Shown: positions 1 through 64,000 of the stretch, piece by piece | How the letters are laid out: every line of letters starts with the position of its first letter | How positions within the stretch are numbered: the first letter of the stretch is position 1 | Assembly: GCA_965230295.1 (NCBI GenBank) | Contig: OZ246001.1 | Location: 1,504,001-1,568,000 of the forward strand | Direction: 5' to 3' | DNA length: 64,000 nucleotides | DNA from: Marinicella sp. | Lineage (GTDB): Bacteria > Pseudomonadota > Gammaproteobacteria > Xanthomonadales > Marinicellaceae | Program-made: the position numbers and the translations under genes | The notes under the pieces: model-generated | Seen by the model: the letters and a program-made list of their open reading frames with translations, nothing else | What the model was told of the DNA's origin: nothing | Database searches by the model: none

Positions 1-2
1 CC

Positions 3-2363
3 AGTGATGGCACCCACAGAACCATCAGTGGTAACAACCAACACAGGCCCTTATTTATCAGGTCAGGCCAGGTTAACATCAACAATTTGACCCTTTCAAA
101 CGGACGGGCCCAAGGTGGCAGTTCGCGATTAGGCGGCTATGGTGCTGGCTTGGGAGGAAGTCTCTTTATTTATGACGGCCAGGTCAATTTGGAATCAGTC
201 GTCATCAGCCAATCTGTGGCTGTTGGTGGCTCTAGAGACGAATGTTTAAATGCAGGTATTTTCTGCGAAGGTGGTGGCGGCATGTTTGGATACGGCCTCA
301 ATGGAGGTGGCGGTCTGTTTGGCTCAATTTTAACTGGCAACGCTGGCGCTTATGGGGGCTATGGGCTGTATCAAAACCCAGATCCCATGTTTGGGCAAGG
401 CGGACAAGCCCGCAACCCTTCAGCAGGTCAAAACGGTGGCTTTGGCGGCGGTGGCGGCTACGGTTTCTATGATGCAGGTGGTCATGGCGGCTTTGGCGGC
501 GGTGGTGGCCACACCTACGATTATACTTGCGCCAGTTATGGTGGCAGCTATTGTACATATTATCCAGGTGATGGAGGGTTTGGTGCTGGTGGAGGTAAAG
601 CCACCAGCTACACCGCTCGGAATGGCACAGCCGGCTTTGGTGGTTACCAACATCTGGCCGCTGGCTTGGGAGGTGGTGTCTTCGTCAGATCTGGTCAAGT
701 CAGTTTTGCCGATGTTACCATCAGTAACAACCTGGCTATGAGCTCAAATGATTCTGGCCAAAATTCTGAAGGTTTAGGCGGTGGGATCTTTGTCATGCAC
801 ACCCTATCCAACCCCAATGGTAATCAACAAGGCATGCCTACAACCTTACCTTCAGTGACAGGTTGTGGTGTGAGTTTTTTTGGCAATACATCCGACACAG
901 ACTCAGGTAGCGCTGATAACAACGATGATTTATTTGACTTGGCTGGTAACATTTCGGGTGTGGGCGGAGGGGTCATTACCGACCCTTGTCCTGGATCAGA
1001 ACAAGATATTTTGGTATCCGGAAATGGCACGGAAATTACGGATGGTGACACCACACCAGAGATTGGCGATTTCACCTTTTTAGGTTCTGCACAAATCATG
1101 GGGCAGTCAGTAACCCAGAGATTTGAAATCACCAATGTGGGTGTAACTGACTTGAACCTAACGGGTATACCCATCATTGAATTACAAAACAACAATGGTC
1201 AGTTTAGTGTGACATCCCAACCTCAAATTACCCAGTTAAGCCAAGGTCAAACCGTTGGCTTTGATGTGACATTCACGCCCTCCTCAGAAGGCACTGATAC
1301 AGCCACTGTGGTGATTCAAAATGATGACCCGGATGAGGCACCTTATGACTTCACGATAGAAGCTGAAGGGGTTGCCCAAGCACCGGTGTTACAGGTGTTG
1401 GGTAATGGTACTGAAATTATTTTTGCAGACAACACCCCCAATCCAGATGACAACACCGATTTCGGCTACACACCGGTGGCAAATGGCATGATTGAAAAAA
1501 CATTTGAACTTAAAAACATTGGCTTGGCACCATTGAATTTATCTGATGTGCAATTGTTTCAGTTTAACAATGATTTTTCCATCACCCAAAACATCACCGA
1601 CGCCACTCTGGACACTGATGAGTCAACCTTTGTGACGGTGCGACTGGATCCTGAAAATGCCGGCCCCAGTTCATTCACTGCTTTTGAAGTGTATGATGAC
1701 AACTTCAACTTTTTGCATTTCCACCAAATAACCGGTTATGGCCAACCCTCGTTGATCATCAATTCTGAGGTCAATTACGTTCAGGAAGGTGGCACTGCCG
1801 AATTCACTGTCAGCACCGATGTGCCACCCACTGAAAGCTTGAATTTCTTGTGGCAAGTCACTGGTCAAGTGGACTCGCAAGACTTCCCAGCGGGTCTTCC
1901 ATCAGGTGCTGGAATTGTCTCCGATCAATCCAATGACTTCTCCATTCAATTCCAGACCCGACAGGATGGGGTATATGAGGGGCCGGAATTATTTACAGTG
2001 GTACTCAGTACAACAGACCCAAGACTGGCCCTTGGATTCCCCAGTGTTTCTGGTGGTGTGATTGATGACGATTTGATCTTTGCTGATGGATTTAACCCTG
2101 CCAGTCTTAACCAGGTCCTGTCCGGAATGGCACGCTATGCCATTGATGGCGACAACTTGCCCAGTTGTGATGTTGAGTCTTGTCAGTTTTTAAACCGCAG
2201 CATGGATTTAAGCCGTGATCATGTATGGAATATCAATGATGTGATTGCATGGTTTGAAGAAACCCTGGTGATGGTACAACCCAATGGCGACTGGGACGGT
2301 GATGGCCTGCCCAACCACCATGACTTGAATCCTTTTGGTTTATCACAAAAACTGAAGGATTGA
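3..2363 (+). CDS. Secreted/surface glycine-rich protein with two choice-of-anchor D (Ig-like) repeats and a Calx-beta-like domain; 5' end lies outside the window
   Basis: Frame is open from position 3. It has GGFGGGGG repeats, two 'V.GNGTEI..D.TP...D.T..G' Ig-like repeats, a 'QDGVYEGPELFTVVL' Calx-beta-like segment and a DLIFADGF motif at 2070-2093. Confidence 0.75.
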   Translation, partial: SDGTHRTISGNNQHRPLFIRSGQVNINNLTLSNGRAQGGSSRLGGYGAGLGGSLFIYDGQVNLESVVISQSVAVGGSRDECLNAGIFCEGGGGMFGYGLNGGGGLFGSILTGNAGAYGGYGLYQNPDPMFGQGGQARNPSAGQNGGFGGGGGYGFYDAGGHGGFGGGGGHTYDYTCASYGGSYCTYYPGDGGFGAGGGKATSYTARNGTAGFGGYQHLAAGLGGGVFVRSGQVSFADVTISNNLAMSSNDSGQNSEGLGGGIFVMHTLSNPNGNQQGMPTTLPSVTGCGVSFFGNTSDTDSGSADNNDDLFDLAGNISGVGGGVITDPCPGSEQDILVSGNGTEITDGDTTPEIGDFTFLGSAQIMGQSVTQRFEITNVGVTDLNLTGIPIIELQNNNGQFSVTSQPQITQLSQGQTVGFDVTFTPSSEGTDTATVVIQNDDPDEAPYDFTIEAEGVAQAPVLQVLGNGTEIIFADNTPNPDDNTDFGYTPVANGMIEKTFELKNIGLAPLNLSDVQLFQFNNDFSITQNITDATLDTDESTFVTVRLDPENAGPSSFTAFEVYDDNFNFLHFHQITGYGQPSLIINSEVNYVQEGGTAEFTVSTDVPPTESLNFLWQVTGQVDSQDFPAGLPSGAGIVSDQSNDFSIQFQTRQDGVYEGPELFTVVLSTTDPRLALGFPSVSGGVIDDDLIFADGFNPASLNQVLSGMARYAIDGDNLPSCDVESCQFLNRSMDLSRDHVWNINDVIAWFEETLVMVQPNGDWDGDGLPNHHDLNPFGLSQKLKD

Positions 2364-2369
2364 CATGTT

Positions 2370-2409
2370 AACCCATTCAATCAAGCGATATCATTCGATT
2401 GAATGGGTT
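2370..2409 (+). terminator. Hairpin downstream of the first gene
   Basis: aacccattcaatc...gattgaatgggtt, a 13-bp inverted repeat just after the stop codon; no clear U-tract. Confidence 0.45.
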
Positions 2410-2552
2410 GACTGCAGTGGACGAGTATATTCGGTGTGTCTATATGCGCATCATAAAACAACAAGTCTGGCTTACTGGTTCAACCCAATCAGCAAGGGTA
2501 ACAACCAAAGAAAAAACTTGAATCATTGTTCGACATTGCGGTCCATTTAACC

Positions 2553-3116
2553 ATGCGACTATTCATTATCATGCTGTTGACCATGTCTTATGCAACTGCA
2601 AACCCGTTGGTTGAAGCGGCCAAAGAAAGGCTCAAACATGTGGTCATATATGACGGCGCTTACCAGCGCATAGATTACCCCAATGGCGATGTGTCTCCGA
2701 ATAAAGGGGTCTGCACTGATGTCATCATCAGATCCTACAGGTCCTTAGGCGTGGACCTTCAAAAGCTGGTTCATGAAGACATGAAAAACGATTTCAGCGA
2801 ATACCCCAATCACTGGGGACTGAGCAAACCAGACTCCAACATCGATCATCGCAGGGTGCCAAATTTAGAGACATATTTTGCTCGACATGCCACCACATTA
2901 CCGATCACAGACAACCCTGCAGACTACCAACCTGGAGATTTGGTGACTTGGCGTCTGAATGGATCAAACCTGCCTCACATCGGTGTGGTCAGCGATCAGA
3001 AAGCTGGCAGTGGAAACTACAAAATCATCCACAACATCGGTTGGGGTCCAAAACTGGATGACATGTTATTTGATCACCGCATCCATGGACATTACCGATT
3101 CAACCCGGGTAACTGA
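2553..3116 (+). CDS. DUF1287 (YijF-like) exported protein
   Basis: Signal peptide plus the motifs YPNGDV...GVCTDVIIR, DSNIDHRRVPNL and HIGVVS...IIHNIG. Confidence 0.85.
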   Translation: MRLFIIMLLTMSYATANPLVEAAKERLKHVVIYDGAYQRIDYPNGDVSPNKGVCTDVIIRSYRSLGVDLQKLVHEDMKNDFSEYPNHWGLSKPDSNIDHRRVPNLETYFARHATTLPITDNPADYQPGDLVTWRLNGSNLPHIGVVSDQKAGSGNYKIIHNIGWGPKLDDMLFDHRIHGHYRFNPGN

Positions 3117-3117
3117 A

Positions 3118-4380
3118 TCAATCAATTTTATTGAGCTTCTCAATGCCTTTTAAATAAGAACTGATGCCTTTGGTGTTGGCTGTTTGCTGGTATTTTTTGA
3201 TCAGTGTTTGACACAATTTTTTCGCTTGATCCATTTTGTTGTGTTGGTAATATATTTTTGCCACCAAAAAGAAATTACTGACAATTTGTTCATGCTCCAA
3301 TGGGTAACGCTTATCGAAATCCCGACACAATTTCAGGACCTGATTGAACTGGTTTTTATCAAACGCATATTGAATCAATTGGCTGATGGTTGCGGCCTGA
3401 TCAGGCTTCAACAAATGACCGTCATCTGCATAGGATAAATACAGTTCAACAGCTTCTTTCAGTTGGCCGTCATCCACCATACTTTGAAACTTATCTACGG
3501 GTCGCTGACGTTTCTGATGAACCAGTAAGGATTGTGCTTGTGCCAAATAGGTATCCAAATCTGTTCTGCCATCTTCTTTTTTCAGTTCATTGATGATGTT
3601 GATCGCTTCTTGCGGTTTGCTGTCTTCAAGCAATTGCAAGACCCTGTCCTTGATGGGGTCTTCTGGATGTGTGGTTTGGGTATCCACCACTTCAACATCC
3701 ACCGTATCATGGCCCAATTCATCGGCATGACGATACATCACATACCCAATCACCAAAAACGTAAACACCAACAAAAAATACAAAACCCATGCAGTGATGA
3801 CACTGCCAATCAAACCAGGCAATAGATCAATGGTGTAGTACCTGAATGCCAAATTGAAAGCCGCACACAACAAAAAAAACACCAACAATAAAATATATTC
3901 TGTCCCAATGCGAGTCATGACTGTCATCAGATTAACAGGATTGAATGATTCAACCACGCTTTGGGTCTTGCTGAGCATCATCAAATAAGCTGGCGTCACC
4001 ACAATGGTGACAATCAACAAAGCCAGACCCACCGGTGGATCACTGCGATAAACAAAGATAAATATCAGCAGCTGTACCACAGCCATAGCAATGGCTTTGA
4101 AGCCAATGTTGTCATCAATTTCATAAGATCGGCTGTCGGCATATTCCATTTGCCCGCTGGATACCGTGTGCAACACTTCAAATGCCAGTTTATAGGAGGC
4201 CAAAAACAACATCGCTGCAATCAACAAAGACAAGACCAGTGAAGGAATGGCCAATAACAAGTTGGCAGCAGCGAGCAAGGTGATTTGATAATACAGTTTT
4301 TCTTGATTCAAGTAACGGAAGAAAAAGCCAAATTTCCGCCAAAAAGGTGGTGGGTTATGTTCCATGTCTATATCACTCAA
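3118..4380 (-). CDS. Membrane protein with about 6 TM segments and a C-terminal TPR-like helical region
   Basis: 420-aa ORF with a hydrophobic N-terminal half and a helical-repeat C-terminus. Confidence 0.65.
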   Translation of the reverse strand: MSDIDMEHNPPPFWRKFGFFFRYLNQEKLYYQITLLAAANLLLAIPSLVLSLLIAAMLFLASYKLAFEVLHTVSSGQMEYADSRSYEIDDNIGFKAIAMAVVQLLIFIFVYRSDPPVGLALLIVTIVVTPAYLMMLSKTQSVVESFNPVNLMTVMTRIGTEYILLLVFFLLCAAFNLAFRYYTIDLLPGLIGSVITAWVLYFLLVFTFLVIGYVMYRHADELGHDTVDVEVVDTQTTHPEDPIKDRVLQLLEDSKPQEAINIINELKKEDGRTDLDTYLAQAQSLLVHQKRQRPVDKFQSMVDDGQLKEAVELYLSYADDGHLLKPDQAATISQLIQYAFDKNQFNQVLKLCRDFDKRYPLEHEQIVSNFFLVAKIYYQHNKMDQAKKLCQTLIKKYQQTANTKGISSYLKGIEKLNKID

Positions 4381-4487
4381 TGGGTCGACTAAAGTCTATT
4401 ATTTTAACTCAAGTCTAGCAGTGATTGGAGACTGTGGTGGGGCTATGTTGCCACAAAAAAGGCCTGTTTCCAGGCCTTCAATTCAAT

Positions 4488-4750
4488 GGAGAGCTGATGA
4501 TCAGCTCGACCGGCGCACTCGGTTAGGCAGATCATGTAAGAATGGCGATTTGACAAAGTCAAGAAGCCTTGATGGAGTGATCGATAAGCCGTGAAGCCTC
4601 GCTGGTCGCTTCCGCATCCTGCTCACGCGACAGACCTACATCCCTGTAAGCCAGTCAGAGAGTGCAAGCCCGAGGTAGTAAGCCATGTCCGCCGCGGCCG
4701 CTTTCACTTTTGTAGGAACAAAAGTGAATGAAGTCCCAAGGACATTCCTT
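4488..4750 (+). repeat. Dispersed structured intergenic element, copy A
   Basis: Shares the 5' hairpin gga.arctg.tga.cagyt and the 3' core cgaggtag...ctttcacttttgt..acaaaagtgaatgaag.cccaag..cattcctt with the copies at 21790 and 37432. Confidence 0.8.
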
Positions 4751-4765
4751 ATTCTGGTGCAAAAT

Positions 4766-6415
4766 TCATTGGACCTTAAGTAACTTTAACGTTTTTACTC
4801 TGATGGATTCTTGCTCAAGTCGGGCTTGCTCCCTTTTCATAGCCTGTACATCATCACGCAATTGTGCCCTTTCTTTTTCTAAAAGTGCATGCATTTGCGC
4901 CTCTTGTTTTTGTTGCTGAACTTGCAGTTGTCTTCGTTGTTGATCAAGCTGGGCCAATTGTTGTTTGATCTCTGCTTTTTCCTGGTTGAGTTTTTCTGTC
5001 ATGTGATCCAGTTCCCTTTGCATCTCCTGCAAATCTACTTCTGTATCTTGGTGTTTGGCCATGGCCTGCTCCTGTTCCCTCAAAGCCATTTCAACCGCTT
5101 CCATCTTTGCTTCACGCATTCGCTCGATTTCTTCGGCTTCTTCTCTTTCTTTGGCTTCATGCAAGTCTTCAATTTCTGCTGCTTCATGCCTGTGACCGGC
5201 ATGAGGAACGGCCGCCGGTGCCTGAACTGGGTGAGGTGCAACCACGCCATCAATATGGGGGTCAATGGCTGGTGTTGGAACGATCTCAGGTTGTGGTGGT
5301 TGAGCTACAGAATGAAGCGAGGGTACAGCTGGCACTTGCAAATGTGGCATTTCAGGTGAGGCAGGCCGGGGTGCTGTTGGTACAGTAACCTCAGACACTG
5401 GATCGCTGTGTTCAATGACTGTTGCTTCATGCGCAGAGGTGAGTTGAGATGCAGTAATCAGCAAAGTGGTTAAACTGGCTGAAATCAACAACAGGCTTTG
5501 TTTATTTGAATTCATGATTGGGCTCCTTTGTTGGGGGTTTAATATTAGATTCAGTCGCTGGTACATGGCGCTGGGTTGGGCCATCAAAGTCGTGACTTGG
5601 GTCAAGGGTTGTTGACATGCTGGATGAAATGACAACAATGTTTCGACATAACGGGAAGGCGGAACTTGCTGCCGCAACACCAGCTCATCACAAGCTTGTT
5701 CAAAGCTGTTGATGAGTTGTTTCTTAACCCACCACAGCATGGGATTGAACCAAAACAAGGCTGTGAACGTGTGGGCAAACATCATCCAAAACCAATCTTT
5801 GCGTTTGATGTGGGCCAATTCATGCATCAGTATCACACGAAAAGCTTCATCATTTCGGATGTTCTCAGGTATCAGAACCACTGGCTTGAACAAACCCCAG
5901 GTACAAGGTGACCTGAATGTTGGTGTCACTTTAATGGATGGCGATTGTGCTAAATTCAGTTGATTGGCACAGCGTTCAGCGATTTGATGCCATTCAAGTC
6001 GGTTGATCTTTTCAGCCGCAGCTGTGATTTGATACAGTTTGATGATTTGGTGGATTATGCGAGCCACCAAGGCCAAGCTGACCAACAAGACCAACCATGC
6101 CCAAACTGGCATGACAGGCTCTGTCGGTTGAGACGCTGCAAAATTATTCTGCCACACGGCTGGCTCAACCAGATGCGGCAAGACCTGTTCATGAGATTGG
6201 CCAACAGCCGGTAAAATGGGTAACTGGAGAAATAACAGGTGTTGGTTAAGCCACGGCAGAAACAGCAACACCATCATGCCTATACGCCAAATCCACGCAT
6301 GTGTTGCTGCACTGAACTGACACCGCTTAAGTTGTATCAACAACAGCAAAACCAGGGCCATCTTGACTGCCAGTTGTAGCCAAGGGTTGTAGACAATCAT
6401 TAACCCGTCCATCAT
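4766..6415 (-). CDS. BlaR1/MecR1-like M56 metallopeptidase with Pro-rich and coiled-coil C-terminus
   Basis: HELAH zinc motif, FWFNP..W and EQACDE motifs; ATGA overlap with the upstream BlaI-like gene. Confidence 0.9.
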   Translation of the reverse strand: MMDGLMIVYNPWLQLAVKMALVLLLLIQLKRCQFSAATHAWIWRIGMMVLLFLPWLNQHLLFLQLPILPAVGQSHEQVLPHLVEPAVWQNNFAASQPTEPVMPVWAWLVLLVSLALVARIIHQIIKLYQITAAAEKINRLEWHQIAERCANQLNLAQSPSIKVTPTFRSPCTWGLFKPVVLIPENIRNDEAFRVILMHELAHIKRKDWFWMMFAHTFTALFWFNPMLWWVKKQLINSFEQACDELVLRQQVPPSRYVETLLSFHPACQQPLTQVTTLMAQPSAMYQRLNLILNPQQRSPIMNSNKQSLLLISASLTTLLITASQLTSAHEATVIEHSDPVSEVTVPTAPRPASPEMPHLQVPAVPSLHSVAQPPQPEIVPTPAIDPHIDGVVAPHPVQAPAAVPHAGHRHEAAEIEDLHEAKEREEAEEIERMREAKMEAVEMALREQEQAMAKHQDTEVDLQEMQRELDHMTEKLNQEKAEIKQQLAQLDQQRRQLQVQQQKQEAQMHALLEKERAQLRDDVQAMKREQARLEQESIRVKTLKLLKVQ

Positions 6416-6804
6416 GACCCTCGCTTTTTGGCTGCTTTTAGTTGTTGCATGATCTGTGACAATTCTTCTTCATTCAAGCCATCTTTTTCCATCCCAAGCA
6501 AAGCACTTACGGCAGCTGCAGGTGAATCATTAAAGAATGTTTTCATGACATTTTTCAATGCACTTTGTTTGGCTTCACCGGTATCCATCACCGCTTGATA
6601 AATGTACTTGGCACCTTGTTGATGATAAGTCAGGCATTCTTTATTGACCAATCGGGACATCATGGCCCTGACTGCAGAATAACTGGGCGGGTCTGGTAAC
6701 TCTGAGAGTACATCTTGCGCGGTGGCTTGACCGCGAGCAAATACGATGTCCATGATTTGGCGTTCGCGACGGCTGAGTTGGTTGTAGGGTTCTGAATATT
6801 GCAT
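6412..6804 (-). CDS. BlaI/MecI/CopY family transcriptional repressor
   Basis: LSRRERQIMDI...PSYSAVRAM..RL..K winged helix; start taken at MQYSEP (6804). Confidence 0.9.
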   Translation of the reverse strand: MQYSEPYNQLSRRERQIMDIVFARGQATAQDVLSELPDPPSYSAVRAMMSRLVNKECLTYHQQGAKYIYQAVMDTGEAKQSALKNVMKTFFNDSPAAAVSALLGMEKDGLNEEELSQIMQQLKAAKKRGS

Positions 6805-6817
6805 AGTGTTAAATTTG

Positions 6818-6842
6818 TAGCATGATGCTAATAATGTAGCAT
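6818..6842. promoter_or_regulatory. Candidate BlaI-type operator
   Basis: Overlapping inverted repeats tagcat-g-atgcta and atgcta-N6-tagcat directly upstream of the repressor start. Confidence 0.5.
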
Positions 6843-6981
6843 TAAGTTTTAAATTGCAAGAAAATTCTTTGGTTTTTTCCTGTGTCGATGTTTTCTTACA
6901 AAACGCATCCATAATATTGGCAGTCTTTTGTTGTACCTATAGATACACTGTGGTTGTGTTTGAAAATAAAGGAAAAGGACC

Positions 6982-7191
6982 ATGCAAAATCATTTTGTAC
7001 AACAATTGAAGTCTCGAAATCTGGCCAATCAGCGAGCCAAAACAATCAAAAAGAAAATCAGGTATTTGCAAAGAGAATTGGTACGAGCCTCATTTATGGG
7101 CGAAGAAAAAATTGGCTTGTGTCAGAAATTATTGAAATTAATCAAGCAGGAACGCAAGAAAATCACTGAACTCAGTCAACCATACCAATGA
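6982..7191 (+). CDS. Small basic helical hypothetical protein
   Basis: aagga RBS; 69 aa; resembles the protein at 57318-57536. Confidence 0.6.
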   Translation: MQNHFVQQLKSRNLANQRAKTIKKKIRYLQRELVRASFMGEEKIGLCQKLLKLIKQERKKITELSQPYQ

Positions 7192-7212
7192 ACACAGGAT
7201 GGCTTTGATGTC

Positions 7213-8352
7213 TTAGGCCAATGCTTGATGCCAATCTGCAACCAAATCCTCTATATGTTCAATGCCAACTGAAATGCGAATTAAGTTCTCAGGCGTGGAA
7301 CTGGCCGGACCTTCTACAGATTTGCGGTGTTCCACCAAACTCTCAACACCGCCTAAGGACGTGGCGGCAGTGAACAGCTTTAATTGAGCAATCACGGCCA
7401 TTGATGAAGTTTGATCATCACCGATCTCAACAGATAACATGGCACCACAGCCATCCGGGTTTTGTTTTTGCGCAATGGCATGTTGGGGATGACCAGGTAA
7501 ATCGGGGAAATGGACTTTTTTAACTTTCGGATGATCAGATAAATAGACCGCTAATTTCTTGGCATTGGCCACTTGTTGACAGATGCGCAACTTCATGGTT
7601 TTGATGCCCCGTGTGATCAACCAACTGTCAAAGGCAGAAGGAACGGCACCACTGAGGTTCTGTATGTTGGCTAAACGCCCTAAAAATTCGTCAGGTGTCT
7701 GTTCACCCACCACCAAAGCACCACTGAGAGAATCTGAGTGGCCGCCAAAGTATTTGGTGGTCGAGTACATCACCGCATCGGCTCCTAACTCCAAAGGTCG
7801 CTGTAGCACTGGTGTACACCAGGTGTTATCAACCACGCACAGGGCACCATTTCGGTGTGCCACATCTGCCACCGCCTTGATGTCTGTCACTTTAAGTAAT
7901 GGATTAGACGGTGATTCAATCCAAATCAATCTGGTGTTGGGTTTAACCGCTGCCCGGACAGCCTGCAAATCAGTCATGTCCACTTGGGTATGACTCAAGT
8001 TCCAGTTGACAAACAATTCAGTCATGGTACGTCTGAGCTCATAATAAGCATCATCCGGAACGATGACATGGTCTCCTGCCTGAAGAGATTGAAGAACGGT
8101 GTTGATCGCGGCCATCCCTGAAGCAAAGGCAAACGCCCGACTACCACCTTCAATTTGAGCCAAAGCCGATTCCAACAATTGTCTGTTGGGATTGTGTTTG
8201 CGGGAGTAAATAAAACCACTGGCATAGCTGCCATCATCTTCTCGTTTGAATGTAGTCGATGGGTAAATGGCATTGGCCACAGAGCCGGTTTCATCCCCTG
8301 TTGGTTCAGTGGCCTGAATGGCCCGGGTTTCAAAGTGAATCTTTTTTGTCAT
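7213..8352 (-). CDS. Cystathionine gamma-synthase/lyase family PLP enzyme
   Basis: YSR..NP, FASGMAA, ESPSNP, DNT, STTKYFGGHSD, SLGGVESL and RISVGIE motifs. Confidence 0.92.
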   Translation of the reverse strand: MTKKIHFETRAIQATEPTGDETGSVANAIYPSTTFKREDDGSYASGFIYSRKHNPNRQLLESALAQIEGGSRAFAFASGMAAINTVLQSLQAGDHVIVPDDAYYELRRTMTELFVNWNLSHTQVDMTDLQAVRAAVKPNTRLIWIESPSNPLLKVTDIKAVADVAHRNGALCVVDNTWCTPVLQRPLELGADAVMYSTTKYFGGHSDSLSGALVVGEQTPDEFLGRLANIQNLSGAVPSAFDSWLITRGIKTMKLRICQQVANAKKLAVYLSDHPKVKKVHFPDLPGHPQHAIAQKQNPDGCGAMLSVEIGDDQTSSMAVIAQLKLFTAATSLGGVESLVEHRKSVEGPASSTPENLIRISVGIEHIEDLVADWHQALA

Positions 8353-8525
8353 GACTATAGATAGTGTCGGTGGTGATGAATGTATATTATCTTGTATTTG
8401 ATACAATTAAGCCTGTAATTATTTTAAATTCTATCGATTCGTCCTTTAAGGAAGCCCGAGGATGACGGTAGTTGGAAACATCCAAATTGAAACCAATGAC
8501 ATTTAATCTAATATAAAATAACCCT

Positions 8526-9143
8526 ATGAATTTAGAAAAACTGAAAGCCGCTGAAGCGCAATTTTTACAACTGTACCCTTTGGGGTTTGATGACCCTGAA
8601 ATGCAAAAAATTGGCAAGAAACACAAGATGCCACAAATGATTGAGCAGTGCCAAACCCTGTTTGCTGAGCTTGAATTCAACAAACCGCACATCATCGTGG
8701 CAAACATGGTGAAAATGATCAGTCGTTCGTCCATGGTATCGATGTTTGAAAAACCGAAGTTTCGCGACTTTGTCAAATCATTACCTGGTGGTGATGTGGA
8801 TCGGTTGAGTGAGGCCTTTTTTGAACAGCTGTACGGCAACCAACAACAAGGTTTTGAGCAAATGCTGGACTTACTGCGCAGCCAAAAACTGGCCAAGTGG
8901 TCACTGATTTCCATCCTACCCAATTACGTTTACCCAAACCAAGAGGTGTTTGTCAAACCCACCACTGCCAAAGGTGTGATTGCTCATTTTGAGTTAGAAG
9001 ACCTGGTTTATAAACCGCAACCCACTTGGGATTTTTATCAAAAATACCAATCACAGATCTTAGACATGAAACAACACGTCGACCACACACTGACATCAAG
9101 CAACGCCGCTTTCTCTGGGTTTTTGATGATGAGTATGCAGTAA
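8526..9143 (+). CDS. Hypothetical protein
   Basis: 205-aa ORF with ATG start and protein-like composition. Confidence 0.7.
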   Translation: MNLEKLKAAEAQFLQLYPLGFDDPEMQKIGKKHKMPQMIEQCQTLFAELEFNKPHIIVANMVKMISRSSMVSMFEKPKFRDFVKSLPGGDVDRLSEAFFEQLYGNQQQGFEQMLDLLRSQKLAKWSLISILPNYVYPNQEVFVKPTTAKGVIAHFELEDLVYKPQPTWDFYQKYQSQILDMKQHVDHTLTSSNAAFSGFLMMSMQ

Positions 9144-9201
9144 GGAAAGTTCTTGGGGCTAAGGTTTCCGGCTCAAGCTGCCCAGCCGCCTTCCTGTGTG
9201 T

Positions 9202-9540
9202 TTAACTGGCTGCTTCGACCACTTGGCCGCAGGACCAACACAAAGCAAAATTGCCTTCATTGTGTTCACCACAACTGGCACAAGTCCAATCAGATTGTTC
9301 AACTGACTCTTGATCTTCAGCCAGGCGACTGGCTCGCAATGGTTGTAATAAGGATTTGGCTGCTGTCCAGTCTTCATCACGATGAATCCACAATTCAGGC
9401 CAGGTCTCGGTAAACGGGACTTCTCCTGCCAGGTTTCCGGAAAACTCATTCCTGATGAAGCAAGGGATGTCAGCTGCTTCCAAAACATTTTTAGCCTGAA
9501 CCACCCAAGATATCATTTCATCGACAAATACTTTTTTCAT
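9202..9540 (-). CDS. DUF2007-type signal-transducing protein with RanBP2-like Zn ribbon
   Basis: LEAADIPCFIRNE...WPELW and WTCASCGEHNEGNFALCWSC. Confidence 0.85.
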   Translation of the reverse strand: MKKVFVDEMISWVVQAKNVLEAADIPCFIRNEFSGNLAGEVPFTETWPELWIHRDEDWTAAKSLLQPLRASRLAEDQESVEQSDWTCASCGEHNEGNFALCWSCGQVVEAAS

Positions 9541-9558
9541 AGACTCATTCTAACATTT

Positions 9559-10398
9559 TTAATTGGTGCGTTGCTCCAGTAGAGTTAACAGTTGATTGCG
9601 GTATTTTTTTGATACAGGAATGGACTTACCGTTCAATAAAACCAATTCACTGGAATCCGCATTGTTTTTTTTCAGGGCTTTGCTGTGCTTTAAATTAACA
9701 ATGTAAGACCGGTGGATTCGCATGAAATCGGCATGGTCTATTGATTTTACCACTTCTGCCATGGTGCCTCGCATCGGTATGACCTGTTGGTTGGTATGAA
9801 AATAAACATAATTACCCCCTGATTCAATGGTGATGATTTCGGCTTGATCCAACCAGAACACACCTTGTTTGTTTTTGACTTGAAACTTTTTCTTTCCAGT
9901 CACGTTCTTTGTCGGTTGTTTGACTTGTGTGAAATGTTTATAAGCAGCCAACAGCAATATGAAGACAAAATAAGTCACCACATCTTTGCGGTATTCATAA
10001 AGCCATTCATTGATCCAGTCGCCAAAATCGTAGGTACTGCCCATCCAATGATAGATAAGCTGCCTGAGCCACACCATCCACAGCACATGTAACAATGAGA
10101 ACAACACTGAGGCCAACACATGAATGATGAAGTTTTTCGGCCATTTAGACACAAATAACGGGTACTTGTGTGCCAGCCTATACACGGCAAAATACAGGAT
10201 AAAAATACACACAAAAGACGTGTATTCCCAGACATATGGATGCCAGGATTTGAAGGGCACATCATTACGTAGCAAATCAGCCGATGTGGTCAGGCTGTTT
10301 TTCCAGGCTGCCAGGAAGCCCAATACAAAGACCACGGACCAAAACACCCAAATTGAATTTTTAAAGGCAGTTTTCACTGTACAAACAATTCCCGCCAC
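9559..10398 (-). CDS. Membrane-anchored LytTR DNA-binding regulator (true start may be GTG at 10377)
   Basis: Four TM segments followed by ESGGNYV..H, FMRIHRSYIVN and IPVSKKY LytTR motifs. Confidence 0.9.
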   Translation of the reverse strand: MAGIVCTVKTAFKNSIWVFWSVVFVLGFLAAWKNSLTTSADLLRNDVPFKSWHPYVWEYTSFVCIFILYFAVYRLAHKYPLFVSKWPKNFIIHVLASVLFSLLHVLWMVWLRQLIYHWMGSTYDFGDWINEWLYEYRKDVVTYFVFILLLAAYKHFTQVKQPTKNVTGKKKFQVKNKQGVFWLDQAEIITIESGGNYVYFHTNQQVIPMRGTMAEVVKSIDHADFMRIHRSYIVNLKHSKALKKNNADSSELVLLNGKSIPVSKKYRNQLLTLLEQRTN

Positions 10399-10427
10399 TC
10401 ATCCCAGAATCCGGGACACTGATCCCA
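10396..10427 (+). promoter_or_regulatory. Candidate LytTR binding site (direct repeat)
   Basis: cactcatccca (10396) and cactgatccca (10417): 10/11 identical with a 21-bp period. Confidence 0.6.
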
Positions 10428-10482
10428 AGCGGCTGTTATTGATGGATTTTTCATTTTACGATTGAGTTTTTGGATTGAGTCT

Positions 10483-11661
10483 ATGAACCCAAACACACCC
10501 ATGAATGAACGCCGTTATGACTTGGATTGGTTGCGAGTCATGGTGTTTGCCTTGCTTATTTTTTATCATGTGGGCATGTTGTTTGTTGCTGACTGGGGTT
10601 ACCATTATAAATCACAACATCAGTCCGAGTGGCTGCAAAACCTGATGATTTTACTGAATCAATGGCGACTGCCTTTGTTGTTTTTAATCTCTGGAATTGC
10701 CATCCGGTTTTTCCTCGATAAGGTGACGCTTTGGCGGTTTATCAGCCTCAGGACCTTGCGCTTGTGGGTTCCGCTGTTGTTTGGTATTTGGGTCATTGTT
10801 CCACCCCAGTTGTACATTGAAATGTTGAGCAAAGGTGACCTCCCTGACATCTCTTATGGGCAGTTTTACCAGGCTTTTTTCGACCTGTCGCACCCCTATT
10901 TTGTAGACTATACTTCAGGCATATTTCCTCATGTTGACGTCAATCACCTGTGGTACATCCGTGAACTGTGGTTTTTTTCTATGTACCTTTTGCTGGGCTA
11001 CGGGGCCTTGTCACTGTGTAAGTTGATGGCTTATCTATACGCACCTTTTCGCTCATGGCGGTTAATCACAACAGTCACTCTTTTGGTGGTTGGCATGAGC
11101 CTGTTGCAATTTTTTGTTTTTCCTGAAGGCTCAGAAGGGACCCGCAAAGCCTTAGGGTTCAGTTTCCTTTGTGTGGGCTTTTTGATCGGTTGGGAGGCTC
11201 ACTTTTGGCATCAAATCAGAATACACAGAAAACTGTTTTTGATCTCAGCGGTGGGTGCCTTTGCAGTGCTGATTACCTATTACCACCTGTACTACCCAAG
11301 CCGAGTAGGTGCACCCAAAGATGGGTTGTATTTCATCGAAAGGCTGTTGGTCTTTACCAATCGCTGGGCCTGGATCTTGGCCATCTTGGGTTATGCACAC
11401 CAGTACTTGAATCACAATCACCGCTGGTTGCGGTATTTGAATGATGCGGTTTATCCTTATTACATCCTGCACCAAACTTTCATCATTGTGATCGCCTATG
11501 TGTTTCGAGATTCAGGTGCCATTTCCCAACCCATACTGGTGATCGGCTTGACCTTTGGTGGCTGTGCATTGAGTTATGAATTGATCAGGCGTTCGGCTGT
11601 TTTGCGTTTGTTGTTTGGCCTAAAAATTGGTCAACCCGCCAAGCCAGTCACAAACCCTTAA
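10483..11661 (+). CDS. Acyltransferase-3 family (OpgC/MdoC-like) membrane protein
   Basis: RRYDLDWLR, WRLPLLFLISG, HLWY and YPYYILHQ motifs. Confidence 0.88.
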   Translation: MNPNTPMNERRYDLDWLRVMVFALLIFYHVGMLFVADWGYHYKSQHQSEWLQNLMILLNQWRLPLLFLISGIAIRFFLDKVTLWRFISLRTLRLWVPLLFGIWVIVPPQLYIEMLSKGDLPDISYGQFYQAFFDLSHPYFVDYTSGIFPHVDVNHLWYIRELWFFSMYLLLGYGALSLCKLMAYLYAPFRSWRLITTVTLLVVGMSLLQFFVFPEGSEGTRKALGFSFLCVGFLIGWEAHFWHQIRIHRKLFLISAVGAFAVLITYYHLYYPSRVGAPKDGLYFIERLLVFTNRWAWILAILGYAHQYLNHNHRWLRYLNDAVYPYYILHQTFIIVIAYVFRDSGAISQPILVIGLTFGGCALSYELIRRSAVLRLLFGLKIGQPAKPVTNP

Positions 11662-12448
11662 GGGCCAAAATACCCACTTTGAGTTTCTGGTAATCGTGTC
11701 CCAACAACCCTTGAAAGGGCACCTTGGCAATCCACTGCATGCGGTTGGCAGTGGTGCGCAATGCCATGACCATTTGAGCATCATGATCTTGGATGAATTG
11801 TTGGATGCTGTCGGTAAAAAATCCAGCATCCTCAACAAAAAACCGGGCTGTCGAATTAACCAATAAAAGCACATCACGGGCTTGGGCTTCAGCCAAATTC
11901 ATCACCGACAAAGGATCATCTTCAAAATCAATGAATGCCACTTGCTGGTTGTGTTTGTCCATCAGCATGTTGCGGATAAAACCTTGACTCAAATACTGCC
12001 CCTTCAGATGCAACTCTTTGATGGCTTGTAAACAGGCAGTGAACAATTCCTGGCGCCGGCCTTGGCTGGTGTCCTGTTGTTTCATTTCACGGATGATCGA
12101 TGACCCCACATCTTTGATCAACAACCAACTGTTCTCATGGGCGATGAGTTCGGGGACCAATATTCCATGGGATGCTAATTGCTGAATGCGCTTGATTTCG
12201 GTATTGATGGCTGCATCACCACCGGGTTGTGGCACGGCCTTCAACAAAGGTATACGCATCAGCCAACTGAAAAAATTCAAGGCGTGGTAGCGAAACACAC
12301 CCCTGGCAGGCGCCGCTTTTTTTAACCAATAATCGCCCTGATCACTGGTTATTTTCTCAATCCGCTCGGCAGAATCCATGGCCGCACGCCATCGACATGT
12401 GGCTATGCCATGCTGTTCCAGTTGTGTTTTTAATTCACTCGACACCAT
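11648..12448 (-). CDS. InaA/Kdo/BUD32-like kinase-fold protein
   Basis: YWLKK, VPELIA, LH..G.YL.QGFIRNML and FIDFED motifs. Confidence 0.65.
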   Translation of the reverse strand: MVSSELKTQLEQHGIATCRWRAAMDSAERIEKITSDQGDYWLKKAAPARGVFRYHALNFFSWLMRIPLLKAVPQPGGDAAINTEIKRIQQLASHGILVPELIAHENSWLLIKDVGSSIIREMKQQDTSQGRRQELFTACLQAIKELHLKGQYLSQGFIRNMLMDKHNQQVAFIDFEDDPLSVMNLAEAQARDVLLLVNSTARFFVEDAGFFTDSIQQFIQDHDAQMVMALRTTANRMQWIAKVPFQGLLGHDYQKLKVGILALKGL

Positions 12449-12595
12449 GGGCGGTATTGTACTGACAATACCCACACAATACCAAAGCAAAGGCTTATAA
12501 TATCCTGACAACAACCTGACATGTCACCTCTGTGACGTGTTGTGGGTTGCCTGTTGTATTGAAAATAGCGGTACTTTGAAAACATCGGAAACACC

Positions 12596-13105
12596 ATGAT
12601 TTTACGAAAACTCAGATTACAACGAGGTTGGTCCCAAGAACAGGTGGCAGAGCTGACTGATTTGTCTGTCCGAACCATTCAACGCATTGAGCGTGGCGGT
12701 CAACCCAGTCTAGAGTCTGCCAAAGCCTTGGCTGCTGTTTTTGAAGTTGAGTTATCTACTTTTCAACAACCAACAGGAGAAAAAAACATGCATAAAGAAG
12801 AACAACAACTCAACCCCATTGGATCCAACACAGAAAATCCTGTGGATGTCACTCCCGAAGAGGAAGCCGCCATCAACTATGTCAAAGGCATCAAAGAATT
12901 TTACGGCCACCTGTTCATGTTTGTGGTCTTCATGGTGGCTTTTTTGGTGACCGGTAAATTCAGCCAACCACAGGTGTTGTGGATGGTACTGGGCTGGTTT
13001 GCCGGCCTGATTATCCACGGCTTGGTGGCCTTCGAAATATTTGGTTCATTTGGTACCCAATGGGAAAAAAAACAAATAGAAAAAAAGTTAGGACGTAAGT
13101 TATAA
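12596..13105 (+). CDS. XRE-family HTH regulator with 2TM domain
   Basis: LRLQRGWSQEQVAELTDLSVRTIQRIE HTH, then two TM helices and WEKKQIEK. Confidence 0.9.
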   Translation: MILRKLRLQRGWSQEQVAELTDLSVRTIQRIERGGQPSLESAKALAAVFEVELSTFQQPTGEKNMHKEEQQLNPIGSNTENPVDVTPEEEAAINYVKGIKEFYGHLFMFVVFMVAFLVTGKFSQPQVLWMVLGWFAGLIIHGLVAFEIFGSFGTQWEKKQIEKKLGRKL

Positions 13106-13157
13106 ACCAGGTCCGCTACAGAAACATGGCGGGCCACAAACAACGAGGTGCAAAGTT

Positions 13158-13400
13158 ATGGACATGGTCACATTACAAGCCTTTTTGGGCTGGAATTTAG
13201 TCATTCACATTGGCCTGTTATTGCTGGTCTTTTTGTTCATAACTTTGGGTCGCAATTGGGTGCTAAAGATTCACCAAAGCATGTTTGGGGTGACCAAAGA
13301 TGATTTGGTGAAAATGTATTTTTATTACATCGCAACTTACAAAATGCTGATCATCATTTTCATTTTGATCCCTTATTTGGTACTGCGCTTTTTATTGTGA
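13158..13400 (+). CDS. Small membrane protein (DUF6868-like)
   Basis: gaggt RBS; motifs FLGW...IH..MFG...YK.LII....PY. Confidence 0.7.
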   Translation: MDMVTLQAFLGWNLVIHIGLLLLVFLFITLGRNWVLKIHQSMFGVTKDDLVKMYFYYIATYKMLIIIFILIPYLVLRFLL

Positions 13401-14293
13401 ATCAAAAAATCAAACCTTTTGGTGGTTTCCAACCCACTGACCGCATTGCCAAGAAAATCGCTTGGTGTCACCGGCTACCAGCGAATTGGATAGGCAAACA
13501 AGTGGCTCAGATTTTGCGCAAGCAGGTCATGTCTCAAACCCAGTTACCTTTAGATTTAACTTTCGACCAAGTGCGTCTGCGCTGTTATTTGAAAGACAAC
13601 GTTTCAGAACGGGGTTATGTGTTCATGCCGTGGCGCTGGGACAAAATTGAGCGCCAAGTCATGGTTGATGCCCTGCCCCCAGAAGGCGTTTTCATAGACA
13701 TAGGAGCCAATGTCGGCATTTATTCCGCGATCGCTGCCACCAAACTGAATCGCCTGGGTACCATTTTAGCAATTGAACCCAATCCGCCTGTGAATGACCG
13801 TTTGAGGTTCAATTTACAAGCCACTAAAAATGGTTTGGTCGAACAACCACGCATAGAAATCATCCAACAAGGCGTCAGCGACACCGAAGGAGAGTTTGAG
13901 TTGTTTTTAGATGATGACAATTTAGGTGCCAGCACCTTACTGAATCAAGGATCAGAAAAAGCTTCAATCAAAATCCCCTGCAAACCCTTGTTGGACCTGA
14001 TATCTGACCAAAAGTTGTCTCGGGTCGATGTGATCAAATGCGACATTGAAGGGGCTGAAGACCGGGCTTTGATACCGTTCTTGATCGATGCACCACACCA
14101 TCTATTACCGCATTGTTTTATCTTCGAAAACAACCAAGACCAATGGCAAGGAGATTTATTGGAGGTCTTAGAGCAAAGGAACTACATCCAAACCCACCAA
14201 ACTCGATTGAACTTTATTTATCAGTTACGCCAGCCCATACATTTCACAGCCAAAGAAAAAAAATACAAAGATGTGGTGCCCGCCGCCTGGTAA
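13397..14293 (+). CDS. FkbM family methyltransferase
   Basis: FIDIGANVG, AIEPNP and IKCDIEGAE motifs; GTGA overlap with the upstream gene. Confidence 0.88.
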   Translation: MNQKIKPFGGFQPTDRIAKKIAWCHRLPANWIGKQVAQILRKQVMSQTQLPLDLTFDQVRLRCYLKDNVSERGYVFMPWRWDKIERQVMVDALPPEGVFIDIGANVGIYSAIAATKLNRLGTILAIEPNPPVNDRLRFNLQATKNGLVEQPRIEIIQQGVSDTEGEFELFLDDDNLGASTLLNQGSEKASIKIPCKPLLDLISDQKLSRVDVIKCDIEGAEDRALIPFLIDAPHHLLPHCFIFENNQDQWQGDLLEVLEQRNYIQTHQTRLNFIYQLRQPIHFTAKEKKYKDVVPAAW

Positions 14294-14303
14294 GTCACTG
14301 GTG

Positions 14304-15116
14304 TTATTTGATCTTCAATGGTAGCCCTTTGTCCTCTCCAGGTTTACGGGCCCTTAAATACACCAATTCATAAGTGGCCGGATACAAACCATCTTCAGTG
14401 CGAAATTCCTCAAAATTTTGTGTCAGCTGCTTGATGACCTTAGGCGAGGTCAGACCACGAGGGCGGTTATTATCCACATTATGTGCGCCGATGTTTTTCA
14501 AGTCTCTCATCATGTCCACCACATTGGCATACGTCATGGTGATGAATTCTGAATCAGCTATCACGTCTGCAAACCCCAGCTGTAGTGTCAGGTCAGCCAC
14601 TTTGGCTGCTGGCACAAATTCATTCACATGAGGCTGATCATCGATGACCTGCCAGGCGGTTTTCAGTTCATGTAAGGTGTGTTCTCCCATGGTAGTCAAG
14701 TGCATCAAACCACCTGGTTTCAGCGCCCGTTTAATTTCTTGTAACACCGTACTTTCGTCACACCACTGGAGCATCAGGTTAGAAAACACCAAATCACAAC
14801 TTTGGGCATGGACATCAATGGCATGGGCATCGGTCACCCGTGGATCCACTTGTGGATGGCTGGGCACTTGATTCACCATCGCCGGAGCAAAATCTGCCGC
14901 AATGATATGAGCTTCCGGGAAGCACTTCAACAACTCTGGTACAGCCCAACCCGTGCCACAACCCAAGTCCAGGATTTGTTCAGGCGCCGCCTTGATGTCA
15001 TCATTCAAGCGCTCAAGCAAACGGTTCAAAGACTCCTTTTGCAAAATGGCATGCTGTTCGTATTGTTTGGCTGCTGCATCAAAAGCAGCTTGAATCAAAT
15101 GATGTTCTAAACTCAT
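14304..15116 (-). CDS. bioC: Malonyl-ACP O-methyltransferase
   Basis: AFD.AA.QY..HA.LQ, LDLGCGTG, SNLMLQW and PHVNEF; adjacent to bioH. Confidence 0.9.
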   Translation of the reverse strand: MSLEHHLIQAAFDAAAKQYEQHAILQKESLNRLLERLNDDIKAAPEQILDLGCGTGWAVPELLKCFPEAHIIAADFAPAMVNQVPSHPQVDPRVTDAHAIDVHAQSCDLVFSNLMLQWCDESTVLQEIKRALKPGGLMHLTTMGEHTLHELKTAWQVIDDQPHVNEFVPAAKVADLTLQLGFADVIADSEFITMTYANVVDMMRDLKNIGAHNVDNNRPRGLTSPKVIKQLTQNFEEFRTEDGLYPATYELVYLRARKPGEDKGLPLKIK

Positions 15117-15122
15117 GAGTTG

Positions 15123-15878
15123 TCAGTTAAAAGTATGGGTTGTTATCAATTCGGTCAATTCATCGGCTTGTCTGATGAAAGGTGCATGCCCAGAACCACG
15201 CAGCATGTGGTAATCACCACCACACAGACTGGCAGCTTGTTCCATGGCCTCAGGCAACACCAGCCGATCTCTGCGTCCACTGATCCATAATGAGGGTGTT
15301 TTTAGTTTTTTCAAATCTTCACTCAAGTCGACTCGCCCTAACAGCGACAATCCAACGTTCAACGCCTGGGTACTTGGCAGTGGCCGTTCGAACACTTTTT
15401 GTTTCAACACCCGCAATTGTGACCGCTCATCTTTGACACCCATCACCTCAAGGGCCAAAAACTTCTCAATGGTTTGCTTCACATCCTGCTGCAAATTGCT
15501 GGCAAATTGTGCCAACACCTGTTCTTCGGTTCCATGTGTCCAATGCGGGTGTTGGACAAAGCAAGGTGTGGCACACAACATGATCAGGGCATCCACCTTT
15601 GCTGGATTTTTCAGTGCCAAGTTGAGCGCCAACATCCCCCCCATTGACCAACCCAACCACAGTCCGGCAGGCACGTCATTGGCTTCTGCAGCCAACTGGT
15701 GTAAATCCAACGAGAGGTGTTCCTGGTGGTTCAAGCCATGACCAGGCAAATCAATCAAATTTACTTGAAAATGCTGTGACAAGTCTTCTGACCAGTCATC
15801 AAACAAATGTGCGTTCATGCCCCACCCATGTAAGACGTTTAAAACCGGCCCTTGGCCTTTGGTGGAAACAATTTTCAT
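15123..15878 (-). CDS. bioH: Pimeloyl-ACP methyl ester esterase
   Basis: LHGWGMN, DLPGHG, GWSMGG, D.LV and GHAPF motifs. Confidence 0.9.
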   Translation of the reverse strand: MKIVSTKGQGPVLNVLHGWGMNAHLFDDWSEDLSQHFQVNLIDLPGHGLNHQEHLSLDLHQLAAEANDVPAGLWLGWSMGGMLALNLALKNPAKVDALIMLCATPCFVQHPHWTHGTEEQVLAQFASNLQQDVKQTIEKFLALEVMGVKDERSQLRVLKQKVFERPLPSTQALNVGLSLLGRVDLSEDLKKLKTPSLWISGRRDRLVLPEAMEQAASLCGGDYHMLRGSGHAPFIRQADELTELITTHTFN

Positions 15879-16056
15879 CAGGAAGCTGCGTCAGCTGAAA
15901 TTCATGGAAGCGGTATTATACAGAATACTTTGATAAAGCACATCGTCATTGATGGTGAGTGGCCTGCATAGCCAGATCAGATAATAAATACAAATTCATG
16001 GCGCAAATCAAATGTGGTTTTCGCATGAATACATATATTCATACAAGAGAACAACA

Positions 16057-18240
16057 ATGAAACCCATGCAACTGTTATTGACCTTACTTCTGGGCTTTGC
16101 TGCAAACAATTTGTGCGCTGCTTATCAATTCAACAACCAGTTTTTTGGCGGGCCTAACCAAAGTGTCTTTACCCTCAGCGGTGATTTGAACGGTTTTGTT
16201 GCGGCCAGACAATCGGTACCCGTCGAATATATGAATGAAGCAGGTGATTTAGAGTGTCATGTGTTGTTCAGAAAAACCGCCAATTCCTGGCAATCAATGG
16301 GTGATATTGGATCAATCAACAATGGTCAAGATTGTCCTTTGATCACAGGAGGTGCATTCCCTATTCAAGCGGTTGAAGCGTTTGGGCCTGATACCTGTAT
16401 CGGTGGAGAATTCACCAATTTGGGCGGTGTGGCCGGGTTGAGTTATTTTGCCTGTTATTCTGATTCATTGGGCTGGTATCAACCCAATGGCATTGGCAAC
16501 GGCCCCAATGGGCCGGTGTATTCGATAGATTCAGATGCCTTGAATTTATACTTGGGAGGCGCATTCACCGAAGTCGATGGCGGTACCAGTGCCCGACGGG
16601 TGGTGAAAACCGATGGTTTGTTCTGGACGCCTTTGTACACTGATAACCAACAAACCAGTGATGGTGTCAATTCGACAGTTCAAGCGGTCTTTTCCACCAC
16701 CAGTTTCCTGGTCATTCAAATGGGCAACTCAACCATCACCTGGAACCCTTCAGTGCCTGAGTTTTTGGTCAGGGGAACACACAATGGCAATGCCGCATCC
16801 CATCCTGATGTGGTTATCAATGGTTCCACATTGACCGTTTCAACACGTGGTGCCTCACTGGTATCAGGGGATCCCGGTGGCAGCATTTCAGATTTTAATA
16901 TTGGTGGCGAGGAATGGTCAGAGTTTGGCATGACCGATGGTATTGATACCGATTTTGGTCAATTGGCTTTTGGCCTGGGTCCTTTGTATGCCACCGGGGA
17001 TTTCACCAGTTTTGATCCTGATGCCAGAGGACTTGCTTGGTACAACAGCATCACCTGGGAAGCCGCACCAGATGCAGCCTTGTTAGGCGATTTAGCCACC
17101 ACCCCACCTACAGATTTACAGCAAGGTGGTTCCCAGTTTTGTGTGTTGACCCAAGGGGTTCCTACCGATGCTGAACTGTATTGGAACACCCAGGTTTGTT
17201 ACGATGGCAGCAATTGGCAAGGCGACAATCAAGCTCCCATCTCTAACATCATCCAAACCATTGGTGAATTTAATAACCGCATCATTCATGGCGGCGATTT
17301 CAACGCCATCGGTGATCAAATATCGCCATTTGTGGGTGAGTTGGGTTCTACCAACCTTTGGACAGCCATCAGCCAACTGGCCTGGAGTGGCGCAGGTTCA
17401 GGGCATGTACGTCATTTGCAGGTATTTGATGGTGAACTGTATGCCACAGGCCTTTTTGACTCCGCCAATGGCGTCCCTGTACAGCACATAGCCAAATATG
17501 ATGGCACCAACTGGTCGCCAGTCATCACTGGTCTGAATGCCCTGAACGGTCACATGACTGTCTGGAACAACCAACTGATCATCCAAGGCACTTTCAACGC
17601 CATGGGACCCATCCTGACCTGGGATGGCAGTAACATCGGTGAAGCCGGGAACTTCAACCAAGGCGGCATCATCACTGATTTATCTACCCATCAAAACGAC
17701 TTGATCCTGGCCAATTTAGCCGCTGGAACCAGTCGCCTTTATGCATACGATGGTGGCACATGGCAGACTTTCGCCGGGACCCTACAAGGTGTCATCAACA
17801 CCACTGAGTCAGTGGGTAATCACTTGTATGTGGGTGGCGATTTCAGCAGTGCATGCAACACGGTGGATTTTGTGTTCGCTGAAAACATTTTCAGGTGGGA
17901 TGGCACGGGTTGTGACGCTTTGGGGGCAGGCGTCACCAACTCAGGCCCGATTGTCGGCATCAGCGACATCGTGCCCTATGGCAATGGCGTGATTGTGACT
18001 GGTCGCTTTAACCAAGCCGGTGGCCAAGCAGCCAACAGTTTGGCAATTTGGAATGGCAACAATTGGTTGGCCATGGACCAAGGGTTGGTGGATGGCATCG
18101 ACGAAGGTCAAGGCAATGCGTTGTGGATGAAGGACAACGCCCTCTATGTGGCTGGCTATTTTGAACAAGCCGGGGCGGTGTTATCACACAACTTTGCTTC
18201 AGTTGACCTGGATCCCTTGTTTAAAAGCGGGTTCGAATGA
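16057..18240 (+). CDS. Secreted beta-propeller-like protein
   Basis: Signal peptide, repeated LYVGG.F...IA.WDG..W blades, and C-terminal DPLFKSGFE. Confidence 0.75.
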   Translation: MKPMQLLLTLLLGFAANNLCAAYQFNNQFFGGPNQSVFTLSGDLNGFVAARQSVPVEYMNEAGDLECHVLFRKTANSWQSMGDIGSINNGQDCPLITGGAFPIQAVEAFGPDTCIGGEFTNLGGVAGLSYFACYSDSLGWYQPNGIGNGPNGPVYSIDSDALNLYLGGAFTEVDGGTSARRVVKTDGLFWTPLYTDNQQTSDGVNSTVQAVFSTTSFLVIQMGNSTITWNPSVPEFLVRGTHNGNAASHPDVVINGSTLTVSTRGASLVSGDPGGSISDFNIGGEEWSEFGMTDGIDTDFGQLAFGLGPLYATGDFTSFDPDARGLAWYNSITWEAAPDAALLGDLATTPPTDLQQGGSQFCVLTQGVPTDAELYWNTQVCYDGSNWQGDNQAPISNIIQTIGEFNNRIIHGGDFNAIGDQISPFVGELGSTNLWTAISQLAWSGAGSGHVRHLQVFDGELYATGLFDSANGVPVQHIAKYDGTNWSPVITGLNALNGHMTVWNNQLIIQGTFNAMGPILTWDGSNIGEAGNFNQGGIITDLSTHQNDLILANLAAGTSRLYAYDGGTWQTFAGTLQGVINTTESVGNHLYVGGDFSSACNTVDFVFAENIFRWDGTGCDALGAGVTNSGPIVGISDIVPYGNGVIVTGRFNQAGGQAANSLAIWNGNNWLAMDQGLVDGIDEGQGNALWMKDNALYVAGYFEQAGAVLSHNFASVDLDPLFKSGFE

Positions 18241-18271
18241 ACCCATACATTGACCAGGTGGTAACAACAAG

Positions 18272-18838
18272 TCACTGCATTTGGGTGATAAGCCAGGCCC
18301 TGGCAGCAGTCCAGTGGCGGTTGACTGTACGCGATGATGTGTTTAATGCCAAGGCAGTCTGCTCAACATTGAGACCGGAAAAATACCGCAACTTAACCAC
18401 GTCTGCCATCATCGGATCTTTTTCCTCAAGCTGTGACAGAGCACGATCCAAAGCCAAGATTTCGCCGCCCATGCTGTCTTCCAGAGCCACATCAATATCC
18501 CCGGTATGGGGCGCATTGGCACCACGTTTTAAACTGGCTTTGGCACGCGCGGATTCAATCAGTATGCGGCGCATGGACTCAGCCACTGCGGCAAAAAAAT
18601 GGCGTTTAGAATCCCAATTGAGGTCCGGTTGATTAACCAGGCGCAGGTAGGCTTCATGAACCAGTGCAGTTGGGGTTAATGTGTGGTTGGCTCGCTCGGA
18701 TTGCATCTTGGCTTGGGCCATGCGCCGCAATTCGACATAGATCAGGTTCAACAGCTGATTCTGTTTATCCTGATCACTGATGTCGTCTCTGGTCAACAGC
18801 GCTGTAACTTGTGAGCGGGTTTGGTCAAGCGAATCCAT
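18272..18838 (-). CDS. ECF-type sigma factor (kinase-associated group)
   Basis: ELRRMA, HTLTPTALVHEAYLRL, HFFA..A.SMRRIL, LRYFSGL and RHW.AARAWL. Confidence 0.92.
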   Translation of the reverse strand: MDSLDQTRSQVTALLTRDDISDQDKQNQLLNLIYVELRRMAQAKMQSERANHTLTPTALVHEAYLRLVNQPDLNWDSKRHFFAAVAESMRRILIESARAKASLKRGANAPHTGDIDVALEDSMGGEILALDRALSQLEEKDPMMADVVKLRYFSGLNVEQTALALNTSSRTVNRHWTAARAWLITQMQ

Positions 18839-18889
18839 GTTGTTATTGTAACTCAGCTCAAACTAAAAATTATGCGATAATCATAGACA

Positions 18890-21769
18890 ATGACTGATAA
18901 AGAGAACAAACACACAAAATCAGACACCACAGACTGGGATTTGCAATGGCAATTGTTTGATCAAATCATTGAGGCTGATGCAGAAAGGCAGGAACAATTG
19001 CTGTCTGAAATCAAACAGCAACATCCGCAGCATCACGATGTTTTGGTTGAACTGTTGGCCTCACACAACACGGCATCCACTTTGCTGGATGAGCCCATTA
19101 CCCAATTTGATGTGACCAAAAATGAACACATTCCCACTGAAATCGGAGGCTATGAAATCATCGAGCCCCTCGGGGCAGGTGGTTTGGGTGATGTTTATTT
19201 GGCACGCAAAGCTGAAGAAGGCTTTGAGCACATTGTGGCCTTGAAAATGGCCCCTTCTGGCCGCTATTCGAACCTGGTTTTGGACAGTTTTAACAATGAA
19301 TTGAGGATGTTATTGAACCTCAATCACCCCAACATTGAGCGTTTATTTGAAGGTGGTGTTTCAGCAGATAACATTCCTTACCTGGTGGTTGAATACATTG
19401 ACGGTGCTCACATTGACAGGTACTGCGACCAAAATCAACTTAACGTCAAACAACGCATCAAATTATTTGTCCAAATTTGTGAAGCTGTGGCCACACTGCA
19501 CCAATCACTCATCATTCACCGAGACATCAAACCAAGTAACATCATGGTCGACCAACAGGGCACAGCCAAGCTGCTGGATTTTGGCTTAGCCAAACTGATG
19601 GACATGAACCCGAGTGAAACACAAGAGGAGGCGACCATTTCAGGTTATATGATGACTTTGGCGTATGCCAGCCCTGAACAAATCAAAGGGCAAAACATCA
19701 CCACCGCCAGTGATGTTTATGCCTTGGGTATGCTGCTCTATTATTTGCTGTCCGGACAACTGCCTTACCGGATCAAACACAATGATTTGGCTGACGCAAG
19801 CAGACAAATCACTGAAAAAGTCCCACCAGTCGCCAGCCAGAACATCTTGAATGAGGCCGTCATTAATCAGCAACATGGCCAACTCAAAAAGCAGTTAAAA
19901 GGTGAGTTGGATGCCATTTTAGCCAAAGCCATTCACAAGGAACCTGAACGCCGTTATGCATCGGCCCAACAGTTGGCTGACGACCTCAACCGTTACTTAA
20001 ACCACCACCCCATCACAGCCAAGCCTGATAGCATCAGTTACCGCATGAATAAATTCATCCAGCGCCACACAGCTGGTGTGTTGACTTCATCGCTATTTGT
20101 GATTTCTTTGGTGGTCTTGACGGTGATGCTCTTCAACCGCTCACATGAATTGGAAAATGCCCTGTTGGCCACCCAGCAGGAACAAAGGCGAGTCACTGCG
20201 GTGACTGATTTCCTGGTCGATGTTTTCAAAGTGTCGGACCCGCTGTTGAACCAGTCTGAAATTGTAGATGTGAAAGATTTGCTGGATTACTCAACTGAAC
20301 AGTTGCACAATCAATTCAATGAAGAACCTGCCACCAAAGCCCGTTTATACGAAACTTTGGGGTCGGTTTATCTGAACATGAGTGACATCACCCAAGCCGA
20401 TCAGCTCTTGCAGCACGCCGCTGCCATCCATTACAGCAAACAACCTCAAGAGCAGCTGTCTTCCTTGCTGATCCAAGCTGAACTGATGTTACGCAAAGGC
20501 GAACTGAACCCAGCTTTGTCATTGATTTCTGAGTTCAAACAGCAACACGCCGACCTATCCATCAACCCATCAACACAATTACGTTTGGCATTGCTGCAAG
20601 GTACCTTACAGTACCAACTGGGCCAATCTGATGCAGCCATCAGCACCCTGACTCAAGCAGAACAAACATTGGCCAACGATGAGTCCTCTAACAACCTGTT
20701 CAAAGTGCAACAATTGCGTGCTGACATCAACCATTTACTGGGGAATGTTTATTGGAAACTGGGGGATTTTCCAAAAGTGGCCGAGCATTATGAAAAAGGT
20801 TACAACAGCAACTTGGCTCGCTTAGGACCAGACCATCATTTCACCCTGAAAAGTTTGTCTGCTTTGGGTGTGTTGGCCTATGCCCAAGGTGATTTCAATC
20901 AAGCCTTGGTACAGTTGGATCAAGTACTGAAATCTCGAAGCGCACACTTGGGAGAAGATCATTTTCTGACGGCCGACGCCCACAATCGACTCGGAGCCAC
21001 CCACTATGAGTTAGGCCATCTGGACGATGCGGTCACCCATTACGATGCTGCACTGAAGGCATTTGACGCCAGCGGTTTAACAGACTCAATCAAGTACACC
21101 CGGGTATTGAACAATTTGGGATTGGTCAAACGCCTACAAAACCAAGCCACTGAAGCCCAAGCCCTGTTCACCGAAGCCCTGCGAATTCAAACCCAGTTAC
21201 TGGGTGAAGGACACCCTGACCTGGGCACCATGATGCATAATCTGGGTCTGGTGGCCATCGATCAGCATGAATATGAACTGGCCTTGGACTGGTTCATGAA
21301 ATCGTATGACATCCAATACCAAGCCAATCAATTGAACAACATCAACATCACCCATGCCATGAGCAACATCGCCCGCATGCATGTGTTTCTTGGTCAGCCA
21401 GAACAGGCACAAACCTGGATTGATGACGCCTTATTTTTGCGCCTGTCACAACTAGGTGAAGACAACTTACTGTATGCAGTGACTTTGATGGTTCAAGCCG
21501 AATGGGCCTTGGCTTCTGGCAATGATGAATTGGCCAGGCAAGCCGCACAGGCTGCATTCAAGATACGAGACCATTTATTGGATGATACCGACATCCGTTT
21601 GATTTTCTCACGGTTGTTTGTTAACAGCATGGCAGCTGATAAACCAGAACAAGCCCAAGCGGCTATATGCGACTTGATCAAGCTAGAAAACGCCTTTGGA
21701 CAACAACACCCTACTGTAGTTGCTCTGGCCTCCAGGTTACCTCAAGGCTTAACGTCTTCATGTCAATGA
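18890..21769 (+). CDS. Hanks-type Ser/Thr kinase with TM segment and TPR repeats
   Basis: GAGGLG, VALK, HRDIKPSN, DFG and YASPEQ; TM helix; LG.DH/HP TPR repeats. Confidence 0.93.
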   Translation: MTDKENKHTKSDTTDWDLQWQLFDQIIEADAERQEQLLSEIKQQHPQHHDVLVELLASHNTASTLLDEPITQFDVTKNEHIPTEIGGYEIIEPLGAGGLGDVYLARKAEEGFEHIVALKMAPSGRYSNLVLDSFNNELRMLLNLNHPNIERLFEGGVSADNIPYLVVEYIDGAHIDRYCDQNQLNVKQRIKLFVQICEAVATLHQSLIIHRDIKPSNIMVDQQGTAKLLDFGLAKLMDMNPSETQEEATISGYMMTLAYASPEQIKGQNITTASDVYALGMLLYYLLSGQLPYRIKHNDLADASRQITEKVPPVASQNILNEAVINQQHGQLKKQLKGELDAILAKAIHKEPERRYASAQQLADDLNRYLNHHPITAKPDSISYRMNKFIQRHTAGVLTSSLFVISLVVLTVMLFNRSHELENALLATQQEQRRVTAVTDFLVDVFKVSDPLLNQSEIVDVKDLLDYSTEQLHNQFNEEPATKARLYETLGSVYLNMSDITQADQLLQHAAAIHYSKQPQEQLSSLLIQAELMLRKGELNPALSLISEFKQQHADLSINPSTQLRLALLQGTLQYQLGQSDAAISTLTQAEQTLANDESSNNLFKVQQLRADINHLLGNVYWKLGDFPKVAEHYEKGYNSNLARLGPDHHFTLKSLSALGVLAYAQGDFNQALVQLDQVLKSRSAHLGEDHFLTADAHNRLGATHYELGHLDDAVTHYDAALKAFDASGLTDSIKYTRVLNNLGLVKRLQNQATEAQALFTEALRIQTQLLGEGHPDLGTMMHNLGLVAIDQHEYELALDWFMKSYDIQYQANQLNNINITHAMSNIARMHVFLGQPEQAQTWIDDALFLRLSQLGEDNLLYAVTLMVQAEWALASGNDELARQAAQAAFKIRDHLLDDTDIRLIFSRLFVNSMAADKPEQAQAAICDLIKLENAFGQQHPTVVALASRLPQGLTSSCQ

Positions 21770-21789
21770 GGGTTATACATGTGTGACTC

Positions 21790-22051
21790 GGAAAACTGGT
21801 GATCAGTTCGACCAGCGCAGGTAATGAAAGCATGGTGGTTTACCTGAAAGGTAATAAGCCTTGCTTGAATACCGTAGCTCGTCCGAGGTAGCAAGTTATG
21901 CTCACCGCGGTCGCTTTCATTTTTGTCTGGAACAGACATGCAGTGCGAAGCAACTGCTCAGACAATAGTCTGTAAAGGTCGGTTTATTTGCGCAGCAAAT
22001 ATGAAGACCTGTCAGACCATGAACCAGAATGAAGACCCAAGGGCATTCCTT
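21790..22051 (+). repeat. Dispersed structured intergenic element, copy B (about 90-nt insertion in the central hairpin)
   Basis: Same 5' hairpin and 3' core as copies A and C; ends at the dipeptidase stop codon. Confidence 0.75.
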
Positions 22052-23261
22052 AATGTTGCTCAGCATAGGTTTCGACCTCACGCCAAACTCGCATTAAATT
22101 ACCTGACAATATTTTTTCAATGTCTGCTTCCGTATAACCGCGTTGCAACAAACCATCTATCAAGCCGGGATATGTGGACACATCTTTCAACCCAGTTGGT
22201 AATGAATCACCAACCCCGTCATAATCAGAACCGATGCCGACATGATCAATACTTGTTAGCTTGACCACATGATCAAAATGATCCAACACATCGTCTAAAT
22301 CAGCAAACGGGAAAGGCTTGGCCGCATTGTAATCTGCGGTGAATTTTTCAACCTCAGGGCTATCGACAGCCACTTCATGCTCACTGATGAACGCTTCTCT
22401 GGCAGCCTTGAACGTATTCCAATGATCCAGTGATTTTTGCGCAACGAATGTAGAACCAAAGTTGATAAAAATCACACCGCCTTGTGCTGCCATGGCTTGA
22501 ATCATGTCATCATTCATGTTGCGTTCGAAGCCTGGGGTGAAGTGTCGTGCTGAAGAATGCGAGGCGATCACCGGAACTTGGCTGATTTTCATCACATCGT
22601 AAAAGGCCAGATCTGAAATGTGCGAAACATCGACCATCACACCCGTTTCGTTCATCGCTTTGACCAATTTTTTTCCAAAAGCAGTCAGGCCCTGGGCCGG
22701 ACGTGCCTGGTCATAAGAAGAATCTGAAATGTGGTTGCTTAAAGAATGTGACAAGGTGATGTAGCGAATCCCTCTGTCATAAAAATGCTGCAAGTTCTTC
22801 AAATCACCGGCTATGGGCGAACCATTTTCCATACCCATGGGCAAAGAAATCAGTCCTTTGGTAAAATTGTCTTCCACTTGTGCGGTTGAATAGGCATGGG
22901 CAAATTTTCCTGGCGATTGTTTTACCATCAGCTCGACTGAGTCTATCAACTTATTGGCCACAGCCGTGCTGTCTCCCCCTTCGGCTTCAATGCTGGCCGG
23001 GACATAGATCGACATGAATGGGGCATCAAGACCGCCTGCCACCGCTCTTGGGTAATCAAAATCCCCGCTTTCTGTGGCTTGTGATACATCTGCGTAATTT
23101 TCTTCCAATCGATAGGGCACATCGACATGTAAATCAGTGATGATGTATTGCTTGCTGATTGACTCACCGGTCATTGGCTGCTGTTTAGGAGCAGGGGTTT
23201 GCTGGCAGCCCATCAATAATAATGTGCTGATCATAATACAGGTGGTGATTAATTGTTTCAT
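22050..23261 (-). CDS. M19 membrane dipeptidase, probable lipoprotein
   Basis: DLHVD, GMENG, DVSH, ASHS and HVGIGSDYDG; lipobox LMGC. Confidence 0.92.
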   Translation of the reverse strand: MKQLITTCIMISTLLLMGCQQTPAPKQQPMTGESISKQYIITDLHVDVPYRLEENYADVSQATESGDFDYPRAVAGGLDAPFMSIYVPASIEAEGGDSTAVANKLIDSVELMVKQSPGKFAHAYSTAQVEDNFTKGLISLPMGMENGSPIAGDLKNLQHFYDRGIRYITLSHSLSNHISDSSYDQARPAQGLTAFGKKLVKAMNETGVMVDVSHISDLAFYDVMKISQVPVIASHSSARHFTPGFERNMNDDMIQAMAAQGGVIFINFGSTFVAQKSLDHWNTFKAAREAFISEHEVAVDSPEVEKFTADYNAAKPFPFADLDDVLDHFDHVVKLTSIDHVGIGSDYDGVGDSLPTGLKDVSTYPGLIDGLLQRGYTEADIEKILSGNLMRVWREVETYAEQH

Positions 23262-23397
23262 ATTGGTATTTTTCTGTGCTTGTTTGTTGGCTGTTGAAGA
23301 TGACATCAACAGCTCATTTTATCGATTGCCCAGACATGAAATTTGACCATCAAATCACCTGGGAAATAACTGACTGATTAGTTTACTCTAATTGAAA

Positions 23398-24159
23398 TCA
23401 AAAGCGCAATGACAAGCAACTGACACCACCATCTAACTTTTGGAATTCAGAAACATCCACCGCCAACACTTCAAACCCTGCTGACTGCAACAAGCCTTGA
23501 GTGACTGGAAATCCAGCTGGCATGATGACCCGATCATTGACCCAGATACAATTCGCCGCATAGACTTCAGATGGCGGTACCTCCAATCGCCTGAATGATC
23601 TGAATTCAGGTTTGTCAATGAATTCACCACTGACCAATAGAACACCATTTTCCAAGTAACTGACACCCGTTTTCAGATGCAAAACATCCTGCAAAGAAAT
23701 CACCGATCCCGTCAACTGTTGTTGTTCTAACCAGGCGATCAATTGCTCAGCCCCTGCTTGATTGGTCCTGGCGGATAACCCAATGTAGTAATGGTTTCCA
23801 ACCATCATCACGTCTCCGCCATCCAATGTACCAGGCGCTTCAATCTTGGCCAAAGGAGTAAATCGTGTTTCAAGTGCGGCTGCAATGGCCAGGGTTTCTC
23901 CTTGGCGAGAAGTCGCACCAGGGTGGGTAATGATCGCACCTGCTGGTGTAATGATGGCAGGGTCTTCAACAAAACACGCATCAGGAAATGAATCTTCTGC
24001 CGGCAACACTTCGACCTGTAAGCCACATTGTGCCAAAGCCCCTATGTATTGCTTGTGTTGCTCTAAGGCCAGATTGTGATCTGGTAAACCCAATCCGGCA
24101 TGGGTGATCCCAGCCACCATCGACTGAGATGGTGTTTTCACCAAGGCATTCTTAAACAT
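23398..24159 (-). CDS. Dimethylarginine dimethylaminohydrolase (amidinotransferase family)
   Basis: PDACFVED, SRQGE, LDGGDV, LHLKTG and DGGVSCLSLRF. Confidence 0.9.
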   Translation of the reverse strand: MFKNALVKTPSQSMVAGITHAGLGLPDHNLALEQHKQYIGALAQCGLQVEVLPAEDSFPDACFVEDPAIITPAGAIITHPGATSRQGETLAIAAALETRFTPLAKIEAPGTLDGGDVMMVGNHYYIGLSARTNQAGAEQLIAWLEQQQLTGSVISLQDVLHLKTGVSYLENGVLLVSGEFIDKPEFRSFRRLEVPPSEVYAANCIWVNDRVIMPAGFPVTQGLLQSAGFEVLAVDVSEFQKLDGGVSCLSLRF

Positions 24160-24298
24160 GTCTTGTTCAACTAAAAGCATTCATTTTGCGCTGCTGGTCA
24201 AAAATATTCAAGGCCTACTGCTGGTTGTGGCCAACCAGCCCATGGGATAAAATTCTAATTTACACCAGATATCCCATTGGGCACCACAGGAACACACC

Positions 24299-24883
24299 AT
24301 GCGTTTTGAACCCACCACATTAAGCGGCCAACATGTTCGATTGGAACCCCTGCAAAAACATCACTTGCCCGGCCTTAAAACAGCCATTTTAGACGGACAA
24401 TTGTGGCGGTTAATGGTGACCAGTGTGCCGCACCCTGATCAACTTGAAAACTTTTTAGATCATGCGCTGAAAGAACAACAACTCGGCTCAGCCATGGCCT
24501 TTGCCACCATAGACCAACTCAACAATCTGGTGGTGGGTTCGACCCGTTATTTGAATACCGATTGGCTTCATGCCAGGACAGAGATAGGGTTCACCTTCAT
24601 TGCCAAGAGCAAACAAAGAACAGCCATCAACACCGAAGCCAAATTACTGATGCTACAACATGCTTTTGAAACTTGCCCATTCAATCGGGTGGCTTTTCTG
24701 ACTGATTTCCTGAACCAGCCTTCAAGGAATGCCATCCAAAGACTGGGTGCGAAACAGGAAGGCATATTACGCAATCACATGGTGATGGTAGATGGGCGGG
24801 TCAGAGACACTGTGGTCTTCAGTATTGCCAAACACGAATGGCCAGGCATCAAGCAATTGTTGCAGGAGAAATTGAACCGGTGA
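24299..24883 (+). CDS. GNAT acetyltransferase (RimL-like)
   Basis: EIGFT, QRTAINTEAKLLML.HAFE and N..S..AI.RLGAKQEG.LR. Confidence 0.88.
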   Translation: MRFEPTTLSGQHVRLEPLQKHHLPGLKTAILDGQLWRLMVTSVPHPDQLENFLDHALKEQQLGSAMAFATIDQLNNLVVGSTRYLNTDWLHARTEIGFTFIAKSKQRTAINTEAKLLMLQHAFETCPFNRVAFLTDFLNQPSRNAIQRLGAKQEGILRNHMVMVDGRVRDTVVFSIAKHEWPGIKQLLQEKLNR

Positions 24884-25335
24884 TCTCTTTTCGTTTTGCT
24901 GAACGCCCCGACTTGACCACTTTGGTGAACATGCTGGCCGACGACCCTTTGGGCGCTCAACGCGAAGACCCGTCTTTGCCCTTATCAAAAACCTATCAAC
25001 AAGCCTTTGCTCAGATCGAGAAAGACGACAACAATGAATTGGTGGTGATAGAAAACCAGCAACAAATTATCGGCATGCTGCAGTTGACCTTCATACCTTA
25101 TTTGACCCACCAGGGTTCCTGGCGATGTTTGATAGAGGGCGTTCGGATTCATAAAGATTGTCGCGGTCAAGGATTGGGACAAAAAATGTTTGAATGGGCC
25201 ATTGATCGGGCCAAACAAAGGGGATGTCGCTTGGTCCAGCTGACCTCTGACAAGCAAAGACCGGATGCCATTCGCTTCTACCAGTCTTTGGGCTTCAAAG
25301 CCAGCCATGAAGGCTTTAAGTTGAAACTGGATTAA
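24880..25335 (+). CDS. GNAT acetyltransferase
   Basis: GTG start with aggag RBS; IEGVR....RGQGLG and VQLTSDKQRPDA.RFY. Confidence 0.88.
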   Translation: MISFRFAERPDLTTLVNMLADDPLGAQREDPSLPLSKTYQQAFAQIEKDDNNELVVIENQQQIIGMLQLTFIPYLTHQGSWRCLIEGVRIHKDCRGQGLGQKMFEWAIDRAKQRGCRLVQLTSDKQRPDAIRFYQSLGFKASHEGFKLKLD

Positions 25336-25928
25336 TCTTGTTTTTCCAGCAAGGCTTGTTGCATGGCCGCCAGTAAATCGGCGTCCTTGACCGGGTCCAG
25401 ATGATTGATCACGCCTTGTATGTCAGCCAATGAACGGTTTTGATTCAATTTATACTTACATTGAATTTCTGTGATCTTCAATTCAAAACCCACGATGGCC
25501 CTTAACATCTCTACCCGGTACTCTGGTACCCAAGGGTTTTCTCGATGCTGTTCGTATTGGTCAGCCAGGCCATTGACCACTTCAGCCAGTCGTTCAGTGT
25601 CATTGAACACTCGGCATTGACCATAAATATGCACCGCTTGGTAGTTCCAGGTTGGGACACTGTTGACTGTATACCAAGTCGGGGAAATGTAACCATGCGC
25701 ACCACTTAATGTGACCAAAACCTGCTGATTTTCCAAGCTCAAATGCTGTGGATTTTGTTTGGCCATGTGGCCTGTCAATACGGATAATTCAGCATCATAC
25801 AAAAAGGGTAGGTGGGTGCAAATTATTTGTCCTTCATGCAGCGAATTGAGCTGCCCAAAGGCATTGTTCAAGATAAACTGGTCAATGGTTGCCTGATCTG
25901 TTACAACAAAACTTTGGGGTATAAACAT
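25332..25928 (-). CDS. PaiB-like FMN-binding negative transcriptional regulator
   Basis: GHMAKQNP, YISPTWY, VPTWNY.AVH.YG and KL.QN. Confidence 0.88.
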   Translation of the reverse strand: MFIPQSFVVTDQATIDQFILNNAFGQLNSLHEGQIICTHLPFLYDAELSVLTGHMAKQNPQHLSLENQQVLVTLSGAHGYISPTWYTVNSVPTWNYQAVHIYGQCRVFNDTERLAEVVNGLADQYEQHRENPWVPEYRVEMLRAIVGFELKITEIQCKYKLNQNRSLADIQGVINHLDPVKDADLLAAMQQALLEKQD

Positions 25929-25980
25929 CTATGCTTTCAGATACACTTAACCCTGACTATCATATACCAAATTTTTCAAT

Positions 25981-27579
25981 TCACTCAAAATCATCAGCAA
26001 AAATCAAATCCACCAAAGGTTGAACATCGACTTGCCAAGTGTATTCAAAGGTAGGCAAAGTACCGTGTTGGCTGACATCAACCACCGCCGAATTGTCTTT
26101 GACTTCGACTTTGATTTCAACTTGACCAACCGCTGAAGGGGTATATTGAAAACTTTGTGTGACCACAGATGAGTTATTGGCACCCTGATTGACACCAGCC
26201 ACAAACCAGGTCACTTGTAAATCGTGGGTAGGCTGTAAAGTATCGATTGAAAAATTCATTGGTACCGATACATGACCGGTTGGTGTTTGACTGGCAGGAA
26301 CCGGGCTGTCAGGTTCAATCAGACTCAACAATCCTCCATCAGCAAAGGGAACGGCATAGACCCGATCAACATAGGCTTCTTGGCATACCTCACAAAATCC
26401 AAAACCCAAAAACTGCATGTTACAGGCATTTTTCGGCCGATACATGCCTGAGCTCAAATACCTGGCGCCCTCAAACAGACCAACCACGGTGTCGTACTGG
26501 CTGGTTTCAGGTGTTGGAATGGGTGTCGAACCTGCAATCAAATGATTCCATTTGATGCTGTTGCGAACAGTTTGATCGGTCACATTGGCTTCACAGGGTG
26601 AATTACCGGAAATGTCACTACAGGGTGGAAAACCAGGAAAAGGTGTGTCGTATTCATCTGCCAGACCGGTGAAGCTGTGGCCGTATTCATGGATAAAAAT
26701 ATCATCGGCCAGGCTGTTGGTCGAAAACGTTGAAATGGCTCCACCAGCTCCACCGTATTCATTGTCATTAACAATCACAGAAATGATGTCCCAATCCGGG
26801 CTGGCCGCAGCGGCCACCAATACTTTAGAGCTGTTGATGGTTAATAACCGCTGAATGTTGCTGGTGCAATAAGTCGCATCAAAGGCCGTATCAACAAAAC
26901 TTGGAGCTGCAAAACAGGGTGCCGGTTTGTCTCCGCCTGATTGGTTACTGGCTGTAAACAACCGATCAAAACTCACAAAATTCGCATAGTTTTGATAAGG
27001 AACAAATGTCAACATATAAGCGACCACTGAATCAACATCGGTGTTGAACGTACTTTGTTGGCCACTGGTATAACCATCGCCCATGAACAATAAATTGATG
27101 CGGTTATCGGTACCACCTCGATGAGATTGGGTGTATGTTTGTGGCCCCAACGCTTTGGCATTGGCAACCAACTGGTTGTAATCATGAACCTGGTCGAATG
27201 TATTCATGGTTTCAGGCAACTTGATTTGTGAAACCAGACCTTGCTGGCTACGAATCACAAATGAAATGGTCTCATTTTTAAACACCTGTCCATCTATGTG
27301 GTGGTGACCATGGTGTTCCGACCGGGTGTATAAGGCATGCTTCAATGACACTTCGCCAACCAACTCATGATCTGCACCCAGTAGCTGTACATTGTGGTGA
27401 TCCCGGTGAGGTGATTCGATTTTTCGATTGGCTGGCAAATCGACGATTTGGTGGTATTCAGCAACCAAACCGGCTTGTTCATTCCAACTCAAAACCAGGT
27501 AATCAGTAGGCACCGCATGTGTTACAGTGGTGAATAATGCCAGCAGAATGACTGACAACAGATGTGTGATATGTTTCAT
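25981..27579 (-). CDS. Secreted M64 family metallopeptidase
   Basis: GDGYT, YGGAG, HEYGHSFTGLADEY and GLFEGA...YRP...CNM; C-terminal DLIFADDFE. Confidence 0.88.
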   Translation of the reverse strand: MKHITHLLSVILLALFTTVTHAVPTDYLVLSWNEQAGLVAEYHQIVDLPANRKIESPHRDHHNVQLLGADHELVGEVSLKHALYTRSEHHGHHHIDGQVFKNETISFVIRSQQGLVSQIKLPETMNTFDQVHDYNQLVANAKALGPQTYTQSHRGGTDNRINLLFMGDGYTSGQQSTFNTDVDSVVAYMLTFVPYQNYANFVSFDRLFTASNQSGGDKPAPCFAAPSFVDTAFDATYCTSNIQRLLTINSSKVLVAAAASPDWDIISVIVNDNEYGGAGGAISTFSTNSLADDIFIHEYGHSFTGLADEYDTPFPGFPPCSDISGNSPCEANVTDQTVRNSIKWNHLIAGSTPIPTPETSQYDTVVGLFEGARYLSSGMYRPKNACNMQFLGFGFCEVCQEAYVDRVYAVPFADGGLLSLIEPDSPVPASQTPTGHVSVPMNFSIDTLQPTHDLQVTWFVAGVNQGANNSSVVTQSFQYTPSAVGQVEIKVEVKDNSAVVDVSQHGTLPTFEYTWQVDVQPLVDLIFADDFE

Positions 27580-27835
27580 ACCAGCCCCCTTTCAAATGCC
27601 CCATCGGAATCAACAGACTTGCCCAGACATCAAATGACATGATCATAAGGACTTGTCTTTGATAAAAATAATTATTATATCTGATGGGTTACTCTTAACC
27701 AACCACAAACGTCTTTTTTAGCGGGTTGGTGTTTTCAATTGTTTACATATGAGACAACAAAATGTGTGGTAATTTAATTGTGAAGAATCCGCAAAAATCT
27801 GCGGTTTCAGTTAGATTCATTCATAGGAGTGTAAA

Positions 27836-28096
27836 ATGACTTTAGAAGCTTTAATTATTACCTTGGTTGTAGGTGCAATTGCAGGGTGGTTGGCAGGTAC
27901 ATTAATGAAAGGTTCCGGCTATGGTTTGGTACCAAACATAGTCATCGGTATTATCGGTGCTTTTGTTGGTGGTTACGTTTTTGGCCTATTGGGTGTTTCG
28001 ATTGGCGGTGGAATTGTTGGTTCAATCATTATGGCCACCATTGGCGCCATCGTCCTACTCCTCATCATTGGTGTGCTTAAAAAAGCCACCAAGTAA
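27836..28096 (+). CDS. GlsB/YeaQ/YmgE (transglycosylase-associated) membrane protein
   Basis: GAIAGWLAG...NIVIGIIGA..GG...ATIGAIVLL; aggag RBS. Confidence 0.9.
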   Translation: MTLEALIITLVVGAIAGWLAGTLMKGSGYGLVPNIVIGIIGAFVGGYVFGLLGVSIGGGIVGSIIMATIGAIVLLLIIGVLKKATK

Positions 28097-28123
28097 TTCC
28101 CAAAACGTGGCTTTTAAAACCAA

Positions 28124-28152
28124 ACCCTCAGGAACTACTGGTTTCTGAGGGT
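28124..28152. terminator. Hairpin between convergent genes
   Basis: accctcaggaac-tactg-gtttctgagggt. Confidence 0.5.
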
Positions 28153-29874
28153 ATCGGCCTTGGCAGGTCGCCCCAATAAAAACCCTTGAAAATAACCACA
28201 ACCCAAAGCGGCCAAACAGTCTTTTTGATCTTGCGTTTCCACCCCCTCTGCGATGACATCTAAATTCAATTCTTTTGCCATCAGGACCATGATCTTGATC
28301 AATGAAATATCGGTTTTTGAGTCGGGCAGTTCTTTAACAAAACTGCGGTCTATTTTTAAAGCATTGAAGCGGATTTTTTTCAATTGTGACAAGTTGGAGT
28401 AACCCGTACCAAAATCATCAACAAAAAATCGCAGGCCTTTTAATTCACGTTGTTGCGTTAGCTGGGTGATGTAGTCATTCATGTTGACCATCACATTCTC
28501 CGTCACTTCTATGGCCAATTGTGCGGGGGCGGTCGAAGTGCTTTTCAACTTATCAATCAAATAAGCCTTGAATGATGGGTGCATCAGTTGCTTGGGTGAA
28601 GCATTGATGGAAACATATTCACCACTCTGACACTGTTGTTGGATGAATTGAATGGCTTGATCAATCACCAGTTCCCCCAGCGGCAAAATCAGGTCTGATT
28701 CTTCGGCAATGGCAATGAACTCACTGGGGCTGACTGAACCAAAAATCCTGTCGTTCCAACGTGCCAGGGCTTCATAACCAATAGGGCTTTGCTGCTCGGC
28801 ACTGAAGATCGGTTGAAAGTGAACTTCCAATTCTTTGGACTTGATCGCATCACGCAAATAAACATCCATCTCAAGTTTGCGTTTGATGGTCATGGTATAG
28901 GCTTCTTGGTAAAACTGATGACCACCTCGGTTGTTCTTTTTAGCCACATACATGGCGGCATCGGCATGTTGTGCCAGGGTGATCACATCACGGCCATCTT
29001 CAGGGTACGTTGCAATGCCTATACTGGCATTGATGAACACCCGATGTTGGTTCGAATCGAATGGCTTTTTAAGGATGCGGAAAATGTTTTTCGTGACTTT
29101 TTCAATTTCGGCCTTGTCTTTGTAATCAACCAACAACATGAATTCATCACCGCCAACTCGCGCGACCTCACCACCTTCTTTGGCCACCTTGACCAAACGA
29201 TTCCCGACGGCTTTGATCAAGGCATCGCCTACTGGATGACCATAACTCTCATTGATGAACTTAAAGTCATCCAAATCGAGAAAAATCATGGCAAACTTTT
29301 CGTCAGATTGTTCTGCCCTTTCAATGAACTCTGTGGCCGCTGTGATCAAAGCGGACTTGTTCATCAGCTCAGTCACCGGGTCGACATTGGCCATCCACAC
29401 CAACTTTTCATTGACACTTTGTAATTCTTCGGTCCGATCAGCCAGAATCAATTTCAGTTTGTTGTTGGCCTCGTTCAATTCTTTTTCATAACGGGTTATT
29501 TCAGTGATGTCAGTGATCACACCACACAACACACCGCCTAACTTGTCATCCTGGAAAACCATTTTTCTGACTTGCAGGTTCACTTGATTGCCCTTTGAAT
29601 CAATGATGGTTTCAAGGCTGACAATCGCTTCAAGTGAAGCAAAGGCTTCGTCGTCTTTTTGGCGACAAATTTCAGCTTCATCTGCATTTAAAAATTTATA
29701 ATCTACTTTACCGAGCATTTCAGCCCTGCTTCGGCCCATCAATTCACAGAATGCATCATTAACCAGAATCAAGCGATGCTTTTTGTCTTTGACAAACACA
29801 GGCGTAGGCAAAGAGTTGATGATGCTCTCGAATAAAGCGGCTATTTTCAAGCCTTGTTGCAGGACATCAACCAT
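28135..29874 (-). CDS. PAS-GGDEF-EAL diguanylate cyclase/phosphodiesterase
   Basis: PAS (NDAFCEL.G), intact GGDEF, EALAR, DDFGTGYS and AEGVE motifs. Confidence 0.92.
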   Translation of the reverse strand: MVDVLQQGLKIAALFESIINSLPTPVFVKDKKHRLILVNDAFCELMGRSRAEMLGKVDYKFLNADEAEICRQKDDEAFASLEAIVSLETIIDSKGNQVNLQVRKMVFQDDKLGGVLCGVITDITEITRYEKELNEANNKLKLILADRTEELQSVNEKLVWMANVDPVTELMNKSALITAATEFIERAEQSDEKFAMIFLDLDDFKFINESYGHPVGDALIKAVGNRLVKVAKEGGEVARVGGDEFMLLVDYKDKAEIEKVTKNIFRILKKPFDSNQHRVFINASIGIATYPEDGRDVITLAQHADAAMYVAKKNNRGGHQFYQEAYTMTIKRKLEMDVYLRDAIKSKELEVHFQPIFSAEQQSPIGYEALARWNDRIFGSVSPSEFIAIAEESDLILPLGELVIDQAIQFIQQQCQSGEYVSINASPKQLMHPSFKAYLIDKLKSTSTAPAQLAIEVTENVMVNMNDYITQLTQQRELKGLRFFVDDFGTGYSNLSQLKKIRFNALKIDRSFVKELPDSKTDISLIKIMVLMAKELNLDVIAEGVETQDQKDCLAALGCGYFQGFLLGRPAKADTLRNQ

Positions 29875-31243
29875 GCTGGAAACGCGGTAATTTCTGTTTA
29901 ACCAAACGCTCGGCCCGAGCAAAATCAACCTGTTCAACAGCCTCAATACCTGTACTCAGGTCGGTCAGTATTTTGGCTTGGATTTTGCCCCGAGAAAAAG
30001 CCTGTGCATAAGGTATCAGGTGGAACATCACCATCGAATAACGTGGGATGAAATACTCAGGTAGGCGCCGCTCCAGTTCAAATGCAATGGCTTTTTTTAA
30101 ATGAAATTTAGGGTCATTGACTGTGGCACGCATTTCAACATAATTTTCCAAGGCCATGTCAGCAATGGCGTTGCTGTTGGCCATGCGACTTTCAACAAAG
30201 GCTGACATGGCCAATTGCCAGTCATCCTGATACAGATCCAGGGCTTTGTCCATGGCCACACAATCCTCAAACCCTGCATTCATACCCTGTCCATGAAAGG
30301 GGACGATGGCATGGGCGGCATCACCCGTCAAGACCGCTCGGCTGAATTGCCAATCATGACACCTGATGGTACCCAAATAGCCCGTGGGGTTGTTGAAATA
30401 ATCATTCACCAACTCTGGGATCATGGGTTTGGCATCTGCAAACTGTGCATCAAACAAGGCATGCAATGCCGGTTCATCGTTGATTGATGCAAAACTCACC
30501 GGGCCTTCATTGGGCATGAATAAAGTGAGGGTAAAACTGCCATCCGGGTTGGGCAAGCCAATCATCATGTAATCATCACGAGGCCAAATGTGCAGGGCTT
30601 CTTTTTCTAATTGAAAAACGCCATCAGGTCCAGGCGGGATATTGAGCTCTTTGTAAGAATGGTCCAGTAATTCTGCAGTGAACTCTGTTTCCTGACGGTT
30701 TTTCATGGATTCCCGCACCTGACTGCCACCGCCATCGGCACCAATCAGATAATCATAATCAACCATCACAGTCTGGCCTTGAACCTGGCTGTTGACCGTA
30801 CAGTTGTGTTGCTCAAAATCAATGGCAACACATTCATGTTTGAAGAAAAATTCAACCTGTCCTGTGGCTTCAGCAGCATCGCGTAAAATACTGACCAAAC
30901 CAGCACGAGACACCGAATAAATCACTTCTTCAGGTTTTTGCCCATAGCTTTGAAATTTAAGCTGTCCTTGTTCGTCATGCAACATGCGCCCTTGCATGGG
31001 AATCAACAATTCATTGACCTGATCCATCAGGCCCAATCGATCCAAGGCATCGATGCCGCGATTGGCCAGCGCCAGGTTGATTGACCTGCCTGCAGAGATG
31101 GCTTCTTTGCGGATGTCTGGCAGTTGCTCATAAACACTGACTTGATAACCACGTCGTGCCAAATAGATCGCATGCATGGATCCCACCAGCCCGGCGCCCA
31201 TGATCACAATGTGCTTGGGTTGGTCGTTGTTGTTTTCGCTCAC
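29867..31243 (-). CDS. kmo: Kynurenine 3-monooxygenase
   Basis: GAGLVG, GRSINLALA.RG, LHIWPR and GDAAHAIVPFHGQGMN.GFED. Confidence 0.92.
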   Translation of the reverse strand: MSENNNDQPKHIVIMGAGLVGSMHAIYLARRGYQVSVYEQLPDIRKEAISAGRSINLALANRGIDALDRLGLMDQVNELLIPMQGRMLHDEQGQLKFQSYGQKPEEVIYSVSRAGLVSILRDAAEATGQVEFFFKHECVAIDFEQHNCTVNSQVQGQTVMVDYDYLIGADGGGSQVRESMKNRQETEFTAELLDHSYKELNIPPGPDGVFQLEKEALHIWPRDDYMMIGLPNPDGSFTLTLFMPNEGPVSFASINDEPALHALFDAQFADAKPMIPELVNDYFNNPTGYLGTIRCHDWQFSRAVLTGDAAHAIVPFHGQGMNAGFEDCVAMDKALDLYQDDWQLAMSAFVESRMANSNAIADMALENYVEMRATVNDPKFHLKKAIAFELERRLPEYFIPRYSMVMFHLIPYAQAFSRGKIQAKILTDLSTGIEAVEQVDFARAERLVKQKLPRFQHG

Positions 31244-32514
31244 AATGAAGCCTCCAAAATATCTACAAAACGAACACAGTCTTGGTATGAATTGTACAAC
31301 GGCACTGGAGCCACTCGAATGACATTCGGTTCGCGCCAGTCACAGGTCACGCCAGCCAATTCAATGGCATCAAACACCTGCTGGCCGGTTTTGTTGTTGC
31401 TGTTGACACAAATTGATAATTGACAACCACTCAAAGTTTCATCAGGAGTGATGATCTCCACACAATCCGCCAAACGGTTGTTCAATAAAAAGCGTAAATA
31501 AGCAGTTAATTGCTTCGATTTGTCGCGAAGTACAGAAATTCCGCCGGCTTGTTTGAATGTGTCAAGTGAGGCCCTGATGGCTGCCAATGACAAGATCGGC
31601 GGGTTTGATAACTGCCAACCTTCTGCGGTTTGTATCGGAATGAAGTGGTTCTCCATTTTAAATCGAGTGGCTTTGTCATGGCCCCACCAGCCTGCAAATC
31701 TGGGCAATTCAGTGTTGTCGTGGTGCTTCTCATGAACAAAACAACCAGCCACTGAACCCGGACCAGAATTCAAATATTTATAGGTACACCAGGCCGCAAA
31801 ATCCACGCCCCAATCATGTAACTGCATGACTACATTGCCTGCCGCATGGGCCAAATCAAACCCCACTGTGATGTCATGATGTTGTGCCGCATCCGCGATG
31901 GCTTGCATGTCAAAAACCTGACCAGTGTAGTACTGCACACCTGGTAACAGAATCAACGCCAACTCATCGGCATGGGCATCCATGGTGGCCAGGATGTCTT
32001 CTGAATGAAGACACTCTTCACCAGCCCTTGGTTTCAACAGGATCATGGCATCATCGGGATCGTGACCATGAAATTTGACTTGAGATTCCACCGCATAATG
32101 ATCGGATGGAAACGCATGGTCTTCAAGCAACACTTTGTATTTTTTATCAGTCGGTCGATAAAAGCTGACCATCAGAAAATGCAAGTTGGCGGTCAATGAA
32201 TTCATACACACCACTTCTGATGGCTCCGCGCCAACCAACTGGGCCGACTCAGCGGCTAAAAACTCATGGTAAGGCATCCAGGGGAATTCGCAGTCAAAGT
32301 GCCCTTTAACCCCCAGGGTTTGCCATTTATGCAACTCATCATTCAAATACTGAGCTGTCAACTTGGGCTGTAAGCCCAGCGAGTTGCCACAAAAGTAAAT
32401 TTCATTCTGGTCTGTGCCTTTGATGAAAGGGATGTGAAATTCAGCACGCATGTGTGCCAGTGGATCTTGCTGATCCAGTTTTTCCGCAAAGGCCATACTG
32501 TCTTCAAAGTTCAT
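31240..32514 (-). CDS. kynU: Kynureninase
   Basis: YFCGNSLGLQP, AFPSD.YA, DLAHAAGN, WCTYKYLNSGPG and RVAPVPLYN. Confidence 0.95.
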   Translation of the reverse strand: MNFEDSMAFAEKLDQQDPLAHMRAEFHIPFIKGTDQNEIYFCGNSLGLQPKLTAQYLNDELHKWQTLGVKGHFDCEFPWMPYHEFLAAESAQLVGAEPSEVVCMNSLTANLHFLMVSFYRPTDKKYKVLLEDHAFPSDHYAVESQVKFHGHDPDDAMILLKPRAGEECLHSEDILATMDAHADELALILLPGVQYYTGQVFDMQAIADAAQHHDITVGFDLAHAAGNVVMQLHDWGVDFAAWCTYKYLNSGPGSVAGCFVHEKHHDNTELPRFAGWWGHDKATRFKMENHFIPIQTAEGWQLSNPPILSLAAIRASLDTFKQAGGISVLRDKSKQLTAYLRFLLNNRLADCVEIITPDETLSGCQLSICVNSNNKTGQQVFDAIELAGVTCDWREPNVIRVAPVPLYNSYQDCVRFVDILEASL

Positions 32515-32596
32515 GAGCAGAAGAATTTTAAAACAGATGATTATAAAGCAACTGATTGTAAATTTCCGAACACAGATTATGAAATCTTTAAATCAA

Positions 32597-33004
32597 TCAC
32601 TCATCCTGCCAGATGATGCTGGCAATATGCCAACTTCCAGGTTTCTTGATCAATTGAAAATGCTTCACCCCTGATCCCTGATACAACTGGCCATCCAGAT
32701 ATCCGGACTTGGCATAGTGTGAAACTCGAGAGGCCAAATGACCATTGATGGTGGTCTGACTGTCGGTTTCCCATTCATGAAACCCAGACAATGAACCTGA
32801 TGCCAATAACTTCATTCTGGGTTCAAGAAAATCGACCAAGTTCATTGATTCAATGTGCGCTTTTTCAACCTTATGAATCACCACTGATGGTAACAGCAGT
32901 TGTTTCATGACTGAAAAATCAGGTGTTTGATCATTGCGGTTATCAAACACCTGAAAGAACTGTTCAATCACACGATCAACGGCTGCCAGCTCTTCATTCT
33001 GCAT
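32597..33004 (-). CDS. NTF2-like/DUF4440-type protein
   Basis: G.LA.RVS.Y.KSG...G.G.K.FQL.K....W.I.S..WQDE. Confidence 0.7.
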   Translation of the reverse strand: MQNEELAAVDRVIEQFFQVFDNRNDQTPDFSVMKQLLLPSVVIHKVEKAHIESMNLVDFLEPRMKLLASGSLSGFHEWETDSQTTINGHLASRVSHYAKSGYLDGQLYQGSGVKHFQLIKKPGSWHIASIIWQDE

Positions 33005-36000
33005 GGTTATCAGCTTTAACAGGGGGTTGCTTTTTTGATTTGAATTTTGGCCACCAATCACCTTGACGTAAACTTTGTAACAGTTGTTTCAACCAGCTTA
33101 ATAAAGCAAAACTGACCCAAATGGACCACAACAAAATCAACAACTTATACCACCACAAATGCAAGCTGAACAGGGTGATGCTGGGTATTTGGTTGGCCCC
33201 TGCGTCTAAATACCACTCCAACCGAGAAGCGCTGGCACCCACACCGGCCACACCCATGTCAGGATATGACAGCAGGCCATAGGCCACAGCACCGATCAAC
33301 ACCCCCAGTGCAATCAGCGTAAAGATCAAACTGAACCATTGCAGCAAAATACTTTTGGCGCGTGAATCAAAACCGTTAAACTGCTGCTTCCAACCAACGA
33401 AGAACAGCCAACTGGCCACCCAGGCAAATGCCAGCCAAGAAAAGGTCCCAAAGGCACAACCCAACACCAACCATTGCCAAGCTTTCAACGGTGAGTATTT
33501 AATCCGAGCCAAGAAAAATGCCAAGATCACAAACACCAACAACTCACCCCAATACAAAAAGGCCGGACCCACACCAGCAGATCCACCCCACAACAGCCAT
33601 CGGTCCCGAGGCACCTGGATGGTTTGGTTTAAGTTGCTGTAGGCTGCATTCATGTTGATCGAGGGCGTGTGATTGATGACGCCCAAATCATGGTTGAAGT
33701 GCCATTCAATGGTCACATTGTGCTGACCAGGCAAATAACTGACAGCCACCACACCATTTTCATTGACTAAATTAGAATCCACCCCATCAAAGGAGACTTT
33801 TTTCACTACGGCAGACGGGTCCAAATTCACTTCAAACCGCCCGCCTTGGGTGGCGCGGTAATTGATTTTGGTGATGGTTTTGGTGGTCCTTTTACCCACT
33901 GTATAGGTGTTGTTGATGGCATCAATCGACAACGCTTCGCCTGCCACGGCAGCAGGTCTGGATACAGCAATGTTGAGGGACTCGCCTGGCCTGGGCATAT
34001 AGATGTGTTCAAAATAATCATCATAGTCATCGGTCATGTTTTCAGTTGCCACCAGCGGCACACCTGCCATATCAACATGCCATTGCGGCGATGAGACCAC
34101 ATGCCATGATTCAATGTGTTGTTCACTGGGTTGGGCCGTGATCTGCCATTGATCCAACCGCTCCAAGCGCGAACGCCAACTGAATTGGAGTTCTCCCGGC
34201 GCCATACTCACCAGCACCCTGCCTTGGTCATCCTGTTGGACTTTTTCCAAAGGAAATTCGTTGTCCAACAAGGGCAGTGCCACATTGACCACACCATGCT
34301 TGGGGGCCACTCGAGTGACGTGGTTGTCAACGTACCACTGATCGTCAAATTTGATGTAACGCTGCAGTTTCACATAGGGTTTGATGTCAGTACTTTGGGT
34401 CGACTCTTCGGTTGTGGTTTCAGTGCGCTTGGCCGCAATCAACTGTAAGGTTTTGCCCGTCATGTGGTTGCCATCTATGCCGGCAAACTGCCAATCTTGT
34501 GACTGCACGGTCACATGACCAGGCTGGTATGGAAAATTCACAGACACTGCGTTTTTACTGGCCAGGTCTCCGACCAGCTCTACCTGATTGATCCCTTGCT
34601 CCAGTGCCAACCAAGTGAAGTTTTGGTGTCGCAAGCGATTACGCACAATTTGCTCATTGACCCTCACATTCAAAATCTGCCAGTCAGCCGATCCGGGTAG
34701 GGGCACCACCACATCCGCCAGGGTATGATAGGTCATCTGAATGGTCAGCCGATGACCTTCAACCCTCACCGATGCCGACTCTACTGTGGCACACTGGTGG
34801 CCACATTCTGCTGCTGGATACAGCCTGTTTTGCAATTCTTTGAGCATCCCATCTGACGGGAAATCATCGGCCCACAAGGGTTGGGCGAACAGCAGACCGA
34901 ACACCCAAAATAGACTGGTGGAAGTCACTTTCTTTTGGTTGTTTCTCATAGTCCACATGTGTTTCAGTACAGTCATCAGCCACATCACCGTAAAACCAAT
35001 CAACAACAAACGCCACAGCACCCGCATCCAAGGGGTGATTAAATACAATTGATAGCTTTGCGTCGCAGTGATTGGGCCATCCCAATTCAACACCACCGGA
35101 TTGTACCGCCATTGAGGCGTACCCTTGCCAGCTTGGATGGTGGCATCTGTTTGGTAACGGTTCAATAAATCAGCCCGTTTGATTCGTGATCCGGTCACCG
35201 TTAGTTTTCCTTGTTCTTCCAGGGGTTCTTCTGCGAACATCGCATCAGCTGCTTGAACAGCATTGTCCGTGCTGTAGCGCTGTTGGTAAACTTGATTCAA
35301 AGGTGCGGTTTTTTTCACTTTAGAAAATGAGAGGGAAGGTTCAGCCATGGCGTGTCTGTTTTCCAATTGAGGATGAATCGTTAACCGGGCTTCATTGACC
35401 AAAAATGGAATCAGATAAATCACCAATGCCAATACACTCAAGAGAGTGTATGTTTGCACCAACCTCAGCCACCGACCTTGCGGCAACCAAGCCATCAAGC
35501 CTAAGGCCAATATCAAACTGGCCCATGAATAAAGCGGCATGTTCACACTGTGATAACCCAGCACCAATGCCAATAAAGCGAACACGGAGGCTTTCAAGCC
35601 AATCACTTTGAAAGTCAAAACAGTCAGTAACATGACAATGAAAATATCCCAAAGCCGCCATTGTTCCAGCCAAACATGTCGGGTGCTGTCGACATTGTAA
35701 GTTGCCAAGGCCATGTAACCATGGGGTAAAAACAATCGGGTTTGTACCGACTCAAACTGACTGTTCCAACCACTGATTTGATTGAGAAAACTGCCGCCAA
35801 ACTCTCCATCAATGGTCAAATCAACGCGAGGTTTGCGCAGTTCAACACCCTGTTCCCCAGCTTCAGATTCAGTGATCAGCAGTGTTTCGCCAGCATTGGT
35901 GGCACTGAGTAATTGCAACTGGTCATCGGCATTGAGGCGCCATGAGCCCAATTTTTCGCCGCTGATGCGGTCTTTGCTGCGAAAGGTCTGACCATCAAAT

Positions 36001-37049
36001 GACAACCATGCTTGTCTTTGCAGAACCAACTGTTCACTTTGATTCAAGGTACCTCTTTTTTGCTCATTGATGGTGAACACATCGCCGTCATTGACCAAGT
36101 AATTAGGCACTTCAAACCACCTGGATGAAGTTTGTTCTGGATTGATGGGGGTAACCCCTTCAACTTGGGTTAAACGGATGTTTTTGTTGTCTTGGTAGGC
36201 CCAGATCTCTTGTTTTGGCCAGTTCTCACCATCAGCAGTGAAGGTGAATGACGAAGGCCAACCCAACACATTCATGGTGATCAGAATTTCGCTGTAGCCT
36301 GGTTTAAGTTGTACCCACAAGTCACCAGATTGGTCTACATAGGCATTCAATTCACCCGAAACATCGGTGATTTGAAACTGATCAGTCAAAATGCGGCCCA
36401 GGTTTTCATTCCTGGCCACCCCAGAAACCTGTAAATCCAAAGCCAAAAATACCACCATGGGATGCCCATCTATGAACAGGCGATTGACTTCAATGTCCAG
36501 GCTGTTTGCTTCAATTTGCTCATCATCAGTGACTTCACCTAACCACAATGCACGGTCTTGGCGGACTGGGAATTTTACGGGCTCACCTTCTATGGACAAG
36601 GCGATGTCAGCGATTTCAGAAGGCACGCCTATGGACTCAGGTCTTGACTGCCAGTTGAATGTACCCCGGATCTGATACCGCCCTGGTGTTAAAAACACCC
36701 TGGGCTGATGACTTTTATTTTGCACAGGTACCTGGCTCTGGTTAATCGTAATCGCTTGTGGCCAAGTCTTTTGGTCACCAGGTAATGGCACCCAACTGTC
36801 AGCCAAAACTTCCCAGGTTATATAGAAATCGGCCTGATTTTCGGACACATCCAACACCAATTGTTGCGGCCAGGCACAAAGGTGATTGGCTTTGGATCCA
36901 GCGCCTTTGTTGGCAAAATACGGACATGTTCTGAATTCCTGTTGGTACTGTACCCATCCTTGCCAATCAACCAAATCATCTGGAATATCTTGTGCGGAGG
37001 CTGAACCTACAACCAACCATATACCCAACAACTTCCCAAACTTTGTCAT
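32994..37049 (-). CDS. Very large multi-domain membrane protein of unknown function
   Basis: 1351 aa with a signal peptide, two large soluble regions and two TM clusters. Confidence 0.75.
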   Translation of the reverse strand: MTKFGKLLGIWLVVGSASAQDIPDDLVDWQGWVQYQQEFRTCPYFANKGAGSKANHLCAWPQQLVLDVSENQADFYITWEVLADSWVPLPGDQKTWPQAITINQSQVPVQNKSHQPRVFLTPGRYQIRGTFNWQSRPESIGVPSEIADIALSIEGEPVKFPVRQDRALWLGEVTDDEQIEANSLDIEVNRLFIDGHPMVVFLALDLQVSGVARNENLGRILTDQFQITDVSGELNAYVDQSGDLWVQLKPGYSEILITMNVLGWPSSFTFTADGENWPKQEIWAYQDNKNIRLTQVEGVTPINPEQTSSRWFEVPNYLVNDGDVFTINEQKRGTLNQSEQLVLQRQAWLSFDGQTFRSKDRISGEKLGSWRLNADDQLQLLSATNAGETLLITESEAGEQGVELRKPRVDLTIDGEFGGSFLNQISGWNSQFESVQTRLFLPHGYMALATYNVDSTRHVWLEQWRLWDIFIVMLLTVLTFKVIGLKASVFALLALVLGYHSVNMPLYSWASLILALGLMAWLPQGRWLRLVQTYTLLSVLALVIYLIPFLVNEARLTIHPQLENRHAMAEPSLSFSKVKKTAPLNQVYQQRYSTDNAVQAADAMFAEEPLEEQGKLTVTGSRIKRADLLNRYQTDATIQAGKGTPQWRYNPVVLNWDGPITATQSYQLYLITPWMRVLWRLLLIGFTVMWLMTVLKHMWTMRNNQKKVTSTSLFWVFGLLFAQPLWADDFPSDGMLKELQNRLYPAAECGHQCATVESASVRVEGHRLTIQMTYHTLADVVVPLPGSADWQILNVRVNEQIVRNRLRHQNFTWLALEQGINQVELVGDLASKNAVSVNFPYQPGHVTVQSQDWQFAGIDGNHMTGKTLQLIAAKRTETTTEESTQSTDIKPYVKLQRYIKFDDQWYVDNHVTRVAPKHGVVNVALPLLDNEFPLEKVQQDDQGRVLVSMAPGELQFSWRSRLERLDQWQITAQPSEQHIESWHVVSSPQWHVDMAGVPLVATENMTDDYDDYFEHIYMPRPGESLNIAVSRPAAVAGEALSIDAINNTYTVGKRTTKTITKINYRATQGGRFEVNLDPSAVVKKVSFDGVDSNLVNENGVVAVSYLPGQHNVTIEWHFNHDLGVINHTPSINMNAAYSNLNQTIQVPRDRWLLWGGSAGVGPAFLYWGELLVFVILAFFLARIKYSPLKAWQWLVLGCAFGTFSWLAFAWVASWLFFVGWKQQFNGFDSRAKSILLQWFSLIFTLIALGVLIGAVAYGLLSYPDMGVAGVGASASRLEWYLDAGANQIPSITLFSLHLWWYKLLILLWSIWVSFALLSWLKQLLQSLRQGDWWPKFKSKKQPPVKADNHAE

Positions 37050-37311
37050 AAATCACCTGTGTTTTGTATGGCAGCAAACTGCGTTTTTTATCGATGTATT
37101 TCCGATACATCATCTCTTTTGAGATTCGCCTTGTCAATTAAGTTCCCTGATTCACGACTGCAGGCCTGTATACCGACAACTTAGTTCTCCTATATGAATC
37201 CATGGCTGCGCTTTCCTTTCATTCTTGGCATATGGTGGATCCAGGCCTGAACATTTGGTGAAATTAATCACTACTGATTATCCTAAACCAAGTAAAATTC
37301 ATCACCAGTCC

Positions 37312-37339
37312 GCGCCCATGGCTCAGCTCGATGAGCACC
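37312..37339 (+). pseudogene. Degenerate 5' half of a tRNA-Arg gene
   Basis: gcgcccatggctcagctcgatgagca versus gcgcccatagctcagctggatagagta in the intact tRNA; preceded by a similar -10 region. Confidence 0.55.
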
Positions 37340-37431
37340 GAGTTTCGCCTCCCTTCTTTTGCTTCGCAAAAACCGGCTACGCTCACCATTCAATGAAATA
37401 TCTCTGACTCACAAGCTCGCCAACCGATATT

Positions 37432-37580
37432 GGAAAGCTGCTGAACAGCTTGATCCGCCGAGCCAGTTGGTGAGCCTTGCGAATCAGAGGCGAAGAGCGC
37501 GAGGTAGCATGTCATGTTCGCCGTGGTCGCTTTCACTTTTGTCAGGAACAAAAGTGAATGAAGCCCCAAGAACATTCCTT
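37432..37580 (+). repeat. Dispersed structured intergenic element, copy C (shortest)
   Basis: Core at 37500-37580 aligns almost without gaps to 4671-4750. Confidence 0.8.
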
Positions 37581-37636
37581 TATGTGTTTAATCCATACCG
37601 AGAAAAACCTTATCAACTAAAAAACACAACAAACTA

Positions 37637-37664
37637 TTGCCTAAACATCAAAACCCGTTACAAT
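37637..37664 (+). promoter_or_regulatory. Sigma70 promoter of tRNA-Arg
   Basis: ttgcct-N16-tacaat ending 13 nt upstream of the tRNA. Confidence 0.65.
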
Positions 37665-37677
37665 TCATCTTTTCAAT

Positions 37678-37754
37678 GCGCCCATAGCTCAGCTGGATAG
37701 AGTAACTGGCTTCGAACCAGTTGGTCGGGAGTTCGAATCTCTCTGGGCGCGCCA
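37678..37754 (+). tRNA. tRNA-Arg (anticodon TCG)
   Basis: 77-nt cloverleaf: acceptor stem gcgccca/tgggcgc, anticodon arm actgg-cttcgaa-ccagt, T loop ttcgaat, encoded CCA. Confidence 0.97.
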
Positions 37755-37759
37755 TATAC

Positions 37760-37786
37760 AAAAACCACCCTCGCGGTGGTTTTTTT
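37760..37786 (+). terminator. Intrinsic terminator after the tRNA
   Basis: aaaaaccacc-ctcgc-ggtggttttttt. Confidence 0.85.
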
Positions 37787-37901
37787 ATGTCTGGTGTCCA
37801 GATTGTGAGAACTCTCTCAGTTCGACTGAAATGACTGGATCATTTCAGCCCGTCAGCTTGCTGACGACCCCTAAGGGGTGGAGCACATGGATGTGCGGAA
37901 T

Positions 37902-37920
37902 AATCTCTCTGAGTACGCCA
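37902..37920 (+). repeat. Degenerate copy of the tRNA 3' end (tRNA-linked repeat)
   Basis: aatctctctgagtacgcca versus aatctctctgggcgcgcca, 16/19 identical, 166 bp downstream. Confidence 0.65.
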
Positions 37921-37954
37921 ACAACTGACCATCCCTTATATTGATCGTTAAGAA

Positions 37955-39244
37955 TCAATGACTCTGACCCCATTGATCACTCCAACTTGTTGTATCTTGA
38001 TTCAAACTAAACCCTTTTATCTGATCCTTGCTGAGTGCGTATAAAGAAATAATGATAGATACAAGATCGGCATGAGTATTACCCACAACTCGCTTAGTAA
38101 AGTCAAATTCTGGTTTTTTACCAATTAATTCATTCAACCCTATTTTGTAAATGATTCCATTATTCAATTGTTTTACAATTTCAGGTTTAAAACAAAAAAT
38201 GAAAACGCCAAACACCCTCAACATAATTATGCCAAATCTGGTATCACTTTTTAGTCCATAACTTGCCATGGTGTGATAAATCATCAAATGCCTGATAAAT
38301 GTCTCAACCTCTCGCAAAGACAGTTGATTAGCTGCAATTAATGTGTTGAAAAATGTTTCATATCCTGATTTTGCCAAATCAGTTCTCTGAAGTAATTGAT
38401 TTCCAGATAATAGATTTTGAAAGTGTACTTTAGATGTGCTTATCACTTCCTGCTCTTGATAAACATTACCGGGTAAATTAAAACTGTATCCAATGAATTT
38501 GTCTAAATATCGTTTTGCATTAACACTACCATATGAGTGTTCAACAAAAGCCTCAATTTGTTTTAAGTTGGCAACCAATACAAACTGAACGCCCTCTACA
38601 TCGAATATATGCTTTATATTCTCAAGGACTTTTATCGTAAAGTTAGGATGGCATCTATCTAATTCATCTATGAAAATTATTAGCTGATCTGTTTCAGTAA
38701 TCTCTTTTAAAACCGCTTTCAATGCAGTGATTTTTTCTTCTGCCTTTTCATGACTCTTAAGAACGGAGTCAATCGATTTATCAATCATTTCTTTGAATGC
38801 CTGATCAAACTCATCTGGTATTCCTGCCGCGTCCTGTCTCAACAAAAATCCAACTGCTGCTCTACTGACTACACTTGTACCAAATTTCAAAACATTCATA
38901 GCTTTTTCACGAAACTCAATTTTATCGCCGCTTTGAGGCAACGAGTTTAAAATTGCAGCAAGTATGGTTGCTAGTGGTTCATTTGCATGATCTGCCTTGA
39001 AAGCATCAATGTATACTGTATGGTATGTTGTATTGTCATTTGTATCAGTAGTAGGAGATAGTTCCTTCAATAAATTTATCAACTTGTAACAGAATTCAGT
39101 TTTACCCACACCCCAGTCACCATCAATTATTAGCGGGCTAACTGGTATTTCTGATTTAAGCAATTTGATAGTTTTAATAGCAATTGACCGTCTCCTGAAC
39201 TCATCCCTATCAGAGAATTGTAATGAGCTTTGGTCTTCTTTCAT
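37955..39244 (-). CDS. KAP family P-loop NTPase
   Basis: Walker A GDWGVGKT, Walker B IIFIDELDRC, LE.IKHIF and YLDKFI. Confidence 0.88.
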   Translation of the reverse strand: MKEDQSSLQFSDRDEFRRRSIAIKTIKLLKSEIPVSPLIIDGDWGVGKTEFCYKLINLLKELSPTTDTNDNTTYHTVYIDAFKADHANEPLATILAAILNSLPQSGDKIEFREKAMNVLKFGTSVVSRAAVGFLLRQDAAGIPDEFDQAFKEMIDKSIDSVLKSHEKAEEKITALKAVLKEITETDQLIIFIDELDRCHPNFTIKVLENIKHIFDVEGVQFVLVANLKQIEAFVEHSYGSVNAKRYLDKFIGYSFNLPGNVYQEQEVISTSKVHFQNLLSGNQLLQRTDLAKSGYETFFNTLIAANQLSLREVETFIRHLMIYHTMASYGLKSDTRFGIIMLRVFGVFIFCFKPEIVKQLNNGIIYKIGLNELIGKKPEFDFTKRVVGNTHADLVSIIISLYALSKDQIKGFSLNQDTTSWSDQWGQSH

Positions 39245-39308
39245 TGAGCTTCTCCTTTATTGATTGAATGCTATTTTTTGTAAGATTGTTTTGAGTTTCA
39301 AAGCGAAA

Positions 39309-40496
39309 TTATTCTATTTTTGGATTTTGTTTTGAAATATTTTCTTCTTGTTTTAACTCATTCAACTTTTCAGAAAATTTTTCACATTTGATTGACTTTG
39401 GTTTTTTATTTTCTTTTGATGCAGCATTCAATTTTCTGCTGGAAATAATGCTTTTTGGAATTTCATAAGTCCCACAGTCTGGATTGTCTTGGATTTTCAC
39501 ATAGAGATGATTTCCGACATCAAGCATGACTAACAAGTTAACAGACTGTCTTGTTGAGCTTTCGTCAATCAACTCAGGAAACAAATTGTCTTTACTGGGG
39601 TTATTTAACATTAAAACTGTGACCGCCTTACCACCACCGATATTCATTGCATTCATTGCAAAACCAGCGTAAGAAAATTTGAAGAATTGAGGGTTTAACA
39701 AAAGCATCCACAAAAAAGCAGAAATGATGGCCGTAACTTTCAGATAGTCTTTGAATGACTTTCTTTCTCTGTTTTCTCCAGGTACTGTGAAAAAATATAA
39801 TATGACCAGCAAAGCAATAAACATGAAAGATATGATCACTATTTGAATGGTCGAAGAAGTGCTATTTGAAATACCGAACTCATTTAATGCTCTTAATATG
39901 ACATACGCAATTGACACCAGCCAAAATACTGATAAGAAAACAAGCATGAAATTTAGTATCGCTTCTAAAACATTTTGACCATTCATTTCTTCTTCGAGAG
40001 ACAAGAACAGGACAATTAACAAATGAACAATAAGAACCACATATACCCAGTAACTTTTGTTCGATAGTGCAATCGCATAAAAAACAACAGGTATTACGAT
40101 TGTTGCCAGATAAACCCAAAACCCACTCCTGTTACGATGACGTTTAATGTTTATTTTCTGCCAAAATGAAGGTTCCTCAGGCAGTTGTTTCCGGTTTTCG
40201 AACATGATCAGCCATGATTTTTCCTCACGATAAAATGTAGGTACTATCAGGAATAGCGACATATACACAACAATGAAGAATGAAATGCCAAAAATAGCCA
40301 GCAAAAGTGTGGGCAATGAAGATAATGAGATTGGCAATGGAATGTTGTGTTGTTTTACGTATAAAACCAAACTAAGAAAGGCTAATATGGTTCCTATGCT
40401 TAAACTTTTTTTAATCAGGTCAAAAACTACAGAAGCGTTTTGGTTTATGGAACCAAGTTCAATCCATAAGTTATCTTTATCTCTTTTTTCTTCCAT
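39309..40496 (-). CDS. Polytopic membrane hypothetical protein
   Basis: 395 aa, about 7 hydrophobic segments, gagg RBS. Confidence 0.65.
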   Translation of the reverse strand: MEEKRDKDNLWIELGSINQNASVVFDLIKKSLSIGTILAFLSLVLYVKQHNIPLPISLSSLPTLLLAIFGISFFIVVYMSLFLIVPTFYREEKSWLIMFENRKQLPEEPSFWQKINIKRHRNRSGFWVYLATIVIPVVFYAIALSNKSYWVYVVLIVHLLIVLFLSLEEEMNGQNVLEAILNFMLVFLSVFWLVSIAYVILRALNEFGISNSTSSTIQIVIISFMFIALLVILYFFTVPGENRERKSFKDYLKVTAIISAFLWMLLLNPQFFKFSYAGFAMNAMNIGGGKAVTVLMLNNPSKDNLFPELIDESSTRQSVNLLVMLDVGNHLYVKIQDNPDCGTYEIPKSIISSRKLNAASKENKKPKSIKCEKFSEKLNELKQEENISKQNPKIE

Positions 40497-40526
40497 TAAT
40501 TACCTCTCGTATGACAAAAGCTTTTG

Positions 40527-41714
40527 TTATTCGCCTTGCAGCTCAAACTCAACTATGTGGTTCCTAAACCATGTATTTTTCTGTTTCTTATAATTGTTGA
40601 ACATGCTTAATTTTTCCTTTGCTAATGGTTCAAAAGCAGAATTAGATGAAGCCAGCACTTTGAGTTGTTCAATTTTTCCTTTTTTGCTGATCATTGTTGC
40701 AATTTTCACCCAAGGGTGATTAAAGTTATGATGCTCATTTCTTTTGTATGCATATGCCAAAACTTCTAATTGATTAAAAGATTTTGTTTTAAATTCAATG
40801 CTTATTTCATCCTCAACTTTTTCACCATCTTTAATCGCGGGGTAAAACAGAAGGCTGTTCATTAATTGACCTATACTTTTTCTGAGATAAGGGTTTTGAT
40901 TGTATTTTTCACCCAACAAACTCTCCCAGCTTGTAATTTTTCCCGACTTATCTATCAGCAATTTATACTTATGCTCCTTAAATCCATCATGATTATATTC
41001 ATCTATTGAATCAACAGCCGTTAACAAAACGGGTGGATGTGAGTGTGCTGAGAAAATACGATGAAATTGTTTGAAAATTCCAGGTCTGGTTTCGTATTGT
41101 TCCCTTACCAGGTCATTATGTTGCTCCAGATGTTTTTCAAATTCAGGAATCTCCTCCATTGCTTTTTCCTGGCCATCCCAAAGAACGGGTTTGTTGTTTA
41201 AGATCAATAGATCGTCACTGTAGAAAAAATTCACATCTGTAACTTTTTTGGGCTTGATTTTTGATTTAATTTTAACTGTGTCTGCGATAACAACAGGCGA
41301 GATATCATACGGAATTTCAGCTATTTGATTCCTCATGGTTTGAAATAATGGTTCATCAAAAATTGAAATTTGCCCCTTTGGCAATTCATAATTAATGGTG
41401 ATTGAAGCCTTTGAGTTCACAGCTTGGCCATCAACGAACTTTGGCTTGAATTTAAATTTCAAACCAGCTGCAATGGATGTGTTATCGAATAAACCTGGAT
41501 GGCTTGAATCTAACACTTCAACACTATCAACTGATCCCAGTGAGTTTATGTGCATTAAAATTTTGACATTACCTTCTGTTCTGTTAATCAATGCTTTCAA
41601 TGGATATACGGGAGAAATACTGACAATAGGAATCACTTCTGAAGGCTCATTTTCCTGCGCAAATCCAATATTTACGAAACACAGTATTAATCCAAGTAAA
41701 AATATATTCTTCAC
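40527..41714 (-). CDS. Exported protein with TonB C-terminal-like domain(s)
   Basis: GTG start with ggagg RBS; P.YP..A....EG.V....IN..G.V..VEV..S....FD....A..KF.FKP...DG.AV. Confidence 0.75.
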   Translation of the reverse strand: MKNIFLLGLILCFVNIGFAQENEPSEVIPIVSISPVYPLKALINRTEGNVKILMHINSLGSVDSVEVLDSSHPGLFDNTSIAAGLKFKFKPKFVDGQAVNSKASITINYELPKGQISIFDEPLFQTMRNQIAEIPYDISPVVIADTVKIKSKIKPKKVTDVNFFYSDDLLILNNKPVLWDGQEKAMEEIPEFEKHLEQHNDLVREQYETRPGIFKQFHRIFSAHSHPPVLLTAVDSIDEYNHDGFKEHKYKLLIDKSGKITSWESLLGEKYNQNPYLRKSIGQLMNSLLFYPAIKDGEKVEDEISIEFKTKSFNQLEVLAYAYKRNEHHNFNHPWVKIATMISKKGKIEQLKVLASSNSAFEPLAKEKLSMFNNYKKQKNTWFRNHIVEFELQGE

Positions 41715-41786
41715 GTTAACCTCCATAAATTGATTCATAGTTACCTATTGCTTACCAATGAATTTATCTTTCTCAATCATTACTGG

Positions 41787-42092
41787 CTAATCACCAAATG
41801 CTTCACCTGTATTTCCATATGCATAGTCATGTAAGTTTGTTTCTTCATCACTAACAACTAATGCTCCATTAAAATCGTCAAAACAAATTCTTGGGTTGTA
41901 TGATTTGCCATTGAAGTTGATTTCACCTTGGTCGTGTAACATTGAAAGTTTAAAAACAAAGTCGCCAACTATTTCTTGAGCTGATTTTTTCTTTATTTTG
42001 TTTTCTTTTAGTGTTTGTTGTAACAGCAAAATCAATTCATATTGCCACTCAATTGCAAGTTCTTCGTATTCTTCTGATATTAGAGGTTCCAT
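41787..42092 (-). CDS. Small acidic hypothetical protein (possible immunity protein)
   Basis: 101 aa, starts 2 bp after the HEAT gene stop; function inferred from context only. Confidence 0.6.
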   Translation of the reverse strand: MEPLISEEYEELAIEWQYELILLLQQTLKENKIKKKSAQEIVGDFVFKLSMLHDQGEINFNGKSYNPRICFDDFNGALVVSDEETNLHDYAYGNTGEAFGD

Positions 42093-42094
42093 AT

Positions 42095-43258
42095 TTACTC
42101 CAGTGTTGCTAAGTAATCATCAATTATTTTAGAAATTGATTTGATCAAGGATTTTGACTCACTGAAAAAATACAAAACAGGTGTGTCAATATCATCCATG
42201 AAAATTTGAAAATACAATGTGCTGCTTCTTAACAATTGTTTTACCTGTAGTTCATAGGTACGGGTTTCTTCAACTTCGGTATCCAGAATCAAGTTTTCTA
42301 AGGCTTTTGGGTCAGTATCGATTTTGTTGCACAATGCATGTAAAAAGCCAGGAACATCTTCCATGTCAAATTCTGTGGAGGTCTCATACTTGTAAGCAAC
42401 CTTATTGCCTTTGATGTATTTAATGCCTTTTGGTAATTTCGGCACGATTTGTTTAACTGAGTTGATTTTTCTGAGTGCTTTTTTAGCTTGATTGCGATAC
42501 CAGCTTTCTTTGTGTTTTGTGTAGTATTCGACAAGTTCTTTTGCTTCGACTGCCTTTAGTTTTCCAAGGGCTTCAACACAAGTGATTACAAATAAATTTG
42601 ATTCGTCTAAACTTTTCTTTTCATTGATTATTTTAATTAAAATTGGAATCGCTTGTTTTCCCATTATTTTGGCAACTACCAAAGGTAAATAGTTTTTTCC
42701 TTCATCATTTATATCGGAGTTATTGAATAATGATAAAATATTTTCAAGCTCTTTTTCAGTGGCGACCGTTTCTAAAACTTGTGCAATTTCGAGCCTGAAT
42801 GAATTATCAGCATTTTCATATAATTGAATTAGTTTTGATCCTGCCATTCCTTGAGCTTTTCTTGATTTGAGTTTATTCACGAGTATTTCTTGTACATCTT
42901 GAGAGTAACCCATATCCAAGTGTTTTAAGATGATTTGAATAATTTGCTCAGTTAGTTGATGTTCTTTAATGCCTTTATAGTAATCAGTATTTAGACCCGT
43001 AGCCCGTACTTCTTCATAAAAATTTTGCAAATCAACTTCATTAGTTTTTATCTGTTCTTCTCTCAGCTGTTGCTTATATTTGTTGTAATTTCTCAGAGCA
43101 ACTCTTTCTTCACCTTCTAGCTTTAACATGTCATCGATAGACATTGCCTCAAATTTTTTGATCTCTTCATTACTTAAAGGTTGAACGTTATCTTCATTTG
43201 ATGCTCTTTGCATATCTTCGATAATTTCTTTTGCAGTTTTTGGTTTGTATTTTTTCAT
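42095..43258 (-). CDS. HEAT-repeat protein, candidate toxin immunity
   Basis: AIPILIK...VEALGKLKA.EA.E.V.......WYRNQAKKALRKI HEAT-like repeats. Confidence 0.75.
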   Translation of the reverse strand: MKKYKPKTAKEIIEDMQRASNEDNVQPLSNEEIKKFEAMSIDDMLKLEGEERVALRNYNKYKQQLREEQIKTNEVDLQNFYEEVRATGLNTDYYKGIKEHQLTEQIIQIILKHLDMGYSQDVQEILVNKLKSRKAQGMAGSKLIQLYENADNSFRLEIAQVLETVATEKELENILSLFNNSDINDEGKNYLPLVVAKIMGKQAIPILIKIINEKKSLDESNLFVITCVEALGKLKAVEAKELVEYYTKHKESWYRNQAKKALRKINSVKQIVPKLPKGIKYIKGNKVAYKYETSTEFDMEDVPGFLHALCNKIDTDPKALENLILDTEVEETRTYELQVKQLLRSSTLYFQIFMDDIDTPVLYFFSESKSLIKSISKIIDDYLATLE

Positions 43259-43299
43259 AAGTTAAGAGCCTGGAATTAATTTTGTTAGAGGTTCTATAT

Positions 43300-44383
43300 T
43301 TACTCCAGCGTTGCTAAGTAACTATCAATTACTTTAGAAATCGACTTGATCAAGGATTTTGATTCACTGAAAAAATACAATGTAGGTAAATCAATATCAT
43401 CCATGAAAATTTGAAAATACAATGTGCTGCTTCTTAACAGTTGTTTTACCTGTAATTCATAGGTACGGGTTTCTTCAACTTCGGTGTCAAGAATCAAGTT
43501 TTCTAAGACTTTTGGATCAGCATCGATTTTGTTGCATAATGCATGTAAAAAACCTGGAACATCTTCCATGTCAAATTCAGTGGAGGTTTCGTACTTGTAA
43601 GCAATCTTATTGTCTTTGATGTATTTAATGCCTTTGGGTAGCTTAGGTACGATTTGTTTAACTGAGTTGATTTTCCTAAGTATTTTTTTAGTTTGGCTTC
43701 GATACCAAGAATCTGAGTGGTTTAAATAAAACTCTGCCAGCTCCCTACCTTCAAAAGCTTTTAAGTTTCCTAACTCAATTAAACAATTAAATATGAATAA
43801 ATTGTTTTCATTTAAATTTTTCTTTTCTGATACTAATTTGATAAAAAGTGGAATGGCTTGTTTCCCCATTAACCTTTTTAAAACTGTGGGTAAGTTAGTT
43901 TTTCCGGCATCTGTGATTTTATTATCATGAAATAACTCTAAAATGCCTTTTAAGTCTTCTTCCGTAGCAACAGAGTCTAAGGCATGTCCGATTTCGTACC
44001 TAATTTCATCATTTGAGTTTCTATATTTGTCAATTAACTGCCGTCCCGCTATCCCACGAGCTTTTTTAGAGTCTAGTTTTTTAAATGATCGTTCTTTTTA
44101 CATCGACAGTGTAACCTTTGTTTAAGTGCCTTAGTAATATTTCAATTGCATTCTTGTTGAGTTGTTGGTCTGTTATTTCTTGAACTGATTTAGCATCAAT
44201 ATTATTTCGATTTAATTCACCTAATAAAGGTTTAATTGATTCCTTGTACTTTATTAGCTTTTCCTGCCTAAGTTCTTCTTTATAAGCGTTGTATTCCCTT
44301 AAGGGTATGCGTTCGGTACCTTTTAACTTTAGCATGTCATCAATTGACATAGCTTCAAATTTTTCAAATTCTTTTTTATTCAT
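43300..44383 (-). pseudogene. Frameshifted paralog of the HEAT-repeat protein
   Basis: One extra nt near 44083; the other frame continues KKLDSKKARGIAG...LMGKQAIP into ORF 43300-43869, collinear with 42095-43258. Confidence 0.8.
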
Positions 44384-44392
44384 GTTTTTACC

Positions 44393-44653
44393 TTAAAACG
44401 GTATGTGATTTATGATGCCATCATCTATAGCTTGTTGTAAGGGTTTTGTAAAAGTTGCTCCCTTTTTTACAAACAAATCAAACCTTAGGTTATTAGCTCT
44501 TGCAATAGCAGTATAATCTTTCAACTGTTGTGTATAACGGGGATGGTTGTTGTCTGACAATGTGTCAAGAGCAAAATCTTTAGCATAATCACAGGCTGCC
44601 GGTTCCGTTGGCCTGGTTGATATTTTTCTCAAATATTCTATGAATGTCACCAT
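44393..44653 (-). pseudogene. Orphan toxin tip, Tox-REase-7-like C-terminal fragment
   Basis: YTQQLKDY...FDLFV.......PL..AI..G.I..IP resembles the Tox-REase-7 C-terminus; the PD...EVK catalytic part is absent. Confidence 0.6.
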
Positions 44654-44709
44654 GTTTTATCTGTACTTAGTCAAATGGCATTTGATTCTGTTTGCTCATG
44701 AATTTATAT

Positions 44710-45276
44710 TTAACATTGTTGCTCTATTTGATTATAAAGTTCAGTCACAGCAGCATCAAAAGCTAAAACGATAACTGCTGAAATCATTGCTTTGGTTTTT
44801 CTCTCTCCAATGACACCTAAAGTGATCATTTTTCCATGCTTTTTTAAAGATCGCTCCTGTACTGATACAAACTTCTCAGATAAATCATTACAATCGCTAA
44901 CAGCTTCAACAGATACTTTTGCACTATAATAATTGAGCCGCATTCTGCCGTCCCATGAATAGCTTGAGTTAAACTTTGTTATTAAAATTGGTTTTATTTT
45001 GTCACGACAGTTCGCGTTAACATTGTAGTTTTTGAGCAATAACTTATTTTCAAATAAATACATGATCTCACCATCATACACTCGCTTCAAATTGTGCACT
45101 TCTGGTATTTCTGAACTAAACTCAACACACTTACTTTTAAATAATCCATCCGTGCAAATTTGAGAATTAGTAATTTTCAAACCATATTTATAATCTTCAA
45201 GATCCATCTTCATCGGATATTTTGATGCACATGATGAGATAAAGATTGTTACAAATAACAACATTTTATTCTTCAT
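44710..45276 (-). CDS. Lipoprotein, candidate Rhs immunity (paralog of 46500-47066)
   Basis: Lipobox ISSC-ASKYP; shares WDG..RLN.Y.AK, KHGK..TLG..GE..TKAMI and LAFDAAV. Confidence 0.75.
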   Translation of the reverse strand: MKNKMLLFVTIFISSCASKYPMKMDLEDYKYGLKITNSQICTDGLFKSKCVEFSSEIPEVHNLKRVYDGEIMYLFENKLLLKNYNVNANCRDKIKPILITKFNSSYSWDGRMRLNYYSAKVSVEAVSDCNDLSEKFVSVQERSLKKHGKMITLGVIGERKTKAMISAVIVLAFDAAVTELYNQIEQQC

Positions 45277-45342
45277 AGTTTTCCTCATAGAGGTTTGACA
45301 AAACCTGTATCAATTTGCCCTAGTAAATCTTTTAGAGCGATT

Positions 45343-45864
45343 CTATTTTTTTAACTTTTCGTCTAGATTAGATAAATCGTTGTTAATTTGATCTAATATA
45401 TTTTGAAGCCCTTTCGTCAACGCAGCTGAATCTTTGTTATTTTGCTTTTTACTGCCAGAAGTCAGAAAAACAAGTTCATCAGAATCAACTTCTGTTTTAT
45501 ACACTCTTTCATCGAGTAGGCTTGCAGAATCATAAAAATCGACTTTTGCTTCAATTTGAAACCTATTAACTGATACAGCCGCTCTTTTTGTGATAAAGCC
45601 CGAAAAAGTTTGAATGTCTTTTATTAAGGCTGAATGTTTGTCACAAACTTTTCGATTTGGAAGGCTTAAAAACTCATTTAGGTTGTAATAGTAAAGAATC
45701 TTTTCTTGTTTGGCTTTTGCTCGAACTGACAGTTTATTAAACTCTTGATCAAGTTGGATACACTGATTATAAGAGCCAGTTGCAATAGGCATATCACTCT
45801 TCAAGATCTTAGATTTACATGACGAGATTAATATCGTTATTAATAACAATAATTTAACCTTCAT
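45343..45864 (-). CDS. Lipoprotein, candidate immunity (paralog of 45854-46378)
   Basis: Lipobox ISSC; shares CI..D, EK..Y..NL..F, VS..RF and FL.SG.KK. Confidence 0.72.
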   Translation of the reverse strand: MKVKLLLLITILISSCKSKILKSDMPIATGSYNQCIQLDQEFNKLSVRAKAKQEKILYYYNLNEFLSLPNRKVCDKHSALIKDIQTFSGFITKRAAVSVNRFQIEAKVDFYDSASLLDERVYKTEVDSDELVFLTSGSKKQNNKDSAALTKGLQNILDQINNDLSNLDEKLKK

Positions 45865-46378
45865 AGTTTTCCTTATAAGGGTTTGATAAGCCTGTCTCAA
45901 TTTGCTCTATTAAATCTTTCAGTACGACTTTGATAGCTATTTCATCTTGTTTTAACTTTTTTTCTCCTGATGCCAAAAAAGAATGTGAATCTGCGTCAGA
46001 TTGCGAAAAATATTCCTTTTTCTCAATTATTTTATTTTGGTAATAGATATTGACAGTGGCATACATTAAAAACCTATGCAACGACACTTCTTTTCTTACT
46101 GTAACAGCTTCTCCAATTGTTTTTATGCTTTCGATCTCTGCTTTGTAATTAAAGCAATCACCTGTGTCATTTAGTTCAATAAAATCAGACAGATTAAAAA
46201 GGTAATACACTTTTTCTTTATTGTATTTTGAATAAACCGATTGATTATCTGAAAGTGACTTATCAAAGTTTATACATGAATTGTGAAAAACAATTTTCGT
46301 TGATTCACTCTTTATGTGTATTGGCTTACCACATGCGGTTAGAATGAAAATCACCAGTAATGTAATCATTTTTTTCAT
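45854..46378 (-). CDS. Lipoprotein, candidate immunity
   Basis: Lipobox LTAC; ggag RBS; directly follows the duplicated toxin tip. Confidence 0.72.
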   Translation of the reverse strand: MKKMITLLVIFILTACGKPIHIKSESTKIVFHNSCINFDKSLSDNQSVYSKYNKEKVYYLFNLSDFIELNDTGDCFNYKAEIESIKTIGEAVTVRKEVSLHRFLMYATVNIYYQNKIIEKKEYFSQSDADSHSFLASGEKKLKQDEIAIKVVLKDLIEQIETGLSNPYKENYEG

Positions 46379-46393
46379 AAAAATTCTCCAAAT

Positions 46394-46453
46394 TTAATAG
46401 CATCCGCTCCACTCGTGTAAAGCACAACCAGCTCCTGGATAGCCAGCAGGTTG
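46394..46453 (-). repeat. Remnant of the last 19 codons plus stop of an Rhs toxin allele
   Basis: Encodes QPAGYPGAGCALHEWSGCY*, identical in protein to 47084-47143. Confidence 0.92.
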
Positions 46454-46499
46454 TTATTTAATGGACTGCCTATCCTGAATCACCTTTTTATTGAAATCC

Positions 46500-47066
46500 T
46501 TACTGACAATGCTGATTTATTTGGCTGTAAATATCTGATACTGCAGCATCAAACGCCAGAACAACTACTGCTGCAATCATGGCTTTAGTTTCTTCTTCTC
46601 CAACTAATCCAAGGGTTACAATTTTCCCATGTTTTCTTAATTTGATTTCTTGAGTGGAGGAAAATGTTTTAAACGAATCCTGACAAATGTAACGAGCTTT
46701 TACAGAAATTTTTGCTTTATAGATATTCAATCTTTTCATTCCATCCCAATGAAAAATAGAATCAATTTTTTCAATAAAGATTGGTTGATCAAACTTACAT
46801 TTATTTTTTGTGTCAAAGATCAATGATAAATCATTTCTATCATAACTATAGAGAACCATACTATCTCTTTCTTCAATTAAGGGTAAATTTAGTGGAATAG
46901 TTTGATCAAACATAAAACATTTATTTTGAATGGAAATTTCTTCAACAATGTTTGAATCAGTAATTTCTATACCTTTCTCATACTCGTTCAAATTGACTCT
47001 CTTGGGATATTTTGAAGCACATGAACTAACTAAGATGCTTACAACTATAAATAAATAAACTTTCAT
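46500..47066 (-). CDS. Lipoprotein, probable cognate immunity of the Rhs toxin
   Basis: Lipobox VSSC; starts 17 bp downstream of the toxin stop. Confidence 0.75.
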   Translation of the reverse strand: MKVYLFIVVSILVSSCASKYPKRVNLNEYEKGIEITDSNIVEEISIQNKCFMFDQTIPLNLPLIEERDSMVLYSYDRNDLSLIFDTKNKCKFDQPIFIEKIDSIFHWDGMKRLNIYKAKISVKARYICQDSFKTFSSTQEIKLRKHGKIVTLGLVGEEETKAMIAAVVVLAFDAAVSDIYSQINQHCQ

Positions 47067-47083
47067 AATTTTTTCTCAATTTT

Positions 47084-50000
47084 TTAATAACATCCACTCC
47101 ACTCATGTAGAGCACAACCAGCTCCTGGATAACCAGCAGGCTGTTTTAATAATGTCGCCGATGGATTCAACAATTTACCCAGGAAACCACCATTCACAAT
47201 ATCCAAAGGCCCTAGCTCAACCCTGACATTACTGTGCGACACATTGCCAAAAACAAATGATTTAGACACGCCGTCTGGGAAATAGCCTCTGCTCACCAGA
47301 TTATTGGCATCCATTGATCCCAAGCTGATGCCGCCAATGGTTTGGTTTCTTTGACCATTCACAATGGCATCATAACCAGATGCTGTAATTAAGCCTTGGA
47401 AGCCCAAAGCAATATCAACTAAATCGAATACCAACCCTATTGTTCTATTCAGACCACTATACTTTCTGGAGTCAATAACTCCTCCACTGTTTCGAGAGAG
47501 TATCCCTCGAACCCCTTGACCAGCTTCTTTATCTGTGTAGTTATCCTCATAAAACCTCGTACCGATCAACTTATTCCCTGCAAAACTCATGGCGACCAGA
47601 GCTAAATTCAGTTCTGCTAAACTCATACCATTCTTTTTCGCAAAGCGTTCAAGTTCTTCGGTTGCTTTGAATTTACCGTAATGAGAAACCAGGTTTTGTA
47701 CCACACCACCAGCACCAACAAACTTACCAGAAGCATCAATGATACCACCGCGTAAGAATGAGAGTACCGCGCCTGCTTCGGGGTCAAGACTGCTGATCAC
47801 TTGCGCAGCTACATCAAAAGCGTTAATACCACCAGCTACAGTACTGGCTCCACCACTGGCAGATGTGGATACTGGAGCAGTTTCAGATATGGCAGTATTT
47901 GTTGCAACATCTCCTGCACCACCTGCTGCTGCCTTAGAGCCTGAATTGGCTGCGTCTGCCCCTCCGGTATTTGCAAATTGACTGCCCACAAAAGCCACTG
48001 CCCCTGCTACCAGCCCAGCACGAAGAGCTGATCTCAAGCTGCCAGTGATGATATAGGTGCTGGTGAAACCAACCGTAAATGCCGTCCAGAATATATTGAA
48101 CCCAAGGCCAGGTAGTATAAAACTCAATGTGACAGCAACAACAGCTGCCACCAATTTTCTCAGAGAAAAATACCCTGTGGGATCAGTGAATGAAAGCGGG
48201 TTGTTATGAACATACACATAACGGTTAAAGCCCTGTGAGGTATTGGGGTCTTGTACCACGGGGTCGGCTTGGAGCATCTTGCCAAGTTCTGCATCGTAAA
48301 TCCTGCCTCCCATATTGATGATACCAAATACATCAAGCATCTCATGGCCTGTGAATCCTTTGGTGGTGTAATCAGACAAGTAATCCCGTGACAAGGTGGA
48401 TGAAAAATCATCCCAATTGGCAGGGACTCGGCGTTCACCCCAGGCTGAAAAGCTCATGGCTTGGAGAAAATGGCCACTTGAGTCTGTGATAACATCCACC
48501 GATCCCAGATGATCATGAAACAGATAGGTTTCCTGGGTTGAGTTGTTGGTTTCGGTGATCACGGCGAAGTTACCCAAATGCCGCTTAAAGGCAATCTGCC
48601 CATTGGCATTGTATTCAACCTCCACATTGCCCATAAAGTGGGTGACGGTGGTTTCATCATCTGAGTTGGTATCTGTACGTGAGTAAGGTTCTTCTGTATT
48701 GTTGTAGCGATATATGCTCTCATCAATGGGGTCATTGCTGTTTGACCCTGTGTAGATGCGCTGAATTTTGTTGAAACCAGTATAAGCAACATTGCGATCA
48801 ACCAGTTGTCCTTGCCCATTTCTGAAATTGGTCGAACGGGTCATGTTGCCACGGTCATCATAGGTAAATATTTGAGCGCCTTTGGATTGAACCTGATGTG
48901 GTGATGAACCAATGGCAGATGCGTTGCCTGTGAGGTAGGCATAACTTTGTCCATCCTTACTGGTCAGGTTGCCTTTGGCATCGTAACCAGTGACCTGATG
49001 CGCTACATTGCCAGTGGTGATGTTGCAGTTTTGACCTGAGTTATTGAATCGATAGGTATCAGTCAACCTGTTTAAGCGATCATATCTAAAACATTCGGAT
49101 TGATTATTTCCTATGTCTGATCTTTTGACCAGATTACCAAGAGAGTCATACTCATAAACATATTGCTGATGGGGTGCAGTAATCGAATTGAGCCAACCAC
49201 GGGTAGGGTGGAATGTGTAAATAGCACTCAAGGTGGCATCACCTGCCTTACGATCAGAAATGACATTGCCCCATTTGTCGGTCTGATTGATGCGGTAGTA
49301 TTCCTTGGTGCCATCTGCTGCATCGGTGACGTGTGACAGAAAGCCCCTGGCATTGTAGTGGTTTTCTGTGGCTTTGCCTGATGCGTCTTGCTGGTATTTC
49401 AGGCGTGAGAACTGATCGTAATAGAGGTTGGCCTGATAATCACAGGTCAAGCCGATACAGACATTGTCGGCATCGGTGAATGAAATGTCTGTGGTCTGAG
49501 GGCGTTTGAACCCATCATAAGTATGGCTTTGGGTGTAACTGATGGAGCCAACAAAGGTGAGTTTGGCTTCGGTTTCAAGCAAACCATTGGTGGCATTATA
49601 AGTATTGATGTTACGGGTTAATTGAACAGTGTCATCCCAGCTTTCAACCTGGTGTGCCCTGCCGAGGGTGTCGTAATAGGTCTTGATGCTATTATCTTCT
49701 GCATCAATGGTTTCGACCACTTCGCCCAGGGCATTGTAGAAGATTTCACTGAAACCCGTATCCACATCATCACTTGAGGTTTTTCTACCCCTACGATCAT
49801 AAGTGTTTTCTATCAATCGCTCGATGAGGTTGTTGGCATCACGGGTCAGGTTTAACAAAGCACCTTGTGAATCGTAAACATAGGTCAGTGTATTTTTATA
49901 TTCAGGGTTGGCACCTGCAATGTCAAAATCCTTTACCTCTATGAGCTGATCCAAGGCATTGCGTTTTTCCTGTCTTCTTTGGCCTGCATCATTGGTGAAG

Positions 50001-53000
50001 TGGGTGGTAAAGCCTGCATAACTCATGGCTTCATCTGAGGTGTCAGGCAGGATCATTTTGGTTGAGCGATTATAACGATCAAATTCAGTGTGGGTTACTG
50101 GAATATTTCCTACTGATGCACCGAGAAAATGATCCCCCTCTGATTTGATCTTTCTTCCAAACTGATCATGCCAAACTTTGTTCACCACATAACGGTCATC
50201 ACCTGATGTGCTACCATCATTGGTTGCGTTAGAGCTCTGGGTGATGGTGGCAACTTCTCTGCCTAATGAGTCCATATAGATGTAGCTCAACGATCCACCT
50301 GCATCCATTTTTCTAACACGAATTTGTGCATCCATACCTGAGGAGCAAGCATAAGTATCTGTCAAACCAGTACACCATTGTCTTGAAGTTTGTGTCCAGG
50401 TGCCAAGCGTATTTCTGGTTGAAGTCAATCGTCCAAAATCATCATAAGCATTGGTGGTGATTATGCCCAACAAATCAATGGATGTCAGCGGATTGCCGTA
50501 TATATCCCGTGTCAGAACATCGGTGAGGTTTTGTTCTTCTGTATTGTATGTTTCATCCACATAACGACCTTTGGAATCAAAGGTGGTGCGTTCATAGCGG
50601 TGGATGTGATATGGACTTGCTGCATTGGCTGCTGTCGGTGTGTTATTTGCACACTGACTCGAAGTTAAAGTCGCACCTGAGCAAGTGATAACTTTGGTGG
50701 TGTTACCAAAACCATCATATTCATAGCGTTTACGCAAGAACAGTTCATCACCACCAGTGGGGTCTTGACGTTCTTCAATCAACAAACCATTGGTGTAGTC
50801 ATAATCAAACTCACTGACAGTGGTGATGCTGAGCTGACCTGTTCTGGTTTTGACGGTTGTTGATGTTTCAAGCAGTCCAATTAACCAACGAGACTCGCCT
50901 GAGTTTAGGGTTGTGATGTTGCTGTATGTGTTGGTCGTTGTGTTGGTTTGTAATGTTGTGCCACTACCATCTTTGATGGTCACTGTGTGTACCAAGGGAT
51001 TGCCAAATGAATCGTGCGTGGTGCTCTGAGTCTCGGTTTTGAGCAATGTGCCATCTTCTGGTGAATGGGTGTCCAAAGTAACCGTTTGGACATATGGAAA
51101 TGTGCTTTTGCTGGTGGGACTGAGTTGATTTGGTGTGATGCTGATGGTTGATAACGTGGTATCAGTACCTGCCAGATTCATATTTTCTTCTATGCGAGGA
51201 ATGTCTTCACAAGGCAAGCCAGGTTCGCATGGGGGTGGGAAACATGTATCATCATCGCCACAATCAGGAGGCACATTGCTGGCATCATAAAAATCATCAT
51301 TCAGTTGTTTAATCTGGGTTCCAGAGGGTATCCCGTTGTAGGGAAAGTCCTGCCGGTATGTCGTGGTTGACTCCAGTATTTTGGCATCACTATCACTGGC
51401 AGCTTTAACAGGGGTTGCTGTGATGACTTTTTCAAAACCTAAAAATCCACGACCGCCTGTTTGAATCCTGGCATTTTCATAACGATAACGCATGGTGTTC
51501 TGAAATGATTCATCTCCCTCAATGGGTGAATCGACATCAACCTGTCTGACCACATAGACTGCACCCATCACATCAAGCACAGGTGAACCAAGACCATAAT
51601 TTAAAGCCGTGGTTTGGTGGTTGCCTTGTTTGTAGGTGCTTGAAAAAGTCAGGGGTCGATACAACACATCGGTCGATGCCCCAAGTCCATCTGTAAAAGT
51701 TGTAATTTGATCGGTGGTCAAATAGACATCTTCTCTTGGGTATACATTTTGGTCACCTGCATTATCTATTCTGACATGGTCCATGGTGCCATCGCCATTC
51801 AAGTCCATAAACAAGTTCAGGTTTTGGTTTACATTAATGGCACTTGCACCGATGAATGTAGCAGTGCCTAAAAACCCATCACCCACCCATATTTTAGCCA
51901 AATAATTTTGGTTCCCTGTGGTATCTGGGTAAACAACATCTGTATATCCATCTAAGTTGTAGTCAAACATCTGTAAGTGATCTTCATTGTCAACTCCTAC
52001 GTCGCTGCTGAAAGATGTAAACCCTTTACCTGTTGCTAGTCTGTATTGCCAATTGTTTGATGTGTTCTTAGCAAATACATCCGTTAAACCATCAGCATTG
52101 ATGTCGATGAACTTGATGTCTTGATCTGCATCGTCCAATAAAGTTGATGTCTCCTTGATGTAGTAATGTTCAGATTCATAGTCCAAATCACCACCGGCCA
52201 GTCCATTGCCTATAAAAGCCACCCAATGAGATGAGTCCAGCACTTCCATAGGCTCACCTTGTAGATGAAAATCCTCGCCTGCTGATATAAATCGATAAGC
52301 TTGTTCATCCAAGTTTTCGATCAATGGCGGGTTTTCTGTATAATAAACATCTACCCTAAGAATCAAATCAGCCACGCCATCACCATTGACATCATTGGCA
52401 ATGACATTGATGTCATCATCCTGATGAAATCGATAAATCATATATTCATTGGGGTCAAGTGGTGGGGTTATTTCAGGAATTTGACTGACATCACCGGGCA
52501 AATCAATACCAACCAAGGTATTGGAAAAGGCATAACTGCCTCCTTGTCTTTCCAAATACCTGACTGACAAACCAGCAACAGGATACAACAAGTCTGCTAA
52601 ACCATCGCCATTCATATCAATGATTTGAAAATCACTGTTAGCTGTTCCAGTTAAACCTGTTGATGTTGAGACACTAGAAAACCCCACTGTGCCAGTACTG
52701 GCTAAATGTACCACCCATGAAGTACCCACCTGTATCATCAAGTCTTCTCTGCCATCGGCATTGTAATCAATCAAATGCCATTTGTTATCTATCTCTGTCC
52801 CAGCCGGTGCAGAAATGGTTGTGGTGGTGGCAATGCCGAACCCTGTTTGCCCATTGGCCAAAGCCACCTTGAATGTATCGGTGTTATCATCCACAAAAAC
52901 CAAGTCAGCCCGACCATCAGCATTCACATCACCGAGTTTGGAACTTTTAACATCTGTTGGAAAAGAAACATAAGCTCCAGTATCCGTTGCCCTGATTTGT

Positions 53001-54106
53001 TTGTTAGGTTCAGACCATGTAAAGTTACTTGCAGGAAAACAGGTTGCCCCTCTACATTCTTGAATTGAAGTTAAAATTGATCTGAATGTCGTGGTAGATA
53101 AGTCATAAAGTAGGGTGTAATCTCGAACCAATGTACCATCGATTCTTGACTCAATTGATGCCAGTCTTTGAGTCGTAGCAAACTCCACCCCACCTAGAAA
53201 TGAGGAAAATTCATCAGTCCTCGTTTCATAAATGAAACTGATGTTGTTATAAGGGGCAAGGGCTTGGGTTACATTACCGGTATAATCAATATCAGTCAGT
53301 ACAAATTCGCCATCAGCAAGTTTGTTGTAGCTGTAATCAATGTAGTTACTCATGGTGTCCTGGTAACGGTTGATGGCCCATGTATAAGTTTTGCCGTTGA
53401 TACCAGGATCAGAGTGCAAGACTGTTATGTTTGAATCAGTGGTATTGCCGTAAAAACTTTTCGAACCGTCTTTACGTTCTACAGTGAAATAATCTGGATT
53501 GTTACCACTGCCACCAACGGAAGTTATTCGGGCAAACTGTTCTTTTTCGGTTCGATACTCTGTGCCATCATCACCATATGAACCTCCATTAGAAACAAAC
53601 AACCTTTCTCCATTTAAACAAAACTTATCTTCAGTCCCATATGTTATGGGAGATGGCGTAATGTCACCAACCACATCTTTTGATTCAGCTGTTTCTCTAC
53701 AGCGTGAGATCAGTGTCACACCAGAAATAGACCAACCCACACCGACATGTCCATTGCCACCTGCTGATGAGTATTGCAAAGCCACTTTGGGTGAAACACC
53801 AGCGGAGCCTACACCAGCAAAGATTGGAATGGTGTATGCTGCTTGACCTGTTTGATCCACCATAAAATCACCAGCGGTGAATCCAACTTCTTCATGACCA
53901 GTTTCCAGTGTAGGCAAAGTTCCAGAGAACGGCGTTTCAGATGAAAGTGTAGGAGCGGCTACAGGAGCCTCAAAACCAGTGGCAAAAATTAAATCGATAC
54001 TTCTGGTTTCTTCAGAGTCGTAGTGATTTGTAACAGGTAAGATACCAGCACCGACTGTGCAACATGCTGATAATAGGATGATGACGAAGGGTTTGAGGCT
54101 TTTCAT
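47084..54106 (-). CDS. SpvB/FG-GAP/Rhs-repeat polymorphic toxin (TcB-TcC-like fusion) with signal peptide
   Basis: G.A.Y.IPI...G.AG..P..AL.YSS..GNG.VGVGWS (SpvB-like), D.NGDG..D repeats, GRGFLGFE, YD repeats, and the core RIYD...QADP...YVHNNPLSFTDPTGY. Confidence 0.92.
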   Translation of the reverse strand: MKSLKPFVIILLSACCTVGAGILPVTNHYDSEETRSIDLIFATGFEAPVAAPTLSSETPFSGTLPTLETGHEEVGFTAGDFMVDQTGQAAYTIPIFAGVGSAGVSPKVALQYSSAGGNGHVGVGWSISGVTLISRCRETAESKDVVGDITPSPITYGTEDKFCLNGERLFVSNGGSYGDDGTEYRTEKEQFARITSVGGSGNNPDYFTVERKDGSKSFYGNTTDSNITVLHSDPGINGKTYTWAINRYQDTMSNYIDYSYNKLADGEFVLTDIDYTGNVTQALAPYNNISFIYETRTDEFSSFLGGVEFATTQRLASIESRIDGTLVRDYTLLYDLSTTTFRSILTSIQECRGATCFPASNFTWSEPNKQIRATDTGAYVSFPTDVKSSKLGDVNADGRADLVFVDDNTDTFKVALANGQTGFGIATTTTISAPAGTEIDNKWHLIDYNADGREDLMIQVGTSWVVHLASTGTVGFSSVSTSTGLTGTANSDFQIIDMNGDGLADLLYPVAGLSVRYLERQGGSYAFSNTLVGIDLPGDVSQIPEITPPLDPNEYMIYRFHQDDDINVIANDVNGDGVADLILRVDVYYTENPPLIENLDEQAYRFISAGEDFHLQGEPMEVLDSSHWVAFIGNGLAGGDLDYESEHYYIKETSTLLDDADQDIKFIDINADGLTDVFAKNTSNNWQYRLATGKGFTSFSSDVGVDNEDHLQMFDYNLDGYTDVVYPDTTGNQNYLAKIWVGDGFLGTATFIGASAINVNQNLNLFMDLNGDGTMDHVRIDNAGDQNVYPREDVYLTTDQITTFTDGLGASTDVLYRPLTFSSTYKQGNHQTTALNYGLGSPVLDVMGAVYVVRQVDVDSPIEGDESFQNTMRYRYENARIQTGGRGFLGFEKVITATPVKAASDSDAKILESTTTYRQDFPYNGIPSGTQIKQLNDDFYDASNVPPDCGDDDTCFPPPCEPGLPCEDIPRIEENMNLAGTDTTLSTISITPNQLSPTSKSTFPYVQTVTLDTHSPEDGTLLKTETQSTTHDSFGNPLVHTVTIKDGSGTTLQTNTTTNTYSNITTLNSGESRWLIGLLETSTTVKTRTGQLSITTVSEFDYDYTNGLLIEERQDPTGGDELFLRKRYEYDGFGNTTKVITCSGATLTSSQCANNTPTAANAASPYHIHRYERTTFDSKGRYVDETYNTEEQNLTDVLTRDIYGNPLTSIDLLGIITTNAYDDFGRLTSTRNTLGTWTQTSRQWCTGLTDTYACSSGMDAQIRVRKMDAGGSLSYIYMDSLGREVATITQSSNATNDGSTSGDDRYVVNKVWHDQFGRKIKSEGDHFLGASVGNIPVTHTEFDRYNRSTKMILPDTSDEAMSYAGFTTHFTNDAGQRRQEKRNALDQLIEVKDFDIAGANPEYKNTLTYVYDSQGALLNLTRDANNLIERLIENTYDRRGRKTSSDDVDTGFSEIFYNALGEVVETIDAEDNSIKTYYDTLGRAHQVESWDDTVQLTRNINTYNATNGLLETEAKLTFVGSISYTQSHTYDGFKRPQTTDISFTDADNVCIGLTCDYQANLYYDQFSRLKYQQDASGKATENHYNARGFLSHVTDAADGTKEYYRINQTDKWGNVISDRKAGDATLSAIYTFHPTRGWLNSITAPHQQYVYEYDSLGNLVKRSDIGNNQSECFRYDRLNRLTDTYRFNNSGQNCNITTGNVAHQVTGYDAKGNLTSKDGQSYAYLTGNASAIGSSPHQVQSKGAQIFTYDDRGNMTRSTNFRNGQGQLVDRNVAYTGFNKIQRIYTGSNSNDPIDESIYRYNNTEEPYSRTDTNSDDETTVTHFMGNVEVEYNANGQIAFKRHLGNFAVITETNNSTQETYLFHDHLGSVDVITDSSGHFLQAMSFSAWGERRVPANWDDFSSTLSRDYLSDYTTKGFTGHEMLDVFGIINMGGRIYDAELGKMLQADPVVQDPNTSQGFNRYVYVHNNPLSFTDPTGYFSLRKLVAAVVAVTLSFILPGLGFNIFWTAFTVGFTSTYIITGSLRSALRAGLVAGAVAFVGSQFANTGGADAANSGSKAAAGGAGDVATNTAISETAPVSTSASGGASTVAGGINAFDVAAQVISSLDPEAGAVLSFLRGGIIDASGKFVGAGGVVQNLVSHYGKFKATEELERFAKKNGMSLAELNLALVAMSFAGNKLIGTRFYEDNYTDKEAGQGVRGILSRNSGGVIDSRKYSGLNRTIGLVFDLVDIALGFQGLITASGYDAIVNGQRNQTIGGISLGSMDANNLVSRGYFPDGVSKSFVFGNVSHSNVRVELGPLDIVNGGFLGKLLNPSATLLKQPAGYPGAGCALHEWSGCY

Positions 54107-54222
54107 GATAACGTCCCTTTAAATTTAAAGTTTAATTCTCACATTGCTGTAAACAGCAACCATTCCCTTTCTTGTGCCTAGTCTAGCAGCACAAATGTTA
54201 TTTTTGCAACAATAAACACAAA

Positions 54223-54570
54223 TCAATTCAATTGCTTGCAGACTTCTTTGGTTAGAGCAAAACCTCTTTCAAAGTCAGTTAATAGATAATGATTTGAAAT
54301 TCTAAATCCTGCAGGTTGTCCGTAATAAACTTCAGCAGTTTGTTCTGATGCCATCAACTTCAATAGTTTTCTATTTGCTTTAAGCATGAAAAAATCATTG
54401 GTTCTGGTTGCTTCAAACTTTTCATCCCCAATAATAAATCGAGCTGTTTGTTGATTGCCTCCAACGGCATCAGCAAAACCAATAACTGTATGTCCATCAT
54501 ATTCAGTTACTTTATTATCCAGATGAGCACGAATCATTAAAACGCATTGATGGTTCTCCAAAGTTGTCAC
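54223..54570 (-). CDS. Hypothetical protein, possibly truncated at the island edge
   Basis: 115-aa ORF in AT-rich DNA with a weak GTG start. Confidence 0.45.
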   Translation of the reverse strand: MTTLENHQCVLMIRAHLDNKVTEYDGHTVIGFADAVGGNQQTARFIIGDEKFEATRTNDFFMLKANRKLLKLMASEQTAEVYYGQPAGFRISNHYLLTDFERGFALTKEVCKQLN

Positions 54571-54627
54571 CTTTCCAACCTATTGCAGCACGATTTGATA
54601 TGAAATATCCTTTATTTGATGCTTCGA

Positions 54628-54669
54628 TGGGCGCGCCATACAAAAAAACCACCGCATGGGTGGTTTTTT
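54628..54669 (+). repeat. att-like copy of the tRNA 3' end plus terminator
   Basis: tgggcgcgccata-caaaaaaaccacc-gcatg-ggtggtttttt. Confidence 0.85.
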
Positions 54670-54728
54670 GCCTTTGCTCAGTGGTGAATACGAGACAAAT
54701 TCGTTGTCTCCATCTGGTGTTTTATCGA

Positions 54729-55433
54729 TCAAGGAGCTGGTGTATCATACCCGTCTGCATAGATCAAATCCGCGTCATAGATTAAATTCGAAAACAACTC
54801 ACCAGAGTCATTTGCACCTTCAATCGTAAACCTGCCAATGGGTACAGTTGATGAAAACCCGACAAACGAGGCATTCGGAGCCTGAACAGCAGGAACCATA
54901 ATGGTATCAATACTGATATCTTGATCATCAAAAACATTCACTGTAAAAGGTTCTAATGAGGTTCCGTTGGTCACATCAAATGCCACATGGTAGACATCAT
55001 GATGGAATTGAACTTGTGTGATTTCGACGAATGTGATTGCACCAACCACATCAAAAGGCACATTGACAAACCCTTGGGTCAGCAATGCGACATTGCCGGG
55101 TATAGCACTCACTGTAAAACCCAACTCCACTGCCCCCAAATCATAGCAAGGGGAGGCAAGATTCGAACTGATGCCAACCCCTGCATTGCAGACCTGGTTG
55201 GGCGCAACTAAGGAGTTGGTGAAGTCCTCGACGGCCAAATCCACACCGTTGGCGGCGTTGAGAAAGGCGGTCACGTCCGCATGGACCGTTATACTGCCAC
55301 CATGAATAACTTGCGGTAAGGCGGTTGTGGATGATTCAACATGGTTCGTTGAATGGTTATCGATGTCTAAGAATGACGTTTGAGCATTTACAGAAGTGGC
55401 TGCCAACGCAATGATGATGGTCTTTATTTTCAT
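54729..55433 (-). CDS. Secreted hypothetical protein
   Basis: Signal peptide ending VNA; C-terminal DLIYADGYD. Confidence 0.75.
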   Translation of the reverse strand: MKIKTIIIALAATSVNAQTSFLDIDNHSTNHVESSTTALPQVIHGGSITVHADVTAFLNAANGVDLAVEDFTNSLVAPNQVCNAGVGISSNLASPCYDLGAVELGFTVSAIPGNVALLTQGFVNVPFDVVGAITFVEITQVQFHHDVYHVAFDVTNGTSLEPFTVNVFDDQDISIDTIMVPAVQAPNASFVGFSSTVPIGRFTIEGANDSGELFSNLIYDADLIYADGYDTPAP

Positions 55434-55650
55434 GTTTTCCCCTTTTTAATTAATAGATACACCCTGCTATTATCATAAGTGTTTCTTTGAATATTCACAA
55501 TGAAAGAGGGTGGCTTTTTCCATTTTGATATTATTCACTGTGAATTGACGCGAGATGGCTCAGTTCATGATCTGATGTTTTTCTCACCACCACATACCCA
55601 CCAAAACCGATTTATGCGATACTCTGGGGTTTACATTGAGACCCGACAAC

Positions 55651-56289
55651 ATGCAAGCAGATTTCTGGTACGACAAGTGGAAAATCAACGAGATTGGCTT
55701 TGACCAAGCGGAAGCCAATCCACTTTTGGTGGCCCATTGGTCGTCAATGAATCTGAACCCGGGAGCCAAAGTTTTTGTACCACTGTGTGGCAAATCGATC
55801 GACATGGTGTGGTTGCTGCAACAAGGTTATCAAGTGATTGGCATTGAACTCAGCGAGGAAGCGATCCAGCGATTTTTTCAAGCCATGGAAATTGAACCGA
55901 TGGTGACCGAAGTGGGGGAGTTCACCTTATATCAGACCACCAACTTACGCATCTATGTTGGTGATATTTTTGCGTTACAAGACACCCACCTTGGCCAGGT
56001 GGGTGCCATTTATGACCGCGCTTCTTTGGTGGCTTTGCCGTTTGAGATGCGGGTGGATTACTGCCAGTATTTAGCCACCATCACCCACCTGGCGCCTCAA
56101 TTGTTGATTACCTTTGATTATGACCAAAGCCTACAAGCCGGCCCTCCATTTGCCATCCCAACTGATGAAATCAAATCCCATTATGAAGCATTGTATGACA
56201 TCACACTGCTTGACAGTCAGCCGGTCAATGGCGGACTGAAAGGTGGTTGTGAAGCGTTAGAACAAATTCGGTCTTTGTACCCAAAGTAG
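55651..56289 (+). CDS. tpm: Thiopurine S-methyltransferase
   Basis: FW..KW..N.IGF, VFVPLCGKSIDM, YDRA.LVALP and GPPF. Confidence 0.9.
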   Translation: MQADFWYDKWKINEIGFDQAEANPLLVAHWSSMNLNPGAKVFVPLCGKSIDMVWLLQQGYQVIGIELSEEAIQRFFQAMEIEPMVTEVGEFTLYQTTNLRIYVGDIFALQDTHLGQVGAIYDRASLVALPFEMRVDYCQYLATITHLAPQLLITFDYDQSLQAGPPFAIPTDEIKSHYEALYDITLLDSQPVNGGLKGGCEALEQIRSLYPK

Positions 56290-56290
56290 A

Positions 56291-56959
56291 TCAGAAATAA
56301 TACCGACACTGACCACCCCAATAAGCCCGGTCATAACCTTTGAATGTAACCTTCCAACTGATGTGGTATGTCATGGCCTCACTCAATACCGGCACATATC
56401 GATTGAAGTAAAGGGTTTTCTCAATTTTATTTCCACGATCCAACTTGGGATATTCACCCATGTCGCAGGTACAAGACTTATCGGGGCATTGTTTTTCATT
56501 CACCATGATCGTAGAGTTTTGACCTGGTTTTCGTTCCACTTCGGGAAACACCTCACTCAAACCATGAACAATTTGTTCGTAGACACCTGCGTAATCGGGA
56601 GTCAATCCATCGGTGGGATCCAAATCGATCATATCTGCGGCATCAATGATGGTAAATTCTTGTGCATTGGTCAAGTCAGAACGAAAGTCTGCCATGTTGG
56701 CATTACCCATATCTAATGGATCGGTTTTGGCGATCACTTTATTGTTGTGAATGGCAAAGATTTGCACATGCTCGACTTTCCAGTCACTGCCATGTTGCAG
56801 CATTTTGTAACATCGCCCTTCACATGACACACCGCCCGGCATTTTGCACGAAATCGGTTCTTCAAGAATGGAGTTTTCTGGTGGTTGTTTTTGTTCTGCT
56901 TTTAAGGTGTATGCGCCGCACAGTATAGATAACAAAATCACTTGGATTTGGAATTTCAT
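56291..56959 (-). CDS. Secreted Cys-containing hypothetical protein
   Basis: ggagg RBS, signal peptide and paired cysteines. Confidence 0.65.
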   Translation of the reverse strand: MKFQIQVILLSILCGAYTLKAEQKQPPENSILEEPISCKMPGGVSCEGRCYKMLQHGSDWKVEHVQIFAIHNNKVIAKTDPLDMGNANMADFRSDLTNAQEFTIIDAADMIDLDPTDGLTPDYAGVYEQIVHGLSEVFPEVERKPGQNSTIMVNEKQCPDKSCTCDMGEYPKLDRGNKIEKTLYFNRYVPVLSEAMTYHISWKVTFKGYDRAYWGGQCRYYF

Positions 56960-57317
56960 GAAACCATTCCTCCTATAAATCTCTTTGAGTATATGATTTT
57001 GTTGCAAATATTAATATTTTTTTCGTGAATATTTGTCTCTTTCAGATTATTGAACCTCAATGAACCTGGCCGGTCTGGCCAACTGATGCTTTGGGGCATC
57101 AAGCATTGATAAATTTGGGTGTTGTAGGATCTTATCTGAGTCATTTCTCATCTTACATGCTTAATTACTTATACAAAAAAAGCATAAAAAGTATGAAATT
57201 TTTTATTTATTATTCACGTTTAATCACCAATAATTTATACATATATCAATATTATGGTACATAATAATCAAATCTTCGTTGGGAGGGTGGTGTGAGAAAA
57301 GTTATCAAGGAGCTACA

Positions 57318-57536
57318 ATGAGAACACAGTCAATCATCAATGCAATGAAAAAACGCCGTCGTTCCAGCACGGTTAAAACCGATTCAAAAATAAAAGAACA
57401 AATCGCATTGATTCGCAGGGAAATCGTTAAAATGTCCTTTCAGCAAGACACCAACCCCTTACACTATGAACAGTTATTGGCCGAACTGGAAGAAATGAAA
57501 GCCAGATTGAAGCAAGTGGCTCAATTCAAACAATAG
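57318..57536 (+). CDS. Small basic helical hypothetical protein
   Basis: aggag RBS; 72 aa; resembles 6982-7191. Confidence 0.65.
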   Translation: MRTQSIINAMKKRRRSSTVKTDSKIKEQIALIRREIVKMSFQQDTNPLHYEQLLAELEEMKARLKQVAQFKQ

Positions 57537-57602
57537 AAAATAACAGCAAAACCAAGCACCCATGTCATTAGCCTCAGGTCCCGCTGTTACTTGATTCGGT
57601 CT

Positions 57603-59345
57603 TCACTTCTTCTTGGGCATATATAAATCAGTGATGGTACCCTCAAAAGCTTCGGCAGCCATGGCCACCGATTCTGCCAAGGTTGGATGTGGGTGGATGG
57701 TGAGCCCAATGTCGGCTGCCTCACAACCCATTTCAATGGCCAAACACAATTCACTGATCAACTCGCCGGCATTGGTACCGACAATTCCAGCACCCAAAAT
57801 GCGGTCAGTCTCTGGGTCAAACAACAATTTAGTGAAACCTTCAGTGCGGTCATTACCGATGGCTCGACCCGATGCGGCCCAAGGGAATTTACCCACTTCA
57901 TAAGTGATGCCCTGTTCTTTGGCGTCGATCTCTGTCAACCCCACCCAAGCCACTTCTGGATCGGTGTAGGCCACTGACGGGATCACCAAAGCATCAAAGA
58001 ATACTTTTTCACCATGGGCCACTTCTGCAGCCACTTTGGCTTCGTGGGTGGCTTTGTGGGCCAACATCGGCTGTCCCACGATGTCACCGATGGCAAAAAT
58101 GTGCGGCACATTGGTGCGCATTTGTTTGTCCACCGGAATGAAACCTCGGTCAGTGACTTCAACACCGGCGTGCTCGGCATCGAGCAAACCACCATTGGGT
58201 ACCCTGCCAACGGCCACCAACACGCGATCGTAAGTGACTTTATCACTGCCATCAAACTCGACTTCAAGCCCACCTTTGCCAGCCACACAGGCAGTGACTT
58301 TCGATTTAAGTTTGATTTCTTTGTATTGCTTTTTGATGTGTTGCATCAATGGTCTGACCAGGTCTTTATCAGCACCCGGGATGATTTGGTCCATCATTTC
58401 AACGATGGTGATTTCAGTGCCCAGTGCAGAGTAGACCGCTGCCATTTCCAAGCCAATGATGCCGCCACCAATGATTAACATAGAACCTGGGATTTCTTTC
58501 ATTTCAAGGGCATCGGTTGAATCCATCAACCGCTCATCTTCCCATGGCATGCCAGGCAGCTTGAACACCTGAGATCCGGCGGCAATGATGCAGTATTTAA
58601 AACTCAGTTTTTCACCACCAATAGAGACCGTGTGGGCATCAACAAATTTGGCTTCACCGGTCTTGCGACTGACTTTGCGTTGTTTGGACATTTGACCCAA
58701 ACCACCGGTCAGTTTCTTGACCACTGAATTTTTGAAACCCAATAATTGTTCTCGATCTATCTCAGGTTTTCCAAATGTGACGCCATGAGAGGCCATTTGT
58801 TCGGTTTCTCGGATGATGGCCGCGGTGTGCAACAAGGCTTTGGATGGGATACAACCCACATTCAAGCACACGCCACCCAAGGTTTCATACCGTTCTACCA
58901 AAGTCACATCCATGCCCAAATCAGCAGCACGGAAGGCTGCGGTATAACCACCTGGTCCGGCCCCTATGACCAACATTTCGGTGTCATATGCTGTGTCCAC
59001 CACTTCATCATGACTGGCTGCTGGCGCGGTATCGGTAACACTGGCTGCGGGCACTGTTTCTTCGACGGGTTCTTCCTTGGCAGGTTCGTCTGCAGCAGCT
59101 GCTTCATCGGCTTCGATGGTGCCAATGACCTGGCCAATGGACACTTCTTCACCTTCTTTGATGGACAATGACTTGATCACGCCTGAAAAAGGGCTGGGAA
59201 TTTCCATGGTGGCTTTTTCACTTTCTAGTGTGATTAAAGACTGGTCTTTTTCAACCGTGTCACCAACAGCCACCAACACTTCGATCACAGGTACGTTATC
59301 GAAGTCGCCGATGTCTGGAATTTTGATGTCTGATATTTGGCTCAT
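57603..59345 (-). CDS. lpdA: Dihydrolipoamide dehydrogenase with N-terminal lipoyl domain
   Basis: ESEKATME lipoyl domain; GAGPGG, GGVCLNVGCIPSK and HPHPTLAE. Confidence 0.96.
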   Translation of the reverse strand: MSQISDIKIPDIGDFDNVPVIEVLVAVGDTVEKDQSLITLESEKATMEIPSPFSGVIKSLSIKEGEEVSIGQVIGTIEADEAAAADEPAKEEPVEETVPAASVTDTAPAASHDEVVDTAYDTEMLVIGAGPGGYTAAFRAADLGMDVTLVERYETLGGVCLNVGCIPSKALLHTAAIIRETEQMASHGVTFGKPEIDREQLLGFKNSVVKKLTGGLGQMSKQRKVSRKTGEAKFVDAHTVSIGGEKLSFKYCIIAAGSQVFKLPGMPWEDERLMDSTDALEMKEIPGSMLIIGGGIIGLEMAAVYSALGTEITIVEMMDQIIPGADKDLVRPLMQHIKKQYKEIKLKSKVTACVAGKGGLEVEFDGSDKVTYDRVLVAVGRVPNGGLLDAEHAGVEVTDRGFIPVDKQMRTNVPHIFAIGDIVGQPMLAHKATHEAKVAAEVAHGEKVFFDALVIPSVAYTDPEVAWVGLTEIDAKEQGITYEVGKFPWAASGRAIGNDRTEGFTKLLFDPETDRILGAGIVGTNAGELISELCLAIEMGCEAADIGLTIHPHPTLAESVAMAAEAFEGTITDLYMPKKK

Positions 59346-59363
59346 AATGTTTTCTGATTGTAT

Positions 59364-60041
59364 TTAGGAGGCATCCCACAACGGGACACCCAAATTTAAA
59401 GCAAGGGTTTCTGCATCTTCGATGACGGCTTGGTGTTTGCCATGGTCGATGACGTTGATTCTGCTGGCATCGTTCAGTACCAGGTTGATTTCGTAACTGT
59501 GGTAGGAACCGTTCTTACTGCTGATGCGTTCCCTGATGACTTGAACAGCCTTGATGTCACTGATGTGCGTCATGGCATGCTTGTCTGTGCCTGCGTTGCC
59601 CAAACTGAAGGTGTGTTCCGGCCTTTTGCGGGCTCGATAATAACAGCCATAAAAGGTGTCAAACACCCTGGGAATGGTCACGAAATAATACATCAATAAC
59701 CCCACTGCCAGAAAAATGCCGCCGAATAATACCGCGAACAGGAAAATCACCCATTCATCAGGCTGAATGAACAAAAACACTGCCAACGGGATGGCAAATC
59801 CCAACAACCCGATAAAGACAAAAACACCACAAAGTAACAAGGTGCCCTTGGTGGCTCTGAATACCAACAGGTCCGGGTTGCTGCTGTCCAGGCGATGGGT
59901 TTGAAAATTGCTGCCGCCACCTTTCATGGGATGCCAATCGACTTCTGCTGCCAGTGGGTGGTTGAACTGAGTTACATCAACCGAGCGTGCACCACGTTTG
60001 GATGCTTCTTCAATTAATTTTTTCAGTTTTTCCAACATCAA
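59364..60041 (-). CDS. 2-TM hypothetical protein inside the PDH operon
   Basis: 225-aa ORF between aceF and lpdA with 14- and 18-bp gaps. Confidence 0.7.
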   Translation of the reverse strand: MMLEKLKKLIEEASKRGARSVDVTQFNHPLAAEVDWHPMKGGGSNFQTHRLDSSNPDLLVFRATKGTLLLCGVFVFIGLLGFAIPLAVFLFIQPDEWVIFLFAVLFGGIFLAVGLLMYYFVTIPRVFDTFYGCYYRARKRPEHTFSLGNAGTDKHAMTHISDIKAVQVIRERISSKNGSYHSYEINLVLNDASRINVIDHGKHQAVIEDAETLALNLGVPLWDAS

Positions 60042-60055
60042 TCAACTCAATTCAT

Positions 60056-61357
60056 CTACAGCAGCATCTTCTTCATGTCTGACAAGATACTTGATAAATA
60101 AACAATGAAACGTGCTGCATCAGCACCATCAATCACCCGATGGTCATAGCTCAATGACAAAGGTAACATCAAACGGGGCTCAAATTCACTGCCATTCCAA
60201 ACGGGTTTCAGAGAAGACCTGGAGACACCCAGTATGGCCACTTCTGGAGCATTGATGATGGGCGTAAAAGCAGTCCCACCGATACCGCCTAATGAAGAAA
60301 TGGAGATGCACCCACCTTGCATGTCGCTGGGGGCTAATTTGCCTTCTCTGGCTTTGATTGAAATATCACGCATTTCTTTGGCTATTTCAAACACCTCTTT
60401 TTTGTCACAGTCACGGATCACCGGAACCACCAAGCCGTTTGGCGTGTCTACAGCAATGCCAATGTGATAATATTTTTTGAAAATCAGGTTCTCACCATCA
60501 ACATCCAATGACGTGTTGAATTTGGGGAATTTTTTCAGTGCTTTGGCCATGGCTTTCACCATGAACGCCAATGGCGTCAGGTTGAAGCCTTGCTCTTTGG
60601 CATCGGCCTTGTTTTCTTGACGGAAAGCTTCTAACTCTGTGATGTCCGCTTCGTCGTATTGTGTGACATGCGGAATTCTGACCCAGTTGCGGTGGAGGTA
60701 CTTGCCGGAAATCTTTTGAATCCGACTCAATGGCTGGCTGTCGACATCGCCAAACTCAGTGAAGTCCACTGCTGGAAAGGGTGGCACATCAAAATTGGAA
60801 GTGACCACGGTTTGACCACCTGATTGCATCGCTGTTTTGACGTGTTGTTTGACATCTTCCCGGGTGATTCGACCTTTGCGTCCAGTACCAGTCACTGCAC
60901 TGATTTCAACCCCCAATTCTCTGGCAAACTTTCGTACTGCCGGTGATGCATGGGCCAACTTACCACTGGCTTTTTTGGGAATTTCAACCGGAACTGGCGG
61001 CGGCTTAGGTGCGGCTTTCGGTGGCGCTTCAGCCTGAGGCGGTGGCGTTGGTTCAGCCGGTTTTTGTGGTTCGGGATCGGCCGGTTTTTCAGCCTTTATC
61101 TCTGGCGCAGCAGAGCCCGTCACTTTGAGTTGGATCATCGGACTGCCCTCTGACACCAAGTCACCTTCTTTAACCAACAGGGCTTCAATGACTCCGGCTT
61201 CTGGGGTCGGCACTTCGATGGTGGCTTTTTCTGATTCCAGTGAAATGATGGCGTCTTCTGCCGCCACTTCATCGCCCACCTGGACCAAAACTTCAATCAC
61301 TTCAACTTCATTGAAATCGCCAATGTCTGGTATATTTATTTGTTTGCTATCACTCAC
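60056..61357 (-). CDS. aceF: Pyruvate dehydrogenase E2 (single lipoyl domain)
   Basis: ESEKAT, HASPAVRKFARELG and DHRVIDGA. Confidence 0.96.
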   Translation of the reverse strand: MSDSKQINIPDIGDFNEVEVIEVLVQVGDEVAAEDAIISLESEKATIEVPTPEAGVIEALLVKEGDLVSEGSPMIQLKVTGSAAPEIKAEKPADPEPQKPAEPTPPPQAEAPPKAAPKPPPVPVEIPKKASGKLAHASPAVRKFARELGVEISAVTGTGRKGRITREDVKQHVKTAMQSGGQTVVTSNFDVPPFPAVDFTEFGDVDSQPLSRIQKISGKYLHRNWVRIPHVTQYDEADITELEAFRQENKADAKEQGFNLTPLAFMVKAMAKALKKFPKFNTSLDVDGENLIFKKYYHIGIAVDTPNGLVVPVIRDCDKKEVFEIAKEMRDISIKAREGKLAPSDMQGGCISISSLGGIGGTAFTPIINAPEVAILGVSRSSLKPVWNGSEFEPRLMLPLSLSYDHRVIDGADAARFIVYLSSILSDMKKMLL

Positions 61358-61367
61358 AATTCATTCC

Positions 61368-64000
61368 TCATTTGGTCCTGGGGTCAGCCGCGCTGGCATC
61401 AATTGCATAGGCTTTTTTGGCTTTCGCCAGTGCTGTCTTCGGTAAGTCGCCAGCGGCCACCAATTCGACCACTGTGGTGAAGGCGATGTGGTTGCGGTCC
61501 ACTTCGAAAAAGCTGCGCAACTGCTCTCTGGTGTCGCTGCGTCCAAAGCCATCGGTGCCTAAGGTGGTGTAATTGGCCGTTACCCATGGCCTGATTTGTT
61601 CAGCAAAATCCATGGTGTAATCGGTGGCTGCAATCACCGGACCTGGCTGCTTCGACAAACACTGTTCCACATAACTGGTTTTGGCCTTTTTGTCCGGGTT
61701 CAAGCGGTTGTAACGACTCACTGATTGGGCTTCTCGTTTCAACTCGGTCAATGAGGTTGCACTCCAAATGTCGCAACTGACTTTGAAGTCCTTGGCCAAC
61801 ATTTCAGCTGCTGCTTCCACTTCTCGCAAGATGGTTCCCGAGCCAATCAGTTGGGCTTTAACCGTCTTGTTGTTTTTCCCTGGTTTACCACCGGTTTTCA
61901 ATTGATACATGCCTTTGATGATACCTGTTTCTTGTCCTTTCACCATTTCAGGGTGTGGATAATTTTCATTCATCAAGGTGATGTAAAAATAAATATCTTC
62001 ATTGTTGGCATACATCCGCTCTAAACCGTTTTGAATGATCACCGCCACTTCATGGGCATATGTGGGATCGTACGACACACAATTGGGAACAGTCGAAGAG
62101 ATCAGGTGTGAATGGCCATCCTGGTGCTGCAAACCTTCACCGTTCAAGGTGGTGCGGCCTGCTGTGCCACCCAACAAGAAACCTTTGGCACGCATGTCAC
62201 CGGCTGCCCAACACAGGTCTCCAATGCGTTGGTGTCCAAACATTGAATAGTAAATATAAAATGGAATCATCGGGATGTTGTAGTTGGCATACGAAGTGGC
62301 CGCAGCAATCCATGATGACATGGCGCCTGCTTCGGTGATGCCCTCCTGAAGTATCTGACCATCAGCCGACTCTTTATAAAACATCAACTGATCCGAATCC
62401 TCAGGTTCATACTGTTGGCCTTGGTGGGAATATATGCCCAATTGACGGAACATGCCCTCCATACCAAATGTACGGCCCTCATCACACAAAATCGGTACAA
62501 TGCGCTGTTTGATTTCTTTGTCTCTGAGTAACAGCGCCAAAGATCTGACAAACGCCATGGTGGTGGAGATTTCTCTCTCACCGGTGCCTTTGGTGATGCT
62601 GGCAAAAGCCGAAAGTTCGGGTGTTTTCAACGCCTGTGGTTGCACCACTCGACGCGGCAAATAACCACCCAACTCCTCGCGCCGTTGTTGCAAGTATTTG
62701 ATTTCTTCTGAATCATCTGCCGGCTTGTAGTAAGGCACTTCTTCCAGTTGTTCATCTTTGATGGGCACTCGGAATTTATCTCTGAAATGACGGATGGATT
62801 CGGTGTCCATTTTCTTCTGCTGGTGGGTGGTGTTGGCTGCTTGACCCGATTCACCCATGCCATAGCCTTTCACTGTTTTCGCCAGGATCACGGTCGGCAA
62901 GCCTTCTGTTTGGTTGGCTTCGGCATAAGCTGCAAACATCTTATGTGGATCATGACCGCCCCGATTTAATCGCCAGATGTCAGCATCGGTCATGTTGGAT
63001 ACCATTTCTTTCAATTCCGGGTATTTCCCAAAGAAATGTTCCCTGACATAAGCACCGTCTTTGGACTTGTAGTTTTGGTAATCACCATCAACGGCTTCTT
63101 CCATGCGCTTGCGCAACAAACCGTCTTTGTCTTTGGCCAACAGCTTGTCCCAGTAGGACCCCCAAATCACTTTGATCACGTTCCAGCCGGCACCACGGAA
63201 CACCCCTTCCAATTCCTGGATGATCTTGCCATTACCGCGAACCGGTCCATCCAGGCGTTGTAAGTTGCAGTTGATCACAAACACCAGGTTATCCAGTTTT
63301 TCACGGCCAGCCAGGGATATCGCTCCCAATGATTCTGGTTCATCCGTTTCGCCATCGCCTAAAAAGCAATAGACTTTTTTATCGGTTTTTTCAATCAAAC
63401 CGCGGTTTTGTAAATACTTCATGAAACGGGCTTGGTAGATCGCCTGAATCGGCCCTAAACCCATGGATACGGTGGCAAACTGCCAGAAATCCGGCATCAA
63501 CCAAGGGTGTGGGTAGGAGGGCAAACCTTCACCATCCACTTCTCGTCTGAAATTATCCAGCTGGTTTTCATTCAAACGGCCTTCTAAAAAAGCCCGTGCG
63601 TAAAAACCAGGAGCACAATGACCTTGTACGTACAGCAAGTCACCACCTGAAGGATGATCTGCGCCACGGAAGAAATGATTGAAGCCGACATCATAAATGG
63701 TTGCCGCAGAAGCAAACGATGCAATGTGCCCACCCAACGCACCTGGTCTGCGATTGGCCCTGACCACCATGGCCATGGCGTTCCAGCGAATGATGGCTCG
63801 GATGCGCCACTCCAAATCGTTGTTACCTGGTGACTTTTTCTCTTCACCCAAAGGGATGGTGTTCAGGTACGCTGTGGTTGCCTGATATGGCAGATGACCA
63901 CCAGAGCGGCGGTTCAGATCAATCAATTGTTCAATCAAAAAGTGGGCCCGTTCCGGACCTTCTTCATTGATCACTGCAGTCAGCGCGTCCAACCATTCTT
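61368..64000 (-). CDS. aceE: Pyruvate dehydrogenase E1; 5' end outside the window
   Basis: GGHIASFASAA, TVSMGLGP, GDGETDEPES and EGLQHQDGHS. Confidence 0.97.
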   Translation of the reverse strand, partial: EWLDALTAVINEEGPERAHFLIEQLIDLNRRSGGHLPYQATTAYLNTIPLGEEKKSPGNNDLEWRIRAIIRWNAMAMVVRANRRPGALGGHIASFASAATIYDVGFNHFFRGADHPSGGDLLYVQGHCAPGFYARAFLEGRLNENQLDNFRREVDGEGLPSYPHPWLMPDFWQFATVSMGLGPIQAIYQARFMKYLQNRGLIEKTDKKVYCFLGDGETDEPESLGAISLAGREKLDNLVFVINCNLQRLDGPVRGNGKIIQELEGVFRGAGWNVIKVIWGSYWDKLLAKDKDGLLRKRMEEAVDGDYQNYKSKDGAYVREHFFGKYPELKEMVSNMTDADIWRLNRGGHDPHKMFAAYAEANQTEGLPTVILAKTVKGYGMGESGQAANTTHQQKKMDTESIRHFRDKFRVPIKDEQLEEVPYYKPADDSEEIKYLQQRREELGGYLPRRVVQPQALKTPELSAFASITKGTGEREISTTMAFVRSLALLLRDKEIKQRIVPILCDEGRTFGMEGMFRQLGIYSHQGQQYEPEDSDQLMFYKESADGQILQEGITEAGAMSSWIAAATSYANYNIPMIPFYIYYSMFGHQRIGDLCWAAGDMRAKGFLLGGTAGRTTLNGEGLQHQDGHSHLISSTVPNCVSYDPTYAHEVAVIIQNGLERMYANNEDIYFYITLMNENYPHPEMVKGQETGIIKGMYQLKTGGKPGKNNKTVKAQLIGSGTILREVEAAAEMLAKDFKVSCDIWSATSLTELKREAQSVSRYNRLNPDKKAKTSYVEQCLSKQPGPVIAATDYTMDFAEQIRPWVTANYTTLGTDGFGRSDTREQLRSFFEVDRNHIAFTTVVELVAAGDLPKTALAKAKKAYAIDASAADPRTK

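Follow-up and report, generated by a model that had tools for sequence, protein, structure and literature searches.

For the T6SS arrays of V. cholerae, a displacement model has been put forward in which a new toxin end enters together with its immunity gene and the old immunity gene is kept (Kirchberger 2017, PMC5361080). As described there, these arrays resemble the locus studied here in several ways: the upstream gene is conserved and its toxin end varies, the orphan immunity genes pile up downstream in a single direction, the 3′ end of an earlier effector has been shifted, no integrase takes part, paralogous immunity genes of the same array are not mutual closest relatives, and the join is proposed to arise by homology-facilitated illegitimate recombination. 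In contrast to that account, a Sec-signal SpvB/TcdB/Rhs protein serves as the carrier here, and the window (the whole analysed stretch of 64,000 nucleotides from a Marinicella sp.) contains no T6SS genes next to it; a scar that can be measured remains from each proposed step, one of these scars derives from the tail of an immunity gene and not of a toxin, and the array lies in an island at a tRNA site.

For rhs genes, displacement of the incumbent C-terminal end by laterally acquired alternatives has also been described (Jackson 2009, PMC2935791); in that account the core has a GC content above that of what follows and the genes often lie on islands, as here. The dissociated tips portrayed in that paper keep a core piece and a whole toxin end, whereas our array holds no core and only the last 6–65 codons. 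Classical orphans of that type, with whole orphan toxin domains or core pieces, are present in relatives of the locus (L019, G021 and G013). Polyimmunity loci, in the description of Zhang 2012 (PMC3482391), resemble the array in that immunity genes from several families stand in tandem on one strand, separated by short spacers and by no intact toxin gene, and in a content that varies among relatives; HEAT repeats are listed there as immunity to Tox-REase-7. Such loci are described as often adjacent to recombinases of the XerC/D type and, as a rule, separate from toxin loci, whereas the present array comes straight after a full toxin, lacks a nearby recombinase and carries toxin-end scars. Rhs-adjacent immunity arrays (2026, Current Biology, as cited in the preprint 10.64898/2026.07.13.738213) are described as protecting against competitors; the preprint places insertion sequences and Xer-dependent recombination by such arrays in Xenorhabdus and Photorhabdus, neither of which is seen here. 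Integron gene cassettes likewise stack single genes in one direction by a fixed point, older ones further out, but the window encodes no IntI or other tyrosine recombinase, and the repeats found here are coding 3′ ends of neighbouring genes instead of attC-like inverted repeats.

Layout of the array and its scars

On the minus strand the Rhs-type toxin gene is followed by lipoprotein A, a copy of the toxin tip, lipoproteins B and B′, the tail of a B-type gene, lipoprotein A′, a REase-7 remnant, a frameshifted HEAT gene, the start of the 'small' gene with KLIPGS*, an intact HEAT gene and the small protein (Table 1).

Table 1. Coordinates of the toxin gene, array genes, scars and island junctions within the window
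Feature	Position	Strand	Description
Left island junction	37902..37920	+	degenerate copy of tRNA-Arg 3′ end
Small protein	41787..42092	-	101 aa; followed HEAT in both modules
HEAT-repeat immunity gene (predicted), intact	42095..43258	-	387 aa; Pfam HEAT_2 25.7 bits, below cut-off
Scar 4b, KLIPGS*	43262..43282	-	final six codons of a different REase-7 toxin; HEAT start 3 nt further on
Scar 4a, 'small' gene start copy	43285..43299	-	first 15 nt, ATG -> ATA
HEAT-repeat immunity gene (predicted), broken	43300..44383	-	one frameshift ~44075-44095
Scar 3, Tox-REase-7 3′ remnant	44393..44653	-	86-codon ORF, last ~65 codons homologous
Lipoprotein A′	44710..45276	-	A-type orphan immunity gene (predicted)
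Scar 2, tail of third B-type gene	45289..45342	-	~52 nt, reads ..IALKDLLGQIDTG.., one frameshift
Lipoprotein B′	45343..45864	-	second B-type orphan (predicted); start overlaps end of B
Lipoprotein B	45854..46378	-	B-type orphan immunity gene (predicted)
Scar 1, toxin-tip copy	46393..46455	-	63 nt, directly before lipoprotein B
Lipoprotein A	46500..47066	-	ORF with lipobox
Rhs-type polymorphic toxin	47084..54106	-	2340 aa; Pfam SpvB, FG-GAP, TcdB_toxin_midN, RHS repeats
Right island junction	54627..54675	+	tRNA-Arg 3′ end copy + terminator hairpin

This order, with four scars at these places, had already been given in an earlier sequence-only reading and was borne out by self-blastn of positions 37000-48500 and by reading of the sequence. 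The toxin tip at 47145-47083 matched its copy at 46455-46393 (90% over 63 nt, E 3e-17), 45927-45809 matched 45340-45221 (79% over 120 nt, E 2e-24) and the HEAT modules 44378-43285 and 43172-42080 matched each other (72% over 1094 nt). Lipoproteins A and A′ aligned at 58% over 570 nt; B and B′ matched weakly at the DNA level (E 0.37) and at 31-33% at the protein level. The scar size of about 20–150 bp proposed in the sequence-only reading is exceeded by the REase-7 remnant (~200-260 nt). Its statement that the array lacks core remnants, attC sites and a recombinase also stood: the full-length Rhs protein and gene, compared with 37900-47083, matched nothing but the tip copy, no attC-like inverted repeats were found between the array genes and no recombinase inside the array, and all 8 Phage_integrase matches of the genome lie outside the window (1,504,001-1,568,000). 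An independent assembly of run X1, which may share the same sample, showed 0 differences over 43410-47300.

Resident toxin and predicted immunity genes

The Rhs-type toxin starts with a signal peptide with a lipobox-like LSAC, and its variable C-terminal domain extends from ~47842 to 47084. Orthologous carriers occur in 3 congeners at 57-62% identity, and the carrier may thus be old in the genus. The orthologue in G021 is 62% identical over residues 1-2088, diverges beyond and is followed by different immunity genes and a classical orphan. Among the proteins scored, the C-terminal family comprises 7 members including the resident one, and all share an invariant serine in a G-x-S-L-G motif, which a low-confidence model (pLDDT 62) places between a predicted strand and a helix. 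We infer that the domain represents a new family of serine-hydrolase-like toxins.

Lipoprotein A matched no Pfam or NCBIfam family; its family, in which the mature part holds 4 invariant cysteines, forms 8 clusters among 5.8 billion proteins. A-type genes directly follow toxins with a ..LHExSGCY tip in all three loci with context, namely the window and the loci of the two closest toxins with context (L017 and L019). Lipoprotein A is therefore likely the cognate immunity protein of the resident toxin.

Scar 1 comprises the last 19 codons, stop and spacer from a member of the resident toxin's family (QPAGYPGAGCALHEWSGCY*). It has a GC content of 0.52 within an array of 0.30 and differs from the resident tip in 6 codons, all 6 synonymously (probability by chance ~1.4e-4). 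Since all differences are synonymous, this tip presumably diverged within a working gene elsewhere and has hardly decayed since. In the 57 nt upstream of the scar, in-register identity is 25/57 against a background of 14.7 ± 3.4. The gene behind it, lipoprotein B, is 28-34% identical to the lipoprotein directly after a related toxin in L013 (BLASTP E 1e-14 to 2e-17), and B′ is 34% identical to that protein and 31% to B; in L019, too, a B-type lipoprotein directly follows a related toxin. Scar 2 abuts the stop codon of B′ and runs into the start of A′, and its match is the junction between the end of B and the start of B′. Lipoprotein A′ is 71% identical to the metagenomic protein P0009, 49% to the gene in L017 and 44% to A. 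From these comparisons, A′ and B′ read as separate imported alleles rather than as local duplicates of A and B.

The remnant in Scar 3 matches Pfam Tox-REase-7 under the curated cut-off (E 0.0017, profile positions 50-83 of 84), and by BLASTP it matches the C-terminal 71 residues of a complete REase-7 toxin in congener L010 (E 5e-13). The HEAT gene after that toxin scores above the cut-off for HEAT_2 (36.2 bits) and is 57-63% identical to our intact copy. In G010 the full Tox-REase-7 domain scores 57.7 bits, and the stop codon of the toxin gene overlaps the start of a HEAT gene with this same 57-63% identity. Scar 4b fits the C-terminus of this toxin family: among the best 150 relatives, 132 end in [IVL]P plus ≤3 residues and 22 in IPG plus ≤2 residues, and the congener toxin ends ..LKFIPGT* directly before its own HEAT gene. 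Scar 4a is reached by the homology between the two HEAT modules, which extends past the stop codon. The two HEAT copies are mutual closest relatives (72% vs 57-62%), with 89-93% identity over the last ~400 nt, and duplication or conversion evidently played a part in this pair, to judge from the alignments. A homologue of the small protein, 56% identical, stands alone in G014.

Scars of the same kind, a toxin 3′ end between lipoprotein genes, were found in three of the seven examined loci of the resident toxin family: the window, L016 (E 7e-11) and L019 (E 2e-6). The remnant before the B-type gene of L019 has decayed. The full array was found at the DNA level in none of the 40 relatives searched; it is thus not fixed, in line with the sequence-only reading. 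That reading had also taken the downstream genes for immunity genes, several of them orphans, each behind the 3′ stub of a former neighbour and the paralogues from different sources; on present sequence evidence this is their best interpretation, with the synonymous tip codons and the affinity of A′ to P0009 arguing for the different sources. The homologous loci it had called for, with a full toxin before the immunity gene, exist for the HEAT, A-type and B-type genes.

Proposed serial displacement and its alternatives

Our preferred explanation, with a probability of roughly 0.6, is that this heterogeneous polyimmunity array was built behind the Rhs-type toxin by serial displacement of the toxin C-terminal end. 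Each time, incoming DNA would recombine within the conserved Rhs or linker portion on the upstream side and supply a new toxin domain together with the immunity gene or genes belonging to it; the downstream join would be illegitimate or by microhomology, within the resident toxin gene's 3′ end or, once, within the first resident immunity gene instead. Of the old toxin, just the final 6-65 codons would survive, and along with the older immunity genes they would be retained and shifted further out. Read inward from its distal end, the array would mean that the carrier first had REase-7 nuclease ends with HEAT immunity, twice, and later serine-hydrolase-like ends with lipoprotein immunity, three times, the resident domain and lipoprotein A being the present pair. 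Retained in this way, the genes would give protection against kin and competitors still using the older toxins, and the array would be a clear new example of known toxin swapping with old antidotes retained. What the sequences themselves show is the scars and where they come from, the foreign source of the paralogues and the variation among relatives; the succession of events, the way of joining and the protection are inferred from these.

The published account of displacement describes exactly such an outcome, including the shifted 3′ end of the effector (Kirchberger 2017, PMC5361080). For each scar, the matching 3′ end belongs to the type of gene found before that immunity family at other loci, and the carrier is conserved up to the residue at which its G021 orthologue becomes different. 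Displacement also leads one to expect the cognate gene next to the toxin, which fits the position of the A-type genes in all three loci with context. Against it, all four joins leave only ~20-260 nt of the upstream gene; four random joins should not all come to lie so close to a 3′ end, and the model needs selection, subsequent trimming or a tip-directed process as a supplement. In addition, B stands behind a tip of the kind found before A-type genes at other loci, and B-type genes elsewhere follow a different toxin tip; each HEAT copy has the other as its nearest relative, the A-family tree gives no resolution at the relevant fork, and no intermediate arrays were seen in a collection of one genome per species.

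The sequence-only reading had instead proposed that the genes were gained by short-homology recombination as modules without toxin. Circulating [gene + 3′ tip] cassettes would then integrate through RecA-type recombination across the short tip held in common, a circular piece entering, for instance, by one crossover, and the resident toxin would stay while genes are added alongside. Three inserted units are indeed each bracketed by directly repeated gene tails of one kind (A between toxin tips, B′ between B-type tails, the frameshifted HEAT gene between REase-7 ends), the joins cluster at 3′ tips, as random joins should not, and the toxin tip is conserved and its copy intact. Circular intermediates and single crossovers have been proposed for Rhs tips (Jackson 2009, PMC2935791). 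Such capture predicts, however, that the cognate gene is pushed off the toxin, contrary to the position of the A-type genes, and no free cassettes were seen. Of the four scars, only the toxin-tip copy is homologous to resident sequence and has the length and similarity needed for a crossover at the toxin, KLIPGS* having 21 nt; and even 60 nt at 90% identity are a poor substrate for homologous recombination. As the same structure follows from the published displacement model, we consider capture possible but unlikely, and less well supported than displacement. Very improbable, in our view, is an origin by local tandem duplication and divergence, or by trimming of classical orphan modules (core piece, toxin and immunity gene) to their tips. 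The tandem A/A′, B/B′ and HEAT pairs, the mutual proximity of the HEAT copies, the classical orphans of relatives and the decayed remnant in L019 would suit it, but A′ is far closer to a foreign protein than to A, the purely synonymous differences of the tip copy are at odds with decay in place, no core remnant lies anywhere in the array, and four independent deletions, each stopping just before an immunity gene, would be needed.

The island at the tRNA-Arg-like site

Toxin and array lie inside a 16.7-kb integrase-less island at a tRNA-Arg-like site, and the events proposed under serial displacement may therefore belong to other hosts. The array and its scars may have been complete when the island integrated and would then record the history of earlier hosts, a scenario that we put just short of even odds and that is compatible with either way of scar making. 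An att-like direct repeat of the tRNA-Arg 3′ end bounds 37921-54640; homology to G003 ends at 37924, and in G003 both halves are joined in an empty, uninterrupted site. All genes within 37955-47066 have a GC content of 0.29-0.36 against 0.46-0.48 in the flanks, and the low-GC block, which takes in three further genes, continues to 37921. Whole arrays are reported to pass between strains (Kirchberger 2017, PMC5361080). The host-like GC content of the Rhs carrier (0.44) and its orthologues in congeners speak against such an arrival, and no second copy of the island was found by which it could be dated. The sequence-only reading had seen in the array an accumulated record of immunity to competitor alleles; because assembly may predate the arrival of the island, the array need not record the lineage's own encounters. 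The region downstream of tRNA-Arg carries different cargo in G003 and G015.

Gene order and scars of the immunity array

The genes downstream of the Rhs-type toxin gene, namely those for lipoproteins A, B, B' and A', the frameshifted and the intact HEAT gene and possibly the 'small' gene, lie on one strand (-) and are separated by spacers of 0 to ~130 nt. The sole toxin sequence between the immunity genes consists of stubs of 6 to ~86 codons; no intact toxin gene or cassette is present. Three toxin-end scars and one immunity-gene-tail scar, i.e. short 3' remnants of former upstream neighbours, stand before orphan immunity genes. The self dot-plot proposed by the earlier sequence-only reading was run as a sensitive self-blastn of positions 37000-48500 and returned the expected repeats: the toxin tip (90% over 63 nt, E 3e-17), the B tail together with the start of the next gene (79% over 120 nt, E 2e-24), the HEAT modules (72% over 1094 nt, a match that extends beyond the stop codon and enters the following gene) and A versus A' (58% over 570 nt). 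No further repeats of note were found in this interval, and the order of genes and scars described from the sequence was thus borne out. Logan contigs from sequencing run X1 cover 43410-47300 with 0 differences, the frameshift included, and break only at the HEAT repeat; this run may be the source sample of the genome, and the agreement therefore checks the assembly and not the biology. The significance of the repeats and the identity of the second assembly over this stretch rule out chance or an assembly artefact as the origin of the pattern.

Features of the toxin locus, the immunity array and their surroundings (window coordinates)
Feature	Position	Strand	Remarks
tRNA-Arg(tcg)	37678-37754		
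Degenerate copy of tRNA-Arg 3' end	37902-37920		
KAP-family P-loop NTPase	37955-39244	-	PADLOC candidate phage-defence family PDC-S20, full length, E 5.6e-140
Multi-pass membrane protein, 395 aa	39309-40496		adjoins KAP NTPase
Secreted protein, 403 aa	40527-41738	-	N-terminal TonB_C domain, 76.6 bits
'Small' gene, 101 aa	41787-42092	-	
HEAT gene, intact	42095-43258	-	
Scar: codons KLIPGS*	43262-43282	-	
Scar: 15 nt of 'small' gene start	43285-43299	-	ATG changed to ATA
HEAT-repeat gene	43300-44383	-	one frameshift near 44075-44095
Scar: 86-codon ORF	44393-44653	-	3' part of Tox-REase-7 toxin
Lipoprotein A'	44710-45276	-	
Scar: ~52-nt tail of third B-type gene	45289-45342	-	
Lipoprotein B'	45343-45864	-	
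Lipoprotein B	45854-46378	-	
Scar: 63-nt copy of toxin gene 3' end	46393-46455	-	
Lipoprotein A	46500-47066	-	
Rhs-type toxin, 2340 aa	47084-54106	-	signal peptide; SpvB, FG-GAP, TcdB_toxin_midN and RHS-repeat matches
115-codon ORF	54223-54570	-	just upstream of toxin gene, in island; no family match
Further tRNA-Arg 3'-end copy and terminator hairpin	54627-54675 (repeat 54627-54640)		beyond toxin gene and 115-codon ORF

The same reading had noted neither Rhs core remnants nor attC sites nor a recombinase, and these observations held. Comparison of the whole Rhs protein with 37900-47083 (tblastn, blastn) returned the tip copy only (residues 2301-2340); the classical Rhs orphan form, a core piece plus a full toxin domain, is not present in this interval, and the array differs in this respect from a classical Rhs orphan module. 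Inverted repeats were not detected at the gene borders and none of the eight PF00589 matches in the genome lies in the window, by which searches an IntI-type integrase and attC sites, the hallmarks that would be shared with an integron, are absent.

The identity of the scars agrees with their proposed nature as 3' ends of former neighbours. In the tip copy, the 19 residues at the end of the resident toxin are specified without change, and the six codons that differ do so synonymously (chance of six out of six ~1.4e-4, with 23% of the possible single changes being synonymous); the GC content of the copy is 0.52 versus 0.29-0.32 for the array. This indicates that the copy stems from a toxin gene whose changes accumulated while it was coding, rather than from local decay. 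Upstream of it, at 46456-46512, a stretch that overlaps the last codons of lipoprotein A shows weak in-register similarity to the toxin gene (25/57 nt versus 14.7 +/- 3.4, a value reached by 0.3% of random pairs). The true join may thus lie at the stop codon of A. The scar could measure ~120 nt, and old toxin sequence may have contributed the end of A.

The REase-7 stub matches its Pfam family weakly and below the cut-off (E 0.0017) but can be aligned with the C-terminal 71 residues of a full-length toxin from the congener G010 (E 5e-13). In this toxin the Tox-REase-7 domain is complete (57.7 bits), and the stop codon lies within the first bases of a HEAT gene with 57-63% identity to the window HEAT genes. 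The toxin's C-terminus reads ..LKFIPGT*. A search of 1.84 billion representatives gave 1239 relatives of its C-terminal part at E <= 0.001; 132 of the best 150 end in [IVL]P followed by at most three residues and 22 of the best 150 in IPG followed by at most two, e.g. ..LKIIPGS. These C-termini identify the KLIPGS* codons, three bases before the HEAT start, as the canonical end of a REase-7 toxin. Zhang et al. (2012, PMC3482391) list HEAT repeats as an immunity partner of Tox-REase-7. PF15649 had two matches in 400 genomes of the class, neither of which was followed by a HEAT gene, and the HEAT protein gave one weak partial match to plasmids.

The resident toxin domain and the lipoprotein families

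The variable C-terminal toxin domain (CT) has no Pfam or NCBIfam match. Its family comprises seven long proteins, its own included, among those scored in a collection of 5.8 billion proteins; the closest toxin is P0002. All members have a Cys..Cys-Tyr tip and a G-x-S-L-G motif with an invariant serine, which a low-confidence model (pLDDT 62) places between a predicted strand and helix in the manner of a nucleophile elbow. Foldseek with this model returned nothing at E <= 0.001; the best E value was 0.42, and the top rows, not significant, belonged to cutinases, dienelactone hydrolase and lipases. Leads in the Atlas were all below 0.9 and pointed to C-terminal clusters of polymorphic toxins. 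From the model, it is reasonable but unproven that the toxin is a hydrolase acting outside the cytoplasm; such an enzyme would be in keeping with antidotes that are lipoproteins and carry four invariant cysteines. The host genome encodes a second SpvB/Rhs-type toxin (C1:3226053-3231905, 2290 aa), which has a different C-terminal end and is followed by a single candidate immunity gene (217 aa) and no array.

Scans with the CT alignment found four genomic and three metagenomic loci. Toxins with a ..LHExSGCY tip are directly followed by an A-type gene in 3/3 loci with context (the window, L017 and L019). L018, where the contig breaks off right behind the toxin, is not part of the tip and lipoprotein counts. 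Tips of the type ..CxHxFQCYL.. are followed by a B-type gene, namely in L013 and in one orphan of L019. Families of the array therefore adjoin toxins elsewhere (HEAT in G010, A- and B-type lipoproteins in L013, L017 and L019), and the search for homologous loci in which the gene follows a full toxin, suggested by the sequence-only reading, was successful for these families. For the 'small' gene no link to a toxin neighbour was found. It followed HEAT in both modules of the window, 41787-42092 being the kept gene, and in genome G014 (L011:6914-7219) it stands alone among unrelated small genes, beside a ribbon-helix-helix-like ORF.

The A-type family is very rare and consists of eight clusters, two of which are the window's own. 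The model of lipoprotein A (pLDDT 77, pTM 0.78) gave no significant structural match; the best row was Cj1090c (E 3.5e-3), with LptE/PqiC-like lipoproteins below it. Distant homology between the A and B types is unproven: the hhalign value of 89.7% fell to 11.8% (E 0.0025) once the signal peptides had been removed, and BLASTP gave E 0.054.

Related loci and the island setting

The full array was found at the DNA level in 0/40 relatives searched (23 of the genus, one genome per species), in line with the earlier expectation that it is not fixed, and its DNA occurs in one sequencing run, possibly the source sample. Partial DNA matches were present in 3/40: G010 has the 3' part of HEAT, G014 the small gene and G005 a trivial match of 46 nt. 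Carriers of the same type, i.e. the conserved 5' Rhs part, are present in 13 of the 23 congeners at E <= 1e-20, three of them being likely orthologues with 57-62% identity. The carrier of G021 shows 62% identity from residue 1 to 2088 and no relationship beyond, and those of G010 and G013 are 57-59% identical. Downstream of its carrier, G021 has a different immunity candidate and an orphan toxin end of the classical kind, G013 has an orphan core piece that is cut by a transposase gene, and the metagenome contig L019 (1817-7044) holds two classical orphans that start in the Rhs core and in a Gly/Ala-rich linker. The classical form thus exists within the same family of loci. Searching the downstream DNA with toxin ends (tblastn) revealed toxin-3' stubs between lipoprotein genes in 3/7 loci, namely the window, L016 and L019; the stub of L016 comprises about 60 codons (E 7e-11) and that of L019 about 30 codons with stops (E 2e-6). 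Both forms occur in one array in L019, where a stub precedes a B-type gene beside the classical orphans. In Rheinheimera nanhaiensis (L014:10534-16248), a toxin relative is followed by a lipoprotein gene and a tandem row of ~14 genes whose small, secreted products measure 105-120 aa; two of the genes are nearly identical. The row has the look of a polyimmunity array that is large and for the most part homogeneous.

The low-GC block extends beyond 41787 to 37921 and includes three more genes. In G003 (L020:4025-4330) an intact, uninterrupted second 3'-end-like site with terminator lies 167 nt after the tRNA; similarity to the window breaks off at 37924 and is found again from 55651, within a methyltransferase-like gene. 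G015 carries other cargo at the same place. The border repeats and the joined site in G003 indicate that toxin, array and defence candidate form a 16.7-kb island (37921-54640) inserted in this second site, which resembles a tRNA-site genomic island in its border repeats and empty site and differs from it in that the island contains no tyrosine recombinase or other integrase. Counts of promoter-like (40 versus 53 in shuffles) and terminator-like sequences (14 versus 11.6 in shuffles) showed no enrichment in the island. The KAP NTPase is located at its tRNA-proximal end. The TonB_C protein, whose C-terminal part matches no assigned family, is encoded between array and defence candidate, and a TonB_C part of 47% identity is present in G005.

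Origin of the array

We assume, with a probability of about 0.6, that the locus is a polyimmunity array that arose via serial displacement of the toxin end. In the model proposed by Kirchberger et al. (2017, PMC5361080), an incoming effector-immunity module uses a homology anchor upstream and an illegitimate join downstream; the old effector is removed and its immunity gene kept, and in one case the effector 3' end was shifted back. Jackson et al. (2009, PMC2935791) describe the same displacement logic in rhs genes, where the tips carry core sequence and the intermediates are circular. Five displacement steps would be needed here. The oldest would have concerned a REase-7 toxin with HEAT and 'small' genes, followed by a second set of REase-7, HEAT and 'small', then by a hydrolase-like toxin that brought a B-type gene plus A', by a toxin accompanied by B and B', and finally by the present toxin domain with A. 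Displacement predicts that the proximal gene is the cognate one, in agreement with the 3/3 pairing of the LHExSGCY tip with A-type genes. Each of the four joins left no more than 21 to ~260 nt of the gene formerly upstream; relatives, by contrast, have retained orphan toxin ends in full. The published displacement model leaves this clustering of joins at gene ends unexplained, and a further factor would have to be assumed: selection for a working ribosome-binding region in front of the gene that was kept, subsequent trimming, or a process directed at gene tips. Another point that fits displacement poorly is the tip before B, since tips of its type are paired with A-type genes elsewhere.

The sequence-only reading had favoured a different route, a gain of immunity genes by short-homology recombination; in explicit form, circular pieces consisting of a gene plus a tip would enter by a single crossover and the immunity gene would be gained without its toxin. 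Three inserted units are flanked by direct repeats of a like gene tail, as such a single crossover would also give. The 3/3 pairing of tip type and A-type genes, however, agrees with displacement, and we regard such a capture as unlikely. What stands of that reading is the presence of orphan immunity genes and neighbour stubs that are imported and not fixed, while, of the two ways in which this structure could have arisen, toxin-less gain by short homology is the less probable. More doubtful still is a variant in which the conserved tips at the 3' ends of toxin and immunity genes and the ribosome-binding spacer are portable recombination handles that move single immunity genes without toxin or dedicated recombinase. 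If so, this would be an integrase-free, cassette-like exchange of antidotes, and it would explain the joins near the 3' ends of former neighbours here, in L016 and in L019. Compatible with serial displacement is the view that the array was built in earlier hosts before the island arrived. The location of toxin and array within the tRNA-site island speaks for it, and we rate its chances as slightly short of even.

In its tandem one-strand genes, the lack of an intact toxin between them and its variable content, the array is like the polyimmunity locus of Zhang et al. (2012), and it shares with the displacement arrays of Kirchberger et al. (2017) and Jackson et al. (2009) the conserved 5' carrier with a variable 3' toxin end and the remnants of displaced toxin 3' ends before orphan immunity genes. 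Orphan immunity arrays formed by displacement are a kind already known. The finding extends rather than changes current understanding because such arrays are already in print. A 2026 paper in Current Biology reportedly deals with Rhs poly-immunity arrays as well. New are the carrier type, the rare toxin family with its lipoprotein partners, the complete scar record, the synonymous-only tip copy and the island setting. The analysis has brought to light a very rare toxin family, two unnamed candidate lipoprotein immunity families and the recurrence of stubs in related loci, and it suggests concrete candidate toxin-antidote pairs. The stub of each step can be assigned to a gene family, and the locus is therefore an unusually legible record of toxin turnover, in which a nuclease end was apparently exchanged for a hydrolase-like end on one carrier.

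That the orphan immunity genes were imported rather than duplicated is partly supported by sequence comparison. A' is 71% identical to the metagenomic protein P0009 and 49% to the gene of L017 versus 44% to A; a maximum-likelihood tree of eight A-type proteins leaves the key fork open, so that the case of A and A' rests on these identities. B' is 34% identical to the gene of L013 and 31% to B, a marginal difference. The HEAT copies are mutually closest (72% to each other versus 57-62% to others). Displacement arrays as described in print are expected to hold paralogues that are not mutually closest; the identities agree with this for A and A', are marginal for B and B' and disagree for the HEAT pair. 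The latter is a mosaic whose identity is ~60% in the first 700 nt and rises to 89-93% in the last ~400 nt, the change being near 43700; the stretch of high identity (43285-43700 versus 42080-42495) includes 15 nt past the stop codon. This points to gene conversion between the tandem HEAT copies once they lay side by side. The C-terminal ~115 residues of HEAT are also well kept in G010.
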